A stretch of 64,000 nucleotides of DNA. Origin: an uncultured delta proteobacterium. GTDB lineage: Bacteria; Desulfobacterota; RBG-13-43-22. The translations under genes were made by a program, and so were the position numbers. This document shows, piece after piece, positions 1 through 64,000 of the stretch. Every line of letters starts with the position of its first letter. Position 1 is the stretch's first letter. The stretch covers positions 76,748 to 140,747 of the forward strand of contig CAVUPH010000012.1 of assembly GCA_963743305.1 (NCBI GenBank), in the 5' to 3' direction. The notes beneath the pieces were generated by a model. That model saw only the letters and a list, made by a program, of their open reading frames with translations, made no database searches and was not told where the DNA came from.

Positions 1-669
1 GCAGTCAAAATCCCGGGGAAGAACGCGATCCAGTAAAGGAAGGAGGTCCACTTGGTCCTTATCCACTGTTCCCAGAAGCCTGATAAAATTGACCGGGATG
101 AATCTTTTTCTGTTGGGAAGCTTATAAAACATGCGTCCTTCCGGATCGATTTTTATTTCCTTGTAATTGGTCCCCAGGTTCCAATTCGAAGAACGCACAT
201 TATGATTGATGGCCAAATCCTGGAGCCCGAGACGCCAGTTTTTTAGGTTATAAAGGCTGGCCTGATCCGCTGAATTGGTTAGAGTTGGGGGATAGCAGGG
301 TTCAATCAAAAAGCGAAAGTAGTTCTGGGAAAGTGACTGGTTGAGCCGGGTTAACTCCTGGATTTCCCGATTCAGCTTGCGGGCGGTCTTCAGCCAACCT
401 TCTCCCAGTCGCCTGACGTATAATTCCTTAAAGTGCTGGAGGGACGCGGGGTTTCGATCATGATCCAGTTTTTCAAAGGCCAGGTTGATCTCGGCCACTT
501 TTCTGTTTCTCAGCGTTTTTAAGGGTTCGTTTCCCAAAGGCGCTCGGTCGGGATGATAAATCATCATCAAGGCCCGGTAAGAAGACCGGATCAGGGCAAA
601 CAGGTCCTTTCCTTCCAGCGTTCGGACGATTTCCGGAGAAAGCCCTAATAATTCAAAAGGGTTTTTCAT
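1..669 (-). CDS. J-domain (DnaJ-like N-terminus) protein, partial, runs off the left edge
   Basis: Not in the ORF track. Manual translation: MKNPFELLGLSPEIVRTLEGKDLFALIRSSYRALMMIYHPDR...AEINLAFEKL. HPD motif present, open to base 1, ATGA overlap with the upstream gene stop. Confidence 0.75.
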   Translation of the reverse strand, partial: MKNPFELLGLSPEIVRTLEGKDLFALIRSSYRALMMIYHPDRAPLGNEPLKTLRNRKVAEINLAFEKLDHDRNPASLQHFKELYVRRLGEGWLKTARKLNREIQELTRLNQSLSQNYFRFLIEPCYPPTLTNSADQASLYNLKNWRLGLQDLAINHNVRSSNWNLGTNYKEIKIDPEGRMFYKLPNRKRFIPVNFIRLLGTVDKDQVDLLPLLDRVLPRDFDC

Positions 670-2048
670 GACGTAAAGATCTTGCCGGGATTGAGGATGT
701 GATTCGGATCAAAGAGGTCCTTGATTTTTTTCATCAGGGCCAGGGGCAGCGGATCGATTTCCCAGGATAGGTAGGACGCTTTAGCCAGACCGATTCCATG
801 CTCCCCCGAAAGGGTGCCTCCCAGTTCGATAACGGTCCTGAATATATCTTCAACAGCCAGGTGGGCTTTGTCCTCTTGGTTGGATATTTTTTTATCAAAC
901 ATGACATTCACATGAATATTGCCGTCACCGGCGTGCCCGAAACAGACCACCAAGAGGTCGAATCGGCGCCCGATTTCCTGAAACCTGCGGATGGCTTCAG
1001 GAATATGCGCCCGGGGCACCACGATGTCTTCATTGATCTTATTGGGACGGATGCGAAAAAGGGCGGGGGAGATGGATCGCCGGGCCTTCCAGAGATCTTC
1101 CGCCTCCTGAGGTGACGAAGCGGTCCGGATCCCTACGCCTCCCAGTTGTTCGCAGGCCTGGACCACCCGGCGGCTCTGACGATTCACCAGGTCCCGGTCT
1201 CCATCAACCTCGATCAGCAGGGCGGCTTCCGCCTCCCGGGGGAAATCCAGTTCTAAAAACTGGTCCACCGCCTGAAGGGAGGGTTGATCCATGAATTCCA
1301 AGCTGGAGGGGACGATGCCGGCCTGTAATATTTCCACCACCGCCCGGGTGGCTAAATCCAACCGGTCAAAAAAAACCAATACCGGCTGACGGGTTTCGGG
1401 TTTAGGCAGCAGCTTCACCGTGAATTCAGTAAAAATCCCCAAGGTCCCTTCCGAGCCGACCAATAGGCGGGTCAGGTCATAACCCACCACCCCTTTGGCG
1501 GTTCGGGTACCGGTCTTCAGAATTTCACCGGTCGGCAGGACCACGGTCAAAGCCAGGATGTAATCTCGGGTCACCCCGTATTTCACCGCCCGGGCGCCTC
1601 CGGCACACTCGGCCACATTCCCTCCCAAAGTGGAAAAACGTAAGGAAGCCGGATCGGGAGGATAGAAAAGGCCCACCGCTTCCACTGCGGATTGCAGGTC
1701 TCGGTTGACCACGCCCGGTTCAACCACGGCCAAGAAATTCTGGGTATCGATATTTCTGATGCGGTTAAACCGGCTCATGACCAGAACCAGTCCCCCCTGA
1801 ATCGGAACCGACCCGCCGCTCATCCCGGATCCGGCCCCTCGGGGGATCACCGGAAACCGGTATTCATTCGCTAATCTCAAAATAGCGCTGATTTCTTCAG
1901 CGCTCCCGGGAAAAGCCACGGCCTCGGGCATCGCCTGGAAGGCGGTGGCGTCGTAGGCATAGCACTTCAGTTCGGTTTCCTGATCGGTGATCTGCCCCGG
2001 ACCAACGATTTCACGTAGGGACTGATAGGTTTCCTGGCTGAAAGGCAT
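666..2048 (-). CDS. glcD: FAD-linked oxidase, glycolate/D-lactate dehydrogenase GlcD family
   Basis: PRGAGSGMSGG, PPDPAS, GGNVAECAGG, GHAGDGNIH, GEHGIG and LNPGK motifs. Confidence 0.85.
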   Translation of the reverse strand: MPFSQETYQSLREIVGPGQITDQETELKCYAYDATAFQAMPEAVAFPGSAEEISAILRLANEYRFPVIPRGAGSGMSGGSVPIQGGLVLVMSRFNRIRNIDTQNFLAVVEPGVVNRDLQSAVEAVGLFYPPDPASLRFSTLGGNVAECAGGARAVKYGVTRDYILALTVVLPTGEILKTGTRTAKGVVGYDLTRLLVGSEGTLGIFTEFTVKLLPKPETRQPVLVFFDRLDLATRAVVEILQAGIVPSSLEFMDQPSLQAVDQFLELDFPREAEAALLIEVDGDRDLVNRQSRRVVQACEQLGGVGIRTASSPQEAEDLWKARRSISPALFRIRPNKINEDIVVPRAHIPEAIRRFQEIGRRFDLLVVCFGHAGDGNIHVNVMFDKKISNQEDKAHLAVEDIFRTVIELGGTLSGEHGIGLAKASYLSWEIDPLPLALMKKIKDLFDPNHILNPGKIFTS

Positions 2049-2066
2049 GGAATTTATAATACCGGC

Positions 2067-2993
2067 TTAATATCCAAATTCGGTTAGGGCGGCCGGGTTT
2101 GAATGTCGGACCTTCAGCGTTTGCCAATGATCGACCGGAACTCGCTCTAAATACTCCCGGCGGCTCCCCACCCCGTATACCCATTCCTGGAACCATTCCC
2201 GGCTGCCCTCCTCGGTTCGGGTGGCCCGGGCATAGTCCAGATAGACCGGGTCATCGTGGCCGTAATAGCCTTGAACCGCCGACGGGTGGGCGCCCCAAGG
2301 CTCTTCCACTACCCCTGAGACGGTAAACCCTGGAATGATAGTCCGGTTGGGATCGCTGCGGATTACCTCCGGGTCAACGATCTCCTCCGTAATAATGAGC
2401 ACCGCTTTGGCGGCTCTGGCCGCCGTGGCGCTGACGCCCATGTTCCCCCAGAGATGGGCGTTTCCCTGGGGATCGGCTCGCTGGACATGAATAATGGCCA
2501 GGTCGGGCTCCATGGCCCGAACCAGCAGCAGCGGATCCCCGGTGAAAGGGCAGGGGCTCACCTTAAACGCCAGATTGTTCCGAATAATGTGGGAGCCCAG
2601 CAAGGTCCGGGCGGGGAGATAAGGAACCCCTAAGGCCGCGGCTTGCAATCCCAGGGCAATGGTAAAATTGGAGTGATTTTCCATCACCAGGGAGTGCGGC
2701 TTGCCCTGCTCCACGGCCCGGCGCAGATGATACCCGATTCCGGTACTGACATTGCCTACCCAAGCGGCCTGAATCCGGGTAACACAGCCTCCCCCGATCA
2801 ATTGATCGAAGAGCATATCGGATATCGGTCCGATTAGGGTTAAGTCTCTGATGCCTTGACGGATTAATTCGTGCCCGGCGGCAAAAGGAATCAATCCCTC
2901 CAGGGAAGTGCCCAAGGCTATGGACATACCAGGTCTAACCAGTCTGGAAACGGCCTCGGGCATGGACATCAGCTTGGATTCAGTCAAATACAT
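2067..2993 (-). CDS. CoA-transferase subunit A (glutaconate CoA-transferase GctA-like)
   Basis: SKLMSMPEAV..IPFAAGHELIRQG..PDLAIIHVQRAD.QGN..PWGAHPS; start moved to ATG 2993. Confidence 0.8.
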   Translation of the reverse strand: MYLTESKLMSMPEAVSRLVRPGMSIALGTSLEGLIPFAAGHELIRQGIRDLTLIGPISDMLFDQLIGGGCVTRIQAAWVGNVSTGIGYHLRRAVEQGKPHSLVMENHSNFTIALGLQAAALGVPYLPARTLLGSHIIRNNLAFKVSPCPFTGDPLLLVRAMEPDLAIIHVQRADPQGNAHLWGNMGVSATAARAAKAVLIITEEIVDPEVIRSDPNRTIIPGFTVSGVVEEPWGAHPSAVQGYYGHDDPVYLDYARATRTEEGSREWFQEWVYGVGSRREYLERVPVDHWQTLKVRHSNPAALTEFGY

Positions 2994-3045
2994 AAGTAAA
3001 TTAATGTAACATTTGTATTTTAAAAAGAAAAGAGGTAAAAAGATA

Positions 3046-3074
3046 TTGACAAAAGACTCATTTTTTTTGATAGT
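3046..3074 (+). promoter_or_regulatory. Putative sigma70 promoter for the thiolase operon
   Basis: TTGACA-N17-GATAGT in the AT-rich divergent intergenic region. Confidence 0.4.
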
Positions 3075-3168
3075 TACAAGTTTAACGGACTTACCGGTTG
3101 CGAGGTTATCAAGATTGTAAGCCGCCGGAGGGGGATAAACCCCTTTCCGGTCAAAAAAGGAGGAAGGT

Positions 3169-4353
3169 ATGCGGGAAGTCGTCATAGTCAGTGGTACCCG
3201 GACCCCCATCGGGCGGTTCGGTGGCACACTAAAGGATGTCAGCGACATGGACATAGGCGCTTTGGTCATTCGAGAGGCCCTCAAGCGGGCCGGGATATCC
3301 GGGGATCAGGTGGATGAGGTAATCTTCGCTTCCGGTTATCGGACCGGCGATCTGCCCATCAATTCAGCCCGAGTGGTGGCTGTCAAGGGCGGGATTCCCA
3401 TCGAAAAACCCCAGTTTACCATAACCAAGGCCTGCGGTGGAAGCCTGAGGGCCGTATCTCTGGCCGCCCAGATCATCAAGAGCGGGGATGCGGATGTTAT
3501 CGTGGCCGGCGGCATGGAGGTTATGAGTCGGGCGGCCTATCTGTTGAAAAATGCCCGCTGGGGATATCGTCTGGGTCATGGACAACTAATGGACCAATTA
3601 ATCCTCTTTGACCCCCTGTCCGGAAATACCATGGGAGAAACCGCGGAAAACGTGGCCGTCAAATATCAGGTGACCCGCCAGGAGCAGGATGAGCTGGCCT
3701 TGATCAGCCAGCAGCGGGCCGAAGCCGCTATCAAGAACGGGAAATTCAAAGAAGAAATAGTTCCGGTGGAAATCCCCCAGAAGAAAAAACCTCCCCTGGT
3801 CTTTGATACCGACGAGCACCCCCGGTTGGGAACCACCATGGAGGCCCTGGTCAAGCTGCAGCCGGCCTTTAAGAAAGACGGCACGGTAACGGCCGGTAAT
3901 TCCAGCGGGATGAACGACGGGGGTTCCGCCTTGATCGTCATGGCCAGGGAAAAAGCCGAGGCCTTGGGATTAAAACCTTTAGCCACCATCGTCTCTTACG
4001 CCTCAGCCGGTGTCGAACCTTCTCTGATGGGCATCGGTCCTATCCCGGCCACTCGAATGGCCCTGGAAAAAGCCGGGTTGACTGTTAATGACCTGGATTT
4101 GATTGAGCTCAACGAGGCCTTTGCCTCTCAGGCGGTAGTCTGCATCAAAGAATTGGGTATGCATCTGGATAAGGTCAATGTGAACGGCGGGGCCATTGCC
4201 CTGGGGCATCCGATTTCCGCCTCGGGCGGGTGTCTGCTGGTTAAACTGCTTTATGAGATGGGTCGGCGAAAAGCCCGCTACGGCCTGACTACCATGTGCA
4301 TCGGCGGCGGCCAGGGAATTGCCCTGATTGTTGAACGAAAGTCCGACCTCTAA
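3169..4353 (+). CDS. Acetyl-CoA C-acyltransferase (thiolase)
   Basis: RTPIG, KACGGS, NEAF, GHPISASG and CIGGGQG motifs; AGGAGG RBS. Confidence 0.93.
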   Translation: MREVVIVSGTRTPIGRFGGTLKDVSDMDIGALVIREALKRAGISGDQVDEVIFASGYRTGDLPINSARVVAVKGGIPIEKPQFTITKACGGSLRAVSLAAQIIKSGDADVIVAGGMEVMSRAAYLLKNARWGYRLGHGQLMDQLILFDPLSGNTMGETAENVAVKYQVTRQEQDELALISQQRAEAAIKNGKFKEEIVPVEIPQKKKPPLVFDTDEHPRLGTTMEALVKLQPAFKKDGTVTAGNSSGMNDGGSALIVMAREKAEALGLKPLATIVSYASAGVEPSLMGIGPIPATRMALEKAGLTVNDLDLIELNEAFASQAVVCIKELGMHLDKVNVNGGAIALGHPISASGGCLLVKLLYEMGRRKARYGLTTMCIGGGQGIALIVERKSDL

Positions 4354-4400
4354 TCGCTTTGGTGCTTCGAATTTTGGACTAATAATGTAAGAATTCACTC

Positions 4401-5556
4401 ATGTTCCTTCATCTCAGCCCGGAACAACGGGCGCTGCAAAGACAGGTCCAGGCCTTGGTGGCGGAACGAATCGCCCCGTGGGCGGCGGAAATTGACGCCC
4501 GGGACGAGTTCCCTCAGGAAAGCTATCTGGCCTTCAAGGAGACCGGTTTGCTCAAGCTGTCCCTTCCCAGGGAGTACGGCGGGATAGCGGCGGATGCCAC
4601 CACCCTCTGCCTGGTGATTGAGGAGATCTCCAAGGTCTCCCCGGCCTCGGCCTTGTTGGTTTTTCCCACCCAGGCCGTGATCCGAACCATCCGGGAAGTG
4701 GGCACGGAGGAGCAAAAGCAACGTTTCTTTTCCGCCATGTCGGCTGGGGACAAACTGGCCGCCTTCTGTCTGACCGAGCCCAACTACGGCTCTGATGCCG
4801 GATCCCTGCAAACCCGGGCGAACTTGGAAGGTGATTACTATCTGGTGAACGGGTCCAAGACCTATATCACCCAAGGCCCACACGCTCATTTCTACCTGGT
4901 TTTTGTCCGAACCGGGCCCGGGAAAAGGACGGCCGGAATCAGCGGGCTTATTATCCCGCGTGATACCCCGGGATTATCCTTCGGAAGGAAAGAGCGCAAA
5001 ATGGGGTTGGGGGGATCGGTCACGGCCGAGATGATCTCTTAAAGATGTCCGGGTGCCCAAAGATAATCTGCTCCTCTCCGAGGGGCAGGGATGGACTATC
5101 CTTTCGCGGCACTCCAACCCCATGAGGGTCTGGGGGGCCGCTTCCATGGCCCTGGGAATCGCCGAAGGAGCTTACGAAGCCGCTCTGGAATTTGCCAAAA
5201 AAAGGGTCCAATTCCGACGAAAAATAGCGGCCTTCCAAAGCATCCGCTTCATGCTGGCCGACATGAAAATGTCCATCGAGGCCACCAAATCCCTGATCTA
5301 CCGGACCGCGGACCTGATCGATTCCGGTGAAGGCACTTTCCGGGACATAGAAACCCTCGTATCCATGTCCAAGTGCTATGCCTCGGACATGGCCATGAAG
5401 GTAACCATCGATGCCGTTCAAATCTTCGGCGGGGCCGGGGTTCTCAAAGGCTGCCCGGTGGAGCGGATGATGCGGGACGCCAAGGCGATTCAGATCTTCG
5501 ATGGCAGCAACCAGATTCAACGGATGATCGTTTCGAAAAATATTATTTTAGATTAA
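4401..5556 (+). CDS. Acyl-CoA dehydrogenase, +1 frameshift near 5037 (probable assembly error)
   Basis: FCLTEPNYGSD, NGSKTYIT, ERKMG in ORF 4401-5042, continued by RVQF..FQSIRFMLADM..VERMMRDAK in ORF 5053-5556. Confidence 0.85.
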
Positions 5557-5599
5557 TGCACGGGGTTATCAATCCCGTCAATACCCGAGGAGGAATGCC

Positions 5600-6763
5600 A
5601 TGGATTTTGAATTATCGGAAGAATTGCAGGCGGTACGGGAGATGGCCCGCGATTTTGGGACCGAAAAGATCGCCCCCTTTGCCGACAAGTGGGATATGGA
5701 CCATTATTTTCCCTATCAGGAAGTCATCAAGCCCATGGGCGAACTGGGGTTTTTCGGGACGGTGATCCCTGAAGAATACGGTGGAAACAATATGGGCTGG
5801 CTGGCGGCCATGATCCTGACCGAGGAGATCGCTCGGGCCTCCAGTTCCTTGCGGGTCCAGATCAATATGCTGGCCCTGGGCTGCGCCTTCACTATTTTTC
5901 GCTACGGGACCGAGGGCTTAAAAGAAAAATATATCTCCAAGCTGGTCAACGCCGAATACTTGGGCGGTTTCGGCATCACCGAACCCAACGCCGGTTCGGA
6001 TGTCATGTCCCTGAAATCCACGGCCGAGGACAAAGGGGATCATTGGTTGATCAACGGCTCCAAGACCTGGATCTCCAACGCCAGCATCGCCGACGTACTC
6101 ATTTATTACGCTTACACCGACCGCTCGGCCGGCGGCCGGGGCCTGTCGGCCTTCGTCATCGAGCCGAGGAATTTCAACGGGATCTCCACCACCGATCTGG
6201 ACAAGCTGGGTTCCCGCTCGTCCCCCACCGGGGAGCTTTATCTGGAGGATACCCGCGTTCCCAAGGAAAATATCCTGGGCAAACCCGGAGACGGGGCCAA
6301 GATCGTTTTTGGTTCCCTCAATCAGACCCGGCTCTCGGCGGCCGCCGGCGGCGTTGGACTGGCCCAGGCCTGTCTGGACAGCGTGACCAAGTACTGCAAC
6401 GAGCGCGAACAGTTCGGCAAACCCATCGGTCAGTTCCAGATGAACCAGGACATGGTGGCCCAGATGACCGTGGAGATTGAAGCCGCTCGTTTGCTGGTTT
6501 ATAAAGCCGCCTGGCAGAAAGATCAGGGCAACCTGAACAACAATCTAGAAGTGGCCATGGCCAAATACTTCGCCGGCGAGGTGGTCAACAAGGCCTCCAA
6601 TTTCGCCCTGCGGATTTTAGGGGCCTACGGCTATTCCACCGAATACCCGGTGGCCCGGTATTACCGGGATGCCCCCACCTATTTCATGGTGGAAGGCTCG
6701 GCCAATATCTGCAAATGGATCGTGGCCCTGGATCAGTTGGGCATCCGGAAAGCGAACAAGTAG
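5600..6763 (+). CDS. acd: Glutaryl-CoA dehydrogenase (non-decarboxylating, glutaconyl-CoA forming)
   Basis: PMGELGFFGTVIPEEYGG, GWLAAMILTEEIAR, RDAPTYFMVEGSANICK and RKANK resemble the Desulfococcus-type enzyme as recalled; adjacent to gcdA. Confidence 0.88.
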   Translation: MDFELSEELQAVREMARDFGTEKIAPFADKWDMDHYFPYQEVIKPMGELGFFGTVIPEEYGGNNMGWLAAMILTEEIARASSSLRVQINMLALGCAFTIFRYGTEGLKEKYISKLVNAEYLGGFGITEPNAGSDVMSLKSTAEDKGDHWLINGSKTWISNASIADVLIYYAYTDRSAGGRGLSAFVIEPRNFNGISTTDLDKLGSRSSPTGELYLEDTRVPKENILGKPGDGAKIVFGSLNQTRLSAAAGGVGLAQACLDSVTKYCNEREQFGKPIGQFQMNQDMVAQMTVEIEAARLLVYKAAWQKDQGNLNNNLEVAMAKYFAGEVVNKASNFALRILGAYGYSTEYPVARYYRDAPTYFMVEGSANICKWIVALDQLGIRKANK

Positions 6764-6802
6764 GGGCAAGGCAGGCCAGGCCGAAAAGCAGCCAACCAAA
6801 GT

Positions 6803-6902
6803 TGGGAATGATGGAATATTGGAATGGTGGAATGATAGGCAGTCTGAAATGGCGTTCCTCCATTATTCCATTGTTCCATTATTCCAATCATCCAATATTC
6901 CC
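6803..6902. repeat. Octamer tandem repeat (GGAATRNT)n followed by its inverted copy
   Basis: ggaatgat-ggaatatt-ggaatggt-ggaatgat ... cattattc-cattgttc-cattattc-caatcatc-caatattc. Confidence 0.8.
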
Positions 6903-6934
6903 GAGCGTATTTCACTTGAGGAGGTTTTTTAACG

Positions 6935-8710
6935 ATGCACCCTTATTTTAAGAAAATGGACGACTTGGGCAAGCCTTTAAAGCCCGCTCAGTTCGACAAG
7001 ATGGCGGAAAACCGGGCCCAGATCGATGCGGTCCTGATGGAAGTGGCGGCCGAGGTCGAGCGGGTCAAAAACGCGGGTTTACCGGCCGAAAAAATCCATA
7101 AACGGGGAGAGATGACCGTTTGGGATCGGATCGAGTATCTGATCGATCCCGGGACCTTCTGTCCCTTGCATACCCTTTACAATCCCCGGGACAATGAAGA
7201 AGGGATGACCGGGGTAATCGACGGCCTGGCCCGGATCAGGGGCAAGTGGTGCGTCCTGATCGGGTTCGACAACAAGGTGATGGCCGGAGCCTGGATCGCC
7301 GGGCAGGCGGAAAACCAACTTCGGGTGACCGATCTGGCCAAACGGCTCCGGATCCCTCTGGTTTGGCTGGTCAACTGTTCCGGGGTCAAGCTCCCTGAGC
7401 AGCAGGAAGTATATGCCGACAGGCGCGGCAACGGGACCACCTTCTTCCGCCATGCCGAACTGGAACAAATGGGGATCCCCATCCTGGCCGGGATCTACGG
7501 CACCAACCCGGCCGGCGGCGGATACCAGGGAATCAGCCCGACCATTCTGTTGGCGCACAAAAACGCCAACATCGCTGTCGGCGGCGGCGGGATCGTCAGC
7601 GGCATGACCCCTAAAGGGTCCTTTGATGAAGAAGGGGCCGAACAGATTATTGAGGCCACCCGTCATTTCAAACAAGTTCCGCCGGGCAGCGCGGGGGTCC
7701 ACTTCGACCAGACCGGCTTTTTCCGGGAGGTGTATGAAAATGAAACCGAAGTCCTGGAGGCCCTCAAGGGATACATGGCCGAAATGCCGGGTTATCATCC
7801 GCGATTTTTTCGGGTGGCCGAACCGGCCGAACCAAAGTTCCCTTTGTCCGACCTGCCTTCCCTGATTGCCTTCAACCAGAAAGCGGTTTACGATTTCGAC
7901 AATTTCTTAGCCCGGCTGGTCGACAACAGCGAGCACCTGGAATTTCGCCCCGGGTTCGGCCCGGAGGTCTATACCGGCTTGGTGAAGATTGACGGTTTCC
8001 TGATGGGGGTGATCGGTAACCGCCAGGGATTTCTCGGTCCCCAGTATCCGGAATACACCAACGAATACATGGGGGTCGGCGGCAAGCTTTACCGCCAGGG
8101 TTTAATCAAGATGAACGAATTCGTCACCCAGTGCGGCCGGGACCGGGTGCCGGTTATCTGGTTTCAGGATACCTCGGGAATCGATGTGGGCGACATCGCC
8201 GAAAAGGCCGAACTCCTGGGGTTGGGCCAGTCGTTGATCTACTCCATTGAACAGACGGACGTGCCCATGATGCTGGTGGCCCTGCGCAAAGGCACAGCGG
8301 CGGCCCATTACATCATGGGTGGGCCCACGGCCAACAACCACAACGCCTTCACCCTGGGCACAGCCACCACCGAAATCTACGTCATGCACGGGGAAACCGC
8401 TTCGGTGGCTTCCTTCGCCCGCCGGCTGGTGAAAGAAAAGGACGCCGGCCGCCCCCTCCAGCCGACCATCGACAAGATGAACGAATTGGCTCAACAGTAC
8501 TATAACAATTCCCGTCCGGTCTACTGCGCCAAACGGGGTTTCGTGGACGAGATCGTCCGCTACGAAGACCTACGTAAGTACCTGGTGGCTTTCACCGATT
8601 CCGCCTACCAGAATCCAAAATCGATTTGTCCCCAGCACCACCTGATGCTGCCTCGCTTGATCCGGGCCCAGGTCGTCAAGGGCTTGGACCGGCCGAAAAA
8701 GGAAAGCTAA
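6935..8710 (+). CDS. gcdA: Glutaconyl-CoA decarboxylase carboxyltransferase subunit alpha
   Basis: 591-aa carboxyltransferase with NCSGVKL, GTNPAGGGY, GKLYRQGLIKM and KGTAAAHY motifs. Confidence 0.9.
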   Translation: MHPYFKKMDDLGKPLKPAQFDKMAENRAQIDAVLMEVAAEVERVKNAGLPAEKIHKRGEMTVWDRIEYLIDPGTFCPLHTLYNPRDNEEGMTGVIDGLARIRGKWCVLIGFDNKVMAGAWIAGQAENQLRVTDLAKRLRIPLVWLVNCSGVKLPEQQEVYADRRGNGTTFFRHAELEQMGIPILAGIYGTNPAGGGYQGISPTILLAHKNANIAVGGGGIVSGMTPKGSFDEEGAEQIIEATRHFKQVPPGSAGVHFDQTGFFREVYENETEVLEALKGYMAEMPGYHPRFFRVAEPAEPKFPLSDLPSLIAFNQKAVYDFDNFLARLVDNSEHLEFRPGFGPEVYTGLVKIDGFLMGVIGNRQGFLGPQYPEYTNEYMGVGGKLYRQGLIKMNEFVTQCGRDRVPVIWFQDTSGIDVGDIAEKAELLGLGQSLIYSIEQTDVPMMLVALRKGTAAAHYIMGGPTANNHNAFTLGTATTEIYVMHGETASVASFARRLVKEKDAGRPLQPTIDKMNELAQQYYNNSRPVYCAKRGFVDEIVRYEDLRKYLVAFTDSAYQNPKSICPQHHLMLPRLIRAQVVKGLDRPKKES

Positions 8711-8753
8711 GAGGGGTTCAAGCGCTTCCGAAAATTATCTGAATTAGAGCCCG

Positions 8754-8794
8754 ACAAGGTCCAGGCGATTCATCTTGCCTGGACCTTGTATTTT
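8754..8794 (+). terminator. Rho-independent terminator
   Basis: ACAAGGTCCAGGC / GCCTGGACCTTGT stem followed by a T tract. Confidence 0.7.
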
Positions 8795-8862
8795 AAAGCT
8801 CCGAAATTGGAGGGTGTAAGCAGTCGTACCCCAAAAAAGATCGCCGGAAGTGGCTTTTCAGT

Positions 8863-8890
8863 TTAAGAAAATTCGCCCTTCTGCCGATAA
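8863..8890 (+). promoter_or_regulatory. Sigma28 (FliA)-like promoter
   Basis: TAAG-N15-GCCGATAA about 100 nt upstream of ATG 8988. Confidence 0.6.
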
Positions 8891-8987
8891 GTTAGGCATT
8901 TCGCAGTTTGCACTATTCAAATTTCAGTCCTTATTCTTTCCACAGAACCCATCCCTCAGGGGGGGGGTTGGGGCGGAGGTGCAAAAA

Positions 8988-9887
8988 ATGATACATCGGC
9001 CGGTCTTCGGTGGTTTAACCGCTGCAATTATCCTAGTTTTGGGGATGGTTCACCCGGTTTGGCCGGATAATAAACTGTTTTTACCCTTGGTTATTACATC
9101 AGCCAATCCCCAGCCTACTTCGGCCATTATCGTGAACCACACCAGCACCGATTTGAGTAAGATCCCGGCCCAGTGGATTACCCAGGCTAAAACGATATTG
9201 CGGGCCAGTTACGGCCATACCTCCCATGGCAGCCAGTTGATTACCGGGATGCAGGCCATTGAGAGTAATAGTTCTCTAAACGTGAATCATCTTTTTGATT
9301 TCAATACCAGCGGGGCCGTAGAAACGGGGGTTCAATCTATAAAAGATTCTACCCCATCCGGGGACCTGGGAAACCCGGATCGAACCTCCTGGGCCAGCCG
9401 GACGCGGGATTACTTGAAGAGCACCGCGGGTCAGAACCGCAATCTGGTGGTCTGGTCCTGGTGCGGACAGGCAGATACCTCCAACCCGGCCGATATAGAA
9501 ACCTATTTGAATTTGATGAACCAGTTGGAGAATGAATTTCCAAATGTCCGTTTTGTCTACATGACCGGCCATCTGGTGGGAAGCGGTCCTAGCGGCGACC
9601 TATATCAACGCAACGATCAAATCCGGAGCTATGTCCGGACCCACAACAAAATCCTCTTCGATTTTGCCGACATCGAAAGCTACGCCCCGGACGGGACCTA
9701 TTATCCCAATGAAAGCGACGGCTGCAACTGGTGTTCCGCCTGGTGCAGCGCCCACCCAGCCGACTGCACCAACCTGCCTCCCCTCGGGTCCTGCGCCCAT
9801 TCTCACGAGTTCAACTGCTACCGCAAGGGAATCGCCTTCTGGTGGCTTCTGGCCCGTCTGGCCGGCTGGGATGGGGTAACTCTGTAA
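8988..9887 (+). CDS. Secreted hypothetical protein (possible SGNH-like fold, Cys-rich C-terminus)
   Basis: GGAGG RBS before ATG 8988; signal peptide; YGHTSHGSQ, WSWCG, LFDFADIES and C-terminal HSH motifs. Confidence 0.7.
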   Translation: MIHRPVFGGLTAAIILVLGMVHPVWPDNKLFLPLVITSANPQPTSAIIVNHTSTDLSKIPAQWITQAKTILRASYGHTSHGSQLITGMQAIESNSSLNVNHLFDFNTSGAVETGVQSIKDSTPSGDLGNPDRTSWASRTRDYLKSTAGQNRNLVVWSWCGQADTSNPADIETYLNLMNQLENEFPNVRFVYMTGHLVGSGPSGDLYQRNDQIRSYVRTHNKILFDFADIESYAPDGTYYPNESDGCNWCSAWCSAHPADCTNLPPLGSCAHSHEFNCYRKGIAFWWLLARLAGWDGVTL

Positions 9888-9898
9888 TTATTCATCCC

Positions 9899-11944
9899 CT
9901 ATCGCCTCTTCGGCGTCGTCGGCCTATTTACGGGGGCCCCCTCCGAGGGCGATGATTTGATGACCACCGGATCCCCGCTGGTGGTGGAGATGGCCACGTC
10001 GTCCACGAAAAAATTACTGGTATACCCTTCATCGGTTACCACCTTAAAGGTCAGATCCAGCGTCTGTCCCCTATACCCCGATAAATTGACTGTGTCCTGA
10101 ACCCACCCGTTGGTGTTTTGATCGGCGCATAAATCATATCCTTTAAGATTCTGAGTCCCTAGGAAGATTCCGGCGGTATCATAACCGCAGAGATCATTCG
10201 AACCGATCCAGTACCAAAAACTGAGGGTCTGCGCAGTATCGGGAACCTTGATCTTTTGGGATAAGACGGAAATCTCGAAATCGGCCCCTCCCAGCCAGGC
10301 CGCCCAAGTGCCGCTATGGGGGGTGATCTGTAGTCCTTCGACCGGAGTCATAACCAGCAGGTACCCGTTGCTGGATGACTCCTGCCAAGTGCCGTCACGC
10401 CCGGACTCAAAATCACCGTTTCCAAGGGCGGCGGAAGGCGTCGTCCCCCCCGAGTTATTAGCGACTAGGGGGAAATAGAGCCACTGGGAGGCCGTGAAGG
10501 GCGCGGAGTAAATCACATAATTGGCCGAATAGCCGATGTTGGAAGTGCCCCGGGTAATCTGCATATAGCCTCCCTCGCCCCAGGAGGCCCCCCAGGAGTT
10601 TCTCATAATCCACGTGTTTTCAACATCGTTCCAGCCTACCAGCACCACGGCATGGTTGACCCCGCCGCCGCAATAATTTCTTTCGTCAGTACTAAAAACG
10701 CCTCCCCGGTAGCCCTGCATCTTCGGGCCGGAACAGACCGCTACGGCCACCGGCCCATAACTGTAGATGGCATTTTTGATCGCTTCCGCGGCCGGGATGC
10801 TGGAATCATTGCCCACATAACTCCAGTTTATCAGCCGGTAGGGGTGGCTGAACACCCGGTTACAGGATTGGGAGGCACCCACGTAGGGAAAATCCGCCTC
10901 CAAAACAGCCCCGGGCTGGGTCTGATTGATGGCGGTTTGATTAGAATGGTATTCATGAGCCCACCAGCCGCCGTTGCAACTATACCCGTCGGTGTTACAG
11001 GAAAGCAGGAATTCCTCCGAGAGGTCCGTGGTCAAGCTGCTTTTCCATTTCAGATTGGCCTCAAAGGGGCCGACCGTGCCGAAGGCCCAGCAACTCCCGC
11101 AATTTCCCTGGTCCCGGACCGGGGTGAGTATCCCGGAATCCCTCCAGTCAAAGGAGGTGGGGAGTCCTAGAGCCGGCGTTCCGGATAGCGGGGCTTTCCG
11201 GTCAGTGGAGAAACGGGGTTGATTGATAGGCGGTTCTGGATTGCTCAGATCGGAAATCAGGGAGATCTCAGCCGCCTGGAGGGTGATCTCCATTTGGGGG
11301 GCTTGGGGTTCGATCCAGGGTCGCCGGTAGAGGAGCCGAACGGCGGTTTCCCCCTCCGTCACCCCTTCCAGAGAAATAATTTGTCGGGCGGCTCCCCCCA
11401 ACCTGCTTCCCGAAGATTGAAATTGCACCGCTTCCCCCGGTTTCAATTTCAGCGCCTCCAGGGTTTGAATTTCCCAGACATAACCGCTGGCCAGATTGGA
11501 TTCCAGGATTAATTCCAGAGGTTCACCGGACTTGACGCTTCCCCTCAATTCCAGCAAGGACGGGCCATCAGTAAACGGCAGGGTTGGATCAGTAGCCAGG
11601 AACAAGGCCTTTCGAAACTGCCCCCAACCCTCGGTTCCCTGAAGCTGGATCTCATAGGTCAAACGACCTTCCGGGCCGACCTGTTTCCGGAGGTTAGGGG
11701 TAACCCTCTGGGTCTTGAGTTTCCCCAAGAGTTGATCGGCCAAAAGCCGATCGATGTTAGCTTCCCGACCCCTCACTCCCGGGCTGAAAACAATTTGGAC
11801 CTCCGCTTCCCAATGCTGATCGGACAAAAAGCGGGCTGCGGTTTGGCTGTGAGCCGGAGAACCGGAAGCCACCCCAAAAAATGTTAAAATCAGAATGGTA
11901 ATCCTCACAAATAAAGGAGCGAAAATAGGATTAGATATGGACAC
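9899..11944 (-). CDS. Secreted C1A (papain-family) cysteine protease with I42 chagasin-like domain and C-terminal beta-sandwich domain
   Basis: Signal peptide; LESNLASGYVW..YRRPW (I42-like); FDWRD, QGNCGSCWAF, NHAVVLVGW, RNSWG; NGDFESG domain. Confidence 0.88.
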   Translation of the reverse strand: MSISNPIFAPLFVRITILILTFFGVASGSPAHSQTAARFLSDQHWEAEVQIVFSPGVRGREANIDRLLADQLLGKLKTQRVTPNLRKQVGPEGRLTYEIQLQGTEGWGQFRKALFLATDPTLPFTDGPSLLELRGSVKSGEPLELILESNLASGYVWEIQTLEALKLKPGEAVQFQSSGSRLGGAARQIISLEGVTEGETAVRLLYRRPWIEPQAPQMEITLQAAEISLISDLSNPEPPINQPRFSTDRKAPLSGTPALGLPTSFDWRDSGILTPVRDQGNCGSCWAFGTVGPFEANLKWKSSLTTDLSEEFLLSCNTDGYSCNGGWWAHEYHSNQTAINQTQPGAVLEADFPYVGASQSCNRVFSHPYRLINWSYVGNDSSIPAAEAIKNAIYSYGPVAVAVCSGPKMQGYRGGVFSTDERNYCGGGVNHAVVLVGWNDVENTWIMRNSWGASWGEGGYMQITRGTSNIGYSANYVIYSAPFTASQWLYFPLVANNSGGTTPSAALGNGDFESGRDGTWQESSSNGYLLVMTPVEGLQITPHSGTWAAWLGGADFEISVLSQKIKVPDTAQTLSFWYWIGSNDLCGYDTAGIFLGTQNLKGYDLCADQNTNGWVQDTVNLSGYRGQTLDLTFKVVTDEGYTSNFFVDDVAISTTSGDPVVIKSSPSEGAPVNRPTTPKRR

Positions 11945-12322
11945 GCTGAAGCACTCCTTCCATAGTGGCCCGATACTATTAATGGTACTGTGTCACTTTT
12001 GGATAGGTAATCCCCCAAAAGGAAAAACCACCCCATTTTATCACCATAGTTTAATGATCATAATCGCCACCGTCAAGAGGGAAGTCCCCTGGCATTCCCT
12101 TAGAGGAGATCTAGAGGCAAGTCAAAAAAATCCGATTTACCCTGTGGCGCATCAACGACTCCGGAAAGGGTTTGATGAAGGACCTGCAGGAAATCCGACA
12201 TTCCGTCGGACAGCCCTGCAGGCGTGGGGTGGGCAAGTGATAAATATTCTAACAAAATCGTTTGCGCGATCGGAGGCTTCAATAGACCGGAGTGGCTGAT
12301 CCTCAATGGGGCTTTAGAAGTT

Positions 12323-14482
12323 TTATCGGCCTATCTTCGCCGATGGCCGGGCGGACTTTCTTATCCCGGGAGAAAACGGCATCCTGGTTTTAGGAATCTC
12401 GCCTGAGCCTTGCAGCGACTGCGGCGACTGGGCCCCCACCAGGATGGACACATCATCCAGCAGGAAGCTGCTGATAAATGTTCCGGTAGAATCAGGGGCG
12501 ATTTCTGCCTTGAAAGTCAAATCCAAGGCTTTACCCCGAAAATTTGCCGGAATAGCTACCCTTTCATTCGTCCAGCCCAAAGTTACCTGGTTCAAATCGT
12601 AGGTTTTTATAGAGGTAGCGTCCAAGTAAACCGTCCCCGTACTTCCCCCAATATTGTCGTTGGAGTCGATCCAATACCAATAACTGAGCTCGGTGGCATC
12701 CCCCGGGACAGTGATGTGTTGGGTGACAGTGGCGACCTCAGCAGGATCTCCACCCAACCAGACGGCATAATTACCGCTATGATTAGAAATATCATAATCG
12801 GATAAATTGACAATTATAAATTCCGACCAGGAATTGCCGGACGTGATGGCCCAGGTCCCATCCGGCCCATTTTCAAAATCCCCGTTGCAAACAATTTGCT
12901 GGCAGGCGCCTTTATCGTTCAAAACCACCGGCAAATAGACCCAATGGGTGACTGCGGTTTGCGGCGGAGACGGCGGAGGCGTTGGAGGTAACGGCGGAGG
13001 ACTGGACGTATAGACCACGTAATTGGCCGCATAGCCGATATTGGAAACATTTCTTTTTATTCGCATATAACCGGACTCACCCCAGCCGGTTCCCCAGGAA
13101 TTCTTCATGATCCAGGTATCGGTGGCATCGTCCCACCCAACCAGCACCACGGCATGGTTGACCTGCCCGGTCTTGCAAACATTTTTTTCATCGCTGGAAA
13201 AAATCCCCGAGCGATAACTGGAGAAGGCCGAACCGGCGCAAACAGCCGCAGCGACCGGCCCGTAGGTGGCGATGGCGTATTTAATGGCTTCCACCGAAGG
13301 CACCCCGTAAGAATTGCCCACATACTTCCAGCTTTCAATCTTCTGGTAATGGGCATGAGGAGGATTGCAGACGGTGTCGCTGGCGGTATAGGGTAAAAGG
13401 GTTTCCAGTACCGATCCCGCTTCGAGTTCACCGGACACCTTTTTGTCATTGTGATAATCGTGGGCCCACCAGCCGCCATCGCAACTCCAACCGCTGTCGT
13501 TGCAGGAAAGCAGATATTGCTCGGAAAGATCGGCTAATTCCCCCCCGCTGATCAACAGCTTGGCCTCCAAGGGTGCTACGGTACCGAAGGCCCAACAGCT
13601 CCCGCAGGATCCCTGATTTTTGACAGGTGATACATAATTCTGCCCGTTCACGCTGCGCCAATCAAAGAAAGACGACAATTGCAGCGAACCGGAGGCGATT
13701 TCCTCTCCTGGGGTAGTGGTAACCAGGGCTGCCGGGCGCATCAATGGGGGGTTGGGATTACCTAAGTCGGCCACCAGGGCGATCTCAGGAACCTGAATGG
13801 TAGTCTTTCTTTTAGGGACCTGATCGCCCAACCAGGGCCGGCGGTAGGTAAACTGGACCGAGGTTTCCGCATCCTCCTGTCCTTCCAGATAGATAATCTG
13901 GGTCATGGGGGCACCCAATAGATCACTCTTGGACTCGAAAACGGCATTCCCCTGCTGAAGGACCTGTTGGGCATTCGCAGCCGTGAGTTCCCAGATAAAC
14001 CCGGTCGAGGGATTGCTTTCCAAAATCACCGGGATGGACTCCCCTTTTTTGACCCTGCCCATCAGTTCCAGAGCCACCGGGCCGTCGGCCAACGGGAGGG
14101 TCGGATCAGCGACGACATGAATCACTTTTCTAAACTGATCCAACCCCTCGTTTCCCTGGAGAGTGATCGTATAGGTGAAGCCGGCATTTCTTTCCGGACT
14201 CCGGGATACATGATAGGCTACCCGGTGTGATTGAACCTGCTCCTGGAGGGTTTGCCGAATCTTCTGAACTATCCCTGCTTCCCGCGCAGCCATGTCCGGG
14301 CTGAAGGTTATGGCAATATCCGCTTTCCAATCTTGACTGCCGGTTTGGATCAATTCACCAAAACACTCCCTCGGCCCGAGGGAAAGCAAAGTGATAAAAG
14401 CCAAAGAAAAGAAAAATGCCAACCCGCCCATCAGTCGCTTCAGCGGGTTGAAGTTTTCGCGAAACTGATTGAAATTATTCAT
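12323..14482 (-). CDS. Paralogous secreted C1A protease with I42 domain, Pro-rich linker and C-terminal domain
   Basis: LESNPSTGFIW..YRRPW; FDWRS, QGSCGSCWAF, NHAVVLVGW, KNSWG; PPPLPPTPPPSPP linker; NGDFENG. Confidence 0.88.
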   Translation of the reverse strand: MNNFNQFRENFNPLKRLMGGLAFFFSLAFITLLSLGPRECFGELIQTGSQDWKADIAITFSPDMAAREAGIVQKIRQTLQEQVQSHRVAYHVSRSPERNAGFTYTITLQGNEGLDQFRKVIHVVADPTLPLADGPVALELMGRVKKGESIPVILESNPSTGFIWELTAANAQQVLQQGNAVFESKSDLLGAPMTQIIYLEGQEDAETSVQFTYRRPWLGDQVPKRKTTIQVPEIALVADLGNPNPPLMRPAALVTTTPGEEIASGSLQLSSFFDWRSVNGQNYVSPVKNQGSCGSCWAFGTVAPLEAKLLISGGELADLSEQYLLSCNDSGWSCDGGWWAHDYHNDKKVSGELEAGSVLETLLPYTASDTVCNPPHAHYQKIESWKYVGNSYGVPSVEAIKYAIATYGPVAAAVCAGSAFSSYRSGIFSSDEKNVCKTGQVNHAVVLVGWDDATDTWIMKNSWGTGWGESGYMRIKRNVSNIGYAANYVVYTSSPPPLPPTPPPSPPQTAVTHWVYLPVVLNDKGACQQIVCNGDFENGPDGTWAITSGNSWSEFIIVNLSDYDISNHSGNYAVWLGGDPAEVATVTQHITVPGDATELSYWYWIDSNDNIGGSTGTVYLDATSIKTYDLNQVTLGWTNERVAIPANFRGKALDLTFKAEIAPDSTGTFISSFLLDDVSILVGAQSPQSLQGSGEIPKTRMPFSPGIRKSARPSAKIGR

Positions 14483-14540
14483 GATCGTTTAATTAGGTGT
14501 AATTCCGTTGAGGTGCTCTCCCCTTATTTGCTTAGTACTC

Positions 14541-14567
14541 TTATCGGCATTTCCCGGACAACCTTAA
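14541..14567 (-). promoter_or_regulatory. Sigma28 (FliA)-like promoter
   Basis: Minus strand TTAAGGTT-N11-GCCGATAA about 60 nt upstream of the protease start. Confidence 0.6.
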
Positions 14568-15045
14568 ATCCTGCCTCGCCTTTTGCGGAGGTGGGATAAA
14601 CCGCTCGAAATCGTTCCCCCGATCACCCGGGTCGGGCTAAAACGAAAAGATTTCCAAACCGCTTTTATTTTATTGCCCGTTTTACCGATAAGGCCGGTAA
14701 GGAGCGGACCAACTGTCTTTTTTCAGAAAATTTGGAAAAGAAAGAAAAGTCGGATTTTTCCGAATCAGGAGAGATAAACCCTCAGTCTTGAATTTCAAGA
14801 CCGATATATCCGAGCGGAGGCACTTGGAGAAGGCGCTAAAAAGATCGGATCGAATATGACGGCCGGCCGATGGTTCTGGGCAATTTTTTCGACATCACCA
14901 ACCGGAAACAGGCCGAAAGGGCGTTGGAAAAAAAGGTCTTTAGCCCAATAGACCTCTAATCCGTCAAGTTCTTGACTTAATCAAGGGCCTGGAAGGGTAG
15001 CAGACCAGCCCTTCGAGATTAACCTATTGAAAGACAAAAGAGTTT

Positions 15046-15456
15046 TCAGTCAGCAATCAGGTTGAATTCCAGGACTTGGATCTCTCCCGGGTCGAGGGAA
15101 CCTTTAACCGGATACGGACTCAAGCGGACTTTGGTTCCGATGAGTCCCATATCTGCCGTTTCCGGGTCTCTATCCACAATCAACCCCATCACCCAGGGTC
15201 CCTGTTCCAGCTCGACCAGGGCAAGAACATAGGGGGGTTGTTTCCCTTCCGGGGCTACCCGGATGACCGTGAAGGTGCGGATCGCGCCCTCCCCTTTAAT
15301 CTCCGCCGGAAACAAGTTTGGCCCTCGGCAGTTTCGGCAGACTGCTTGAGGGGGAACGGTGTAGGTCCCGCAGGATGGGCAGTGCAACCCCAATAATTTT
15401 CCCTCCCTCAGGCCCTGCTGGTATTGCTCAAATGTTAAGGGATATTCCATCTTCAA
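15046..15456 (-). CDS. Zn-ribbon/OB-fold protein (DUF35 family), thiolase partner
   Basis: CPSCG..PP..CRNC, PPYVLALVEL; overlaps the thiolase stop. Confidence 0.88.
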   Translation of the reverse strand: MKMEYPLTFEQYQQGLREGKLLGLHCPSCGTYTVPPQAVCRNCRGPNLFPAEIKGEGAIRTFTVIRVAPEGKQPPYVLALVELEQGPWVMGLIVDRDPETADMGLIGTKVRLSPYPVKGSLDPGEIQVLEFNLIAD

Positions 15457-16619
15457 CTCCTGAGAATGAGGTTGCAGACTGTTCCAAAATCTCCGCCCAG
15501 GGTGTCCACCAACCCCACCCGGGCTCCAGCCACCTGGCGGGCGCCACTTTCCCCGCGCAGTTGTTCTACGATCTCCACCACCTGGGCCGCGCCGGTGGCC
15601 CCAATCGGATGCCCCTTGGCCTTGAGTCCCCCCGATGGATTAACCACCACCCGGCCCTTGAAGGTCGTTTCCCCTTTAGCCGCCGAGTCATGGGCTTGTC
15701 CGAAATCGTAAAAACCCAAACCCTCCAAGGCCAGGATTTCGGCGATGGTAAAACAATCGTGGAGTTCCACCACATCGATATCCCGGGGAGTCAGTCCTGA
15801 CTGCTCATAGGCGGCCTGAACCGAGGTCTCCCGGGCCTTGACCCGAGTCAGGTCCTGCTGGCGGTATAATGGTCCGGCCGAGGCCTGGCCCATCCCGACG
15901 ATATAAACGGGTTTTTTCGTCAGCTTGCGGGCCGTCCCGGCCTCCGCGATGACCACCGCCGCCGCGCCGTCAGAAAAAGGGCAGCAATCCAACAACTGCA
16001 GGGGATCGGCCACCATCATTCCGGTCAGCACCGTTTCCGCCTGAATTATTTTCTGAAAATGGGCTTTGGGATTCAGGAATCCGTGGGAATGATTTTTGAC
16101 CGCCACCTCTGCCATGTTCCTCTTTAGAACCTCCAGGGGGATACCATACTTGTGGGCGTACAGATGGGTAGCCATGGCAAAGACCCCTGGGAAAGTCAGC
16201 CCCACCGCCGACTCGTACTGGGCCTGGCAAGCCATGGCGAAGGTCCGGGTGGCCAGAGGCGTGCCCATTCGGGCGGCCCGTTCGGTACCCCCGGCCAGGA
16301 CCAGGTCGTAAACCCCGGAGGCCACCAGCAGGGCCGCATGGCGTATGGCCACTGTGGCCGTGGCACAGGCCGATTCGAAACGGGTGGCCGGGGCCGATAC
16401 GGGCAGGCCGAGCTCCGCGTGGGCAAAGGGCGCCATATGCAGTTGTCCCTCCTCAAAATCACCCAGACAGTTGCCGAAAAACAGGGCCTGCAGCGCCTTG
16501 GGTTCCAGGTTGGATTGTCCAATAGCCTCCAGGCCCGCTTCGGCAAACATCTCCAGGTTGCTCTTTCGGGAAATGCCGAATTTGGTCATCGCCGCCCCCA
16601 CTACCGCAACCTCCCTCAT
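15453..16619 (-). CDS. SCP2-type thiolase-domain protein
   Basis: ESACAT, SDGAAA, ELHDCF and NPSGGLKAKGHPIGATG motifs. Confidence 0.88.
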   Translation of the reverse strand: MREVAVVGAAMTKFGISRKSNLEMFAEAGLEAIGQSNLEPKALQALFFGNCLGDFEEGQLHMAPFAHAELGLPVSAPATRFESACATATVAIRHAALLVASGVYDLVLAGGTERAARMGTPLATRTFAMACQAQYESAVGLTFPGVFAMATHLYAHKYGIPLEVLKRNMAEVAVKNHSHGFLNPKAHFQKIIQAETVLTGMMVADPLQLLDCCPFSDGAAAVVIAEAGTARKLTKKPVYIVGMGQASAGPLYRQQDLTRVKARETSVQAAYEQSGLTPRDIDVVELHDCFTIAEILALEGLGFYDFGQAHDSAAKGETTFKGRVVVNPSGGLKAKGHPIGATGAAQVVEIVEQLRGESGARQVAGARVGLVDTLGGDFGTVCNLILRS

Positions 16620-16674
16620 GCACGCCTCCTATTCACAGTTCCTTCGTCCGGTATTCAACATCCTACAACCGGCC

Positions 16675-17442
16675 TTACTTCGCCCCCATCCTCAATCCGC
16701 CGTCCAAACGGATCACTTCCCCATTCAAGAGGGGGTTTTCAATGATCTGGGCCGCCAGCATGGCGAATTCCACCGGCCGTCCCAGACGTTTCGGAAAAAG
16801 CGTCATATTGACCAGGGACTCATAGACTTGAGGAGACATGCCGGCCATCATGGGGGTTTCAAACAACCCGGGGGCAATCGTCACGATTCGAATCCCATAG
16901 TTGGCGAACTCCCTGGCAATAGGCAGGGTCATACCGGCCACCCCGGCCTTGGAGGCGGCGTAAGCCGCCTGACCGAACTGGCCTTCAAAGGCCGCGACGG
17001 AAGAGGTATTGACCATCACGCCCTTTTCACCGTCCTCGTTAGGTTGATTTTTATTGATCTGTTCGGCGGCCAGGAGGATCACGTTCATGGTGCCGATCAG
17101 GTTGATTTGAATTACCTGATTGAACCGGGCGATGTCCATCGGCCCCTCTTTTCCCAGCACCCTGCCGGGAGTGGCCACACCGGCACAGTTCACCACGAAA
17201 TGGATAGCACCGAAAACCTCCATGGTTTTGAAAATGGCCTCCTTCACGCTGGCCTCATCCGTCACATCGGTTTTACAGAACAGTGCATCTCCACCTAAAT
17301 CAGAAGCTACTTTTTCCCCCCGATCCTGGGCAAAATCCAGGATCGACGCCTTGGCCCCTCTCCTCATTAAAAAGCGCACCGTGGCCTCCCCCAAACCGGA
17401 AGCCCCGCCGCTGACCACGGCTACCCCACCCTTAATCTCCAT
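16675..17442 (-). CDS. SDR 3-hydroxyacyl-CoA dehydrogenase (type-2/HSD17B10-like)
   Basis: SGGASGLG, NCAG, AFEGQFGQAAYAASKAG, LNGEVIRLDG. Confidence 0.9.
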   Translation of the reverse strand: MEIKGGVAVVSGGASGLGEATVRFLMRRGAKASILDFAQDRGEKVASDLGGDALFCKTDVTDEASVKEAIFKTMEVFGAIHFVVNCAGVATPGRVLGKEGPMDIARFNQVIQINLIGTMNVILLAAEQINKNQPNEDGEKGVMVNTSSVAAFEGQFGQAAYAASKAGVAGMTLPIAREFANYGIRIVTIAPGLFETPMMAGMSPQVYESLVNMTLFPKRLGRPVEFAMLAAQIIENPLLNGEVIRLDGGLRMGAK

Positions 17443-17500
17443 CTTCTTCCCCCTCTTTCTAATTAAGAAATTTTATTAAAGGACAGATTTCAATAAGCGG

Positions 17501-18488
17501 TTAAAAACGAAAAAGGGAGGCCCCCCAGGTAAAACCGGCCCCAAAGGAGGTAGTCAGAACCAGGTCGCCTCGTTTGATCCGATCGGAGCGGACCCCTTCA
17601 TCCAGGGCCGTGGGAATGGTGGCCGCCGAGGTGTTGCCGTACTTCTGAACGGTCAGGATCACTTTTTCCAGGGGAACTTCCATCAGCTTGGCCACGGCCT
17701 CGATGATCCGAAGATTGGCCTGGTGGGGAATAAACCAATCGATCTGCCGGCCGGAGCATTCCACCCTCTTCCAGGGCGGCTTTCGAGGCTTCCGCCATGG
17801 AACGGACGGCATGTTTGAAGACCTCATTGCCCTTCATCTTAACGTATTGGAGTCGCCGGTCGATCATCTCATGGGTCGGCGGGTTGAGCGAGCCGCCACC
17901 GGGGACATTCAGGAGTCCCCAAAGGTCGCCATCGGAATAGATCCGGGTGGAGAGGAGTTCTCCCTCCCCTTTTCGGGTGTGCTGCCCCAGAACGACCGCT
18001 CCAGCCCCGTCTCCAAAAAGCACGCAAGTATTTCGATCCTCAAAATCGGTTCGGTGCGAGACGATCTCCCCCCCCACCACTAAGACTCGTTGATGGGATC
18101 CGTCCTGCATAAACTTCTGGGCCACGGCCAGCCCGTATATAAATCCCGGGCAAGCGGCATTGATATCAAAAGCCACGGCCTTTTTGGCCCCGAGCCGGTG
18201 TTGGACTATGCAGCCCGCGGAAGGAGAGGGCATATCCGCCGTGGAGGTGCCGATAATAATCAGGTCCAGTTCCTTCGGGAAAACGCCCGCCATTTCCAGG
18301 GCTTTTTCCGCGGCCGGGACCGCGAGATCGCTCAGGGCCTGCCCGGGCAGAACCATCCTTCGTTCTTTAATTCCGGTCCGACTGACGATCCATTCGTTGG
18401 AGGTATTTACCAGGCCTTCGAAATAAGCGTTGGGGACGACCCGTTCGGGAATAAAGGATCCTGTCCCCAAAATGCGCACTTTCTTCAA
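17501..18488 (-). CDS. fabH: Beta-ketoacyl-ACP synthase III, +1 frameshift near 17755
   Basis: [21 protein letters not shown], then [15 protein letters not shown] and GAGFTWG in the second frame. Confidence 0.85.
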
Positions 18489-18656
18489 TTGAATATCTTT
18501 CCCCCAATCGTCTTTGATGCTTTGAGAACTATTATCATTTGAAAAACTATTTATCAAATTATTTTTTTAAGCAAATAAACCCTTTGACAGGGATCCTCCC
18601 GGGTTGCTAGATTTAGCCCTCAGGCGGAAATTTTAATGGGAATCGGAGGGGATCGT

Positions 18657-19067
18657 ATGACTTGTCATTTACACCATACCCATTTATTTGCTTCGGACCT
18701 AAACAAAACTATCCAATTTTATTCGGAATATTTTGACGGTCGGGTGGTGATGGACCTGGAGATGGCGGGATCCAGAAATGTTTTCCTGAGCATCGGTCGG
18801 GGGAGGCTTCACTTTTATGACCAGGCCCCGAAGAATCCAGTCCGGGGGAATATCCACCACATTGGTATTCAAACCGACAACCTGGAGGAGATGGTCAAAA
18901 AACTCGCCGCCGGGGGGGTGCCCTTAAAGAAAGGGATAACGGACTTTGGATTCTGGAAATACATCACGGTCCTGGCGCCGGACAACGTCCTGATTGAACT
19001 TTTTCAGGTCGACCAAACCCAGTTGTCGAAAGAACAGAGCGCCTATTTTAATCAGGACCATCCTTAA
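18657..19067 (+). CDS. VOC/glyoxalase family protein
   Basis: LHHTHL, IHHIGI and APDNVLIELF motifs; GGAGG RBS; TTGACA-N18-TAGATT upstream. Confidence 0.8.
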   Translation: MTCHLHHTHLFASDLNKTIQFYSEYFDGRVVMDLEMAGSRNVFLSIGRGRLHFYDQAPKNPVRGNIHHIGIQTDNLEEMVKKLAAGGVPLKKGITDFGFWKYITVLAPDNVLIELFQVDQTQLSKEQSAYFNQDHP

Positions 19068-19082
19068 AGGCCGTCGGCCTGG

Positions 19083-20646
19083 TCATAGCGCCGACAGGTC
19101 CGCCTTCATCTGTTGATGTATCCGCCCGCGATATTCGTGTAGACGACCCGCGGGCCGCCAGCCGACCTGGACGAAAAAGGGGATGTTTTCTTCCTGAATC
19201 CGGGCGGTAAAGGCCGTGCAGCCTTTACTTTTCACAAAACGCATGGCTTCCCTGACCAGAAGTTCACCGGCTCCCGAACCCCGCCATTCCTTTTGAATGG
19301 CCAACCTCCCACCGATCCAGTGGCCGTTTCCTTCCACCGGGAAGACCCTCACCGTGCCGATAATTTGCCCTTCCATCTCAGCGATCAGATGGGTGCTTTC
19401 CCCATCGTTTTCGTCGGCATCCGTATCCTGAAAGAGCCGCTGCTCGTCCACAAAGACCTGATGACGAATCGCCGCCGCCTTGGCCAACTCCCGGCGGGTC
19501 CGGGAGGGGTGGCAAACGATTCGTTCGACCGGCTGTTCGTAAAAAGGCAGGGCCGAACAGGCCCCGCAGCGGACACAGCCGGCCAAACTCTTTTTCGAGG
19601 ACAGCCCTTTTCTGCTTAAAATCTCCGCCACCTTTTCGTAGATTTCCGTTATGATCCCGTGATCCGGAGGCACAGCTTTCTCCATTGCTGATCCGGGGAT
19701 CGGACGGAGTGGAACCACAAAAGGGAAGACCCCCAGATCGGCCAACCGTTCGCTGCCCTGGATAATCGAATCCTGCTCCTCACCCAGGCCGACGATCAGG
19801 AAACTGCTGACCTGGTTGGGCCCGAAGAGCTCCACCGCCTCCTTCCAGGCCTTGACATACCTTGACCGGCCGATAGCCGCTTTGGCCGGGGCCAGGCGTG
19901 CCAGGACCTCCCGGTCAAAACTTTCAATATGAAGGCCGATGGTATCCACCCCCGCCGTCTTTAATAAAAGCAGGGACTCCGGATCCGAGGGGGGAAGGCA
20001 TTGGGCCTGAACGGGTAAGCCGGTAGCCTGTCTTGATAGCGGTCGCGCAGCGGGACAGGAGCTGAACCTCTTCCCCCGGTGAAGACGCCGCTCCGGTGGT
20101 GAGGACCACCTGCCGGATCCCGTCCAGTTCCTTGGCCTTCCGGGCCACTTCGGCTACCTGGTCCGGAGTTTTGCTGGGGAGTGTGGATTGGTTCCGAAGA
20201 GAAACCGCTATTCCACAAAAACGGCACTGCCGTTGGGATGGCCAGTGGTCGCAGGTCTGCAACACCGTCGTGGCCAGGCAATCCCGGCCATGGAGCAACG
20301 CGATTTTTTTATAGGGAACCCCTTCCGGAGTTTGAAGTTCATAAAAGGCCGGACGCGAGACCGGTTCTACCGTGTTTCTAAATTCTCCATGTCTGAAAAT
20401 CCCATATCGATTTCCCGTGCGCTTCAAGGTATAGGGAGAATGAGGGACGTAATGTCCGCTGACCGGAATCGAAACCGCCCGCCCTTGGATGATGATGGTC
20501 CCCCCTTCAGCAGGACCGGCCCCGCCATTTCGCTGTAGGAGACCCTCTTGGATCCGCAGACCCAGGCTTTGCAGTTCGGTAACCAGATGCTTAGTGGCCT
20601 TGAAATTTATTTCTGTTTTGTCGGTGGCCAAAAAAGTTCTCCCCAA
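19083..20646 (-). CDS. MSMEG_0568-family radical SAM protein fused to a C-terminal GNAT acetyltransferase; +1 frameshift near 20032
   Basis: ELQSLG..GGAGP, KIALLHG..LATTVLQTC..CRFC, then GLHIESFD, CVRCGACS, then RHQVFVDEQ..GTVR..WIGGRLA. Confidence 0.82.
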
Positions 20647-20649
20647 GGT

Positions 20650-21474
20650 TCAACGGTTCAAGTTAACACCCAATTCTAATTGATTCCCGGCCCTCTCTTT
20701 TATCTGGGATCTTTGAACTTTGAGCAGATTAAGGATGGTCCGGCGCAGGGTATTGAATTCCGGATCGGTTCGATCCCGGGGCCGGGGTGATTCCACCTTC
20801 AAAATGGTCTCAATCCGGGCCGGCCGGGGAGTCAACACCACGATCTGATCGCTTAAGAAAACCGCCTCATCCACGTTGTGGGTTACAAAAAGGATCGTTT
20901 CCCCCCTTTTCTGCCAGATGGACAGAAGAAATTCCTGCATATCGTTCCGGGTCTGGCTGTCCAGGGAAGCAAAGGGTTCGTCCATGAGGACCACCCGCGG
21001 ATTCATGATCAGGGTCCGGGCAATGGCCACCCGCTGTTGCATGCCGCCGGATAATTCCCGCGGATAATGGTGTTCAAAACCGGAAAGGCCGAAGATAGAC
21101 AAGTACTTCCCGGCCAATCGTTCCCGGTCCGCTTTAACGATACCCTGCATCTCCAAACCGAATTGGATATTCTCCAGGGTAGTCCTCCAGGGGAAAAGGG
21201 CATATTCCTGAAAGACCAATCCGATGCCCTCGGTCCCGGGAAGAAGTTCCCGGTCATTCAGCACGACCTTTCCCGAAGTGGCTTTCTCCAGGCCGGACAA
21301 TATTTTCAAGAGGGTCGTCTTCCCACAGCCGCTGGAACCAATAAAAGAAATAAACTGACCGGACTCAAAACAGCAGGAAAGGTCCTGGAGTACCGGGATG
21401 GTTTCCCCCGGGTTCTTTCCGGGATAGCTTTTGGTAAGTTTACTGAGCGCTAAAGACAAAAGGGGACCTTTCAC
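20650..21474 (-). CDS. NitT/TauT-family ABC transporter ATP-binding protein
   Basis: GSSGCGKTT, LFPW, LSGGMQQR, MDEPF, VTH. Confidence 0.92.
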   Translation of the reverse strand: MKGPLLSLALSKLTKSYPGKNPGETIPVLQDLSCCFESGQFISFIGSSGCGKTTLLKILSGLEKATSGKVVLNDRELLPGTEGIGLVFQEYALFPWRTTLENIQFGLEMQGIVKADRERLAGKYLSIFGLSGFEHHYPRELSGGMQQRVAIARTLIMNPRVVLMDEPFASLDSQTRNDMQEFLLSIWQKRGETILFVTHNVDEAVFLSDQIVVLTPRPARIETILKVESPRPRDRTDPEFNTLRRTILNLLKVQRSQIKERAGNQLELGVNLNR

Positions 21475-22226
21475 TTCCAGGGAATCATTTTGGCCTCAAG
21501 CTGCCGGAGACCCACATCAATCAGGAGTCCGATCAACCCGATGACCAGCATGCCGGCCAGGATCTCATCCGGCCGCTGAATGTCCCGGGCGGTCATGATC
21601 ATATACCCCAATCCGTAGCCCTCCCGGACACCGGTGAACTCCGCGGCCACCAAAGTCATCCAGCCGATCCCGATGCCGATCCGTAATCCCACAAAAATGG
21701 AGGGAACGGAGCCGGGCAGGAGTACCTGGAGAAAGATATTCCGCTCTCTGGCCTGCAGGGTACGGGCCGCCTCCACCAGGGTGGGGTTGATGGACAACAC
21801 CCCGGAGATGGTATTCAGGAGGATGGGGAAAAAGGCGCCCAGGAAAATGATAAAGGCCGCGGCCTGAATGCCGATGCCGAACCAGAGAATGGCAATGGGA
21901 ATCCAGGCCAAAGGGGGAATGGGCCGGATGACTTCGATAACCGGCCTGACCAGCCCCCTGACCTTTTCGGACCAGCCCAAAACCAGCCCAAAAGGGATGG
22001 CCAGCACTACGGCGGCCAGGTAACCCAGTCCGACGCGGTATAAGCTATACAACACATGATTATGCAACAGATGGCCGGGAGGCATGCCCTCCAGGACGAG
22101 TTCCTTTAAGCCGGCCAGGATCTCCAGGGGAGCGGGGAGCTTGAACCGGGGGACGATCTCCAGGATAGAGACCAATTGCCAAAGAACGATCAACCCCAGG
22201 GGTAATAGAAATTTTTCATATTTCAT
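21471..22226 (-). CDS. NitT/TauT-family ABC transporter permease
   Basis: IRPIPPLAWIP, EAA loop, LVAAE. Confidence 0.92.
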   Translation of the reverse strand: MKYEKFLLPLGLIVLWQLVSILEIVPRFKLPAPLEILAGLKELVLEGMPPGHLLHNHVLYSLYRVGLGYLAAVVLAIPFGLVLGWSEKVRGLVRPVIEVIRPIPPLAWIPIAILWFGIGIQAAAFIIFLGAFFPILLNTISGVLSINPTLVEAARTLQARERNIFLQVLLPGSVPSIFVGLRIGIGIGWMTLVAAEFTGVREGYGLGYMIMTARDIQRPDEILAGMLVIGLIGLLIDVGLRQLEAKMIPWK

Positions 22227-22240
22227 GGTTATGGAATAGA

Positions 22241-23211
22241 TTACTTCTTCAAGACTTCAGCCAGGATCTCCGGCTTTAGAAATTCCCGGACGAAAGCCTG
22301 AGGGTTTTCCACCTTGATGTATTTCATCTGGGAGAGGAAATCCACATATTCTTTTTCCCCTTCCACACTGAGTTGATAGGTGTAACGGACATTTTTCAAG
22401 GCCAAGGCAATGGTTTTTTCATCCAGTCCGGTGTATTTGACCCCGATTTTGACGGCCTCCTCCGGATTCTGCCGAATAAAATCCGTGGCCTTCACATGGG
22501 CCCGGACCAGTTTTTTGGCCGAGTCGGGCTGGGCGTCCAGAAATTTGGCCTCCACCGCCAGCACGCAGCAGGGATGGTCCTTCCAGATATCCCGGGAATA
22601 AGCCAGCACCCGTCCCACTTCCATGGTCTGGGCCTTGGCCGGAAAGGGTTCCCAGGCGATAAAGGCCTCCACCTGGTCGGTACGCAAGGCCCCGATCATT
22701 TCCGGGGGCTTGATCACCAGGGTCTTGACCGCTTTTGGTCCATTTTGTTGTTTAATAATGCTTTCTTAAATAGAAAATCCTGGACCGTGGCGTGTCCGGG
22801 AATGGCCACGCTTTTCCCCGCCAGGTCCGTCACTTTTTGAAGTGGAGAATCCTTTTTTACCACCAGGGCCGAGCCCTCGACGTTGACCTGGGCCAGGACC
22901 ACCACCCTGGCGGCTTTGTTGGCCACCGCCGTGGTGGCCGGCGCTTCGCCCACATAGCCTGCGTCCAGGGCCCCGGCGGCAGAAGGCGCTCATCAGTTCC
23001 GGCCCGGCTTTGAAGACCCCGGCCACCTGGACTTCCAGTCCTTCCCGGGAATAAAACCCCTTTTCCAGGGCCACCCAGCAGGGCAGGTGGTGGATGTCAT
23101 TCTGCAAGATAGGCTATCCGGATCGGCTTTTTATCGGCGCCTTCGGGTATCCCCTGAATCAGCAATATGAAAAACAACCGCCAAGCCCATGAAAGGTAGC
23201 TTCAGTTTCAT
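22241..23211 (-). CDS. NitT/TauT-family substrate-binding protein with at least 3 frameshifts
   Basis: Fragments join as IRIAYL-QNDIHHLP..GPELMSAF-AAGALDAGYVGEAPA..AFIAWEPF..HPCCVL; indels near 23107, 22982 and 22735. Confidence 0.75.
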
Positions 23212-23217
23212 AACCAG

Positions 23218-24384
23218 CTATTTTCCTTCCTTCACAATTCCCTCCAGGATCTTCCCTCGATTTATCTTGTCCACCAGGGTGGGCTTTCTTAAATGTGCCT
23301 TGACCAAATCCAACACCCGGGAATTAAATAGATCCTTCCGGTTTTGAAATTCAGCGAGGTCTTTCAAATCCCGCAAGAGGGAGACTGCCTCATCATATCG
23401 TTTCGGTTGTTTGGTGGCAATGAGTTCTTCCACCTTGTTCCAAAGAATACCTTCCTTGTTGACCAGAGACTCGAGATACTTTTTTCGTTTTTCAGCCTCC
23501 TCCTTTTGCGCCTGGCCAAATCACGGGCCTTCTTTTCGGCCTCAATCCTTTTCCTTTCCGCAGCCAGAATTTCGGCCCGGGCCCTGATCTGACCGGCAGT
23601 CCTTCGGGGTCCTTCGACCGGCTTTATATCCCCGCGCAGCTCCCGCCTGGCTTGTTGTCGAAGTTCCGCCAGGCAATGCGGGTTGTCCCCCTCGACCAGG
23701 CGTAAGAGGAGCCTATCTTTTTCTTGACTCGGTAGACTCAGAACCCACTTTCCGAATTCTTCCTGCGATAAGCCGATAGCCTGCTCGCCGGGACTGGCTT
23801 CCGCTGCCGCCGCAATGAGGTCCCTGGAGAGACGCAGGAAATCGGCAAGTCGATCCAGGGAGGCGTTAAGGGTTTTTAGACCACCCGGAACAGGTGGCTC
23901 CAACTCGTCATCATCGATCTCCTCCGATTGCACATCGCCCAGCCAGCCAAGGTATAGGGCGCGATAATCTCCGGACAACAAATCGGCCCGTATCGGCAAA
24001 AGCGATGCCAGCCAGCCCTCTCCACCGGCCCATTCACCATCCTCATCCTCGGACTGAAAAGTCAGAATGACTTTGTCCCCTTTCGAATGACAGGACAGGG
24101 TTTCACCCTCAGAGTAGGGTTCTATGGTCTCTGGATCGAACAGTTTTATGGGTAGTCCCAACATAAGATGGTGAGAACCCCAATTGGCAAGGTACAAGGA
24201 AAGCATCAAAGTATTGCTCCAGCCACTTTTCCGGATTACCCTTGAAGCTGCCATAATTGTAGACCACGACAAAGCTGCTCGCCGTAATCTGGGCACGGGA
24301 GGAGTAGGCCCGCAGTACCGATATCTGCTCCGGCGTCAACGGCCGATCTACCGCCTGGAATTCATAGTACTGATACTCGCTCAT
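23218..24384 (-). CDS. Hypothetical protein (MSEYQYYEF.A.DRPL type), two frameshifts
   Basis: MSEYQYYEFQAVDRPLT, YLANWG, DYRALYLGWL, then W..VEELIATKQPKRYDEAVSLL across three ORF fragments. Confidence 0.7.
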
Positions 24385-24397
24385 CGGTTCTGGTCCT

Positions 24398-24718
24398 TCA
24401 TATCGATACCCCTTCTTCCCTAACCGCCATGGCCGGCAAGGATGCCTGTTCGGGTCCGTTTTCCCATCTTTCACGTGAAACCACGATGGGCACGACTACA
24501 ATCCCGGCCTCAAACCCGACTTCCCGGGCGTTATCGGAGACGATTCTCCGGGACTGTTTAGAGACCGGTCCATCAAGAACCACCAGTACATCCATGTCCG
24601 AATCGGATTCGGCGTCCCCCCTGGCGCGGGAGCCAAAGAGGATCATTCCCGACAATTGGACCCTGCCCTTTATGGAATGTTTAAGCCGCCGGAGTACTCC
24701 ATGATCCTTGGGGTCCAT
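24398..24718 (-). CDS. Minimal nucleotidyltransferase (MNT) domain protein
   Basis: LFGSRARGD..SDMDVLVV motif. Confidence 0.85.
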   Translation of the reverse strand: MDPKDHGVLRRLKHSIKGRVQLSGMILFGSRARGDAESDSDMDVLVVLDGPVSKQSRRIVSDNAREVGFEAGIVVVPIVVSRERWENGPEQASLPAMAVREEGVSI

Positions 24719-24781
24719 ATCTTTTACCCTTTATAGGCCTTTATGAGTTTTGGTACCATAGCGTTAACCGTACACCTTTCT

Positions 24782-24808
24782 ATATCGGCTAAGTCATTAA
24801 GCTTTTTA
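24782..24808 (-). promoter_or_regulatory. Sigma28 (FliA)-like promoter
   Basis: Minus strand TAAA-N15-GCCGATAT about 65 nt upstream of the MNT gene. Confidence 0.55.
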
Positions 24809-24905
24809 AAAGGGATTCTCTTACGGTTTTTTCTCGATTGCGTCCAGTTCCTTACCCGTGTGGTCCCAGATTTTCATTGATTCTCTGATGCCAAATGCCG
24901 GAGCC

Positions 24906-25388
24906 TCAGTTGTGCTTTTTATGTCGGTAAATGGTCTGTTTTGTCGATAGTACTTCCTTATTTCTTGATAGTAACGGTTTGACATCCTGTCTAAAGAGGA
25001 CGAGTTCTTTGAAAAGACACGGTAGCATTAGATCGGCATATTCCTCTGCCGGCTCATGACCCAAGTAGTCTTTGTAACTTGTCGAAGTTAAGACCTGGCC
25101 GTTATTCCCGGAGAGGACATGAATGGAGTTTGTGCGTACAAAGTGACATAGAAACCTGGAGAGAACCCCGTCAATAGGAGTCGCTTCTTTGAAGCTCGGG
25201 TAATCATCCGAAAGCTCCCTGCTCATCCCTAGACGAGTGCTCCACGTGTCCGCGTCAGACATGGGGTTTATGCCTTCGACAAGGTATTCAACTATCATCC
25301 TGTCAAAAGCTCGCCCCCCATCTGTCCTTTTAGCGGTCAGGGCATTGACCTTGTCTGGTAACACTAAGTATTCAGGAATACCGTTCAT
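24906..25388 (-). CDS. Hypothetical protein
   Basis: 160-aa ORF, more AT-rich than its flanks, ATGA-coupled to the truncated toxin; no motif recognised. Confidence 0.5.
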   Translation of the reverse strand: MNGIPEYLVLPDKVNALTAKRTDGGRAFDRMIVEYLVEGINPMSDADTWSTRLGMSRELSDDYPSFKEATPIDGVLSRFLCHFVRTNSIHVLSGNNGQVLTSTSYKDYLGHEPAEEYADLMLPCLFKELVLFRQDVKPLLSRNKEVLSTKQTIYRHKKHN

Positions 25389-25570
25389 AGGGCTACGGCC
25401 TGACAACCGGCAAGTTTGCCGCCCAAGGGATGCAATTCCAGGTGGGGCTGAAACGGGTCCGATTGCAGATCTTTCAGCACCTCGGCAAAGCGTGATTTCA
25501 GGTCGGCGTGCTTTTTAAGAAATTTACGAGCCTGTCGGAGAAACTGATGCGGCGTGACGATGGCGTACAC
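25385..25570 (-). pseudogene. RelE/YafQ-like toxin, C-terminally truncated
   Basis: FLRQARKFLKKH..DPFQPHLELHPLGGKLAG; stops at 61 aa without the usual C-terminal strands. Confidence 0.65.
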
Positions 25571-25761
25571 TAGGCGATCTCGTCGACGTCCAGGGCTTTC
25601 AGCAGGTCGTCTGCAGTCTTAAATGACCGTACTTCCCCCCGCTTGACATTCTGCAGGGCTGAGCGGACCCGGCCATTATAGGCTTCCTGCTCTGTCCGGA
25701 TCAACTCGTGATAGCGCTCTTCCGAAAGCACCACATACTGGGGTTGGTTTTTCCGAATCAC
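25570..25761 (-). pseudogene. Phd/YefM-like antitoxin, probably N-terminally truncated
   Basis: Starts at IRKNQPQYVVLSEERY, normally a mid-domain segment; overlaps the hicB stop. Confidence 0.55.
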
Positions 25762-25997
25762 GCGGCGTTTTGCATCTTGTTGGCAAAGTCTCGTCCCGAA
25801 GTAGGGGGCGGAAGGGGTTTCCCGTCCTTGCGGTACAGAGAAACAGCTTCCTCGACGATCTCACAGAGCTCGTCGAACACCGCTTTCTCGTCCGGGCCGT
25901 GGCATCCTCCGAACACCAGCCCGGGAGAACTCCCGACATAGCACTGATCCTCTTCCGACCATTCGACGATCTTGGCGTATCTGGCACTGTCTTTCAT
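25758..25997 (-). CDS. hicB: HicB-family antitoxin (short form)
   Basis: VEWSEEDQCYVG..PGL..GCHG..GKPLP. Confidence 0.78.
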   Translation of the reverse strand: MKDSARYAKIVEWSEEDQCYVGSSPGLVFGGCHGPDEKAVFDELCEIVEEAVSLYRKDGKPLPPPTSGRDFANKMQNAA

Positions 25998-26191
25998 TTT
26001 TTCGACTCCTCAATGACGAGCTTCACTGTGCGAACTTGATAATGCTTGGCGTCATCACCCAGGGAACCCGATATAGTGACCGGTTTAGCCACCTGGGGAT
26101 GGACGAAGTTCCGGTGGTTTCCCTTCCCTCCTCGTTCGACAAACCCTGCGCGCTCCAACTCAGCTACCAATTCCCTTACCTTCGGAGGCAC
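25994..26191 (-). CDS. hicA: HicA-family toxin
   Basis: KVRELVAELERAGF..GGKGNHRNFVHP..VTISG; GTG start at 26191. Confidence 0.82.
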   Translation of the reverse strand: MPPKVRELVAELERAGFVERGGKGNHRNFVHPQVAKPVTISGSLGDDAKHYQVRTVKLVIEESKK

Positions 26192-26391
26192 GTTTTTCAA
26201 CTCCCCCCTACCCCCATCGAGTCCGGGAACACCTAACTCTTTGTATTGTGCACTTAATTTTTCTGAATAAGCTACCATTATTATTGAATATGGGGTCCTT
26301 GTCTATAGGTTTTTACCCTATCATCTTGGTAACACCTAAGTACGATTAAACCGGCGCTTTTCAGGGACAAACCAGATGAACCGGTCCCTTC

Positions 26392-27078
26392 TCAGGGACT
26401 AATCACCTCATAATAGTGATTGGGAACCATCCCGGCGAACAGCACCGCCCCCGGGCAAGGGACCACATATTTTTTCTGGAAGGATGCTCCGATGATATTA
26501 TAGAACTCGAGGCAGGCCGAACAGACCGTGCGGGTCTTGCCCAGCGAGTACGGCACGGGCCGTCCGTCCTCCGGGACCTGATAGGCTGGTTCGATGAAAT
26601 TGGCATGATTGGCGCAGTGTCCCACAAACAGGTCTTCGAAGGTCATCCCCTGGAGCCCCATGACCTTCATCCAGCGCACCTGCTCGTCTCGGTCCGCGGC
26701 CCCGATATTTTCCCATTCCTCCGGACGGGCCTCCCGGTAGCTGGCCCGGTGAATCAGGGCCCATTGTTCTTCCGATGTAGGCAGGCGCGGCGGGCGGAAG
26801 GCGGAGTTGCGGAGGAAAACTTCCGGGGGCGGGGCCGGTTCAGGCAGGGGGAGGCTGCTCACAACCAGGGTCTGGCCCCGGCGGGGGGATTGGCGGTACC
26901 AGGAATATTGTCTTCGGCACAAATCATAGTTGTCCCAGGCCGCCGGGGCCACCAGACCGACTACCACCCGCCGGGACAGGGCCAGGCAGACGGCCTTTTT
27001 GGCCTCGGTCACCTCCAGGCCGCTGCGGTCCAGGGACGACCTCAACCCTGCGGCTTCCGACGCCGGGACCCAATACAC
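26392..27078 (-). CDS. Hypothetical Cys-motif (metal-binding?) protein
   Basis: HCANHANF, CSACLEF and VPCPGA; start uncertain. Confidence 0.6.
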   Translation of the reverse strand: MYWVPASEAAGLRSSLDRSGLEVTEAKKAVCLALSRRVVVGLVAPAAWDNYDLCRRQYSWYRQSPRRGQTLVVSSLPLPEPAPPPEVFLRNSAFRPPRLPTSEEQWALIHRASYREARPEEWENIGAADRDEQVRWMKVMGLQGMTFEDLFVGHCANHANFIEPAYQVPEDGRPVPYSLGKTRTVCSACLEFYNIIGASFQKKYVVPCPGAVLFAGMVPNHYYEVISP

Positions 27079-27133
27079 ATATTTGCAAAAAGGTTTGATG
27101 GCCCCTTCCCTCTTCAGCCAGGGAAAAAATATC

Positions 27134-27550
27134 TTAAGCGGTATGCCAGTTTTCCAAAAACAGTCCGGAGAAAAAACGAAAATCGTTCAGATTCCTGGTT
27201 ACCAGCGTCAGCCCATTGGTAACGGCGATGGCAGCAATTTGTCCGTCTGCAAAGGATGGTGTCCGACCCGTCAGGGATAAGCGCGCCCTTTCGAGAGCAT
27301 GCCATCTGGCGGCCTGTTCATCGTAAGGGAGTATCGACAATTTTTTTGAAACGACCTCTTCCAGGAATAATTCCAATAGTTCCCTTTTACGGGATTGAGG
27401 CAACCTCTGGCATCCGTACTGCAATTCATGCCAGACCGGAGCGGCGGTAGCCAGCTCCTGCCGGTACTGGCTGCATCTTTTTTCCACCCTCCGATCAGGT
27501 TTGAGTTTACTCAGTTCGGAGATCAGGTTGGTGTCTAAAAGATATTTCAT
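27134..27550 (-). CDS. vapC: VapC PIN-domain toxin
   Basis: YLLDTNLISE, DGQIAAIA, LVTRN..DF. Confidence 0.92.
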   Translation of the reverse strand: MKYLLDTNLISELSKLKPDRRVEKRCSQYRQELATAAPVWHELQYGCQRLPQSRKRELLELFLEEVVSKKLSILPYDEQAARWHALERARLSLTGRTPSFADGQIAAIAVTNGLTLVTRNLNDFRFFSGLFLENWHTA

Positions 27551-27832
27551 TCAATCCAGATCGACCGGGCGTCCCGGCGAAGCATCCCGAAGGTCGGAAA
27601 AATCGCGGTCCTCCATAACTATCCCCTCGGCCTTCATGATATTTCTAACCTTGACCAGGGCCTCCCAAAATCCCCCGCCTTTCTCCTGCAGCCGCTCAAA
27701 ATCCTTTTGGGGGACTACAAAGGCCACGGATCGGCCATACCGGGTGATCTCCACCACCGAACCCTTTTCCACATCATGGATGATGGCGGGGAGCTTATTT
27801 TTGGCCTCGGCCACCGATACCCTGCGGTTCAT
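27551..27832 (-). CDS. Phd/YefM-family antitoxin
   Basis: VSVAEAKNKLPAII..VEITRYGRSVA. Confidence 0.88.
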   Translation of the reverse strand: MNRRVSVAEAKNKLPAIIHDVEKGSVVEITRYGRSVAFVVPQKDFERLQEKGGGFWEALVKVRNIMKAEGIVMEDRDFSDLRDASPGRPVDLD

Positions 27833-27894
27833 TCCTTAACCCCTCTTTTCGATTTCCTTACGACGAAAAAAGATTCCATAGCTTCTCTCCATTA

Positions 27895-27947
27895 GGGTAG
27901 GGGCGACTTTAGTCGCCCAAACGGGGAGGCTAAAGCCTCCCCTACCC
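27895..27947. repeat. GTAG-type REP-like double hairpin
   Basis: GGGTAG-GGGCGACTTTAGTCGCCC...GGGAGGCTAAAGCCTCCC-CTACCC. Confidence 0.7.
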
Positions 27948-28001
27948 GGGATTTTCATGCCTCGCGGTCGCCCCACCGACCATGAGGATTTAATTTAAAA
28001 A

Positions 28002-28030
28002 AATTATAGCTATAATTATAGCCATGTCAA
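28002..28030 (-). promoter_or_regulatory. Consensus sigma70 promoter with overlapping palindromic operator (TA autoregulation)
   Basis: Minus strand TTGACA-N16-TATAAT; palindromes AATTATAGCTATAATT and GCTATAATTATAGC. Confidence 0.7.
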
Positions 28031-28057
28031 GTGTTCTATGACAACTAGCCAATTCTT

Positions 28058-28093
28058 GGGGATTGCTTCGTCGCTTCACTCCTCGCAAAGACA
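28058..28093. repeat. Half copy of a GATTGCTTCG..CTCGCAA.GAC REP-like element
   Basis: gggattgcttcgtcgcttcactcctcgcaaagaca. Confidence 0.5.
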
Positions 28094-28128
28094 GCTTGGG
28101 GAACTTTTTGCGGATCCGGGACCGTTTA

Positions 28129-29517
28129 TCAGCCGGCCTTCTGGATAAGCGATTCCTCGACCAGGCAGCTCAGGTCCTTCATGACCAGCGGGGAATTCAG
28201 GGCCTTGATCCCCACCTGCAACCCGGCGTAACAAAAGGGGCAGGCCGATATCAGTTCACTAGCCCCGGTGGCCTCCGCTTCCCTGACCCGCTCCCGGGCC
28301 ATTTTGTTTTGAATATCCGGATAGCCGGACTTCAGACCGCCCCCGGCCCCGCAGCAGCGGGAGTAGGGACCGCTCCGGGACATCTCGACCAGTTCCAGCC
28401 CCGGAATGGCTTCCATGAGCACCCGCGGGTCTTCAAAGACGCCACTGGCCCGTCCCAAATGGCAGGGATCGTGGTAGGTGACCTTTCGTTCCAACGGTTG
28501 AACAAAGGGTAGTTTTTTATCTTCTAGCAGCCGCCGGAGAAATTCGACGGTATGGAGCACCTCGAAGTTCAGCTTTCCCACCTTGGGATAGTCTTCCTTG
28601 ATGGTTTTAAAACATCCGGAGCAGGAGCTGACCAGGGTGTCGATGCCCAAGGCGTTGAGCTGTTTAAGGTTATCCCCGGCAATCCGTTCGAATTCCGCAT
28701 CTCCCATGCGCAGGAGCACGCTGCCGCAGCACTTCTCGTCTCCCCCCAAACAGCCGTAGTCGATGCCCAGGCTTTCGAGGATATTGATCGTGCTGATGGC
28801 GATCTGTTTCACATTGACGTCATAGACCGCGGTACACCCCAGCCAGAGCAGGACTTTCGCCTTGTTCTTCTTGATTTCCCGGGGCGGGGCGGCAATCTGG
28901 CCGTCTTTTTGCGCCCGGCGCGCCCACTTGGTGCGGCCCGCCCGGGGCTGCTGCCAGGGATTGTCGTAGGCCTTGACGCTTTTCACCAGGACCTTCTGCG
29001 GTTCCAGCGGCCCATAGCCGGCAGTGACGACCAGGCGGCGAATGTCTTCCCAGAGGCTGACCGTATCGATGTTGGCCGGGCAGACGACCTGGCATTGCCC
29101 GCAGGTGGAGCATTCGTATAGATTCTGAACGAATTCGTCGATTTCATTTTGACCGATTTCTTTATAGCGGAATACCGCGCCCAACAGTTTCTTGATCGGT
29201 TCGCCCACCTTTCCCTGCTTCATGATCCGGGTCAGCAGGGATTGTTGGGTTTTGACGATGTGCAGGAAATCGGCGATCTTCTTCCGAGGGATGATCTGTT
29301 CTCGGGAATCCTGGTCATGGACGGGACACCAGTTCAGGCATTCCCCGCAGCGGGTGCAGGCCTCGAGCTGAATCAACCGGGCGGCCGACAGGTTGGCGAG
29401 GGGAATCTCCCGGGCCGGCTCGGGAGGCGTTTCCGTCTCGGTTGCGGCGGACTCGGGGGGGATTGGTCCCGATGGGTTGGCCGGGAGGTTGTTTTCAACC
29501 GGAACTTCTTCTGTCAT
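28129..29517 (-). CDS. HdrD/GlpC-like Fe-S protein with two CCG domains
   Basis: CTRCGECLNWCP, CSTCGQCQVVCP, CCG, YHDPCHLGR, CCGAGGG. Confidence 0.9.
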   Translation of the reverse strand: MTEEVPVENNLPANPSGPIPPESAATETETPPEPAREIPLANLSAARLIQLEACTRCGECLNWCPVHDQDSREQIIPRKKIADFLHIVKTQQSLLTRIMKQGKVGEPIKKLLGAVFRYKEIGQNEIDEFVQNLYECSTCGQCQVVCPANIDTVSLWEDIRRLVVTAGYGPLEPQKVLVKSVKAYDNPWQQPRAGRTKWARRAQKDGQIAAPPREIKKNKAKVLLWLGCTAVYDVNVKQIAISTINILESLGIDYGCLGGDEKCCGSVLLRMGDAEFERIAGDNLKQLNALGIDTLVSSCSGCFKTIKEDYPKVGKLNFEVLHTVEFLRRLLEDKKLPFVQPLERKVTYHDPCHLGRASGVFEDPRVLMEAIPGLELVEMSRSGPYSRCCGAGGGLKSGYPDIQNKMARERVREAEATGASELISACPFCYAGLQVGIKALNSPLVMKDLSCLVEESLIQKAG

Positions 29518-29674
29518 TCTACTTCCTCAATTCATCCACTGAAAAAAAAAGCTAACACTTCTTTATGGCTTGTAGTTGTCTATTTTATCTGTGGCTGAAA
29601 ACGTCTTTGTCTTTGCAGTTGCTTCCCTCTTCCATCTGGCCCCGATCTGTAGCGTCGGTGGCGAAAAATCCAGG

Positions 29675-31132
29675 TTATCCCTTCTTCTTATATTGCGACA
29701 CCAGGCTCAGCGGCGTCACGAAAATATGCTTGAGCTTTCCGTAAGGCAAATAGGCCACCAGCAGCGCCCCCAGGACGGCGTGGGCATACCAGAAGTACAC
29801 ATAGGCAACAGGCCAGTCCGCCGGCAACCAGGCAAATAACCGGGAAAGCAGGTAGCCCACAAACGAATAGGCCGCCTTTTCCGGGGGAATCCCGGTTACC
29901 AGGATACGGGCGCCCTCCAGGAAAAACCCCACCAACACCAGGGCCCCCAAAATGACCAGGGCCCAGTTGTCTTTCCATTCACTAATGACCTGAGGGGACT
30001 TCACGACCAACCGTTGAATGACCAAGGCCGCCAAACCCGCTAGGATGAACAACCCCAGAAGGTCATTGGTCAGGGCCACGAAGGGATGGTTCTTGTCGAT
30101 CAGGGCATAGGCCAGCGCGCCGCCGGGTTTAAAAAAATAGGAAAAATGGGTCAACAAAGCCAGCCCGAACCGCGACAGGATAGCGTAGTAAATCAAGGAG
30201 TGGATGGACCAGCGTTTGACGCTCTCCTGCAGAATCCGCCGCTGCAGCAACACATCAAAGAAGAAAGTTTTGAGCAGGGGCCATAACTCCCGGGAAAAGA
30301 CAACGGACCAAGCCGCTTCCGAACCCAGGCTGATTTTTCGGTGGATCGATTTTTCCTCTCCCTGGACACTCCCGCTGAGCCAGAACATTCCCGTCAACAG
30401 GAGACCCAGGCCAAAAATAACCAGGGCCGCCCAGAACAAGGGGTGCCCGACGGCGATCGGGGCATAGTGGCAGGGCAGGCAGAGCAGGCTTTTCGCCGGA
30501 AGGACCGCCGCTGCCGCCCCCACTTTATTCCCCGGCACATGGCAACGTTGACAGAACTCCGTACTTCGGGTATCCGGCAGCCGATGGTCGGTCAGCGCCA
30601 TGGGGCTCCCCCGGGCATCGAGCCGGGAAAGAACCACCCGGTCTATGGATTTATTGAGTACCGCCGCCTTTGACTGCCGGTGGCAGGCCTGGCAGCTTAC
30701 CCGCAGATGGGGATCATGGGCCGCGCCTTCCCCGTGGACCGTATGGCAGGAGAGGCACTGGGCCCCCACCCGGGTCCGATGCGGTGAGCGGGCCACGTCG
30801 GTATGACAGGCCATACAGGCCACCATCCGGTGGCGATTGCCGATAAAGGATTCGGGGGTTACCTGCAAGGAAACCGCCGTATCCCCCCAGCTTCGTTTCA
30901 GGCCTTCCCGGGCGTGGCACTCCAAACACAGGGCTTGAATAGCCAGGGCCCCTTCATTGGTCTGGATGTTCGGCCGGCGGTGGCAATCCAGACAGACCCG
31001 TTCCTTTCCCTCCGCCATGACCGGCATGGAAACCGGCGCCTCCGCCCACCCGCTCCGAGCTCCCGGGAGGCACCCCAGCACGGCCGTCAGCAGCAGGAAC
31101 CCCAGTAGGTTTTTTATATCTTTTCTTTGCAT
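29675..31132 (-). CDS. Heptaheme cytochrome c fused to a NarI/HdrE-like membrane cytochrome b
   Basis: Signal peptide, 7 CxxCH, then TM helices with RWSIHSL, GFFLEGAR, YAHAVL and YLPYGKLKHIF. Confidence 0.85.
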   Translation of the reverse strand: MQRKDIKNLLGFLLLTAVLGCLPGARSGWAEAPVSMPVMAEGKERVCLDCHRRPNIQTNEGALAIQALCLECHAREGLKRSWGDTAVSLQVTPESFIGNRHRMVACMACHTDVARSPHRTRVGAQCLSCHTVHGEGAAHDPHLRVSCQACHRQSKAAVLNKSIDRVVLSRLDARGSPMALTDHRLPDTRSTEFCQRCHVPGNKVGAAAAVLPAKSLLCLPCHYAPIAVGHPLFWAALVIFGLGLLLTGMFWLSGSVQGEEKSIHRKISLGSEAAWSVVFSRELWPLLKTFFFDVLLQRRILQESVKRWSIHSLIYYAILSRFGLALLTHFSYFFKPGGALAYALIDKNHPFVALTNDLLGLFILAGLAALVIQRLVVKSPQVISEWKDNWALVILGALVLVGFFLEGARILVTGIPPEKAAYSFVGYLLSRLFAWLPADWPVAYVYFWYAHAVLGALLVAYLPYGKLKHIFVTPLSLVSQYKKKG

Positions 31133-31158
31133 TTTGAAATGTACGCTTGGCCTGTCAA

Positions 31159-31863
31159 CTATCGGTTCCTCTCCTGCTGCACATCTTCCCATTCCCCCGG
31201 GTGCTCGTGTTCCATCCTCTCCGGGGTGGTCTTCCCGTTGAAAATGGATTTGTCCAGCGGATAGACCTCCGGACGCAGATGGGCGGTCACCCCATGCACC
31301 ACGAATTTCAAGGCCACCGCCAACAGGGCTTCATAGAGATGAAGGACCCGGGCCAGGTTGATAAAATATCCGGGCATCCACCCGCTGAAAAACACCGGAA
31401 ACCAGAGCACCAGCCCGGTCAGGCCCATGGTGTTCATCCCCACCAGCATGGCCCAGTAATCCAGTTTCTCCCAGTAGGTGAACCGGTTAAATCGCGGCGG
31501 GCGGCCTTTTCCCAGAAAGTATTGGACATGGGCCAGGAGATCCTTCAGATCCTGGCTCCCGGGAAAGGCCGATTGGGGCCCGGTCAGGCGCCCCTTCAAC
31601 ACGCCCTTGAAATAGACCAGCCAACCCAAGTGGATCACCACGCCACCGTAAGTGATCACCGCCCAGAAGCGGTGCCAGTAACCGGTCCAGCCCGGGCCGC
31701 CCCATAAGCCAACGATCCACTGGGCCCAGGTCTGGGAACTGAATTTGAGGGGAAACCCGGTCAGTGCCAGGCCGACAAACCCCACCATGATGACCCAGTG
31801 CAGCAGGCGGTGAATAACCGGAAACCGGATCAACGATTGGTTTTCCTGCCGGTCGACGGTCAT
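31159..31863 (-). CDS. Cytochrome b subunit (FdnI/CbcL-like)
   Basis: HRLLHW..LTGFPL, WHR, IHL, RFTYWEKLDYW, LHLYEALLA; ATG 31863. Confidence 0.85.
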   Translation of the reverse strand: MTVDRQENQSLIRFPVIHRLLHWVIMVGFVGLALTGFPLKFSSQTWAQWIVGLWGGPGWTGYWHRFWAVITYGGVVIHLGWLVYFKGVLKGRLTGPQSAFPGSQDLKDLLAHVQYFLGKGRPPRFNRFTYWEKLDYWAMLVGMNTMGLTGLVLWFPVFFSGWMPGYFINLARVLHLYEALLAVALKFVVHGVTAHLRPEVYPLDKSIFNGKTTPERMEHEHPGEWEDVQQERNR

Positions 31864-32777
31864 GGCCGGCGCCTTTTCAGTTTTTCGTGCAGCTCCCGCA
31901 GCAGCCAGATGAAACTGTGTCCATAGAAGAAAGCCACCAGGGCGATGACCAGTACCAGCATAACCAGGGTCACCGTTTGGATGAGTTCCACCCGGGCCTT
32001 TTTCTCCCGGTCTTTTTCGGTCAGGTCTTTGGTCGCGGGATGAATAACGAATTCGGCCAGGCGCTCCCCGGCCTGGGGATGGCAGCGCCGGCAGGCGGTC
32101 AGGGCGATCTTTTTGTCTTTCAAGGAAACACATTGGTGGGCGCCGTGGCAGTCAGTGCAGTAAGCGGCATTGATCTGGCCCAACCAAACAGCCTTCTTCC
32201 CGTGACTGTTCTCCAGGTAGGTAGCTTTCTGAGAGGGATGGCAGGACCCGCAGGACTCGGTCATGGCCCGGCCGATCTCCAAACGGGTTCGGTGGGCTTT
32301 TTCATAATGGGAAGAATGGCACTGACCGCAGGTCGGGGCCGGGGTCCTTGGATCCTCCAAGGACTCTCCTCGAGAAAGAAGATCCTTTTCCTTTTGCCGG
32401 GCCAGGGCATGGGCCCCGATTTGATACCGATCATAGCCCGTCCGGTGGCAGGACCGACAGCGGCCGTAGTCAAAGAGGCGACTGGCCTCCTGCTTGAGAA
32501 AAAGGGGTACCCTTGAATCCGGGTGAATCTTGCCTGCTTCCTTCATGGTCCCGTGGCAGACCTCGCAGGTCAGCGTACCATGGGCCGAGGTTGAAAATCG
32601 GCTTAGGTCGACAAACCAGGAGGAAGCGGGGGGCGCCTCTTTGGCCCACAGGTTTTGGCCGAGAAGACTCAGACTGACCCAGACGCCAAAGAAAACTATC
32701 CGGGCCGGTTTCCGACAAAAACTAAATGTGCTGATAAATAGCCGGGGCTGAAAACCGGCTGAATTTGACTTCATCAG
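31860..32777 (-). CDS. Hexaheme cytochrome c with C-terminal membrane anchor
   Basis: 6 CxxCH (CEVCH, CRSCH, CGQCH, CGSCH, CTDCH, CRRCH), signal peptide, C-terminal TM helix. Confidence 0.88.
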   Translation of the reverse strand: MMKSNSAGFQPRLFISTFSFCRKPARIVFFGVWVSLSLLGQNLWAKEAPPASSWFVDLSRFSTSAHGTLTCEVCHGTMKEAGKIHPDSRVPLFLKQEASRLFDYGRCRSCHRTGYDRYQIGAHALARQKEKDLLSRGESLEDPRTPAPTCGQCHSSHYEKAHRTRLEIGRAMTESCGSCHPSQKATYLENSHGKKAVWLGQINAAYCTDCHGAHQCVSLKDKKIALTACRRCHPQAGERLAEFVIHPATKDLTEKDREKKARVELIQTVTLVMLVLVIALVAFFYGHSFIWLLRELHEKLKRRRP

Positions 32778-33945
32778 CAACCGCCTTTTTGGTCTGAAAA
32801 TAAATGGTGAGAAAATCTTGGGCCAGGGTCCTTAAACCCTGGAATATTTTTTCGGCCAGGGGAGTGGATTCCAGTCCCTGGTCTGAGTATTTTTTGAGTT
32901 CCCGCAACTGCCGGGTGATCTGCTCCGCGGCATTCACCACCGCTGTCCCTCGCCGCGAGCCATGGATCCGGTTCACCTGCTCCAGCGATTTTAACCGTTT
33001 CCAGATCGCCTCCAAAAATACCCTCATTTTCAAAGGCTCATACGTTTTCCAGCCGATTTTCCAGTTTAGAGAAAAGTTTTCGATTCCGGCGACCACGATG
33101 CGGGCGTTACTCACTTCACGTTTGACCGCCAGGACCCACTGCCGGGCTTCGTCTATTTCCATAACCCGGGGAACAGTCGAAGACTGTTGTTTTGGGCCTA
33201 AGCCTTCCCGGGTTTCATTCCGGACCATCCGAACCATCAGATTATTGGCGCTGGCGAAACGGGGATGTTCCAGGTGGGGCCCCGAAAGATAAAAAGATCC
33301 GGCCCCCAACTTTTTCCGAATAATGGCGGCCTTTCCGATCAGCGTCTTTCGGGCCAGTTCCGGGTCCACCAGGAAGGCGGTCCTATCGGTAAACCCGGTA
33401 TAAGTGGCCAGGGTTTCGGTCCGGTCATAGGGGACCATGGCCGGACCGCCATAGAGCGGAGCCGGAAAAATCCCGGTCAGCGGCATTTTTTCATTGGCCG
33501 AAAGCTGAACCTCCTCGCGCACGGGATGGAAGATGAAAGAACAGCCGTAGGGCTGGCTGAATTTTTCCTTTAATTGTTTCGGTTCCGGGAGGATGGAGGT
33601 CAGGTTGCTTATCCTAGCCTCCACAAAATTAAAGAGGTCCAAGGGGTCCTTGGACGACCGCAAGGGTAAATAGGCCCCGGCACAGGAGCCCAGATAAATC
33701 CCCCCGCCCCGGACGAAGGTCTCGATCGCCATCGCCCCCTTACTTCCCAGACCTTTGGCCATGGCAAAGGTGTCGCCTCCGGAAACGGCTAGGAACGACA
33801 GGCCTTTCAATTCACCCTCCCTGATCCCGGCTTCGTCCAGAAGCCTCAGGTCATAAAAGCCGGAGGTTTCAAAGAGATCCGCGAACCAGAGCCAGGAATG
33901 GGAGCTGCCCTGACCGGTGTAAATAGCGATCGCAGTACTCGGCAT
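32722..33945 (-). CDS. BPL_N / class I glutamine-amidotransferase-like protein
   Basis: VSGGD, GGIYLGSCAGAY nucleophile elbow, GPHLE. Confidence 0.72.
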   Translation of the reverse strand: MPSTAIAIYTGQGSSHSWLWFADLFETSGFYDLRLLDEAGIREGELKGLSFLAVSGGDTFAMAKGLGSKGAMAIETFVRGGGIYLGSCAGAYLPLRSSKDPLDLFNFVEARISNLTSILPEPKQLKEKFSQPYGCSFIFHPVREEVQLSANEKMPLTGIFPAPLYGGPAMVPYDRTETLATYTGFTDRTAFLVDPELARKTLIGKAAIIRKKLGAGSFYLSGPHLEHPRFASANNLMVRMVRNETREGLGPKQQSSTVPRVMEIDEARQWVLAVKREVSNARIVVAGIENFSLNWKIGWKTYEPLKMRVFLEAIWKRLKSLEQVNRIHGSRRGTAVVNAAEQITRQLRELKKYSDQGLESTPLAEKIFQGLRTLAQDFLTIYFQTKKAVADEVKFSRFSAPAIYQHI

Positions 33946-33974
33946 CAAGGAACCATCGATTTTTATTTGTCGCC

Positions 33975-34290
33975 TCGCCCTTTTGGGTGGGTACTCCCCC
34001 CATAACTGGTATGGCCGCCGGGTCTCGGCCAAAGGGTTTTCCAAAGGTACTCCGGACTTCGAATCCGGGCCTAACTTATTAATTTTATTTAAAGCAGGCC
34101 CATACTCAGAGACTTTTGACGCCTACTAGGCCGGCCCTGCCTCCTGTAAGATTTGACCAGATGGGGGCCGGGTTAGAACCGAAAAAACATTGTGGAAAAC
34201 CCTTTGGCCGAGACCCGGCGGCCATAGAGCTCCGCTTACAGACTAAGCTAATCTATAATTGTGGCCACCCACCCAATAGGGCGAACAACC
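33975..34290. repeat. ~310-bp palindromic MITE/REPIN-like element, copy A
   Basis: Terminal IR TCGCCCTTTTGGGTGGGT / ACCCACCCAATAGGGCGA; perfect 31-bp inner IR at 34013-34043 and 34193-34223. Confidence 0.85.
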
Positions 34291-34292
34291 TT

Positions 34293-35603
34293 TTATTTAA
34301 CAAGATCATCAATGACGTTATCCAGTGTCTCCCGGGGAAACTCCAGCCCCGTTCCGAGCCGGGCCAATTCCAACAGGTTCTCCGCGGTCAATTCCGGCGA
34401 CATCAAGGCAAAGATTGGATGAATGCCGAAGATATAAGCTAGGGCCTGGCGTTTGGCCCACCAGTCGCCTTCGGCGGACCCGCTGAAATCGGCTCCCAGG
34501 GGTTGCGGCGGGGCCCAGGGGCTGAAAGGCGTTTTTCCGATATCCTCCAAAGGACCTTGGAGGCCCGGCAGGGATTTCCGGATGGCCTCCATATGGTCGG
34601 CGCCGGACTTCCGGCATAACTCGGACACGGCCACCGGATCGAGGCCGTTGCGTGCGCAGTCTTTCAGCAGGCGGCAGGAATCAACCGCCGAAAGTCCGAT
34701 CTTTTTGAAGCCCAACAACCCGAAAAGGTCGGTGATCAAGAAACCGGGTTCAGCCCCTGCGGTCTCCTGGAGCATCCGGGGGTCTTCGTCCAGGAAAACA
34801 AAGGTGTTGGTGGCATAGGGGGTGTTAAAACAGGCCCGGTGGCGGTGGGTGATGGGGGCCAGCCATTCGGGAACATCGTTTTCGCCCAGAGCGGCGGCTA
34901 TTTCGGCGATTCCCTTCTTCCCCGCCCAGGGACCTTTCTTGATCTCGCCCAGCAAAGCCTGGCTTTGGGCGATGAAACCTTCCGCATCGGCAATCTCCAG
35001 GAGCCCCATGCCGCGAAAGGCGATCCCCTTTAGTTTTTTCGAGCCGAATAGGCCGCCGAATCCCCAGCGGTCGCCGCTGCCCCAATAATTGATATGGACC
35101 TGGGCCAGACTGGAGGCGGCTTCCCCGGCCGGACCGATGGCCAGGACCTGGATGAGATCATCCCCCAGGGACTGGCGAATGGCCTCGGTAGTCTGCCAGA
35201 GGTCCCGGCCCCAGAGATCATCGGCCGGGTTGCTATCCAGAATCCCGTCGTGAAGCCAGAGCGATACCGGACGGGCCGAGGCCCCCTTGATGACCAAATA
35301 GTCAAAACCGGAGAATTTCAGTTCCATCCCGGCGTATAAGGTCAAGGGCGCGTGGCCGACCCGGCCGTTCAGAGGGCTCCTGGCGGTCAGCACCCCCAGC
35401 GACGAGCCGGGAACCAGGGTGCCGGTGAGCAACCCGGACCCCAGCACGATCGGGTCTTCCGCCTCGTATTGGGCGTACAGGGCGGAGGTGATCCCGGCCC
35501 CGCCGATTTTTTCCTGGACCAGGCTCTCCTCCAACTCCTCTTCTTTGATCTCGCCCGTGCTCAAATCGATGATCGCAATTTTATTCGCAGAGAGATTATC
35601 CAT
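34293..35603 (-). CDS. Aldehyde:ferredoxin oxidoreductase-like protein, short and degenerate
   Basis: AFOR N-domain motifs (GLLTGT, SPL, LKFSGFD, AIGPAGE, GSKKLKGIA); only 436 aa. Confidence 0.78.
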   Translation of the reverse strand: MDNLSANKIAIIDLSTGEIKEEELEESLVQEKIGGAGITSALYAQYEAEDPIVLGSGLLTGTLVPGSSLGVLTARSPLNGRVGHAPLTLYAGMELKFSGFDYLVIKGASARPVSLWLHDGILDSNPADDLWGRDLWQTTEAIRQSLGDDLIQVLAIGPAGEAASSLAQVHINYWGSGDRWGFGGLFGSKKLKGIAFRGMGLLEIADAEGFIAQSQALLGEIKKGPWAGKKGIAEIAAALGENDVPEWLAPITHRHRACFNTPYATNTFVFLDEDPRMLQETAGAEPGFLITDLFGLLGFKKIGLSAVDSCRLLKDCARNGLDPVAVSELCRKSGADHMEAIRKSLPGLQGPLEDIGKTPFSPWAPPQPLGADFSGSAEGDWWAKRQALAYIFGIHPIFALMSPELTAENLLELARLGTGLEFPRETLDNVIDDLVK

Positions 35604-35616
35604 TAATGGGGCTCCT

Positions 35617-35967
35617 TTAGTCTAAATAGATGGCGTCCACCGGGCAGAATTGAAGGCACAAAGGACCCCCTTCCCGGTCCTGGCAAAGGTCGCAGGGTTC
35701 GCGGAGGAGCATAGGTTTGGCCGAGGCATCCCCTTTGGACTTTTCATCGACTTCCCCGATCTTTTTTACCTCCAGCCCTTCCGGCCGGGCAATGACCAGG
35801 CTTTCCTCCTCTTTCAAAATCACCCCGAAATAATCTTTTTTTTCTTTAGTCCGGTAAGTCACAATGCAGGCCGAGAGCAGCGCGAAAGCATCGTCCCGAT
35901 GATATCCGCAGGCCATCTCGCAGGCCATGCAGGCCGTACATTTTAACGGATCGATTTTGACTCCCAT
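35617..35967 (-). CDS. Small 4Fe-4S ferredoxin-like protein
   Basis: CTACMACEMAC...CDLC..CLQFCP. Confidence 0.8.
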   Translation of the reverse strand: MGVKIDPLKCTACMACEMACGYHRDDAFALLSACIVTYRTKEKKDYFGVILKEEESLVIARPEGLEVKKIGEVDEKSKGDASAKPMLLREPCDLCQDREGGPLCLQFCPVDAIYLD

Positions 35968-36158
35968 GTCTGGTCTCCTTTGACGGACTTTTTACCAGTC
36001 GATAAATTTATGGGACATTTATATAAAAGGTCGATTACAAAAGTCAAACAAAAACAGTATAAAAAATATAATTATTATGATATTTCGCTTGACACCGCCG
36101 TTTTCCTTTGTCTAAGATAGCCGCGAAAGCCTACCCCAATTAATCAGGAAGGTTTCCT

Positions 36159-37049
36159 TTGTTCCAGGCAGCCAGCAAAAGCCACAAAATCTCTGATCAG
36201 ATTATAGATCAGTTCCGGGACGCCATCCTTTCCGGTCAATTGAAACCCGGCGAAAAAGTGGCCTCGGAAAAAGAGCTGACGCTCCAGTTCGGGGTCAGCA
36301 AAGCCACCCTCCGCGAGGCCCTTCGCGTCCTGGAGGCCATGGGTCTGATCGAAATCCGAAAAGGGACGGCCGGGGGGGCTTTTGTCGCCGGAGTCGACAT
36401 GCGGGCCACGTTGAACAGCCTGGTCAACTTCCTCCGCTTCGAAAAGATCTCCGTCAGGGAAATCACCATGTTCCGTTATCTGATCGAGCCCACGGTCGCC
36501 GGAATCGCCGCCACCGGGATCACGGATAAGGACATATTCAATCTGAGAAAAATCATCGGACGGACCGTCACCAAGGGTAAAAATGAGGTTTCCAAAGAAA
36601 TCGGATTTCACCGCTATCTGGCCCGAATGGTAGATAATACCCTGCTGAATTTGATCATAGACTTCGTTGATAATATCCTCAGCTCCCTCAAAACCGAATT
36701 GCAACTGGAAGACGTGTTTTACCGAAACGTCCGGACCTCTCATCGATATATATTGGAATGCATGATCCAGAAAGACCCCATCGCCGCCGCGGTCGCCATG
36801 GGAAACGACCTGATCGAGGTCGGCGACTATCTGGCTGAGGTCACTAAAACCGCGCCGTTCGACCCCCAGGAACTCCCCCAGTTCTGGTCCTCCGATCACT
36901 GGCACCTGCTCTTGAACCCGGGGGCCCGGGTGGTAGCCGAGGGAGATCCGCTGATGAAAAACCGGGGGGTTATTTTGAAGCGGGTGGGGACCAGCCCGCT
37001 GTTTCTGGCTTCCCAACCCCCGACCGGCATAACCCAACGATCGACCTAG
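36159..37049 (+). CDS. FadR/GntR-family transcriptional regulator
   Basis: LKPGEKVASEKEL..FGVSKATLREALRVLE HTH plus FCD domain; TTGACA-N18-TAAGAT upstream. Confidence 0.9.
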   Translation: MFQAASKSHKISDQIIDQFRDAILSGQLKPGEKVASEKELTLQFGVSKATLREALRVLEAMGLIEIRKGTAGGAFVAGVDMRATLNSLVNFLRFEKISVREITMFRYLIEPTVAGIAATGITDKDIFNLRKIIGRTVTKGKNEVSKEIGFHRYLARMVDNTLLNLIIDFVDNILSSLKTELQLEDVFYRNVRTSHRYILECMIQKDPIAAAVAMGNDLIEVGDYLAEVTKTAPFDPQELPQFWSSDHWHLLLNPGARVVAEGDPLMKNRGVILKRVGTSPLFLASQPPTGITQRST

Positions 37050-37176
37050 GTATTCATTTTCGCAACCCAAAACCGAGAACAGCGGTAAAGGGAGGCGGAA
37101 AAGGAAGACGGAGAGAGGTAATTAGAGATTAAATAATGCCCAAAAAAACAAAGACCACCTACGGGGAGGATAAGAT

Positions 37177-38694
37177 ATGGCAGACAAACATTTAAAGTAT
37201 TGTGTCAACAACGAGTGGAGGGAATCCAGCACCGGCAAATGTATGCCGGTGACGAATTCCAGCACGGGAGAGATTATGGCGGAGGCCCCTTGCTGTACCG
37301 TTGACGAAGTGGAAAGCGCCGTGGCGGCGGCTAAAGCGGCCTTCCCGAAATGGTCGAGCAAGTCCGTGCAACAGCGAACCGAGTTAATGTTTCATTTCCG
37401 TCAGCTTCTGGAGGCCCACCTGGAGGAGTTGACTCTTTCGGTTTCCATGGAGCTAGGCAAAAACCTGGATGAAGCCCGCGGGGATATCCTTAAAAGCATC
37501 GAGGTGGTGGAACTGGCCTGCGCCGCTCCGGTGCTCATGCAGGGGGACGCCCTGATGAACGTTTCCACCGGGCACGATACGGTCATGTACCGCGAGCCGA
37601 TCGGCGTTTTTGCGGGGATCGTTCCCTTCAACTTCCCGTCCATGATCCCCTTCGGCTGGATGATTCCCCTGTGTATCACCATGGGCAACACCTTTGTCCT
37701 CAAGGCGGCCAGTCTGACGCCTCAGACCGCGGTGCGGGTTTTGGAACTGCTCATCCAAGCCGGAATGCCCCCCGGGGTGGTGAACCTGGTGACCTGCAGC
37801 CGCGATGAAGCGGGACTGCTTCTCAAGCACCCCGACGTCCGGGGGATTTCTTACGTCGGGTCCACTGCAGTGGGCCGCCATATTTATGCCACGGCCGCCG
37901 CCCACGGCAAAAGAGTTCAAGCCCTTTGCGAGGCCAAAAACCACGCCCTGGTCATGCGCGATGCCGCACTGGAGCGCTCCGCTTTAGGGATCATCAATTC
38001 AACCTTCGGCTGCGCCGGCATGCGCTGCATGGCCTTGCCGGTCCTCTGCGTGGAAGAGGCCTGTGCCGACGAATTCCTGGGTTACCTGATCAAGTTCGCC
38101 AAGGAGCGCAAGGTCGGATGTGCTTACCATCCTGATACGGAACTGGGACCGGTGGTCTCCGCGGAGCATAAGAAATCGATTATCGACTGGATCAACAAGG
38201 GGGTCGCCGAGGGCGCCGAACTGGTTCTCGACGGAAGGGATGTCGTCGTCCCCGGGTTTGAAAACGGTCACTACATCGGCCCCACCATTTTCGATCATGT
38301 CCAGCCGGGGATGAGCGTGGGCGATTCCGAGATTTTCGGTCCGGTGACCTGTATCAAACGGGTCAAGGATTTCGAAGAAGGCCTGGCCATCATGAACGCC
38401 AGTCCCTTTGCCAACGGATCGGCCATCTTTACTCAAAACGGCTATTACGCCAGGGAGTTCGCCCGGAGGACCGACGCCGGTATGGTCGGGGTCAATGTAG
38501 GCATTCCCGTCCCTATCTCTTACTTCCCCTTTTCCGGACACAAGCAGTCCTTTTTTGGCGACCTGCATGTCATGGGCCGAGACGGGGTGGCCTTCTACAC
38601 GGAATCCAAGTGTGTCACCTCCCGCTGGTTCGGTGAAGTAGAGAAAAAAGAGACCAAGATCAGCACCTGGGAAGGGACGATTGCCCGGAAGTAA
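37177..38694 (+). CDS. mmsA: CoA-acylating (methyl)malonate-semialdehyde dehydrogenase
   Basis: PFNFP, KRVQALCEAKNH, GCAGMRCMA, EIFGPV, GVNVGIPVP, SFFGDLH. Confidence 0.92.
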   Translation: MADKHLKYCVNNEWRESSTGKCMPVTNSSTGEIMAEAPCCTVDEVESAVAAAKAAFPKWSSKSVQQRTELMFHFRQLLEAHLEELTLSVSMELGKNLDEARGDILKSIEVVELACAAPVLMQGDALMNVSTGHDTVMYREPIGVFAGIVPFNFPSMIPFGWMIPLCITMGNTFVLKAASLTPQTAVRVLELLIQAGMPPGVVNLVTCSRDEAGLLLKHPDVRGISYVGSTAVGRHIYATAAAHGKRVQALCEAKNHALVMRDAALERSALGIINSTFGCAGMRCMALPVLCVEEACADEFLGYLIKFAKERKVGCAYHPDTELGPVVSAEHKKSIIDWINKGVAEGAELVLDGRDVVVPGFENGHYIGPTIFDHVQPGMSVGDSEIFGPVTCIKRVKDFEEGLAIMNASPFANGSAIFTQNGYYAREFARRTDAGMVGVNVGIPVPISYFPFSGHKQSFFGDLHVMGRDGVAFYTESKCVTSRWFGEVEKKETKISTWEGTIARK

Positions 38695-38806
38695 TAACCC
38701 GAGGATCGTCATTCCCCACCTTTTGTCGGAGTAGGACAAAAAAAGGAAAGGTGAAATTAATAACGGCTTTTTGCCATGCTGTCAATCCTGAAACAAGGAG
38801 AGTTTT

Positions 38807-40237
38807 ATGCACGTTACCAATAAAGACGTCATATTAGACGAACTGGTCTCTATCGTAGGAAAGGATAATGCCACGGCTGCGAAACACATCCGCTATGCCT
38901 ATTCCTACGATATGTCCTTCGTTACTCCTAAGATGCCCGACTATGTGGTCATGGCCACCACGGTGGAACAGATCCAGGCCGTCCTGAAAATGGCCAACCG
39001 GGAGAAGATCCCGGTGGTGCCCTACACGGCCGGAACCAACATCGGGGGTCTGACCATCCCGGAACGGGGCGGAATCATCCTGGATCTGAAACGGATGAAT
39101 AAGATCCTGAAAATCGACGTCGAATCCCATTATGCCGTGATAGAACCGGGGGTTTCCCATGGCCAATTGGCCAGCGCCCTCTATAAACATAACCTGCGCT
39201 TCGGCTGGCCGGTGGGTCCCCCCTCCGCCTCCGTATCCTCCTGCGCCATTTCCCACGGGATCGGGGGTTTAAACGCCCGCTACGGCTTGAACAGCCAGGA
39301 GATCACCAGTATGGAAGTAGTCCTGCCCACCGGCGAACTGGTGCGGGTGGGCTCCTGCGCCATTAACGCCGAGGCCTGGCATAGTGTGCTGCCCATGCCC
39401 CAACTGGACGGCTTGTTCAAAGGCTGGCTGGGAAGCACCGGCGTGGTCACCAAACTGGGAATCACCGTTCATCCCATTCCGCCGGTTTTGAAAGTCTTCA
39501 CCGTCTCCTGCGAGAACGTGGAAGACATGGTCTCCTACATGATGAATCTAAGCACCTATGAGATCTGTGACGACCTGACGGCTGTCTCCTGGTGGCTGGC
39601 CCAGGTGCCCATCCCTTATCCCCTCAAACCCAAACCCGATTCCGCCCCGGAATGGTTCAGTTTCGCCAATACCAATTCCTTTACCCAGAAGGAAAAGGAA
39701 GCCCGGGTGGAAATCTGGGAGACGGTGGTCGAGGAGGAGAAGAAGAAAGGGACCTCCCTCCAGGTAACCCAATACCCGGAAGAGGCCCTGCGGGCCCGGA
39801 CCCAACTGCCCAGCCAGATCGTGGGCTCCACCAAGAACTACTGCAAGCAGGGCGGCGCGGGCATTTCCTGGCCGGGCACCTTTACCCCGGCCAATAAATG
39901 GGCCCCGGTGTATAACGACTGGAAAAAAATCCTCATGGAGCACAACCTGTCCCCCTCGGTGCGCATGAGCATGTACCGGGGGGTCCACTACGGCATGCTC
40001 CGGGCCATGATTCCCTTCAATAAGAAAAGCCCCCAGGAAACGGAAAACGCCCGGCAGGCCATTGTCGAGTGTCTCAAGGTCGATCTGGATCACGGCGGCA
40101 TGCCCTACAAGCCCCCGGTGGACTTTGCCCGGGAGATCAACCAGCGGGCACATCCGGGGTACCTTTCCCTGCTTAGACAGGTAAAAAAGCTCCTGGATCC
40201 CAACGATATTATGAATCCCGGAAAGCTGGGAATATAG
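38807..40237 (+). CDS. FAD-binding oxidoreductase (GlcD/VAO superfamily)
   Basis: GTNIGG, LDLKRMN, IEPGV, EVVLPTGE, DPNDIMNPGK. Confidence 0.85.
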   Translation: MHVTNKDVILDELVSIVGKDNATAAKHIRYAYSYDMSFVTPKMPDYVVMATTVEQIQAVLKMANREKIPVVPYTAGTNIGGLTIPERGGIILDLKRMNKILKIDVESHYAVIEPGVSHGQLASALYKHNLRFGWPVGPPSASVSSCAISHGIGGLNARYGLNSQEITSMEVVLPTGELVRVGSCAINAEAWHSVLPMPQLDGLFKGWLGSTGVVTKLGITVHPIPPVLKVFTVSCENVEDMVSYMMNLSTYEICDDLTAVSWWLAQVPIPYPLKPKPDSAPEWFSFANTNSFTQKEKEARVEIWETVVEEEKKKGTSLQVTQYPEEALRARTQLPSQIVGSTKNYCKQGGAGISWPGTFTPANKWAPVYNDWKKILMEHNLSPSVRMSMYRGVHYGMLRAMIPFNKKSPQETENARQAIVECLKVDLDHGGMPYKPPVDFAREINQRAHPGYLSLLRQVKKLLDPNDIMNPGKLGI

Positions 40238-40361
40238 GTGCATCCATTTTTCTGAGAATTTGTATCTAACAATTAAACCGGACCCATCATTGCATCTCAC
40301 TATGGGTTTTTTATTTCAGCCAAAAATTTTAAAAGTTTTTGGCTAGGTATTGGAGGTTGGT

Positions 40362-41684
40362 ATGCATTGGAACATTCCTTCGCTGGAAGATCTGGAAGAC
40401 GCCATCTGGCGGTGCACGGCCTGCGGGACCTGTAAAGTAACCTACGAATACGGCCCTCCCTCCCGCTGTCGGGAAATCTGCCCTTCGGGGACGGAATTTG
40501 GCTTTGAAGGCTTTATGGCCTCCAAGGGAAAAATCGCCTTTGCCCGGGGAATCCTCAGCGGCGAACTGGAATGGGACGACGACCTGGCCGAGGCCGTTTA
40601 CCGCTGCACCCTCTGCGCCGGCTGTCAGACCCAGTGCCAGCTCGACCATAAGCCCCATATCCCGGAAATTTTTGAAGCCTTGCGACGGAAGGCCGTGGAG
40701 GCCGGCGCCGGCCCTCTGCCCCAGCAGAAGGTCATCGCCCAGTCGCTGAAGAGTTACGACAATCCCTACCAGGGCCCGCGGCGGGTCCGCTGGGACTGGA
40801 CCCGGCCCTTCAAAAAAGAAAAACGGCCCATCAAGGATATCAATAAGGAAGCGGCCCCGGTTTTGTACTTTGTGGGGTGTACCGGCGCCTACAACCTCCC
40901 GGCCCGAGTCCTGCCTCAGGCCACGGCCTCGGTCTTTCAGAAACTGGGGGTGGATTTCGGCATCCTGGGTGAAAACGAACTCTGCTGCGGCTCAACGGCC
41001 ATGCGGTTGGGAGATGCCGAGGCCTTTAAACGGGTGGCCGAAGCCAATCTGCAGACCTTTAAAACACTGCATGAAACTCGGGGGGTGGAGACGATCGTCA
41101 CCGCCTGCGCCGGCTGCTACCGGGCCATCCTCAAGGATTATTCCCTGGCCGATGAATACGAAGACCTGATGAAGGGAATTCGAGTCATCCATGTGACGCA
41201 GTTTCTCAGCGGACTGCACCAGGCCGGTCGACTGACTTTTTCCCGGCCGGTCCCCATGAAAGTCACCTACCATGACCCCTGCCACGCGGGCCGGCATTTG
41301 ACCAAATACCTGGTGGACGAAGACGGCTCCCAGCTCTGGCCCGGGGCCTATATCAACCTGAACGAAGAGGACTGCCTGTACGATATTCCCCGGGACCTTT
41401 TGAAGGCCATTCCCGGCATCGAGCTGGTCGAGATGGAACGGACCCGGGCCAATTCCTTCTGCTGCGGAGGCGGCGGCGGGGTCATGACCGGCTTTCCGGA
41501 CTGGGCCCAGCGCAATGCCGCCCTTCGCGTCCAGGAAGGGTTGGAAACCGGCGCCGAACATATGGTCTCCATCTGCCCTTTCTGCCATTTTAATTTGAAC
41601 CAGGGCGCCCAGGCCATCGGCAGCACCATGAAACTTTACGATCTGATCGAGTTGATTGACCAGGCGCTTCCCGAAAAGTCATAA
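40362..41684 (+). CDS. GlcF/HdrD-like Fe-S CCG-domain protein
   Basis: CTACGTC..CP, CTLCAGCQTQC, CCG, YHDPCH, CCGGGGG. Confidence 0.88.
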   Translation: MHWNIPSLEDLEDAIWRCTACGTCKVTYEYGPPSRCREICPSGTEFGFEGFMASKGKIAFARGILSGELEWDDDLAEAVYRCTLCAGCQTQCQLDHKPHIPEIFEALRRKAVEAGAGPLPQQKVIAQSLKSYDNPYQGPRRVRWDWTRPFKKEKRPIKDINKEAAPVLYFVGCTGAYNLPARVLPQATASVFQKLGVDFGILGENELCCGSTAMRLGDAEAFKRVAEANLQTFKTLHETRGVETIVTACAGCYRAILKDYSLADEYEDLMKGIRVIHVTQFLSGLHQAGRLTFSRPVPMKVTYHDPCHAGRHLTKYLVDEDGSQLWPGAYINLNEEDCLYDIPRDLLKAIPGIELVEMERTRANSFCCGGGGGVMTGFPDWAQRNAALRVQEGLETGAEHMVSICPFCHFNLNQGAQAIGSTMKLYDLIELIDQALPEKS

Positions 41685-41822
41685 ATCAGATGGCCATCTT
41701 CAATTTAGCTTAGCCTGAAAATCGATAGGAGGGGGTGATTTATCCTGCATTAACCGATTTTGGTAAAAAGGGCCTAGTGATTCATTCACTTAAACTTTTT
41801 TTGATGACTACGAGGAGGGGAT

Positions 41823-43139
41823 ATGGAAACCAAAAAAGGTACGCCGGCAGAACAGAATAATGAACCCCAAGGGGTCAATCGTCGTGATTTTTTAAAGACC
41901 ACCTTGGCCGGGGCGGCAGGACTCTCCCTGAGTTCCTGGGTGGTTACTCCGTTCACCTACGGAGCTGAAAAACCAATTAAAATCGGCATGATCAATGAGT
42001 TGACTGTGGGGGCCACCGAATATGGCTATTGGTTGTCCAAAACCGGCCATGCCGCCATCAAGAAACTTAATGCCGAAGGCGGCATTGCGGGACGTAAAGT
42101 TGAAATAATCGAGTACGACACCAAGTTCAACCCGGCCCAAGGGGCCCAGATGTTCAAGAAGCTGGCCCTGGAAGATAAGGCGGATTTTATCATGGGGTCT
42201 ATCCATTCCGGAATTCAACTAGCCTGTTTCCCTCTGGCCGAACAGTTCAAGATCCCCTACTTCGGCGGCGGGGCCATGGCTTCTGCTTTGACCGGAAAGG
42301 CGGCCGTTCCCTACTACATCCGTATCCACACCCATGCCCTGATGCAGGCCGTGGCCGGCTGGGAATGGGCCTTCAAAAATCTGGGTAAAAAATGGGCTTT
42401 GGTGGTGGCCGATTATGCCTGGGGCCATTCACTGGAAGAAGAGTTCGGCAAACGGGTCCAGGCGGCAGGAGGCAAGGCCCAAGGGATCCGCGCCCCCCAG
42501 ACCACCAAGGATTTCATCCCCTTCCTGCAGAAAATCGACCCGGATATCGACGTCCTGTTTACCGCCTTCCTCAATCCGGCCGCCCTGGGCGTCATGCGCC
42601 AATCCGTAGAATTGGGGCTGCATAAGCGGATGAAGCGCTTTACCGTCATCTGCTGCACCGAGGGCATCAGCCAGGAGGTGGTCGGGAAAGAATCCGCCGG
42701 GGCCTATTATGAGGAATACCATCCCCGTTATTTCAACCAGGTGCCAAAGGAACTTCAGGTCTATGAGCGGGCCTACCGCCAGGCCGTGGGGGTCACCGAC
42801 GACGGAAAAGACACCAAGGATCCCAAGATCACTTCGGCCCACTCCCACATGTGGTCCATGTGGACCTCTCCCTACATGATTAAATTGGGGGTGGAACAGA
42901 CGGGTTGGAAAGACGCCTCTAAAAACGCCGATTTTATCAAGGCCGTGGTTAAGATGAAGCTCAAGGCCGGGCCCTGGACCCCCCAGGGTGATTTAATTAT
43001 GCGGGAAGAAGATCATCAGGGCTTTCACGATCATTACATCTCGGAAGTGACGCCGGACTTGAAACTGAAGGTCCTGCTGCGCATCCCTAAAGAAAAAGTC
43101 ATGTATGAACCGCAGGTTGATTTGAGGACCAAGCTCTAA
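41823..43139 (+). CDS. Branched-chain amino acid-type ABC substrate-binding protein (Tat signal)
   Basis: NRRDFLK Tat motif; NAEGGIAGRKVE; DYAWG. Confidence 0.88.
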   Translation: METKKGTPAEQNNEPQGVNRRDFLKTTLAGAAGLSLSSWVVTPFTYGAEKPIKIGMINELTVGATEYGYWLSKTGHAAIKKLNAEGGIAGRKVEIIEYDTKFNPAQGAQMFKKLALEDKADFIMGSIHSGIQLACFPLAEQFKIPYFGGGAMASALTGKAAVPYYIRIHTHALMQAVAGWEWAFKNLGKKWALVVADYAWGHSLEEEFGKRVQAAGGKAQGIRAPQTTKDFIPFLQKIDPDIDVLFTAFLNPAALGVMRQSVELGLHKRMKRFTVICCTEGISQEVVGKESAGAYYEEYHPRYFNQVPKELQVYERAYRQAVGVTDDGKDTKDPKITSAHSHMWSMWTSPYMIKLGVEQTGWKDASKNADFIKAVVKMKLKAGPWTPQGDLIMREEDHQGFHDHYISEVTPDLKLKVLLRIPKEKVMYEPQVDLRTKL

Positions 43140-43163
43140 TCGCCGAGCCTTTAGCCTATTGTC

Positions 43164-43203
43164 GACCGGTTTCCCTTTCCCGCCCGGGGGAGAGAAACCG
43201 GTC
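43164..43203 (+). other. Intercistronic stem-loop after the binding-protein gene
   Basis: GACCGGTTTC...GAAACCGGTC. Confidence 0.5.
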
Positions 43204-43231
43204 TCAACCCGTCCCTAAGGAGTTGCCCACC

Positions 43232-44083
43232 ATGCTTTCCAATGTAGCCGTGGCGGTTATAAACGGCGTCATCTGGGGTTTGATCATGGCCCTCATCGCC
43301 CTGGGTTTGAACATGATTTTCGGCCTGCTGCACATTATCAACATGGCCCACGGAGTCCTCTACATGCTGGGGGCCGTGGTGGCCTGGTATATTATCAATC
43401 TGACCGGCAACTTCTGGATCGCCCTGATCCTGGCCCCGGTTGTAGTCGGGGTGATCGGGATGGCCATAGAGCGGGGGCTCCTCCGCACCATTGAAGACCA
43501 GCCCATCACCACCATCATCTGCACCTTCGGCATCATGCTGGCCGCCCAGCATCTGGTCTTCATGACCTTTGGGGGCACACCCCAACGGATCAATATTCCC
43601 ATTGAGGGACGATTTCAGCTTTTTCAATTGCAATATCCCCTGATGCGGGTGGTCATCGCCGCTATCTCCATCGGGGTCATGATCGCCCTTTGGTTTCTCT
43701 TAAACAAGACCAAGTACGGGCTCTGGATGCGGGCCGTAGTCCAGGACCGAGAGATGGCCGTGGGCATCGGAATTCCGGTACACCGGGTCTATATGTGGAC
43801 CTTTGTCCTGGGATCGGCCCTAGCGGCCTTCTCCGGAGTTTTGGCGGCCCCCATTGTCTATGTGGATTTCATGATGGGCCGGGAAATCCTGATCATGGCC
43901 TTCATCATCGTCATCGTGGGGGGCATGGGAAATCTGGAGGGATCGGTCCTGGCAGCAATTATTATCTCCCTGATCCAGGGGGTGGGCTCGTTATTCGTTC
44001 CACCGGCCATGGCTACCGTCTTTGCCCTGGCCTTCATGATCATTGTCCTTTTGTTTCGCCCTCAAGGGCTTTTTGGAGAATAG
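43232..44083 (+). CDS. LivH-type ABC permease
   Basis: ALGLNMIFG..INMAHG; RPQGLFG. Confidence 0.9.
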   Translation: MLSNVAVAVINGVIWGLIMALIALGLNMIFGLLHIINMAHGVLYMLGAVVAWYIINLTGNFWIALILAPVVVGVIGMAIERGLLRTIEDQPITTIICTFGIMLAAQHLVFMTFGGTPQRINIPIEGRFQLFQLQYPLMRVVIAAISIGVMIALWFLLNKTKYGLWMRAVVQDREMAVGIGIPVHRVYMWTFVLGSALAAFSGVLAAPIVYVDFMMGREILIMAFIIVIVGGMGNLEGSVLAAIIISLIQGVGSLFVPPAMATVFALAFMIIVLLFRPQGLFGE

Positions 44084-44092
44084 AGGTCGGTC

Positions 44093-45043
44093 GTGTCCGG
44101 TCATCCGCAAAAATCAACCGGGTTTATCCTGGGTTTCTCGATGGTACTCTTGGTCCTGATCGCTGTGCCTTTTTTTATGGGGCTCTTTTACCAAACCTTC
44201 CTGACCGAAGTGCTGGTTTGGGTCCTCTTTGCCGTCTCCTTTGACCTGATCTTCGGCTATACGGGCCTGCTCAGTTTCGGACAAGCCCTTTTCTTTGGTC
44301 TGGGGGCCTATTGCATCGCCATCCCCGTTTCGAAATTCGGCCTGGGACCTGCACCGGCTTTTATGCTTTCCATCGTGGTCCCCATGCTCTTTGCCTGGTT
44401 TGTGGGCTATTTTTCCGTAAAACTGTCCGGGATCCACTTTGTTATTATTACCCTGATCTTTGCCCTAATCGGCAGCACCATCGGGGAAACCTGGCCTTCC
44501 CTGACCGGCGGCGCTGACGGTCTGACCATCCCCCTCAGCCCCCTGCAAATAGGCCCTTTAAAAATCGATTTCGTCGATATCAAGACCAACTATTATCTGG
44601 TCCTCATCGTGGTGGCCCTCTGCTTCCTGTTGTTGAGACGGATGGTGCAGTCGCCCCTGGGCAAGGTCTTTATCGCCATTCGGGAAAACGAGGATCGAGC
44701 TCGACTGATTGGCTACAATGTCCAGCGCTACAAGCTGCTGGCCTTCGTAATTGCCGGCGGTCTCAGCGGCCTAGCCGGAGGGTTGTACGGAATTACCTTG
44801 AAGTACGCCTCAGCCAATTTTCTACACTGGGGGGTCTCCGGCCACGCGGTCGTCTATACCATTGTGGGAGGCATGGGGACCCTTTTCGGGCCGGTGTTGG
44901 GAACGGCTATCATCATGTCGCTGGAACATTATTTGGTAGACTACATGCAGGGCACCGACCTGGTGATCGGGATGGTCCTGGTCTTTATGGTGCTGGTCGC
45001 CCCCAAGGGTCTGGTGGGTCTCCTGCAAAGAAAAGGGAAATAA
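44093..45043 (+). CDS. LivM-type ABC permease
   Basis: GYTGLLSFGQ, TGGADG, AIRENE. Confidence 0.9.
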   Translation: MSGHPQKSTGFILGFSMVLLVLIAVPFFMGLFYQTFLTEVLVWVLFAVSFDLIFGYTGLLSFGQALFFGLGAYCIAIPVSKFGLGPAPAFMLSIVVPMLFAWFVGYFSVKLSGIHFVIITLIFALIGSTIGETWPSLTGGADGLTIPLSPLQIGPLKIDFVDIKTNYYLVLIVVALCFLLLRRMVQSPLGKVFIAIRENEDRARLIGYNVQRYKLLAFVIAGGLSGLAGGLYGITLKYASANFLHWGVSGHAVVYTIVGGMGTLFGPVLGTAIIMSLEHYLVDYMQGTDLVIGMVLVFMVLVAPKGLVGLLQRKGK

Positions 45044-45796
45044 GTGAACCCAGCAGCTCCGGAATCCATTTTGACGGTAGAGGAGGTCAGCAAGTCCTTC
45101 GGGGGTCTGCTGGCCATAAACAATGCCCATCTTTCCGTAAAGAAGGGGGAACTGCGGGCTTTGATCGGACCGAACGGGGCCGGCAAAACGACCCTGCTCA
45201 ATCTGATTACCGGCATTTACCCGGTCTCCCGAGGACAGATCTATTTCAAGAATGAAGAAATTACCCATCTGACCCCGGATCGGATTTCCCGCAAGGGGAT
45301 TTCCCGGACCATGCAGATCACCAGTCTGTTTTCCGGGTTGACGGTATTTGAAAATATCTGGGCGGCGGTCCAGTCCCGGAAGAAATTCTTCAATCCCTTT
45401 ATTCGGGCCTCTAAATGTCAGGATGTCCGGGACAAGACGCATCAGATGCTGGAACTCACCGGGCTTCAGGACAAGGCCGACCTGATCTGTTCCGAACTGG
45501 CTTACGGGGAACAGCGCATCCTGGAAATGGGCATCGCCCTGAGTACCAGCCCCGACCTGCTCCTGCTTGATGAGCCCACGGCCGGCCTGAATACCCAGGA
45601 GTCCATGGCCTTGGTCAGAAAAATGAGAACCATGCTTTCCGGCCAGACCATTGTACTGGTGGAACACGACATGGGGGTCGTAATGGAACTGGCCGACCGG
45701 ATTTCGGTGCTTCATTACGGGGAAATCTTGGCCGAAGGCGCCCCGGATGAAATCAGGAATAACGAAGAGGTAAAAAAAGTCTATTTGGGGCATTAG
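45044..45796 (+). CDS. LivG-type ABC ATPase
   Basis: GPNGAGKTT, LDEPTAG, VEHDM, YLG. Confidence 0.92.
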   Translation: MNPAAPESILTVEEVSKSFGGLLAINNAHLSVKKGELRALIGPNGAGKTTLLNLITGIYPVSRGQIYFKNEEITHLTPDRISRKGISRTMQITSLFSGLTVFENIWAAVQSRKKFFNPFIRASKCQDVRDKTHQMLELTGLQDKADLICSELAYGEQRILEMGIALSTSPDLLLLDEPTAGLNTQESMALVRKMRTMLSGQTIVLVEHDMGVVMELADRISVLHYGEILAEGAPDEIRNNEEVKKVYLGH

Positions 45797-45797
45797 T

Positions 45798-46499
45798 ATG
45801 TTAACCATGAAAGAAGTGAACTGTTTTTACGGAAAAAGCCATGTCCTAAACGACACCTCCCTGAAGATTCGGGAAAAGGAACTGGTGGGCCTGGCCGGGC
45901 GTAACGGGGTCGGTAAGACCACCACACTGAAAGCCATTATGGGCCTGGTCCCGCCCAAAAGCGGCGAGGTCCGTTTTGACCAATGCACCCTTTCCAAATT
46001 GCCGGCTTATCAAGTCCCCCGCCAAGGCATTGCTTATGTCCCCCAGGGGCGACACCTTTTCCCCAAATTGACGGTCATGGAGAACCTTCGGATCCCTATC
46101 GTCCAGGGGACCTTCGATCCCGACGCGCTGGAAGAAGTCTTTGACTACTTCCCCCGTTTAAAGGAAAGGCTCAAACAAAAAGCCGGCACCCTTTCCGGAG
46201 GGGAACAGCAGATGTTGGCCGTCGGTCGGGCACTGATCATCAAGCCCCGATTGATTTTGTTGGATGAGCCTACGGAAGGACTCATGCCTTTGCTGGTTCA
46301 GGCCATCAGCCAGACCGTAAAAGCCATCAACGCCAAAGGAACCACAATCCTGCTAGTGGAACAGAACCTCAAAACCTTGAAAGACGTTTGTCATCGTATT
46401 TATATTATGGAAAAAGGCTCCATTGTTTATCAGGGGACCCCGGCTGACCTGGAGGCCGCCCCGGAGATCCAGGATCGTTATTTGAGTGTCAAAGTCTAG
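45798..46499 (+). CDS. LivF-type ABC ATPase
   Basis: GRNGVGKTT, LSGGEQQ, VEQN. Confidence 0.92.
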   Translation: MLTMKEVNCFYGKSHVLNDTSLKIREKELVGLAGRNGVGKTTTLKAIMGLVPPKSGEVRFDQCTLSKLPAYQVPRQGIAYVPQGRHLFPKLTVMENLRIPIVQGTFDPDALEEVFDYFPRLKERLKQKAGTLSGGEQQMLAVGRALIIKPRLILLDEPTEGLMPLLVQAISQTVKAINAKGTTILLVEQNLKTLKDVCHRIYIMEKGSIVYQGTPADLEAAPEIQDRYLSVKV

Positions 46500-47349
46500 A
46501 TTTTTACATCCGTTGTTCGAGACAATTTCTCAGAACAATGGATGTAAAAATCTACGTGGGAGTACGTTCGTTATTAAAAAATCTTCATACTGGGTCCTGG
46601 TCGGTCTGGCCCTTATTCTGGCAGGGCGCCTGGAAGCAGAGGAATTCGGGATCGTTCACTTCAAAAACCAGGAATTTCTGGTTAAGCGCGATCCCCTGAG
46701 CCGAAGTCCGGTGATTATTAGGGGGAAAGACCGGCCGATCATCACCCTGAAAGGGGCACTAACCCGTTCCCGGGTTGTTCAAAGCGGCGCCTTGGTCGCT
46801 GATCGACTAAACCCGCTGCTTCCACTCACCGCGAAGCAGATCAAATTTAAATCCGCCGAGAAGATCGACGGCCTTTGGTATGTCAGCTTCTGGCAGACCG
46901 CCGGGGGCCTTATCGTTTTTGGATCGTCGTTGGGTTATAGTGTGGACCGCAGGGGGCGTATCCTCTCCACCGGATCGGTCATTTACCCGGCCATTGAGGT
47001 CCCAACCGCCGTCAAGGTTGATCGGAAGGCGGCTTTGGAAACATCGACACGGTCCATTAAAAATTTTCAGACACTGAAATATAAACTCTTCGCCGAGAAT
47101 GTCATCATCTATCCGGATCGGAAGGCCAACCCTGTTCGGTTTTATCAGGTTTACGCCTTCAACTTTTTCCCTCCTGCGGAGGCCCTGCACCCGGCTTCAG
47201 CGGAAGCGGGTTGGGGTATTTTCGTAGATACCCAGACCGGAAAGATCGTGGATCGCCAGACTCTTTTTAAACCCTTGGGCTGTTGTGTCCCGGAGGAAGG
47301 CCCTCCCCTGGACACCCAAGAACTTTATAAATCTCAAATCGGAAAATAA
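46486..47349 (+). CDS. Exported protein resembling a stand-alone FTP/PepSY propeptide (true start probably downstream)
   Basis: Signal-like segment; YVSFWQ..GLIVFG (FTP-like); IFVDTQTGKIV (PepSY-like); no HExxH. Confidence 0.55.
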   Translation: MSKSRFLHPLFETISQNNGCKNLRGSTFVIKKSSYWVLVGLALILAGRLEAEEFGIVHFKNQEFLVKRDPLSRSPVIIRGKDRPIITLKGALTRSRVVQSGALVADRLNPLLPLTAKQIKFKSAEKIDGLWYVSFWQTAGGLIVFGSSLGYSVDRRGRILSTGSVIYPAIEVPTAVKVDRKAALETSTRSIKNFQTLKYKLFAENVIIYPDRKANPVRFYQVYAFNFFPPAEALHPASAEAGWGIFVDTQTGKIVDRQTLFKPLGCCVPEEGPPLDTQELYKSQIGK

Positions 47350-47374
47350 TTACCAGCAAGGAGGAAATTTCGCC

Positions 47375-48388
47375 ATGACTTTAAAAGAACGGGTGCTGAA
47401 CCGTCTTCAGGGAAAAGAAGTGGACAAAACCCCGGTGGGGTGTACGACAACCTACGGGGTGGTGGATTTCATGAAAAAATGCGGCTTCGAGCGACCCCAG
47501 GCCGATACCGATCCGCTGGCCATGACCGAACTGGCCATGGCCGGGCACACCTATGGCGGCTTCGAGTGGGTCAAAGCCATGGGTTGGGACATCGTGGCCT
47601 TGAGTGAGGCCCTGGGCTGCGAGTTGGGAACACCGCGGATCGACCGGCAGTATTATATCAATTCCTTCCCCTACGCGGAAGGAGTGGATCGTCTGGAATT
47701 CCCCTCCGACTTCCTCTCCCGCGGCCGCTTCCCGGCTTTTAAAGAACATCTGAAACTCCTTAAAGATCGGGTGGGCGATCGGATGGCCATTTTCGGTGAA
47801 ACCGAAGGGGCCTTTACCTCTGCCGCCAATCTGGTGGGTCCCGAACAATTTATCAAATGGGCCATCAAAAAGCCCGATCAGGTGGCCAAAACGTTGGAAG
47901 TCACCAAACAGGCGGCCGTCGCCGCCGCCAACTTTGCCTTTGATAACGGAGTTGATTTTTTCGTCTTTGCCGAACCGACTTCCGGACCGGCCCTGCTGAA
48001 TCCCCGGATCTATGAGAAGCTGGTGTTGCCCGTGGAAAAAGAGATCGTCAGCCAAATCAAAGGTCCGGTGGTGTTGCACATCTGTGCCGATACCGATCCG
48101 ATTATGGATTTCATGTGTCAGACCGGAGCGGCCGGGATCAGTATCGAGGAAAAGGCCGATTTGAAGCGGGCCGTGGAAATCGCGCATCGCTATGGAGTCA
48201 AGGTCTTCGGCAATGTGGCCACGGCCACCACCATTTTTAACGGCACTCCGGAGGAGGTTTACCGGGAAGCGATCACCGCCCTCACCCATGGGACAGACTT
48301 CCTTTGCCCGGGTTGCGGCATCGCCCCCGGCTCTCCGCTGGAAAATATCGTCCAGATGAAAAAGGCCCGGGATGATTTTTTTAAATAG
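47375..48388 (+). CDS. MtaA/CmuA (URO-D fold) corrinoid methyltransferase 1
   Basis: EALGC, LHICAD, GNV and PGCGI Zn motifs; GGAGG RBS. Confidence 0.88.
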   Translation: MTLKERVLNRLQGKEVDKTPVGCTTTYGVVDFMKKCGFERPQADTDPLAMTELAMAGHTYGGFEWVKAMGWDIVALSEALGCELGTPRIDRQYYINSFPYAEGVDRLEFPSDFLSRGRFPAFKEHLKLLKDRVGDRMAIFGETEGAFTSAANLVGPEQFIKWAIKKPDQVAKTLEVTKQAAVAAANFAFDNGVDFFVFAEPTSGPALLNPRIYEKLVLPVEKEIVSQIKGPVVLHICADTDPIMDFMCQTGAAGISIEEKADLKRAVEIAHRYGVKVFGNVATATTIFNGTPEEVYREAITALTHGTDFLCPGCGIAPGSPLENIVQMKKARDDFFK

Positions 48389-48427
48389 GGGGCCTCAAAT
48401 CATTTATCAAAAGAAGGAGGAATAGAC

Positions 48428-49109
48428 ATGGCTTCAGAAGAAAGAACCCAAGAGATCATAAAGGGACTTCAGCAGGCGGTAATTGAGTTTGACGAGGACA
48501 AGACCAGGGAATTGGCGCAGGCCTCCATCGATGAAGGGGTGGATCCTTTTCTGGCCACCATGGAAGGTCTGGCTGAAGGAATGATTCAGGTGGGCGATCT
48601 GTATAATAAAAAAGAGTACTTTGTCTCGGAACTCCTGTTGTGCGCCGACGCCCTTTATGCGGGATTGGACTTACTCAAACCGGCTATTGTGGCCTCCGGA
48701 AGAATCAGTGAGGCCAAAGGCTCCATCGTGCTTGGGAGTGGTGGAAGGCGATGTCCACGACATCGGTAAGAATTTGATCAAGATGATGTTCGATGTGGCC
48801 GGCTGGACCGTCTACGATCTGGGAAAGGATGTTCCTTTGGAAAAATTCGTCGAAGAACAACTGCGGACCGATTCGGATATCGTCGGTCTTTCGGCGTTGA
48901 TGACCACCAGCATGATCAGCATGCCGGAAATCGTCAAGAAGCTGAAAGAGAAAAATCCCAAGGTTCGGATTATGCTGGGCGGCGCTCCGATAACGCCGGA
49001 AACCGTGGAAAAGTACGGCGCCGACGGGTACGCCAAGGACGCGGGGACGGCCGTTGATGAAGCCATCAAATTGATTAAAATGTTGAGGACCGAGGAAAAG
49101 ACCAAATAG
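48428..49109 (+). CDS. Methyltransferase cognate corrinoid protein (MtaC-like), +1 frameshift near 48733
   Basis: Cap domain GLAEGM..VG..Y..EYFV.ELL, then GDVHDIGKN, SALMTT, GGAP, GADGY. Confidence 0.88.
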
Positions 49110-49124
49110 GAAGGAGCAGTCTTT

Positions 49125-52100
49125 ATGGCGAGTGGTGAAAGTGAAAAATGCCTGGTCATTTTTCAGCCCTCAGGATGCCGAGGATATGTCGATAGAGGCA
49201 AGACCCTTAAACAGGCCTCCGTGGCCCTGGGCGTGGATATCGAGGGGGTCTGCGGTGAACAGGCCATTTGCGGAACCTGCAAGGTCCGGATTGAGGAAGG
49301 GGAATTTGAAAAGTACGGTATCCGTTCCGGCCGGGAGAGCATCTCGGCTATGGGCCCCTCTGAAAGAAAATTTTTTAATTTGCGCCAGGTGGATGAAGGC
49401 TATCGTCTGGCCTGTCAGGCCCAGATCCTGGACGACGTGGTTATTTTCGTCCCGGAAGAAAGCCGCATGGGGAAGCAGGTGGTCCGCAAGGCCGCTACCT
49501 CGCGGCCCATGGCCGTCAAACCGGTGGTCCGAAAATATACCCTGTCCCTGGTCAAAGCCACCCTGGAGGATAATGTCGGAGACTGGGAACGGGTGACCGC
49601 GGCCCTGGAGACCCAATACGGGCTCAAGGACCTGACCATCGATTATGAAGCCCTCATGTTCTTGCAGGACCTGGTCCGGCAAGGAGAGTGGAAGATTACC
49701 GTTTCGGTCTGGCACGGCCAGGAGGTCATCCGGGTTGAGCCGGGGTTTAATGAAAAAGGCTACGGCCTGGCGGTCGACGTGGGCACCTCCACGGTGGCCG
49801 GATATCTATGTGATCTGTCCGACGGCACGGTGGTGGCCACCGCCTCCATGATGAATCCCCAGATCGTCTACGGGGAAGATGTCATGTCCCGGATCAGCTA
49901 CACCATGACCAATCCCGAAGGTCTGGAGATCTTAAACCAGGCCATTATCGACGGCCTGAACAATATCGCCGCCGAGGTGGCCGAAAGCGCCGGCATCAAA
50001 CGCCAGGATATCCTGGATATGTCCCTGGTGGGCAATACCTGTATGCATCATATTTACCTGAACATCAATCCCCGCTATATCGGTCGTTCCCCCTTTCCCC
50101 CCAGTCTACATCATTCCCTGGACGTCAAGGCGCGCGATTTCGGCTTCAAGATCCCCCAGGAAAAAGAGCGGGAAGAGAAGGGCAAGTACGCCCCTTGTCG
50201 GGTGGAATGTCCGGCCGGGGTCAATGTAGACGACTTTTTATATCTCATCGCCCAACGCAAATTTAAGGAGGCCCTGGAATTGGTCCGCCTTTCCTACCCC
50301 TTTCCCGGGGTCTGCGGACGGGTCTGCACCCATCCCTGTGAACAAATTTGTGAAAGGGGAAAAGTGGATGAGCCCATCTCCATTCGGGCGGCCCATCGTT
50401 TCCTGGGCGATTTTGAATTGACTGCGGGAAGGGAAAAGGCTACTCCGGTGGAACTGAAAAAAGAGGCCCCCATCGCCGTGGTCGGATCAGGACCGGCCGG
50501 TCTGGCCTGTGCCTATGACCTGATCAATCGAGGATATCCGGTAACGGTTTTTGAAGCCCAGTCCCAGGCCGGAGGAATGATGCGTTACGGCATCCCGGAA
50601 TATCGGCTGCCTAAACGTATTTTGGATGATGAAATCCGTTATATTGAAGAACTGGGCCTGGAGATCAGGACCAATACCCCGGTAAAAAACCTGAAGGATC
50701 TTTTCGATCAGGAGTATAAAGCCGTCTTCCTGGCCACCGGGACCTGGAAAAGTCAAAAATTAAATGTTCCCGGTGAGGAAAGCCCGGGGGTGATGATGGC
50801 CCTCGACCTGCTCCGGGAGGTCAATTCAGGGGCGAAGGTCGAATTAAGCGGAAAAGTAGCCGTGGTCGGAGGCGGCAGCGTGGCCGTTGACGCGGCTCGA
50901 ATGGCCCAACGGCTAGGTGCCCGGGAAGTCCATCTGATCTGCCTGGAGTCCGACGACCTCACCTGCCAAGACCGGATGCCGGCCCAGGATTTGGAAATCG
51001 ACCAGGCCCGCGAAGAGGGTGTGATCGTTCATCCCTCTCTGGGCGTCGGCACCATCGTGGTCGACCAAGGCCGGGTCAGCGCCGTGGAAACCATAGGCTG
51101 TGTATCGGTCTACGATGACCGGGGACGGTTCGCGCCGCAGTTTTCCGAAGAACCGGCTCTCCCTATTGCCGTGGAGACCGTCATTGTGGCCATAGGCCAG
51201 AGGGCCGAAGAAGATCTCTTTCCCGATTTGGCCCGCCAGCCTTCGGGCATCTTCCAGGTGGATGAAAACACCTTTGAGACCAGTGTCCCGGGCGTCTTTG
51301 CCGGCGGAGACGGGGCCAGCGGACCGGCCAATGTCATCCAGGCCGTTCGAGCCGGCAAGGAAGCGGCCATCTCCATTGAACTTTATCTGACCGGAAAGGA
51401 CATGAAGGAAGACCGCCCTAAAGCGCTCAAGGCCGTAGAAGAAATTCCCAAAGAAGGGGTCAGGAAAGAAGCCCGACAGATGGCCCCCGTACTCGCCCTG
51501 GATAAGCGTCAGGGCTTTGACGAGGTGGAAATGGGCTTTGAAGAAGCCCAGGTGATTCCGGAGGCGATTCGCTGCCTCCATTGCGCCGTTTATGCCCAGA
51601 AGGAGGCCTCCGAAGAAAAAGAGGCCCATGGCTGGGGGATCAAGATCGCCCCCGGAGCCTATGTCCATTGCCTGCCGATTGAGGCCGGCTTTGTGGGCGC
51701 CGATAATGTGGGCGTGCTGATTGCCGAAGCCCCTTATCATCAGGACTCCCTGGAGCTGATCATCGATATCGGCACCAACGGAGAAATCATCCTGGGCAAT
51801 AAGGACCGCTTGATCTCCGCTTCCTGCGCCACCGGACCGGCCTTTGAGGGAGCCCAACTGCGTTTCGGTATGCGGGCCGCACCGGGGGCCATTGAAAAGA
51901 TAGCGATCGATAAAGAAACCAAGGAAGTGCGTTTTAAGGTCATCGACGAATCCCGCTGGAACACCGAAATGAAACCGGAGGAAATCAAGGCCAAGGGCAT
52001 TTGCGGATCGGGGATCATCGACGCCCTGCCTCAGCTCTTCCTGGCCGGGGTTATCGACAAATCCGGAAAGTTTAATAAAAATATGGAACACCCCCGCTTA

Positions 52101-52577
52101 CGCTATTCAGGGGATCAATATGAGTATGTCATCGCCTGGGCCCAGGAGACCTCCATCGGCCAGGACGTGGTCGTCTGTCAGGACGACATCCGGGCCATCC
52201 AGCTCGGTAAGGCGGCCATGTACGCCGGCAGCCGAATCCTCATGGAAACCCTGGGTATCGAAAAAGTGGACAAGGTCATATTAGCCGGGGCCTTCGGAAG
52301 CTACATCGACAAACTATCGGCGGCCGTGCTGGGAATGTTCCCGGATTGCGACCCCCAGAATGTCTATTCCGTGGGCAACGCCGCCGGTGACGGGGCCCGG
52401 ATGGCCTTGCTCAATGCGGACAAACGTCTGGAGGCCGATAACTATGCCCGGAAGGTGGAATACATCGAATTGACCCTTTCTCCGAAATTCGAAAAGATGT
52501 TCGCCCATTCCATGTGGATTCCGCACATGAAGGATGCCTTCCCCAACCTGCAGGAATTCCTGCCACCCAAGAAATAA
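49125..52577 (+). CDS. Reductive activator of corrinoid enzymes (2Fe-2S + ASKHA, DUF4445) with inserted GltD/NfnB-like Fe-S flavoprotein module
   Basis: CGEQAICGTC..LACQ; DVGTST; GEDVMSRI; insert APCRVECP..CGRVCTHPC..GSGPAG..GGGSVA..AGGD..RCLHC; then GFVGAD, DIGTNGE, GPAFEG, GICGSG, AGAFG, GNAA. Confidence 0.9.
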   Translation: MASGESEKCLVIFQPSGCRGYVDRGKTLKQASVALGVDIEGVCGEQAICGTCKVRIEEGEFEKYGIRSGRESISAMGPSERKFFNLRQVDEGYRLACQAQILDDVVIFVPEESRMGKQVVRKAATSRPMAVKPVVRKYTLSLVKATLEDNVGDWERVTAALETQYGLKDLTIDYEALMFLQDLVRQGEWKITVSVWHGQEVIRVEPGFNEKGYGLAVDVGTSTVAGYLCDLSDGTVVATASMMNPQIVYGEDVMSRISYTMTNPEGLEILNQAIIDGLNNIAAEVAESAGIKRQDILDMSLVGNTCMHHIYLNINPRYIGRSPFPPSLHHSLDVKARDFGFKIPQEKEREEKGKYAPCRVECPAGVNVDDFLYLIAQRKFKEALELVRLSYPFPGVCGRVCTHPCEQICERGKVDEPISIRAAHRFLGDFELTAGREKATPVELKKEAPIAVVGSGPAGLACAYDLINRGYPVTVFEAQSQAGGMMRYGIPEYRLPKRILDDEIRYIEELGLEIRTNTPVKNLKDLFDQEYKAVFLATGTWKSQKLNVPGEESPGVMMALDLLREVNSGAKVELSGKVAVVGGGSVAVDAARMAQRLGAREVHLICLESDDLTCQDRMPAQDLEIDQAREEGVIVHPSLGVGTIVVDQGRVSAVETIGCVSVYDDRGRFAPQFSEEPALPIAVETVIVAIGQRAEEDLFPDLARQPSGIFQVDENTFETSVPGVFAGGDGASGPANVIQAVRAGKEAAISIELYLTGKDMKEDRPKALKAVEEIPKEGVRKEARQMAPVLALDKRQGFDEVEMGFEEAQVIPEAIRCLHCAVYAQKEASEEKEAHGWGIKIAPGAYVHCLPIEAGFVGADNVGVLIAEAPYHQDSLELIIDIGTNGEIILGNKDRLISASCATGPAFEGAQLRFGMRAAPGAIEKIAIDKETKEVRFKVIDESRWNTEMKPEEIKAKGICGSGIIDALPQLFLAGVIDKSGKFNKNMEHPRLRYSGDQYEYVIAWAQETSIGQDVVVCQDDIRAIQLGKAAMYAGSRILMETLGIEKVDKVILAGAFGSYIDKLSAAVLGMFPDCDPQNVYSVGNAAGDGARMALLNADKRLEADNYARKVEYIELTLSPKFEKMFAHSMWIPHMKDAFPNLQEFLPPKK

Positions 52578-52591
52578 GGAGGAACAGTCAT

Positions 52592-53623
52592 ATGGGAATA
52601 GAAATGAGTGCCAGAGAACGGGTCCTCAAGCTTTTTAAAAAAGAAAAAGTCGATCGCCTGCCGATCTTCAGCGGCATGGGAAATATCACCGTTACGGGTC
52701 TGGAACCCACCCAGTGGAACTTTGCTGAACTGCATCTGGATGCGGAAAAGATGGCTAAAATAGCCGCCTCGACTTCACGGTTGTTTGGTTTTGAATGCGC
52801 GGTGGTCCCTTTTGATATGGGGGTGGAGGCCGAGGCCTTGGGGGCGGGAGTTAATTATTATGCCCATCGCACCGATATCGTCTACCCGACGATTACCAAA
52901 AAATTGGCTGACAAGTTCGATGACTTGAAGATTCAGATACCGGACTGGTCAAAAGCCGGAAGAATTCCTTTGGTAGCCAAGGCCATTCAGCGATTAAAAG
53001 AGGAAGTAGGGGATACCTTGGCCATAGGGGCTTGGGTCCTCGGTCCTTATACCTTGGCCGCTCAGTTGACCGATATGGGAGACCTGGCCAAAGCCGCTCT
53101 GAAGAAGACCGCCCAAGTGGAGGAGGTCTTAATGCAACTGGCCGAGGCGATTATTCAAATAGCCCGAATCTACCGACAGGCGGGCGCCGATTATATTACC
53201 GTCCGGGAAATGGGCGGCGGACCGGATATTATCAGCCCCCGAATATTCAAGAAATTAATTCAGCCCCCCTTGGCCAAAATATTTGCCGCCCTGGAATCAC
53301 CCAAGATCCTGCACATCTGCGGCAGCACCGATATGATTATTGAACAGATGGCCGAGTGCGGGGCCGACGGCTTGAGCGTAGATCAGAAGAACACCCTGGC
53401 TGAAACCAGGAATAAAATCGGATCGGAGATGCTCCTGTTCGGCAACTTTGACCCCTATGGGACCCTGGTTACGATGAACGCCGAGGAAGTGGATCAAGTC
53501 GTCAAAAACTGTTTCGAGGCCGGGATCAACGCCCTCTGGCCGGGATGTGATCTTTGGCCGGATTTAAAAAAAGAGAACTTTCAGGCCCTGATGGCCGCCG
53601 CCCTGAAATATGGGAAACAATAA
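52592..53623 (+). CDS. MtaA/CmuA (URO-D fold) corrinoid methyltransferase 2
   Basis: PFDMGVEAEALG, GRIP, LGPYTLA, LHICG, PGCD. Confidence 0.88.
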   Translation: MGIEMSARERVLKLFKKEKVDRLPIFSGMGNITVTGLEPTQWNFAELHLDAEKMAKIAASTSRLFGFECAVVPFDMGVEAEALGAGVNYYAHRTDIVYPTITKKLADKFDDLKIQIPDWSKAGRIPLVAKAIQRLKEEVGDTLAIGAWVLGPYTLAAQLTDMGDLAKAALKKTAQVEEVLMQLAEAIIQIARIYRQAGADYITVREMGGGPDIISPRIFKKLIQPPLAKIFAALESPKILHICGSTDMIIEQMAECGADGLSVDQKNTLAETRNKIGSEMLLFGNFDPYGTLVTMNAEEVDQVVKNCFEAGINALWPGCDLWPDLKKENFQALMAAALKYGKQ

Positions 53624-53710
53624 CTGTCCTCTGCCCCGGATGCGGCTTGGTTCCCCGTTCGCCAAAGGCCTGGCTCGCTGACTTCAAAGACAGTCTGCTT
53701 TTTTGTCCCT

Positions 53711-53756
53711 CCAGTTAAAAGGGGCCGGGAATTAATTCCCGGCCCCTTTTAACTGG
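53711..53756. terminator. Perfect 46-bp palindrome, likely bidirectional terminator
   Basis: CCAGTTAAAAGGGGCCGGGAATT/AATTCCCGGCCCCTTTTAACTGG between convergent genes. Confidence 0.75.
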
Positions 53757-53856
53757 CGCTAGTCAATGGCGCACCGTCCACTGCCGAAATTCGGGATTAA
53801 GCCCTTTTTCAGGAAATCCTAAAGAAAGGTCTACCCGCCTCCCGATAAACCAGCCG

Positions 53857-54462
53857 TTACTTGGGCGGTTGTTTTTCGATCACTTGAACCTTCATTTCCA
53901 CCCGTTCATTGGGATTGTCCTGCTTGTCCCGGGGCTGGCTGACGATTTTGTCGACCACGTCCATCCCGGAGGTCACCTGGCCGAAGACCGTGTATTGCCG
54001 GTCAAGAAAAGGGGCGTCGGCCACGCAGATGAAAAACTGGGACCCGGCGCTGTCGGGATCGGCCGACCGCGCCATGGAAAGGATCCCCCGTTTGTGGGCG
54101 GTGGGGTTGAATTCGGCCTTCACGCTATAGCCCGGGCCGCCCATCCCGTGTCTTTTCCGATCGGGATCCTTGGTATTGGGATCGCCTCCCTGGATCATGA
54201 AACCCGGAATAACCCGGTGAAAAGTGGTTCCGTCGTAAAATCCTTTTTTGGCCAATTCAATGAAATTATTCACATGATTGGGCGCGACTTCCGGGAAAAA
54301 CTTGAGTTCGATCTTTCCAAACTTGGTTTCAATAACTGCCTTGGTATCCGTCATCTTCTTAATTTCCTCCTTGGAAAAATGTTTAAATCGAGTTTCGGCC
54401 ACAACCAGAACCGGAATCAAGCATAAGGGAATACAAAGAAGTTTTCTCCATAGGCTTTTCAT
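53857..54462 (-). CDS. Cyclophilin-type peptidyl-prolyl isomerase
   Basis: FHRVIPGFMIQGGDP, SMAR, SAGSQFFI, YTVFG. Confidence 0.95.
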   Translation of the reverse strand: MKSLWRKLLCIPLCLIPVLVVAETRFKHFSKEEIKKMTDTKAVIETKFGKIELKFFPEVAPNHVNNFIELAKKGFYDGTTFHRVIPGFMIQGGDPNTKDPDRKRHGMGGPGYSVKAEFNPTAHKRGILSMARSADPDSAGSQFFICVADAPFLDRQYTVFGQVTSGMDVVDKIVSQPRDKQDNPNERVEMKVQVIEKQPPK

Positions 54463-54746
54463 CTGACACTCCTTCATCAAATTTTAGTATGGCTATAGTA
54501 AGGATGCGATTCCAGGCCGTCAAGTAAATTTCATGGAACGAATCTAATTTTCTATCCACCGGTCTTTTAACAGGCCGAAAGGCTGCCGAATTTCTTGTTG
54601 CCCTTGTTCTTCAAAACCTCTACTATAAAAACTAACCAAAAAAGGATGCAGATTTTCACCTCCCGAGATCGGGTATCAATAAGGCGGATTAATAAAAAGA
54701 AAAACCGGTGGCCAAATGATTAGACTACCTTACATAGGGAGGGACT

Positions 54747-55154
54747 ATGGGTTTAATGGATGGACTATTCGAAGGAGTAGCCAATAAATTTTTAGGAGGA
54801 GGGGGATCAAATCCGCTTCTCGGGATGGTCGGCAATCTCCTGTCCGGTTCCCAGGGCGGAGGACTTTCCGGATTGATTCAAAGCTTTAACAGTAAAGGAT
54901 TGGGCGATATCGTATCTTCCTGGATTGGTACCGGGGAAAATCAGCCCATCTCCGGCCGGCAGATCCAGGAGGTCCTGGGCAGCGGCCAGATTCAACAGAT
55001 GGCCGAAAAGCTGGGAACTTCGAGCGAGGAGGTTTCCGGAGGGCTGGCCGGCCTATTGCCCCAAATAATCGACAAGCTGACCCCGGACGGGTCCGTCCCG
55101 GAATCCGGCCTGCTGGAAAAAGCCTTGGGCTTGCTTAAGTCCGGCCTGGCTTAG
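54747..55154 (+). CDS. YidB (DUF937) family protein
   Basis: GLGDIVSSWIGTGENQPIS..LPQIIDKLTPDG. Confidence 0.9.
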   Translation: MGLMDGLFEGVANKFLGGGGSNPLLGMVGNLLSGSQGGGLSGLIQSFNSKGLGDIVSSWIGTGENQPISGRQIQEVLGSGQIQQMAEKLGTSSEEVSGGLAGLLPQIIDKLTPDGSVPESGLLEKALGLLKSGLA

Positions 55155-55225
55155 GGCGGCCTCTATTCTCCGTTATTTAGAAGTTAACAAGATTATGCAA
55201 TAGAAACACAAAAAGGAGGAAACTT

Positions 55226-55870
55226 ATGGAAAGAGATGGTCTGGTATATCGGCATTTCAAGTTGTTTTTCTTACTCACCCTGGTCCTGGCAACCGGCTTA
55301 ATCTTAACCTCCAACCCCGTTCTGGGACAGATGAAAAAACCCCTCGTTGATCTGAACAGCGCCTCTGAAAAAGACCTGGAAGCGCTCCCGGGCGTAGGCC
55401 CGGCAACGGCCAAGAAGATCGTGGCCGGACGCCCTTATAAATCGGCGGATGAGTTGAAAAAAGCCGGTTTAAACAATAAGGTCATTGAATCTTTAAAGCC
55501 TCTGGTGACGGTCGGCCCGGCTTCGTCGGCTCCTGCCCCCACCAAGGTCGCCACCCCCGCTGCCCCGCCTAAAGAAATCCCGGTTGTCAAAGAAAAAGCC
55601 GCCAAAGAGCCAGCGGCCAAGGGGAAAGCCTCCCAGGAACCCGCGGGAAAGGGAAAAACCCCGGCGCCAGTCAAACTGGCGCCCGGTCAAAAGGTGAACC
55701 TCAACTCGGCCGACAAGGCCACGCTGGAAGCCTTGCCGGAAATAGGACCGGTCCTGGCCCAAGCTATCATCGATGGTAGGCCTTATTCCAAAATCGAGGA
55801 TGTGATGAAGGTGAAGGGGATCAAGGAAGGCAAGTTCGGCAAGATTAAGGATTTGATTACCGTAAAATAA
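55226..55870 (+). CDS. ComEA-like protein with two helix-hairpin-helix domains
   Basis: VDLNSAS..LPGVGP and VNLNSAD..LPEIGP separated by an Ala/Pro/Lys linker; N-terminal signal. Confidence 0.85.
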   Translation: MERDGLVYRHFKLFFLLTLVLATGLILTSNPVLGQMKKPLVDLNSASEKDLEALPGVGPATAKKIVAGRPYKSADELKKAGLNNKVIESLKPLVTVGPASSAPAPTKVATPAAPPKEIPVVKEKAAKEPAAKGKASQEPAGKGKTPAPVKLAPGQKVNLNSADKATLEALPEIGPVLAQAIIDGRPYSKIEDVMKVKGIKEGKFGKIKDLITVK

Positions 55871-56016
55871 TGAATTTCCCCTTCTCCTGGAGAGAAGAAT
55901 TCATAAGGGGAGCAGCGTTCCCACTCCCCGTCGACCGCCAAAAACAGCGGCCTACGGGGAGTGCCCTTCCTAAACCCATTCAGTTCCCAAACTAACCGTT
56001 CAAAAATCTGGTTACC

Positions 56017-57084
56017 GTGGCTTTCCCCATCGATAAGAAAATAGTTTTTTTCGGCTGTCTCCTGGACAGCGACGAACGTTACGATGCCTTGCAGGAGAAG
56101 CTCGCTGCAATAGACCGGGGGGAAGCCTTTATCGACCCTTATCAGTCCGTTCTCTCCCTGGCCACCCGTGAGGTGGACCCTAACCGCTGGGAATCCAAGG
56201 GACTGATCCCCATCCCGGACTGGCTTCACCCTCTTCCGCCGGATTCCGCCAAACCCCGATTGACCACCTCCGAGATCATCACCTTTATCGACCGGAACGG
56301 CTGCCGGGAGACGGCCGAGGATGCCGGCCGGTTTGTTGAAGAAAAAGTCTTCCCCCATATCCCCTGCCTCATTGCCGTGGACCATTGTCTGACGGGAGAA
56401 GTCTACCGTCGGGTGGCGGAGAGATACGCCCCGGAAGAAACGGCCCTGGTCATCCTGGATTCCCACACCGATGCGCTGCCCATGAGTATCCTGGCCCCCG
56501 CCGTCCAGTATGATGCGGAAAATAACCCTCAGTCAGTGCATGATCCCGAAGACCCCCTGTTATACGATCGGCCCGATTCGTATAATGCCGGGTCCTTTCT
56601 TTATCACCTGCTGATCGACGGGGTGGTCCTCCCCCGGAACCTTTACCTCCTGGGAATCAGCGATTATCCCCCCAAACAGGCCTTCCGCCTGAAAGATGAA
56701 CGGATAAAGAATTTCGTTCATTTCTACCGGGAATTAAAAAATGCCGGAGTGAACCTGGTAACCAAGGACGAACTTTTGAATTCGCCCTCTCGGACACGCC
56801 GAATCCTGGAGGGAATTAAAATGCCGAACCTCTATGTTTCGGTGGATATGGATATCGGGGCCCGCAATGCCCTCGAAGGCGTCCGCTTCCTGGACCGCCA
56901 GGGTCTCGACGAACCGCAGTTTTTTCGACTGATTGGATATCTGAGGGAGGTTTTGGATAGAGGCGTGAAGCTGGCCGGGCTGGACCTGACCGAATTCAAT
57001 CCCCGGAAGGCGGGTCTGGATCAAACCTACCCCATTGCCGCCCAAATAATCAAGCAACTCCTGGCGACGGTTTTTTCCTCTTAG
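56017..57084 (+). CDS. Arginase/ureohydrolase family protein (divergent)
   Basis: AVDH, LDSHTD, SVDMD and TEFNP metal-ligand motifs. Confidence 0.78.
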   Translation: MAFPIDKKIVFFGCLLDSDERYDALQEKLAAIDRGEAFIDPYQSVLSLATREVDPNRWESKGLIPIPDWLHPLPPDSAKPRLTTSEIITFIDRNGCRETAEDAGRFVEEKVFPHIPCLIAVDHCLTGEVYRRVAERYAPEETALVILDSHTDALPMSILAPAVQYDAENNPQSVHDPEDPLLYDRPDSYNAGSFLYHLLIDGVVLPRNLYLLGISDYPPKQAFRLKDERIKNFVHFYRELKNAGVNLVTKDELLNSPSRTRRILEGIKMPNLYVSVDMDIGARNALEGVRFLDRQGLDEPQFFRLIGYLREVLDRGVKLAGLDLTEFNPRKAGLDQTYPIAAQIIKQLLATVFSS

Positions 57085-57105
57085 CCGGGTTTAAAAGAAA
57101 GACGC

Positions 57106-57169
57106 TTTGCTCTTTTGGGTGGGTACCCCCCAGATCTGGTCTTGTGGCCACCCATCCGAAAGGGCGAAC
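57106..57169. repeat. Short, internally deleted copy of the palindromic element
   Basis: CTTTTGGGTGGGTACCCCC..TGTGGCCACCCATCCGAAAGGGCGAAC. Confidence 0.75.
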
Positions 57170-57369
57170 TATAAAGAAAGTGAGGCTCGATCGTTTGGGA
57201 TATCTTCTCCTTGAGGTTAACATCCTGCACTCTTTTGGCGACAGATTCGCATTTCAGACCTTTAAATCTTTTATATTCACCCAAAATCAATGTCAAGGAT
57301 CTGAGGATTAATAAAAATTTCCAGCAAATAGACCTTGCCTTCAACTTCTTTTTTGATAGAATTATTCCC

Positions 57370-57489
57370 GGTGAGCATTGACTGCTGGTCCAAATACCGG
57401 GATTGAGACCCTGCCTCGGGGCGTCAGGACCAGATCCTGATCATCAGGAGCGCCATCTCATTTGCCGCGATGCTCACCACTTTTTTTTT
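57370..57489 (+). ncRNA. Candidate structured small RNA
   Basis: TTGCCT-N16-TAGAAT upstream; closing stem GGTGAGCATTG/CGATGCTCACC; inner stems; T9 tail. Confidence 0.45.
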
Positions 57490-57494
57490 GACTC

Positions 57495-57808
57495 TTCGCC
57501 CTTTTGGGGGGGTATCCCCCAGATCTGGTATGGCCGTGGGGTCTCGGTGAAAGGGTTTTCCAGAATTACTCCGGACTTTGAATCCGGGCCGAAGTTACTA
57601 ATTTTATTTAAAGCAGGCCCATACTCAGAGTATTTTGATGCCTCCTGGGCTGGCCCTGCCTCCTGGAAAATTTGAAAATAAGAGGGCCGGGTTAGAACCT
57701 AAAAAGCGATATGGAAAACCCTTTCACCGAGACCCCACGGCCACGGAGGCCCGAATTCAGGTTAATCTGCCCTATATTGTGGCCACCCACCCAAAAGGGC
57801 GAACAACC
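57495..57808. repeat. ~310-bp palindromic element, copy B
   Basis: Colinear with 33975-34290; perfect 31-bp inner IR at 57532-57562 and 57712-57742. Confidence 0.85.
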
Positions 57809-57840
57809 ACTTTTTTGACCAGGAGATTGGAAAAAAAAAG

Positions 57841-58643
57841 ATGAATGGTACCAGCACCTTCCCCTATCTGGACCTACGGGAAGTCAGCTTTGCACTAAAC
57901 GGGACCCGGATACTGGATACCGTTTCCTGGAAAGTTGAACCCGGGGAACACTGGGCTATCCTCGGGCCCAACGGGGCCGGGAAAACGACCCTGCTCAAAA
58001 TTGTCTGCGGCTATCTCTGGCCCAATGCCGGGGGAGCGGTTTATCGAAAAGGGGAAACGTTAATCGACTTGAGTCAACTGCGGCGAAGCATCGGCTGGGT
58101 GACCTCCACCCTGGCCGACGAGATACCTGTCCGGGAATCGGTGCTGGACACGGTCGTCTCCGGGAAATATGCCCAGATCGGTCTGCTCGAATACCCGTGG
58201 GAACCCATCCCGGCTCAGGTTTATGAAAAAGCGCGAGCCTGCTTGAGGGAACTGGGCTGCGAAGCCTTGACCTCCCACCCCTTCGGGACACTCTCTCAGG
58301 GCGAACAGCAGAAGGTCCTGGTCTGCCGGGCTCGGATGACCGACCCCTACCTCATTATTCTGGATGAGCCCTGCGCGGGTATGGATCCGGGAGCGCGGGA
58401 ACTTTTCTATCCTCCCTTTCGGCCATTCAAGCTATCAAGGGACTTCCCAGTCTGGTCTACGTCACCCACCACGTGGAAGAGATTTTGCCCTTATTCAAAA
58501 AAACTTTACTCCTGAAGAGCGGCCGAATCATCCGCAGCGGAGTTACGGAGGAGGTGCTTTCCGCCTCAACCCTGAAGCAACTCTACGGCGTTTCCCTGCA
58601 GTTACTAAAAAAGAAGGGCCGGTACTGGCCTATTCCGGAGTAA
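57841..58643 (+). CDS. ABC ATPase (ModF/YlmA-like), -1 frameshift near 58403
   Basis: GPNGAGKTT, LSQGEQQ, LDEPCAG, then VTHHVEEI in the shifted frame. Confidence 0.82.
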
Positions 58644-58662
58644 CCCCAAGCCTTTCATATCC

Positions 58663-58763
58663 GGTCGTTCGCCCTTTTGGGTGGGTAGGCCTCATATCCG
58701 GCAAAGGCCAGATTTTGAGTTAAACTGCCCAAGAATGTGGCCACCCACTCAAAAGGGGACACC
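58663..58763. repeat. Short copy of the palindromic element
   Basis: GTTCGCCCTTTTGGGTGGGT...TGTGGCCACCCACTCAAAAGGG. Confidence 0.75.
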
Positions 58764-58922
58764 ATAACCCAAAACCGAGGATTCTTCCCTGTGGCCATTT
58801 TTGATCGTTCTTCTCCTAATCATCGGCGTTCTATTCGCTCTCTTGTATTTTTGGGGGAGGGAAGAGCCGAAATCCTCTTAGCTGAGTATTTATCTTCAGT
58901 CAAAAATTTGAAAAATTTTTGA

Positions 58923-59894
58923 CTAGGTCTTACATTGATTGAGGTACCGATCCACGATCATCTCGGAAATCGAGTAAGGATCGGTTTTCTTGTGTACCAG
59001 GCCTTCCAGATACTGTTCCCACTGGCCGGTCTTTTCCAAATAGTCCATAATCGTCCGGATCACGTCCTGCTTAATTAGATCCAATAGTTCCATTCGGGCC
59101 CGATCCATCTCGAATTGCGTCAGGATGGCCGGATCCTTTTTAAAGAGAAAGTCGCGGTGCGCCTCGATCCCGGCCATCAATTCCGCCACCCCCTCATTTC
59201 TCACAGCCTCGGTCTTAAATATCGTCGGGGTCCAGCCGCCTTTCGCCTGCCGGTCCTTGTCCATCTCGATCATCATCATCAATTCCTGACGGGTCTTATC
59301 GGCTCCTTCGCGATCGGCCTTGTTGATGACAAATACATCACCGGCTTCCAGGATACCGGCCTTGATGGCCTGAATATCGTCGCCCATGCCGGGGATCAGG
59401 ACGATCAGGGTGGTGTGGGCGGCCCGGACGATCTCCACTTCATCTTGCCCTACGCCTACCGTTTCCACCAGGACATAATCCTTGCCCATGGCATCCAGGA
59501 CCGCTATGGCCCCGCGGGTAGACGGAGTCAGCCCCCCGAAGTGCCCGCGGGTGGCCAGGCTGCGGATGAAGACCCCCTCGTCGGTGCTGTGGCGCTGCAT
59601 ACGGATCCGGTCCCCCAGGATGGCCCCGCCGCTGAAGGGACTAGTGGGATCCACCGCCAGCACCCCCACGGTTTTCCCCCGGCTCCGCAAATGCTGGATC
59701 ATCCGGTCCACCAGGGTACTCTTGCCCACCCCCGGGGAACCGGTGATGCCGATGACATAGGCTTTTCCGGTATGAGGATAGAGTTCCTTCAGCATTTCCC
59801 GGGCCTGGGGCATGTGGTCATCGATATCGCGAATCAGCCGGGCGACGGTGCGCATGTCACCGGCCAGGATTTTTTCGGCCCATTCACTGCTCAT
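58923..59894 (-). CDS. meaB: MeaB/ArgK mutase chaperone GTPase
   Basis: [39 protein letters not shown]. Confidence 0.95.
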
Positions 59895-60295
59895 CGGGGT
59901 TTGACGTGGGCGCGGACCCAGTCCACGATGTGATCCAGGGTCTCGCCGGGAATAAAAATTTCCCGATAGCCAATGGCCTTCAGCTTCGGAACATCCTCTT
60001 CGGGGAAGATGCCGCCGCCGATCAGGGCGATATCCTCGGCCCCCTTTTCCTTGAGCAGTTCGGCGACCCGTTCAAAGAGGTAGAGGTGCGCTCCGGCCAG
60101 ACTGGACAGGCCGATCAGATCCACATCCTCCTGGATGGCCGCCAGCACGATCTCCTCAGGGGTCTGGTGCAATCCGGTGTAGACCACCTCGAACCCGGCA
60201 TCCCGGAAAGTACGGGCGATGATCCGGGACCCGCGGTCATGTCCGTCCAACCCCGGTTTCCCGACTAAGACACGCAATTTTCTCTCCCCTGCCAT
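59891..60295 (-). CDS. B12-binding small subunit of an acyl-CoA mutase (IcmB-like)
   Basis: [23 protein letters not shown]. Confidence 0.92.
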
Positions 60296-60348
60296 ATATG
60301 ACCTCCCTAAAAAACTAACGGAAATATCTTTAGGCTGAATTCCGAGCG

Positions 60349-60475
60349 TTCCCTCCCCCTAGACGGGGGTTAGGGTGGGGGTGAAGCCGGCTAAATCAAT
60401 GGTTCGGGATTCACCCACCCCCCAACGTTCGGCTGAGCTCACGTCGAAGCCCCCCTCCCGTCTAGGGAGGGGGAG
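60349..60475. repeat. REP-like imperfect palindrome
   Basis: CCCTCCCCCTAGACGGG..GGGTGGGGGTGA / TCACCCACCCCC..CCCGTCTAGGGAGGGG. Confidence 0.6.
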
Positions 60476-60546
60476 GTGATATCCAGCCTATGTGAATTTG
60501 TTTCGTCCTCCGGGGCAGAATGTGCTTCGAACTTCGGATTTGCTTG

Positions 60547-62238
60547 TTAAAATATCCCCGGATCTCGATAAGTCCCGAACGCCTTCCGATAGACGTCGCA
60601 GCATTCCTGAAGGGTGGCCTGTTCCTTGACCGTCTCAATCAAGGTCTCCATGACATTGCGGTTGTTGACGCAGTCCTCCCCCAGTTTGTCCAGGCATTCC
60701 CGGACCCGGACGTTGTTTCGGTTGTTTTTGATCTCATTGGTCCGGGCGATCTGAGCCTCTTCCAGGGCCGGATCGATCCGCAGCACCTCCGGCTTCAGGA
60801 TATCCTGCGTCACGTATTGGTTGACCCCGACCATGATCTTTTCCTGTCGGTCCAATTGGCGTTGAAACTGGTAGGCCGACTCGGCGATCTCCATCTGCGG
60901 AAAGTGCCGATCCAGGGCCTCGACCATACCCCCCATCTCGTCAATCTTATGAATGTACTCCAGGGCCTTTTCTTCCATCTCGTTGGTCAGGGACTCGATG
61001 AAATAGGAGCCGGCCAGCGGGTCGATGGTATTGATCACGCCGGACTCCTCGGCGATGATCTGCTGGGTGCGCAGGGCGATGGTGGCCGCCTGTTCGGTAG
61101 GCAGAGCCAGCACCTCATCCAGGGAGTTGGTGTGCAGGGACTGGGTGCCGCCCAAGACAGCGGAGAGTCCTTCGATGGTGGTGCGAATCACGTTATTGTA
61201 GGGCTGCTGGGCGGTCAGAGAACAGCCCGCCGTCTGGGTGTGAAAGCGGAGCCACAGGGATCGCCAGTTCTGGGCCTTGAACCGTTCCTTCATGAAACGG
61301 GCCCACATTCGCCGGGCTGCTCGAAATTTGGCGATCTCTTCAAAAAAATCGATATGGGCGTCAAAGAAGAAAGACAGCCGGGGGGCGAAGTCATCCACCT
61401 TCAAGCCCCGCTTGATGGCATCTTCCACGTAGGCCAGCCCGTCGGCCAGGGTAAAGGCCAGTTCTTGAACCGCCGTGGCCCCTGCTTCCCGGATATGGTA
61501 GCCGCTGATGCTGATGGTGTTCCAGCGGGGAACTTCTTTGGTCCCGAACTCCACCGTATCCGTCACCAGCCGCAGGGAAGGACGGATAGGACACATGAAA
61601 GTCTTCTGGGCCGCGAATTCCTTAAGCATGTCATTCTGGATGGTTCCACCGATCTTGGTCCGGGGGATCCCCCGGTTTTCGGCCATGGCGATATACATGG
61701 CCCAGACGATCGAGGCCGGGGGATTGATCGTCATGGAGGTGGTGATGCGGTCGATGGGCAGTCCGTCAAACAGGATTTCCATGTCTTTCAGGGTGTCGAT
61801 GGCCACCCCGCATTTACCCATCTCGCCCCGGGCCTTGGGGGAATCGGTGTCGTAGCCCATCAGGGTGGGCATGTCAAAGGCCACGCTTAACCCGGTCTGC
61901 CCTTGTTCCACCAGGTAATGAAACCGCCGGTTGGTGTCTTCGGCCGAACCCAGTCCGGCAAACATGCGCATGGTCCAGAGCCGCCCCCGGTACATGGACA
62001 ACTGAACGCCCCGGGTATAGGGATAAAAGCAGGGATAGCCCAGGTCCTGCTCAAAATCCAGGTCCTGGATATCTTCCGGGGTGTAGATATTCTTGATTTC
62101 CAGGTCCGAGACGGTGGAAAACCGTTGTTTCCATTCCGGGTGCTTGGCCAGACGCTGGTCCAGCTCTTTTTGCCAGGCAACCTTCCCCTCTTCGGATTTT
62201 TGAATTTGATCGTCTTTAAACATCTTGGACATAACCAC
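60547..62238 (-). CDS. Acyl-CoA mutase large subunit, isobutyryl-CoA mutase-like (IcmA)
   Basis: YPYTRG, WTMRMFAG, QNDMLKEFAAQ, ISGYHIREAG, HTQTAG, GGTQSLHTN. Confidence 0.85.
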   Translation of the reverse strand: MVMSKMFKDDQIQKSEEGKVAWQKELDQRLAKHPEWKQRFSTVSDLEIKNIYTPEDIQDLDFEQDLGYPCFYPYTRGVQLSMYRGRLWTMRMFAGLGSAEDTNRRFHYLVEQGQTGLSVAFDMPTLMGYDTDSPKARGEMGKCGVAIDTLKDMEILFDGLPIDRITTSMTINPPASIVWAMYIAMAENRGIPRTKIGGTIQNDMLKEFAAQKTFMCPIRPSLRLVTDTVEFGTKEVPRWNTISISGYHIREAGATAVQELAFTLADGLAYVEDAIKRGLKVDDFAPRLSFFFDAHIDFFEEIAKFRAARRMWARFMKERFKAQNWRSLWLRFHTQTAGCSLTAQQPYNNVIRTTIEGLSAVLGGTQSLHTNSLDEVLALPTEQAATIALRTQQIIAEESGVINTIDPLAGSYFIESLTNEMEEKALEYIHKIDEMGGMVEALDRHFPQMEIAESAYQFQRQLDRQEKIMVGVNQYVTQDILKPEVLRIDPALEEAQIARTNEIKNNRNNVRVRECLDKLGEDCVNNRNVMETLIETVKEQATLQECCDVYRKAFGTYRDPGIF

Positions 62239-62331
62239 CTCTTTTCTCTCCCACTCGATCCTGCCCCTGAATCAAAAAAGCTATTTTAGCACTAAATCGG
62301 AATCCCCTCAGTGTCAATCTTTTTCTCCGTT

Positions 62332-62499
62332 CAAATTTGATGGACTTGCAAAAAGTCCATCAACAGCCCGAGCGCGTTTAAGCGCCGGGCTGGGGTGAGG
62401 GTGGAACCATTTGAATTCACTTCAAATGGCGGGGGAGGGGAATCATCCCCCGCCGAGCAGAAAGTCGTTTTTGGACTTTTTGCGAGGTCATCAAATTTG
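62332..62499. repeat. MITE-like element with ~28-bp imperfect terminal inverted repeats
   Basis: CAAATTTGATGGACTTGCAAAAAGTCCA ... TGGACTTTTTGCGAGGTCATCAAATTTG. Confidence 0.7.
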
Positions 62500-62614
62500 G
62501 TTGTTCGCCCTTTCGGGTGGATGGCCAGAATATTTGACAGATTAACCTGAAATCAGGCCTCTGTGGCCGACGGCCAAACCAAATAGGCGAGGAATCCCAT
62601 CCAAAGGGGCGAAA
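62499..62614. repeat. Inverted, internally deleted copy of the palindromic element
   Basis: GTTCGCCCTTTCGGGTGGATGGCC; CAGATTAACCTGAAATCAGGCCTCTGTGGCC closely matches the reverse complement of copy B right arm. Confidence 0.72.
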
Positions 62615-62808
62615 GGTCAATGCAACTAATTTACCACGATTATTATTTTATTAGCAAGAATTTTAGGCTGTTCCCTATTTTCCGGGGTTCCTCGCAACGC
62701 CAAATGGTGATTGACTTTTTAGAGGAGTAGCCCATAATTAAGCCATCCTCTGGGACTCGGGTTCAAGTACCGGAACCCGTAATTCTTATATTGAAACGGA
62801 GGTTTTCG

Positions 62809-63750
62809 ATGACGGCTGCCTATGACCTGATTATTTTGGGGTCCGGCCCGGCGGGGCTGACCGCCGGGCTTTATGCCGGACGGGCCAGAGTGAAGACCCT
62901 CATCCTGGGGGAAACCCCCGGCGGCAATCCGGTGAATTATGAACATGTGGGTAATTACCCGGGGTTTCCCGAGGGGGTTTCCGGGGCCATGCTCATGATG
63001 AGCATGATCCGGCAAGTGGACATTCTTGGGGTGGAGCGGGATCTCAAGAACGCCCTTAGGGTCACCGGGGCGGGAGAGGGGTTCCGGGTCTCCACGGAAG
63101 ATCAGGAATACAGCGGCCGATCGCTGATTGTCGCTACCGGTTCCTCCCCCATCAGCATGGAGGTGCCCGGCGAGAAAGAATATCGGGGGAAGGGCATCTA
63201 TTATTGCGCCCACTGCGACGCCCCGGTCTTCCAAGCCATGAAAAAGGCCAAGGCCAGTGTGATCGGCGGCGGAAATTCGGCGCTCCATGCCGCCTTGTAC
63301 GTGTCCCGCTACGCCGAAGAGGTGACCGTTATTTACAAAGGAAGCAAGCTCCGGGCCGAACAATCCGTTCAGGAAGCGGCCGCGACCAATCCCAAGATCC
63401 GCATACTCTTGAACCGGGAAGTGCAAGGCGTTCAGGGCGAAAAGGAGCAGGTCCGTTCCCTGCAACTCAAGGACAAAGAAACGGGAGAACAGCAGGTCTT
63501 CGAAACGGATGGGATCTTTGTCGGCATCGGCATGAAACCCAACTCCGAATTATTTGACGGCCTGCTCGACCTCGATGAAGAGGGTTTCATCAAGGTCAAC
63601 CAGCGGCTGGAAACTTCAATCCCCGGAATTTTTGCCGCCGGAGACGTGATGGTCAAAACGTTGCGGCAAATTATCACCGCCGCCGGGGACGGGGCCACCG
63701 CCGCCGATTCCGCCATTAAATTTCTGGAAGGCGGAAGGCGGGTAAATTAG
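62809..63750 (+). CDS. trxB: Thioredoxin reductase-like flavoprotein
   Basis: GSGPAG, NYPGF, ATG, CAHCD, GGGNSA, FAAGD, QIITAAGDG. Confidence 0.82.
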   Translation: MTAAYDLIILGSGPAGLTAGLYAGRARVKTLILGETPGGNPVNYEHVGNYPGFPEGVSGAMLMMSMIRQVDILGVERDLKNALRVTGAGEGFRVSTEDQEYSGRSLIVATGSSPISMEVPGEKEYRGKGIYYCAHCDAPVFQAMKKAKASVIGGGNSALHAALYVSRYAEEVTVIYKGSKLRAEQSVQEAAATNPKIRILLNREVQGVQGEKEQVRSLQLKDKETGEQQVFETDGIFVGIGMKPNSELFDGLLDLDEEGFIKVNQRLETSIPGIFAAGDVMVKTLRQIITAAGDGATAADSAIKFLEGGRRVN

Positions 63751-63793
63751 ACCAGGAGCTATTAGATGTTTTAACGAAAGGAGAAACCGGACT

Positions 63794-63931
63794 ATGAAGA
63801 ACAAGCTATTTTTGCTGGGAGCGCTGATTTTTATCTTCACCTTTCTATCTCTCCCCCTGGCCGGAACAACCCTGGGAACTGCCCAAGCCCAGGTCCAGGT
63901 TGACATGCCAATTTCAATGCACTATCTCTAA
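63794..63931 (+). CDS. Short signal-peptide ORF, possibly truncated
   Basis: GGAG RBS; MKNKLFLLGALIFIFTFLSLPLAGTTLGTAQAQVQVD followed by an early stop. Confidence 0.35.
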   Translation: MKNKLFLLGALIFIFTFLSLPLAGTTLGTAQAQVQVDMPISMHYL

Positions 63932-64000
63932 TATTGCCTCGGTGGAAGTCGATAGAACTGATATTCCAGTTGAAAATCGCATTTACGTTTCATGCGCAAA

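Follow-up and report, generated by a model that had tools for sequence, protein, structure and literature searches.

The window, i.e., the whole stretch of 64,000 nucleotides that was analysed, comes from an uncultured delta proteobacterium and carries a run of genes centred on P0001, a reductive activase of the RACE type for corrinoid proteins, into which a GltD/NfnB-like module is inserted. The genes and the parts of P0001 are given below in positions of the window.

41823..46499, plus strand: Liv-type ABC transporter (Tat-signal binding protein, two permeases, two ATPases), upstream on the same strand
47285..48388, plus strand: MtaA-like (URO-D family) corrinoid methyltransferase, from Pfam URO-D; homology from near 47375
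48428..49109, plus strand: presumed client corrinoid protein gene, from its domains (B12-binding_2 and B12-binding); two frames here
49125..52577, plus strand: whole gene P0001, from the open frame, domain scan and relatives
49125..49469, plus strand: N-terminal plant-type [2Fe-2S] ferredoxin domain (residues 1-115); Fer2 at residues 22-100, aligning to the RACo N-terminus
49497..49754, plus strand: RACo linker domain (residues 125-210); Pfam RACo_linker at 82.5 bits, cut-off 26.2
49761..50159, plus strand: first ASKHA part (residues 213-345); Raco_middle profile positions 1-133 of 163, the profile matching in two stretches
50160..50423, plus strand: insert start, with linker (residues 345-351) and Fer4_20 without its first element (residues 346-433, profile 20-110)
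50472..51356, plus strand: FAD and NAD(P)H Rossmann domains; Pyr_redox_2 at residues 450-744, FAD motif G454SGPAG
50868..50972, plus strand: pyridine-nucleotide site G582GGSVA...EVHLIC606-L-E608-SDDLTC614QD, from alignments and the beta-strand 601-605 before it in the AF2 model
51507..51590, plus strand: displaced first Fer4_20 element (residues 795-822, with R816CLHC820); Fer4_20 profile positions 2-29
51600..51647, plus strand: second junction, with linker (residues 826-835) and the GWGIKI copy, from pLDDT <50, duplication and contig bridging
51630..52550, plus strand: remainder of ASKHA (end of Raco_middle and RACo_C_ter, residues 836-1142); RACo_C_ter at 877-1142, 316.7 bits
52514..53623, plus strand: second MtaA-like (URO-D family) methyltransferase; homology from near 52601

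As stated in the initial annotation, positions 49125-52577 form one uninterrupted frame of 1150 amino acids, the ATG of which is preceded by a Shine-Dalgarno-like AAGGAG. The order within the protein is [2Fe-2S] domain, RACo linker, first ASKHA part, GltD/NfnB-like module and the rest of ASKHA; the module proposed to lie inside the ASKHA domain does so, taking up 490 amino acids (residues 346-835) with ASKHA on both sides. In the domain scan, suggested earlier as a check, Fer2, RACo_linker, Raco_middle, RACo_C_ter, Fer4_20 and Pyr_redox_2 all score above their curated Pfam cut-offs, and every motif that had been named occurs in the sequence. The [2Fe-2S] ligands Cys43, Cys49, Cys52 and Cys97 are kept in 119-120 of 120 family members. 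The first ASKHA part carries the phosphate-1 motif D218VGTST, with D218, G220 and T223 invariant among 35 aligned members; ASKHA resumes with PGAYVHCLPIEAGFVGAD from residue 843, and this second part holds the phosphate-2 motif D881IGTNGE and A1054GAFG, both invariant among the same 35. Against the AcsV equivalog NF040756 (NCBIfam), P0001 scores 420.3 with a cut-off of 800, and against the RamA subfamily TIGR04270 it scores 114.8 with a cut-off of 500; it is a RACE-family protein, neither AcsV nor RamA.

The insert contains APC358RVEC362P, C397GRVC401THPC405EQIC409, G454SGPAG, G582GGSVA, C606LES and R816CLHC820, and its Pfam scores are 76.4 for Fer4_20 (cut-off 25.8) and 111.4 for Pyr_redox_2 (cut-off 26.1); for the equivalog TIGR01316, P0001 reaches 287.9 against 471.75. 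The RCLxC element, described earlier as closing the module, is present as R816CLHC820, but it is not a mere closing motif, being the displaced first element of Fer4_20. Because Fer4_20 positions 2-29 fall at residues 795-822 (E 6.3e-4, under the curated cut-off) and positions 20-110 at residues 346-433, the module is circularly permuted, with an RCLxC element that gives two cluster cysteines at its C-terminal end. The canonical GltD/NfnB/DPD order, with RCLxC first, does not describe the insert; NfnABC chain 9bov_A has the same permuted order. Cys358, Cys362, Cys401, Cys405, Cys817 and Cys820 are found in 120 of 120 members and Cys409 in 119, whereas Cys397 is variable (77/120); the seven conserved cysteines fit two [4Fe-4S] clusters with one other, possibly non-cysteine, ligand. 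In NfnB and DPD, one non-cysteine residue is likewise among the ligands of the two [4Fe-4S] clusters. Across the 35 aligned members there is no variation in the motifs for FAD, NAD(P)H and the ASKHA phosphates, and within the insert G454, G456, P457, G459, E477, G483, G484, R487, G727 and G728 are invariant.

The junctions, which had looked duplicated, are so: DFGFKI (residues 338-343, 50136-50153) stands before the insert and GWGIKI (residues 836-841, 51630-51647) after it. In six relatives that lack the insert, 'KARDx-G(I/L)xIxPxxxV' occurs once; in P0001, ARDFGFKI precedes the module and GWGIKIAPGAYV follows it, and a 64% identical family member, P0089, has RDWGLKIAPEA and RDIGIKIAPGA at its two junctions. 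A search for the same architecture elsewhere gave 119 other protein clusters, full-length and at 60-98% identity. The concern that the gene might be chimeric was tested with independent metagenome contigs from other runs, and these span both junctions (50010-50213 in X2 record 9, 51516-51666 in X3 record 27). Given the 119 other clusters, the bridging contigs and a confident AF2 model, the P0001 gene is not an assembly chimera.

The AF2 model, made in line with an earlier suggestion, has a pLDDT of 87.1, and values below 50 occur only at residues 1-5, 345-351 and 826-835, the last two being the junction linkers. With a pTM of 0.58, the model is no firm guide to how the domains sit relative to one another, which counts against the explanation preferred below. 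With Foldseek, the model matches RACo 3zyy_X with an E-value of 9.5e-48 over 1145 alignment columns; in the sequence alignment to RACo, residues 11-328 and 839-1141 of P0001 correspond to residues 6-322 and 335-629 of the chain. For the insert, Foldseek finds the NADP(H)/FAD/[4Fe-4S] module of NfnABC/StnABC (9bov_A, 8oh5_C and 9n5u_A) with an rmsd of 2.6-3.5 Å over 488-508 columns, and NfnB, GltD and DPD rank after it; the StnC/NfnABC/NfnB modules together (ranks 2-5 and 9-12) give 2.3-3.5 Å.

CLES had been noted in place of the usual YRR, as a hint of NADH rather than NADPH. The substitution is confirmed in the alignments to all five of the best solved relatives, which have a 5-6-residue gap opposite DDLTC (a five-residue insertion in P0001), and the hint itself holds up, as Glu608 takes the place of the second YRR arginine in all five of these NADP(H)-type structures. 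Glu608 lies about 21 residues past the GxGxxA motif, directly after beta-strand 601-605 of the AF2 model, at the position of the NAD-specifying acidic residue in the classical Rossmann fingerprint. The 120 family members comprise 58 with CLE, one with SLE and 61 with YRR, and the basal fused lineages carry YRR; the YRR (NADPH-type) form is ancestral and the CLE form derived, with P0001 in the CLE subfamily. An NADPH-specifying YRR after the second Rossmann strand is absent from P0001. Since CLE plus five residues replaces the NADPH-type YRR in this subfamily, NADH is more likely to be the donor of P0001 than NADPH.

The corrinoid protein gene ends 16 bases upstream of the P0001 gene. The URO-D protein at 47285..48388 exceeds the NCBIfam cut-offs of PRK06252 (300.6 against 244) and TIGR01463 (245.8 against 235.4). 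The Liv-type transporter could possibly take up a substrate for the corrinoid cluster, a link drawn from position alone. Genes on the flanks of the fused gene encode a corrinoid protein and URO-D/MtaA-like methyltransferases, both in the window and at L002, L003, L090, L091, L092 and L093; at L004 the corrinoid protein is further from the fused gene, and L001 and L094 are cut short. Wherever the flanks of a related locus are long enough, MtaA-like methyltransferases and a corrinoid protein are encoded near the fused gene, and an MtrH-type methyltransferase is found at four of nine fused-gene loci.

The fused gene is rare, which also counts against the explanation preferred below: of 401 genomes sampled from the phylum, 8 have it, its own included, and in the sampled class of the L004 genome (Dehalococcoidia) 1 of 301 does, that one being the centre genome itself; scoring covered the top two candidates of each genome. 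The RACE scaffolds of the fused family form one clade, and the inserts of the two fused subgroups are not mutual nearest relatives in the module tree; the AU test of one module-tree clade gave p 0.019, the clade having been named after the tree was inspected. The permuted cassette may be an exchangeable electron-input part that has been swapped within the fused family. It is also joined to many unrelated partners, such as DHO_dh, CCG and Fer4 dicluster domains. In full-text literature searches, no published description of a fused RACE and GltD-like architecture was found.

A version with separate genes lies on contig C28 of the same genome, where an operon contains URO-D, MtrH, a stand-alone GltD-like protein, URO-D, a corrinoid protein and an ordinary 686-aa RACE. 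The stand-alone protein has 653 aa, is permuted, and carries YRR and a C-terminal RCLRC; the URO-D protein encoded after it is 40% identical to that at 52514..53623, and the L003 genome contains a similar pair. MtrH and/or URO-D genes flank 7 of the best 29 loci of this protein, and a corrinoid protein and RACE are also present in all five extended loci of other genomes, from two families of the phylum. Because identity to the insert is only 35% for the stand-alone protein and 45-51% for other modules, the fused and split associations look independent. Two further observations count against the explanation preferred below: none of the 76 unfused RACE loci (best 80 genome loci, fetched flanks) has a GltD-like gene nearby, so the split form is uncommon; and the stand-alone family is widespread (244/401 genomes at E <= 1e-120) with only those 7 of the best 29 loci in corrinoid operons, so most members have other roles.

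P0001 is probably an ATP-dependent RACE-type activator with its own electron input, which would provide a path from NAD(P)H to Co(II). This self-sufficient activator, proposed in the initial annotation, is a prediction supported by the conserved cofactor motifs, the corrinoid context and the split operon. [quoted passage not shown] The architecture and its conservation, the cofactor motifs, the fold, the gene context and the split-gene version are observed; the route and direction of the electrons, the preferred nucleotide and the independence from ferredoxin or flavodoxin are inferred. The potential of NAD(P)H is about -320 mV. It has been reported, in excerpts of PMC6739815, that the [2Fe-2S] cluster of the A. 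dehalogenans activating enzyme has a potential of -330 mV, that the activating enzyme with ATP raises the Co(II)/Co(I) couple to -250 mV, and that the donor is named merely as 'e.g., ferredoxin or flavodoxin'. Thus, NAD(P)H would be in range as a donor for such a cluster and couple. In addition, recombinant StnC is described as FAD-binding and NADPH-oxidising (excerpts of PMC7483475).

The module might instead supply no electrons, acting as an NAD(P)H/NAD(P)+ sensor that gates the ATPase or catalysing an unrelated redox step of the pathway, with the repair electrons still coming from ferredoxin or flavodoxin. Ordinary RACE proteins function with no module of this kind, 76 of the best 80 loci are unfused, and the variety of partners of the permuted cassette fits this idea as well; however, retention of all redox ligands in 119-120 of 120 members is more than a sensor requires, the cluster with its methyltransferases, corrinoid protein and transporter contains no other obvious redox reaction, and the split operon likewise pairs an oxidoreductase with RACE and a corrinoid protein. 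A function other than electron supply is considered unlikely. The locus might also be decaying, with an intact activase left without a working client in this organism: in this assembly, the corrinoid protein gene is split by one extra base (+1 frameshift) at about 48730-48738, which is absent in 8/8 relatives, including a same-genus genome at 96.6% identity; the gene is single-frame in L001-L004, and two related genomes (G229 and G258) have even the fused gene broken in two. If the frameshift is real, the corrinoid system may be inactive here, a point that also counts against the preferred explanation. Yet the 1150-aa frame is intact and 98% identical to a same-genus copy, and a single-base indel could as easily be an assembly error in a draft genome of 43 contigs, and decay is given only a slight probability.

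The closest solved relatives of the module are parts of electron-bifurcating enzymes, which counts against the preferred explanation, and electron flow may be more complex. If the module works as in Nfn, its FAD would bifurcate or confurcate, one electron of NAD(P)H taking a high-potential route and the other a very low-potential route via [4Fe-4S]; a second redox partner, for instance ferredoxin or some other acceptor, would be needed, and the role of ATP would be reduced or different. All of the best insert matches are bifurcating (NfnABC 9bov_A and 9n5u_A; StnABC 8oh5_C; NfnB 4ylf_B and 5jca_L), and a set of FAD, two [4Fe-4S] and one [2Fe-2S] mirrors NfnB plus the NfnA cluster (excerpts of PMC7483475). 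On the other hand, GltD and DPD share the fold without bifurcation, the neighbours of the fused gene included no gene for a second flavoprotein or a NuoE/F-like partner, a high-potential acceptor is not evident, and the invariant ASKHA ATP motifs argue for retained ATP coupling; we regard an Nfn-like mode as quite improbable. Still smaller is the chance we assign to a specific version in which the insert FAD bifurcates NADH, one electron going to [2Fe-2S] and the very-low-potential one through the [4Fe-4S] pair to Co(II); if it were true, flavin-based bifurcation and ATP hydrolysis would cooperate in one polypeptide to reach the Co(II)/Co(I) couple.

As a candidate ATP-dependent activator with its own electron input, P0001 can be compared with several known systems. 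It has been reported that mlp clusters combine genes for MtaA-like proteins with those for a corrinoid protein and a Ram/RACE activase (excerpts of preprint PMC10418091). The gene set of the P0001 cluster is of this kind, with several MtaA-like URO-D proteins, a single corrinoid protein and a single RACE of the bacterial type; the excerpts mention no flavoprotein insert in the activase, and the main text of the preprint uses 'glutamate synthase' and 'oxidoreductase' 0 times. RACo (AcsV) of Carboxydothermus hydrogenoformans (PDB 3ZYY; complex 4C1N) and the [2Fe-2S] activating enzymes (AE) of bacterial O-demethylases share with P0001 the [2Fe-2S] domain, linker and ASKHA ATPase (for 3zyy_X, phmmer E 3e-102 in two stretches and Foldseek target-normalised TM 0.73-0.87), and their activase genes likewise adjoin a corrinoid protein gene. 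Compared with RACo, P0001 has a 490-aa flavo-Fe-S module in place of about 12 loop residues (RACo 323-334), and its client would be a small MtaC/MtbC-like corrinoid protein instead of CoFeSP.

The closest solved relative of the insert is the StnC/NfnA module (Bfu-type StnABC 8OH5; NfnABC 9BOV and 9N5U), which is collinear over residues 356-823 of P0001 (E 8e-100) and permuted in the same way, the flavin domains coming before RCLxC; each of the two modules is part of a larger protein and follows an N-terminal [2Fe-2S] domain (excerpts of PMC7483475). Of analogues to the insertion, for which HdrA-type proteins had been named earlier, the demonstrable one is this StnC/NfnA module. The StnC/NfnA proteins carry YRR, run into a NuoG-like domain and have NuoE/F-like partners, whereas P0001 has CLE plus five residues and an ASKHA ATPase as host; P0001 is not a Bfu-type NfnABC/StnABC large subunit, as it has no NuoG-like domain and no NuoE/F-like protein is encoded among the neighbours examined. 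NfnB/SudA, the glutamate synthase small subunit GltD and the N-terminal half of dihydropyrimidine dehydrogenase (DPD) have the same fold as the insert (rmsd 2.3-3.7 Å) and share its cofactors, namely FAD, NAD(P)H and a pair of [4Fe-4S] clusters, with the RCLxC element first in these canonical proteins and last in P0001. Methionine synthase reductase, flavodoxin with its reductase, and PduS-type cobalamin reductases also carry out NAD(P)H-driven reduction of Co(II) corrinoids via flavins, with Fe-S clusters also in the electron path of the PduS type, and in the reactivation of MetH S-adenosylmethionine provides the thermodynamic pull. These systems are functional analogues of P0001, differing from it in their unrelated folds and in working without an ATP-driven ASKHA step.

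The open reading frame at 49125–52577 on the forward strand runs through 1150 codons without interruption, is preceded by AAGGAG, and encodes P0001, in which a RACE-type corrinoid activase is fused to a GltD/NfnB-like module. The motifs named in the initial annotation were all found where it had placed them, and the domain scan that it proposed gave, with Pfam, the RACE domains with Fer4_20 and Pyr_redox_2 between them.

Pfam domains of P0001 (residues; all above the curated cut-off)
22–100: Fer2
125–210: RACo_linker
213–345: Raco_middle, profile positions 1–133 of 163, with a further stretch later
346–433: Fer4_20
450–744: Pyr_redox_2
877–1142: RACo_C_ter

NCBIfam gave the same two halves: AcsV was matched in two segments, and residues 341–820 matched PRK12771 'NAD(P)-binding protein', both below cut-off. 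RACo (3zyy_X, 631 aa) aligns on both sides of the insert, chain 6–322 to query 11–328 and chain 335–629 to query 839–1141, so that about 12 RACo residues are replaced by about 490. The duplicated junction that had been suspected is real: in six uninserted relatives (46–55% identical) the sequence '...KARDx-G(I/L)xIxPxxxVHxLP' is continuous and present in a single copy, whereas there are two copies in P0001 (ARDFGFKI before the insert, GWGIKIAPGAYV after it) and in the fused protein P0089, which is 64% identical (RDWGLKIAPEA and RDIGIKIAPGA). The AlphaFold2 model, built from a 52-row alignment, has a mean pLDDT of 87.1 and a pTM of 0.58 and is confident apart from residues 1–5 and the two junction linkers, 345–351 and 826–835, where pLDDT falls below 50. 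By Foldseek, the model matched RACo over 1145 alignment columns (E 9.5e-48), while the insert matched the GltD-like modules of NfnABC (9bov_A, 9n5u_A) and StnABC (8oh5_C) with an rmsd of 2.6–3.5 Å, followed by NfnB, GltD, and DPD. The predicted complex of the [2Fe-2S] domain (1–115) with the insert (346–835) scored 0.10 against a mark of 0.32, which counts neither way on their docking.

The 'closing RCLxC' of the initial annotation is indeed present at the end of the insert, but it is better described as the first Fer4_20 element, circularly permuted: the N-terminal Fer4_20 match begins at profile position 20, and residues 795–822, including R816CLHC820, correspond to profile positions 2–29 (E 6.3e-4, below cut-off). 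The insert runs collinear with NfnABC chain 9bov_A across query 356–823, and therefore the permuted order is older than the insertion. Similarly, the Fer4_20 start is truncated in the proteins that carry the nearest modules, in which the partners are DHO_dh, CCG, Fer4 dicluster or further FAD domains. The adjacent ends that permutation gives the module would suit insertion.

An assembly chimera is ruled out by like proteins elsewhere, by contigs over both junctions, and by the confident model. Over 5.8 billion proteins, a word-indexed search scored 7997 candidates, 5226 of them at E ≤ 0.001, and among the best 120 clusters of these 5226 at least 119 others have the same Pfam set, with lengths of 1097–1188 aa and 60–98% identity; P0054, an 859-aa partial sequence, was excluded from later family counts. 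Contigs from public sequencing runs bridge both junctions, as the initial annotation had suggested checking, with record 9 of run X2 covering 50010–50213 and record 27 of run X3 covering 51516–51666. In addition, an RNA-library run, X20, holds contigs over 51979–52246 (8 differing letters) and 52282–52516 (2 differing letters), which do not demonstrate transcription.

The source names of the fused clusters include Deltaproteobacteria, Desulfobacteraceae, Chloroflexota, and Peptococcaceae. In an exhaustive search of 50%-identity representatives, P0089 was the sole fused one, the other top matches being RACE parts or the insert, which indicates a compact family. The phylum was sampled at 401 genomes, with the two best candidates of each scored, and 8 of them were found to carry the fused gene: the own genome, five of 13 further members of the window's family, one of 11 in family f12, and one of 246 elsewhere. 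In Dehalococcoidia, the class of the fused locus L004, scored in the same way, it was found in one of 301 sampled genomes, namely the centre genome itself. Genomes with the fused gene include those of a Thermodesulfobacteriota bacterium (88%), a Desulfobacteraceae bacterium (71%), a Syntrophales bacterium (63%), and a Dehalococcoidia bacterium (60%). The gene lies in two pieces in the related genomes G258 and G229: the pieces cover query 1–606 and 680–1150 in G258 (L096/L097) and query 1–681 and 677–1150 in G229 (L095/L098), where the second piece has 7 stops.

Cofactor ligands were counted over 120 aligned family members among the matches listed, P0001 included. The [2Fe-2S] ligands Cys43/49/52/97 are kept in 119–120 of these 120, insert Cys358/362/401/405/817/820 in all 120, and Cys409 in 119, while Cys397 occurs in merely 77. 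No variation occurs over 35 aligned members in the FAD motif, in GGGxxA, or in the ASKHA motifs DVGTST, DIGTNGE, and AGAFG. At the pyridine-nucleotide site (606–608), where a CLES segment had been read in place of the usual YRR, YRR indeed stands opposite CLE in five of the five best solved relatives, and the 120 listed members carry YRR (61), CLE (58), or SLE (1) by alignment; most CLE forms also have an extra 5-residue insertion, xDLT(C/S), and GGGSVA instead of GGGNAA. In a FastTree tree of the RACE parts alone (120 fused proteins, with 10 unfused as outgroup), all fused proteins group in a single clade with a support of 0.988. Its earliest branches are YRR and CLE is nested, with one clade of 56 CLE, 1 SLE, and 8 YRR and only 2 CLE elsewhere; thus, YRR is the ancestral form and the window's CLE the derived one. 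In the AlphaFold2 model, Glu608 directly follows β-strand 601–605, the position that, in the classical Rossmann fingerprint, holds the acidic residue favouring NAD(H).

The history of the insert may differ from that of its scaffold. In module-only trees (16 fused inserts and 31 other modules), the fused inserts fall into two groups with starred branches between them, and modules of unrelated proteins intervene; CLE-group and YRR-group inserts are not nearest relatives, although their RACE scaffolds form one clade. The AU test of a single insert clade, which was chosen after the tree had been seen, gave p 0.019 under LG+G4. The cassette may accordingly have been exchanged within the fused family. 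Between the two groups, the insert is 48–53% identical and the RACE parts 70–73%, and the insert may equally be merely faster-evolving than the RACE parts, in which case the separation is a rate effect.

The fused gene lies in a corrinoid methyltransferase neighbourhood.

Neighbourhood of the fused gene
Upstream, same strand: Liv-type ABC transporter
46486–47349, +: 287-aa ORF, hydrophobic at its N-terminus, lying between the transporter and methyltransferase genes
Upstream, same strand: MtaA-like URO-D methyltransferase, then corrinoid protein
Downstream: second MtaA-like gene

The URO-D proteins score 300.6 and 262.7 on NCBIfam PRK06252 (cut-off 244). Corrinoid-protein and URO-D genes are kept in related fused loci, and an MtrH-type methyltransferase is found in 4 of 9. 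The 287-aa ORF has no Pfam or NCBIfam match and no tblastn match (E ≤ 1e-10) in the related loci L001–L004. The corrinoid-protein gene (48428–49109), the presumed client, is in a single frame in L001–L004, while in the window one extra base (about 48730–48738) splits it into two overlapping frames. The base is missing from all 8 relatives compared, among them a genome of the same genus with 96.6% identity, and it reflects either an error of assembly or an inactivation of recent date; no public-run contig lies over 48682–48822, the best runs holding 0.20–0.22 of the sampled words. Just upstream of the transporter, 38807–41684 (+) encodes an FAD-linked oxidase (FAD_binding_4/FAD-oxidase_C) and then a CCG/Fer4_8 protein, a pair like glycolate or D-lactate dehydrogenase. 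A few kb downstream, 58923–59894 (−) encodes a MeaB-like GTPase of the methylmalonyl-CoA mutase chaperone family, another B12-related gene of the window.

Besides its single fused gene, the own genome (4.9 Mb, 43 contigs) has two unfused RACE genes that are intact and two more that are interrupted. The latter (C14:401297–403118 and C33:130346–131896) have in-frame TGA/TAG codons or frame changes. A split version of the system is also present.

Split operon
Contig C28, L089 4999–16118, −: URO-D, MtrH, GltD-like (653 aa), URO-D, corrinoid protein, RACE (686 aa), DUF6951, CobW

The stand-alone GltD-like protein carries a NuoF-type [4Fe-4S] domain at the N-terminus, YRR, and RCLRC at the C-terminus, and is therefore of the same permuted kind as the insert. 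Across the phylum (400 further genomes), MtrH and/or URO-D flank 7 of its 29 best loci, and all five loci that were extended, from two families, hold a corrinoid protein and RACE. As donor of the insert, this protein was rejected, since it is 35% identical to the insert versus 45–51% for modules of unrelated proteins and lies outside those modules in the tree. It is less like the insert than many unrelated modules are, and the fusion and the operon pairing therefore seem to have recruited this kind of module separately. Of the best 80 genome loci, 76 are unfused RACE loci, and the flanks fetched for these contain no GltD-like neighbour, which counts against the generality of the pairing.

The full-text literature covered, main texts outside subscription journals, gave no description of the fusion or of a GltD-like gene in corrinoid operons. 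The works compared include PMC10418091, PMC6739815, PMC7483475, PMC11206085, and bioRxiv 10.1101/2023.09.08.556235; supplements such as those with the RACE tree of PMC10418091 and the StnC motifs of PMC7483475 may bear on novelty. If the fusion works as its anatomy suggests, it is a one-protein system from hydride donor to Co(I), with the whole chain open to assay and structure, and a self-sufficient activase would serve corrinoid-methyltransferase biocatalysis without artificial reductants. The sister forms, YRR and CLE, provide a natural experiment on cofactor specificity, and the permuted cassette, with partners such as DHO_dh, CCG, ferredoxin, and NuoG-like domains, exemplifies an electron-input module that can be inserted.

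PMC6739815 reports that the [2Fe-2S] cluster of an O-demethylase activating enzyme lies at −330 mV and that the Co(II)/Co(I) couple shifts from −530 to −250 mV with activating enzyme and ATP. From these potentials and the domain anatomy, the most economical path, each step of which we infer, would lead from NAD(P)H to FAD, through two [4Fe-4S] clusters to [2Fe-2S], and from there to Co(II), ATP having the role that it has in other RACE proteins. The physiological electron donor of RACE-type enzymes is named in PMC6739815 only as 'e.g., ferredoxin or flavodoxin'; the existence of a natural fusion suggests NAD(P)H as a donor for at least one RACE branch, and so does the operon that, independently, pairs RACE with an NAD(P)H/FAD/Fe-S module.
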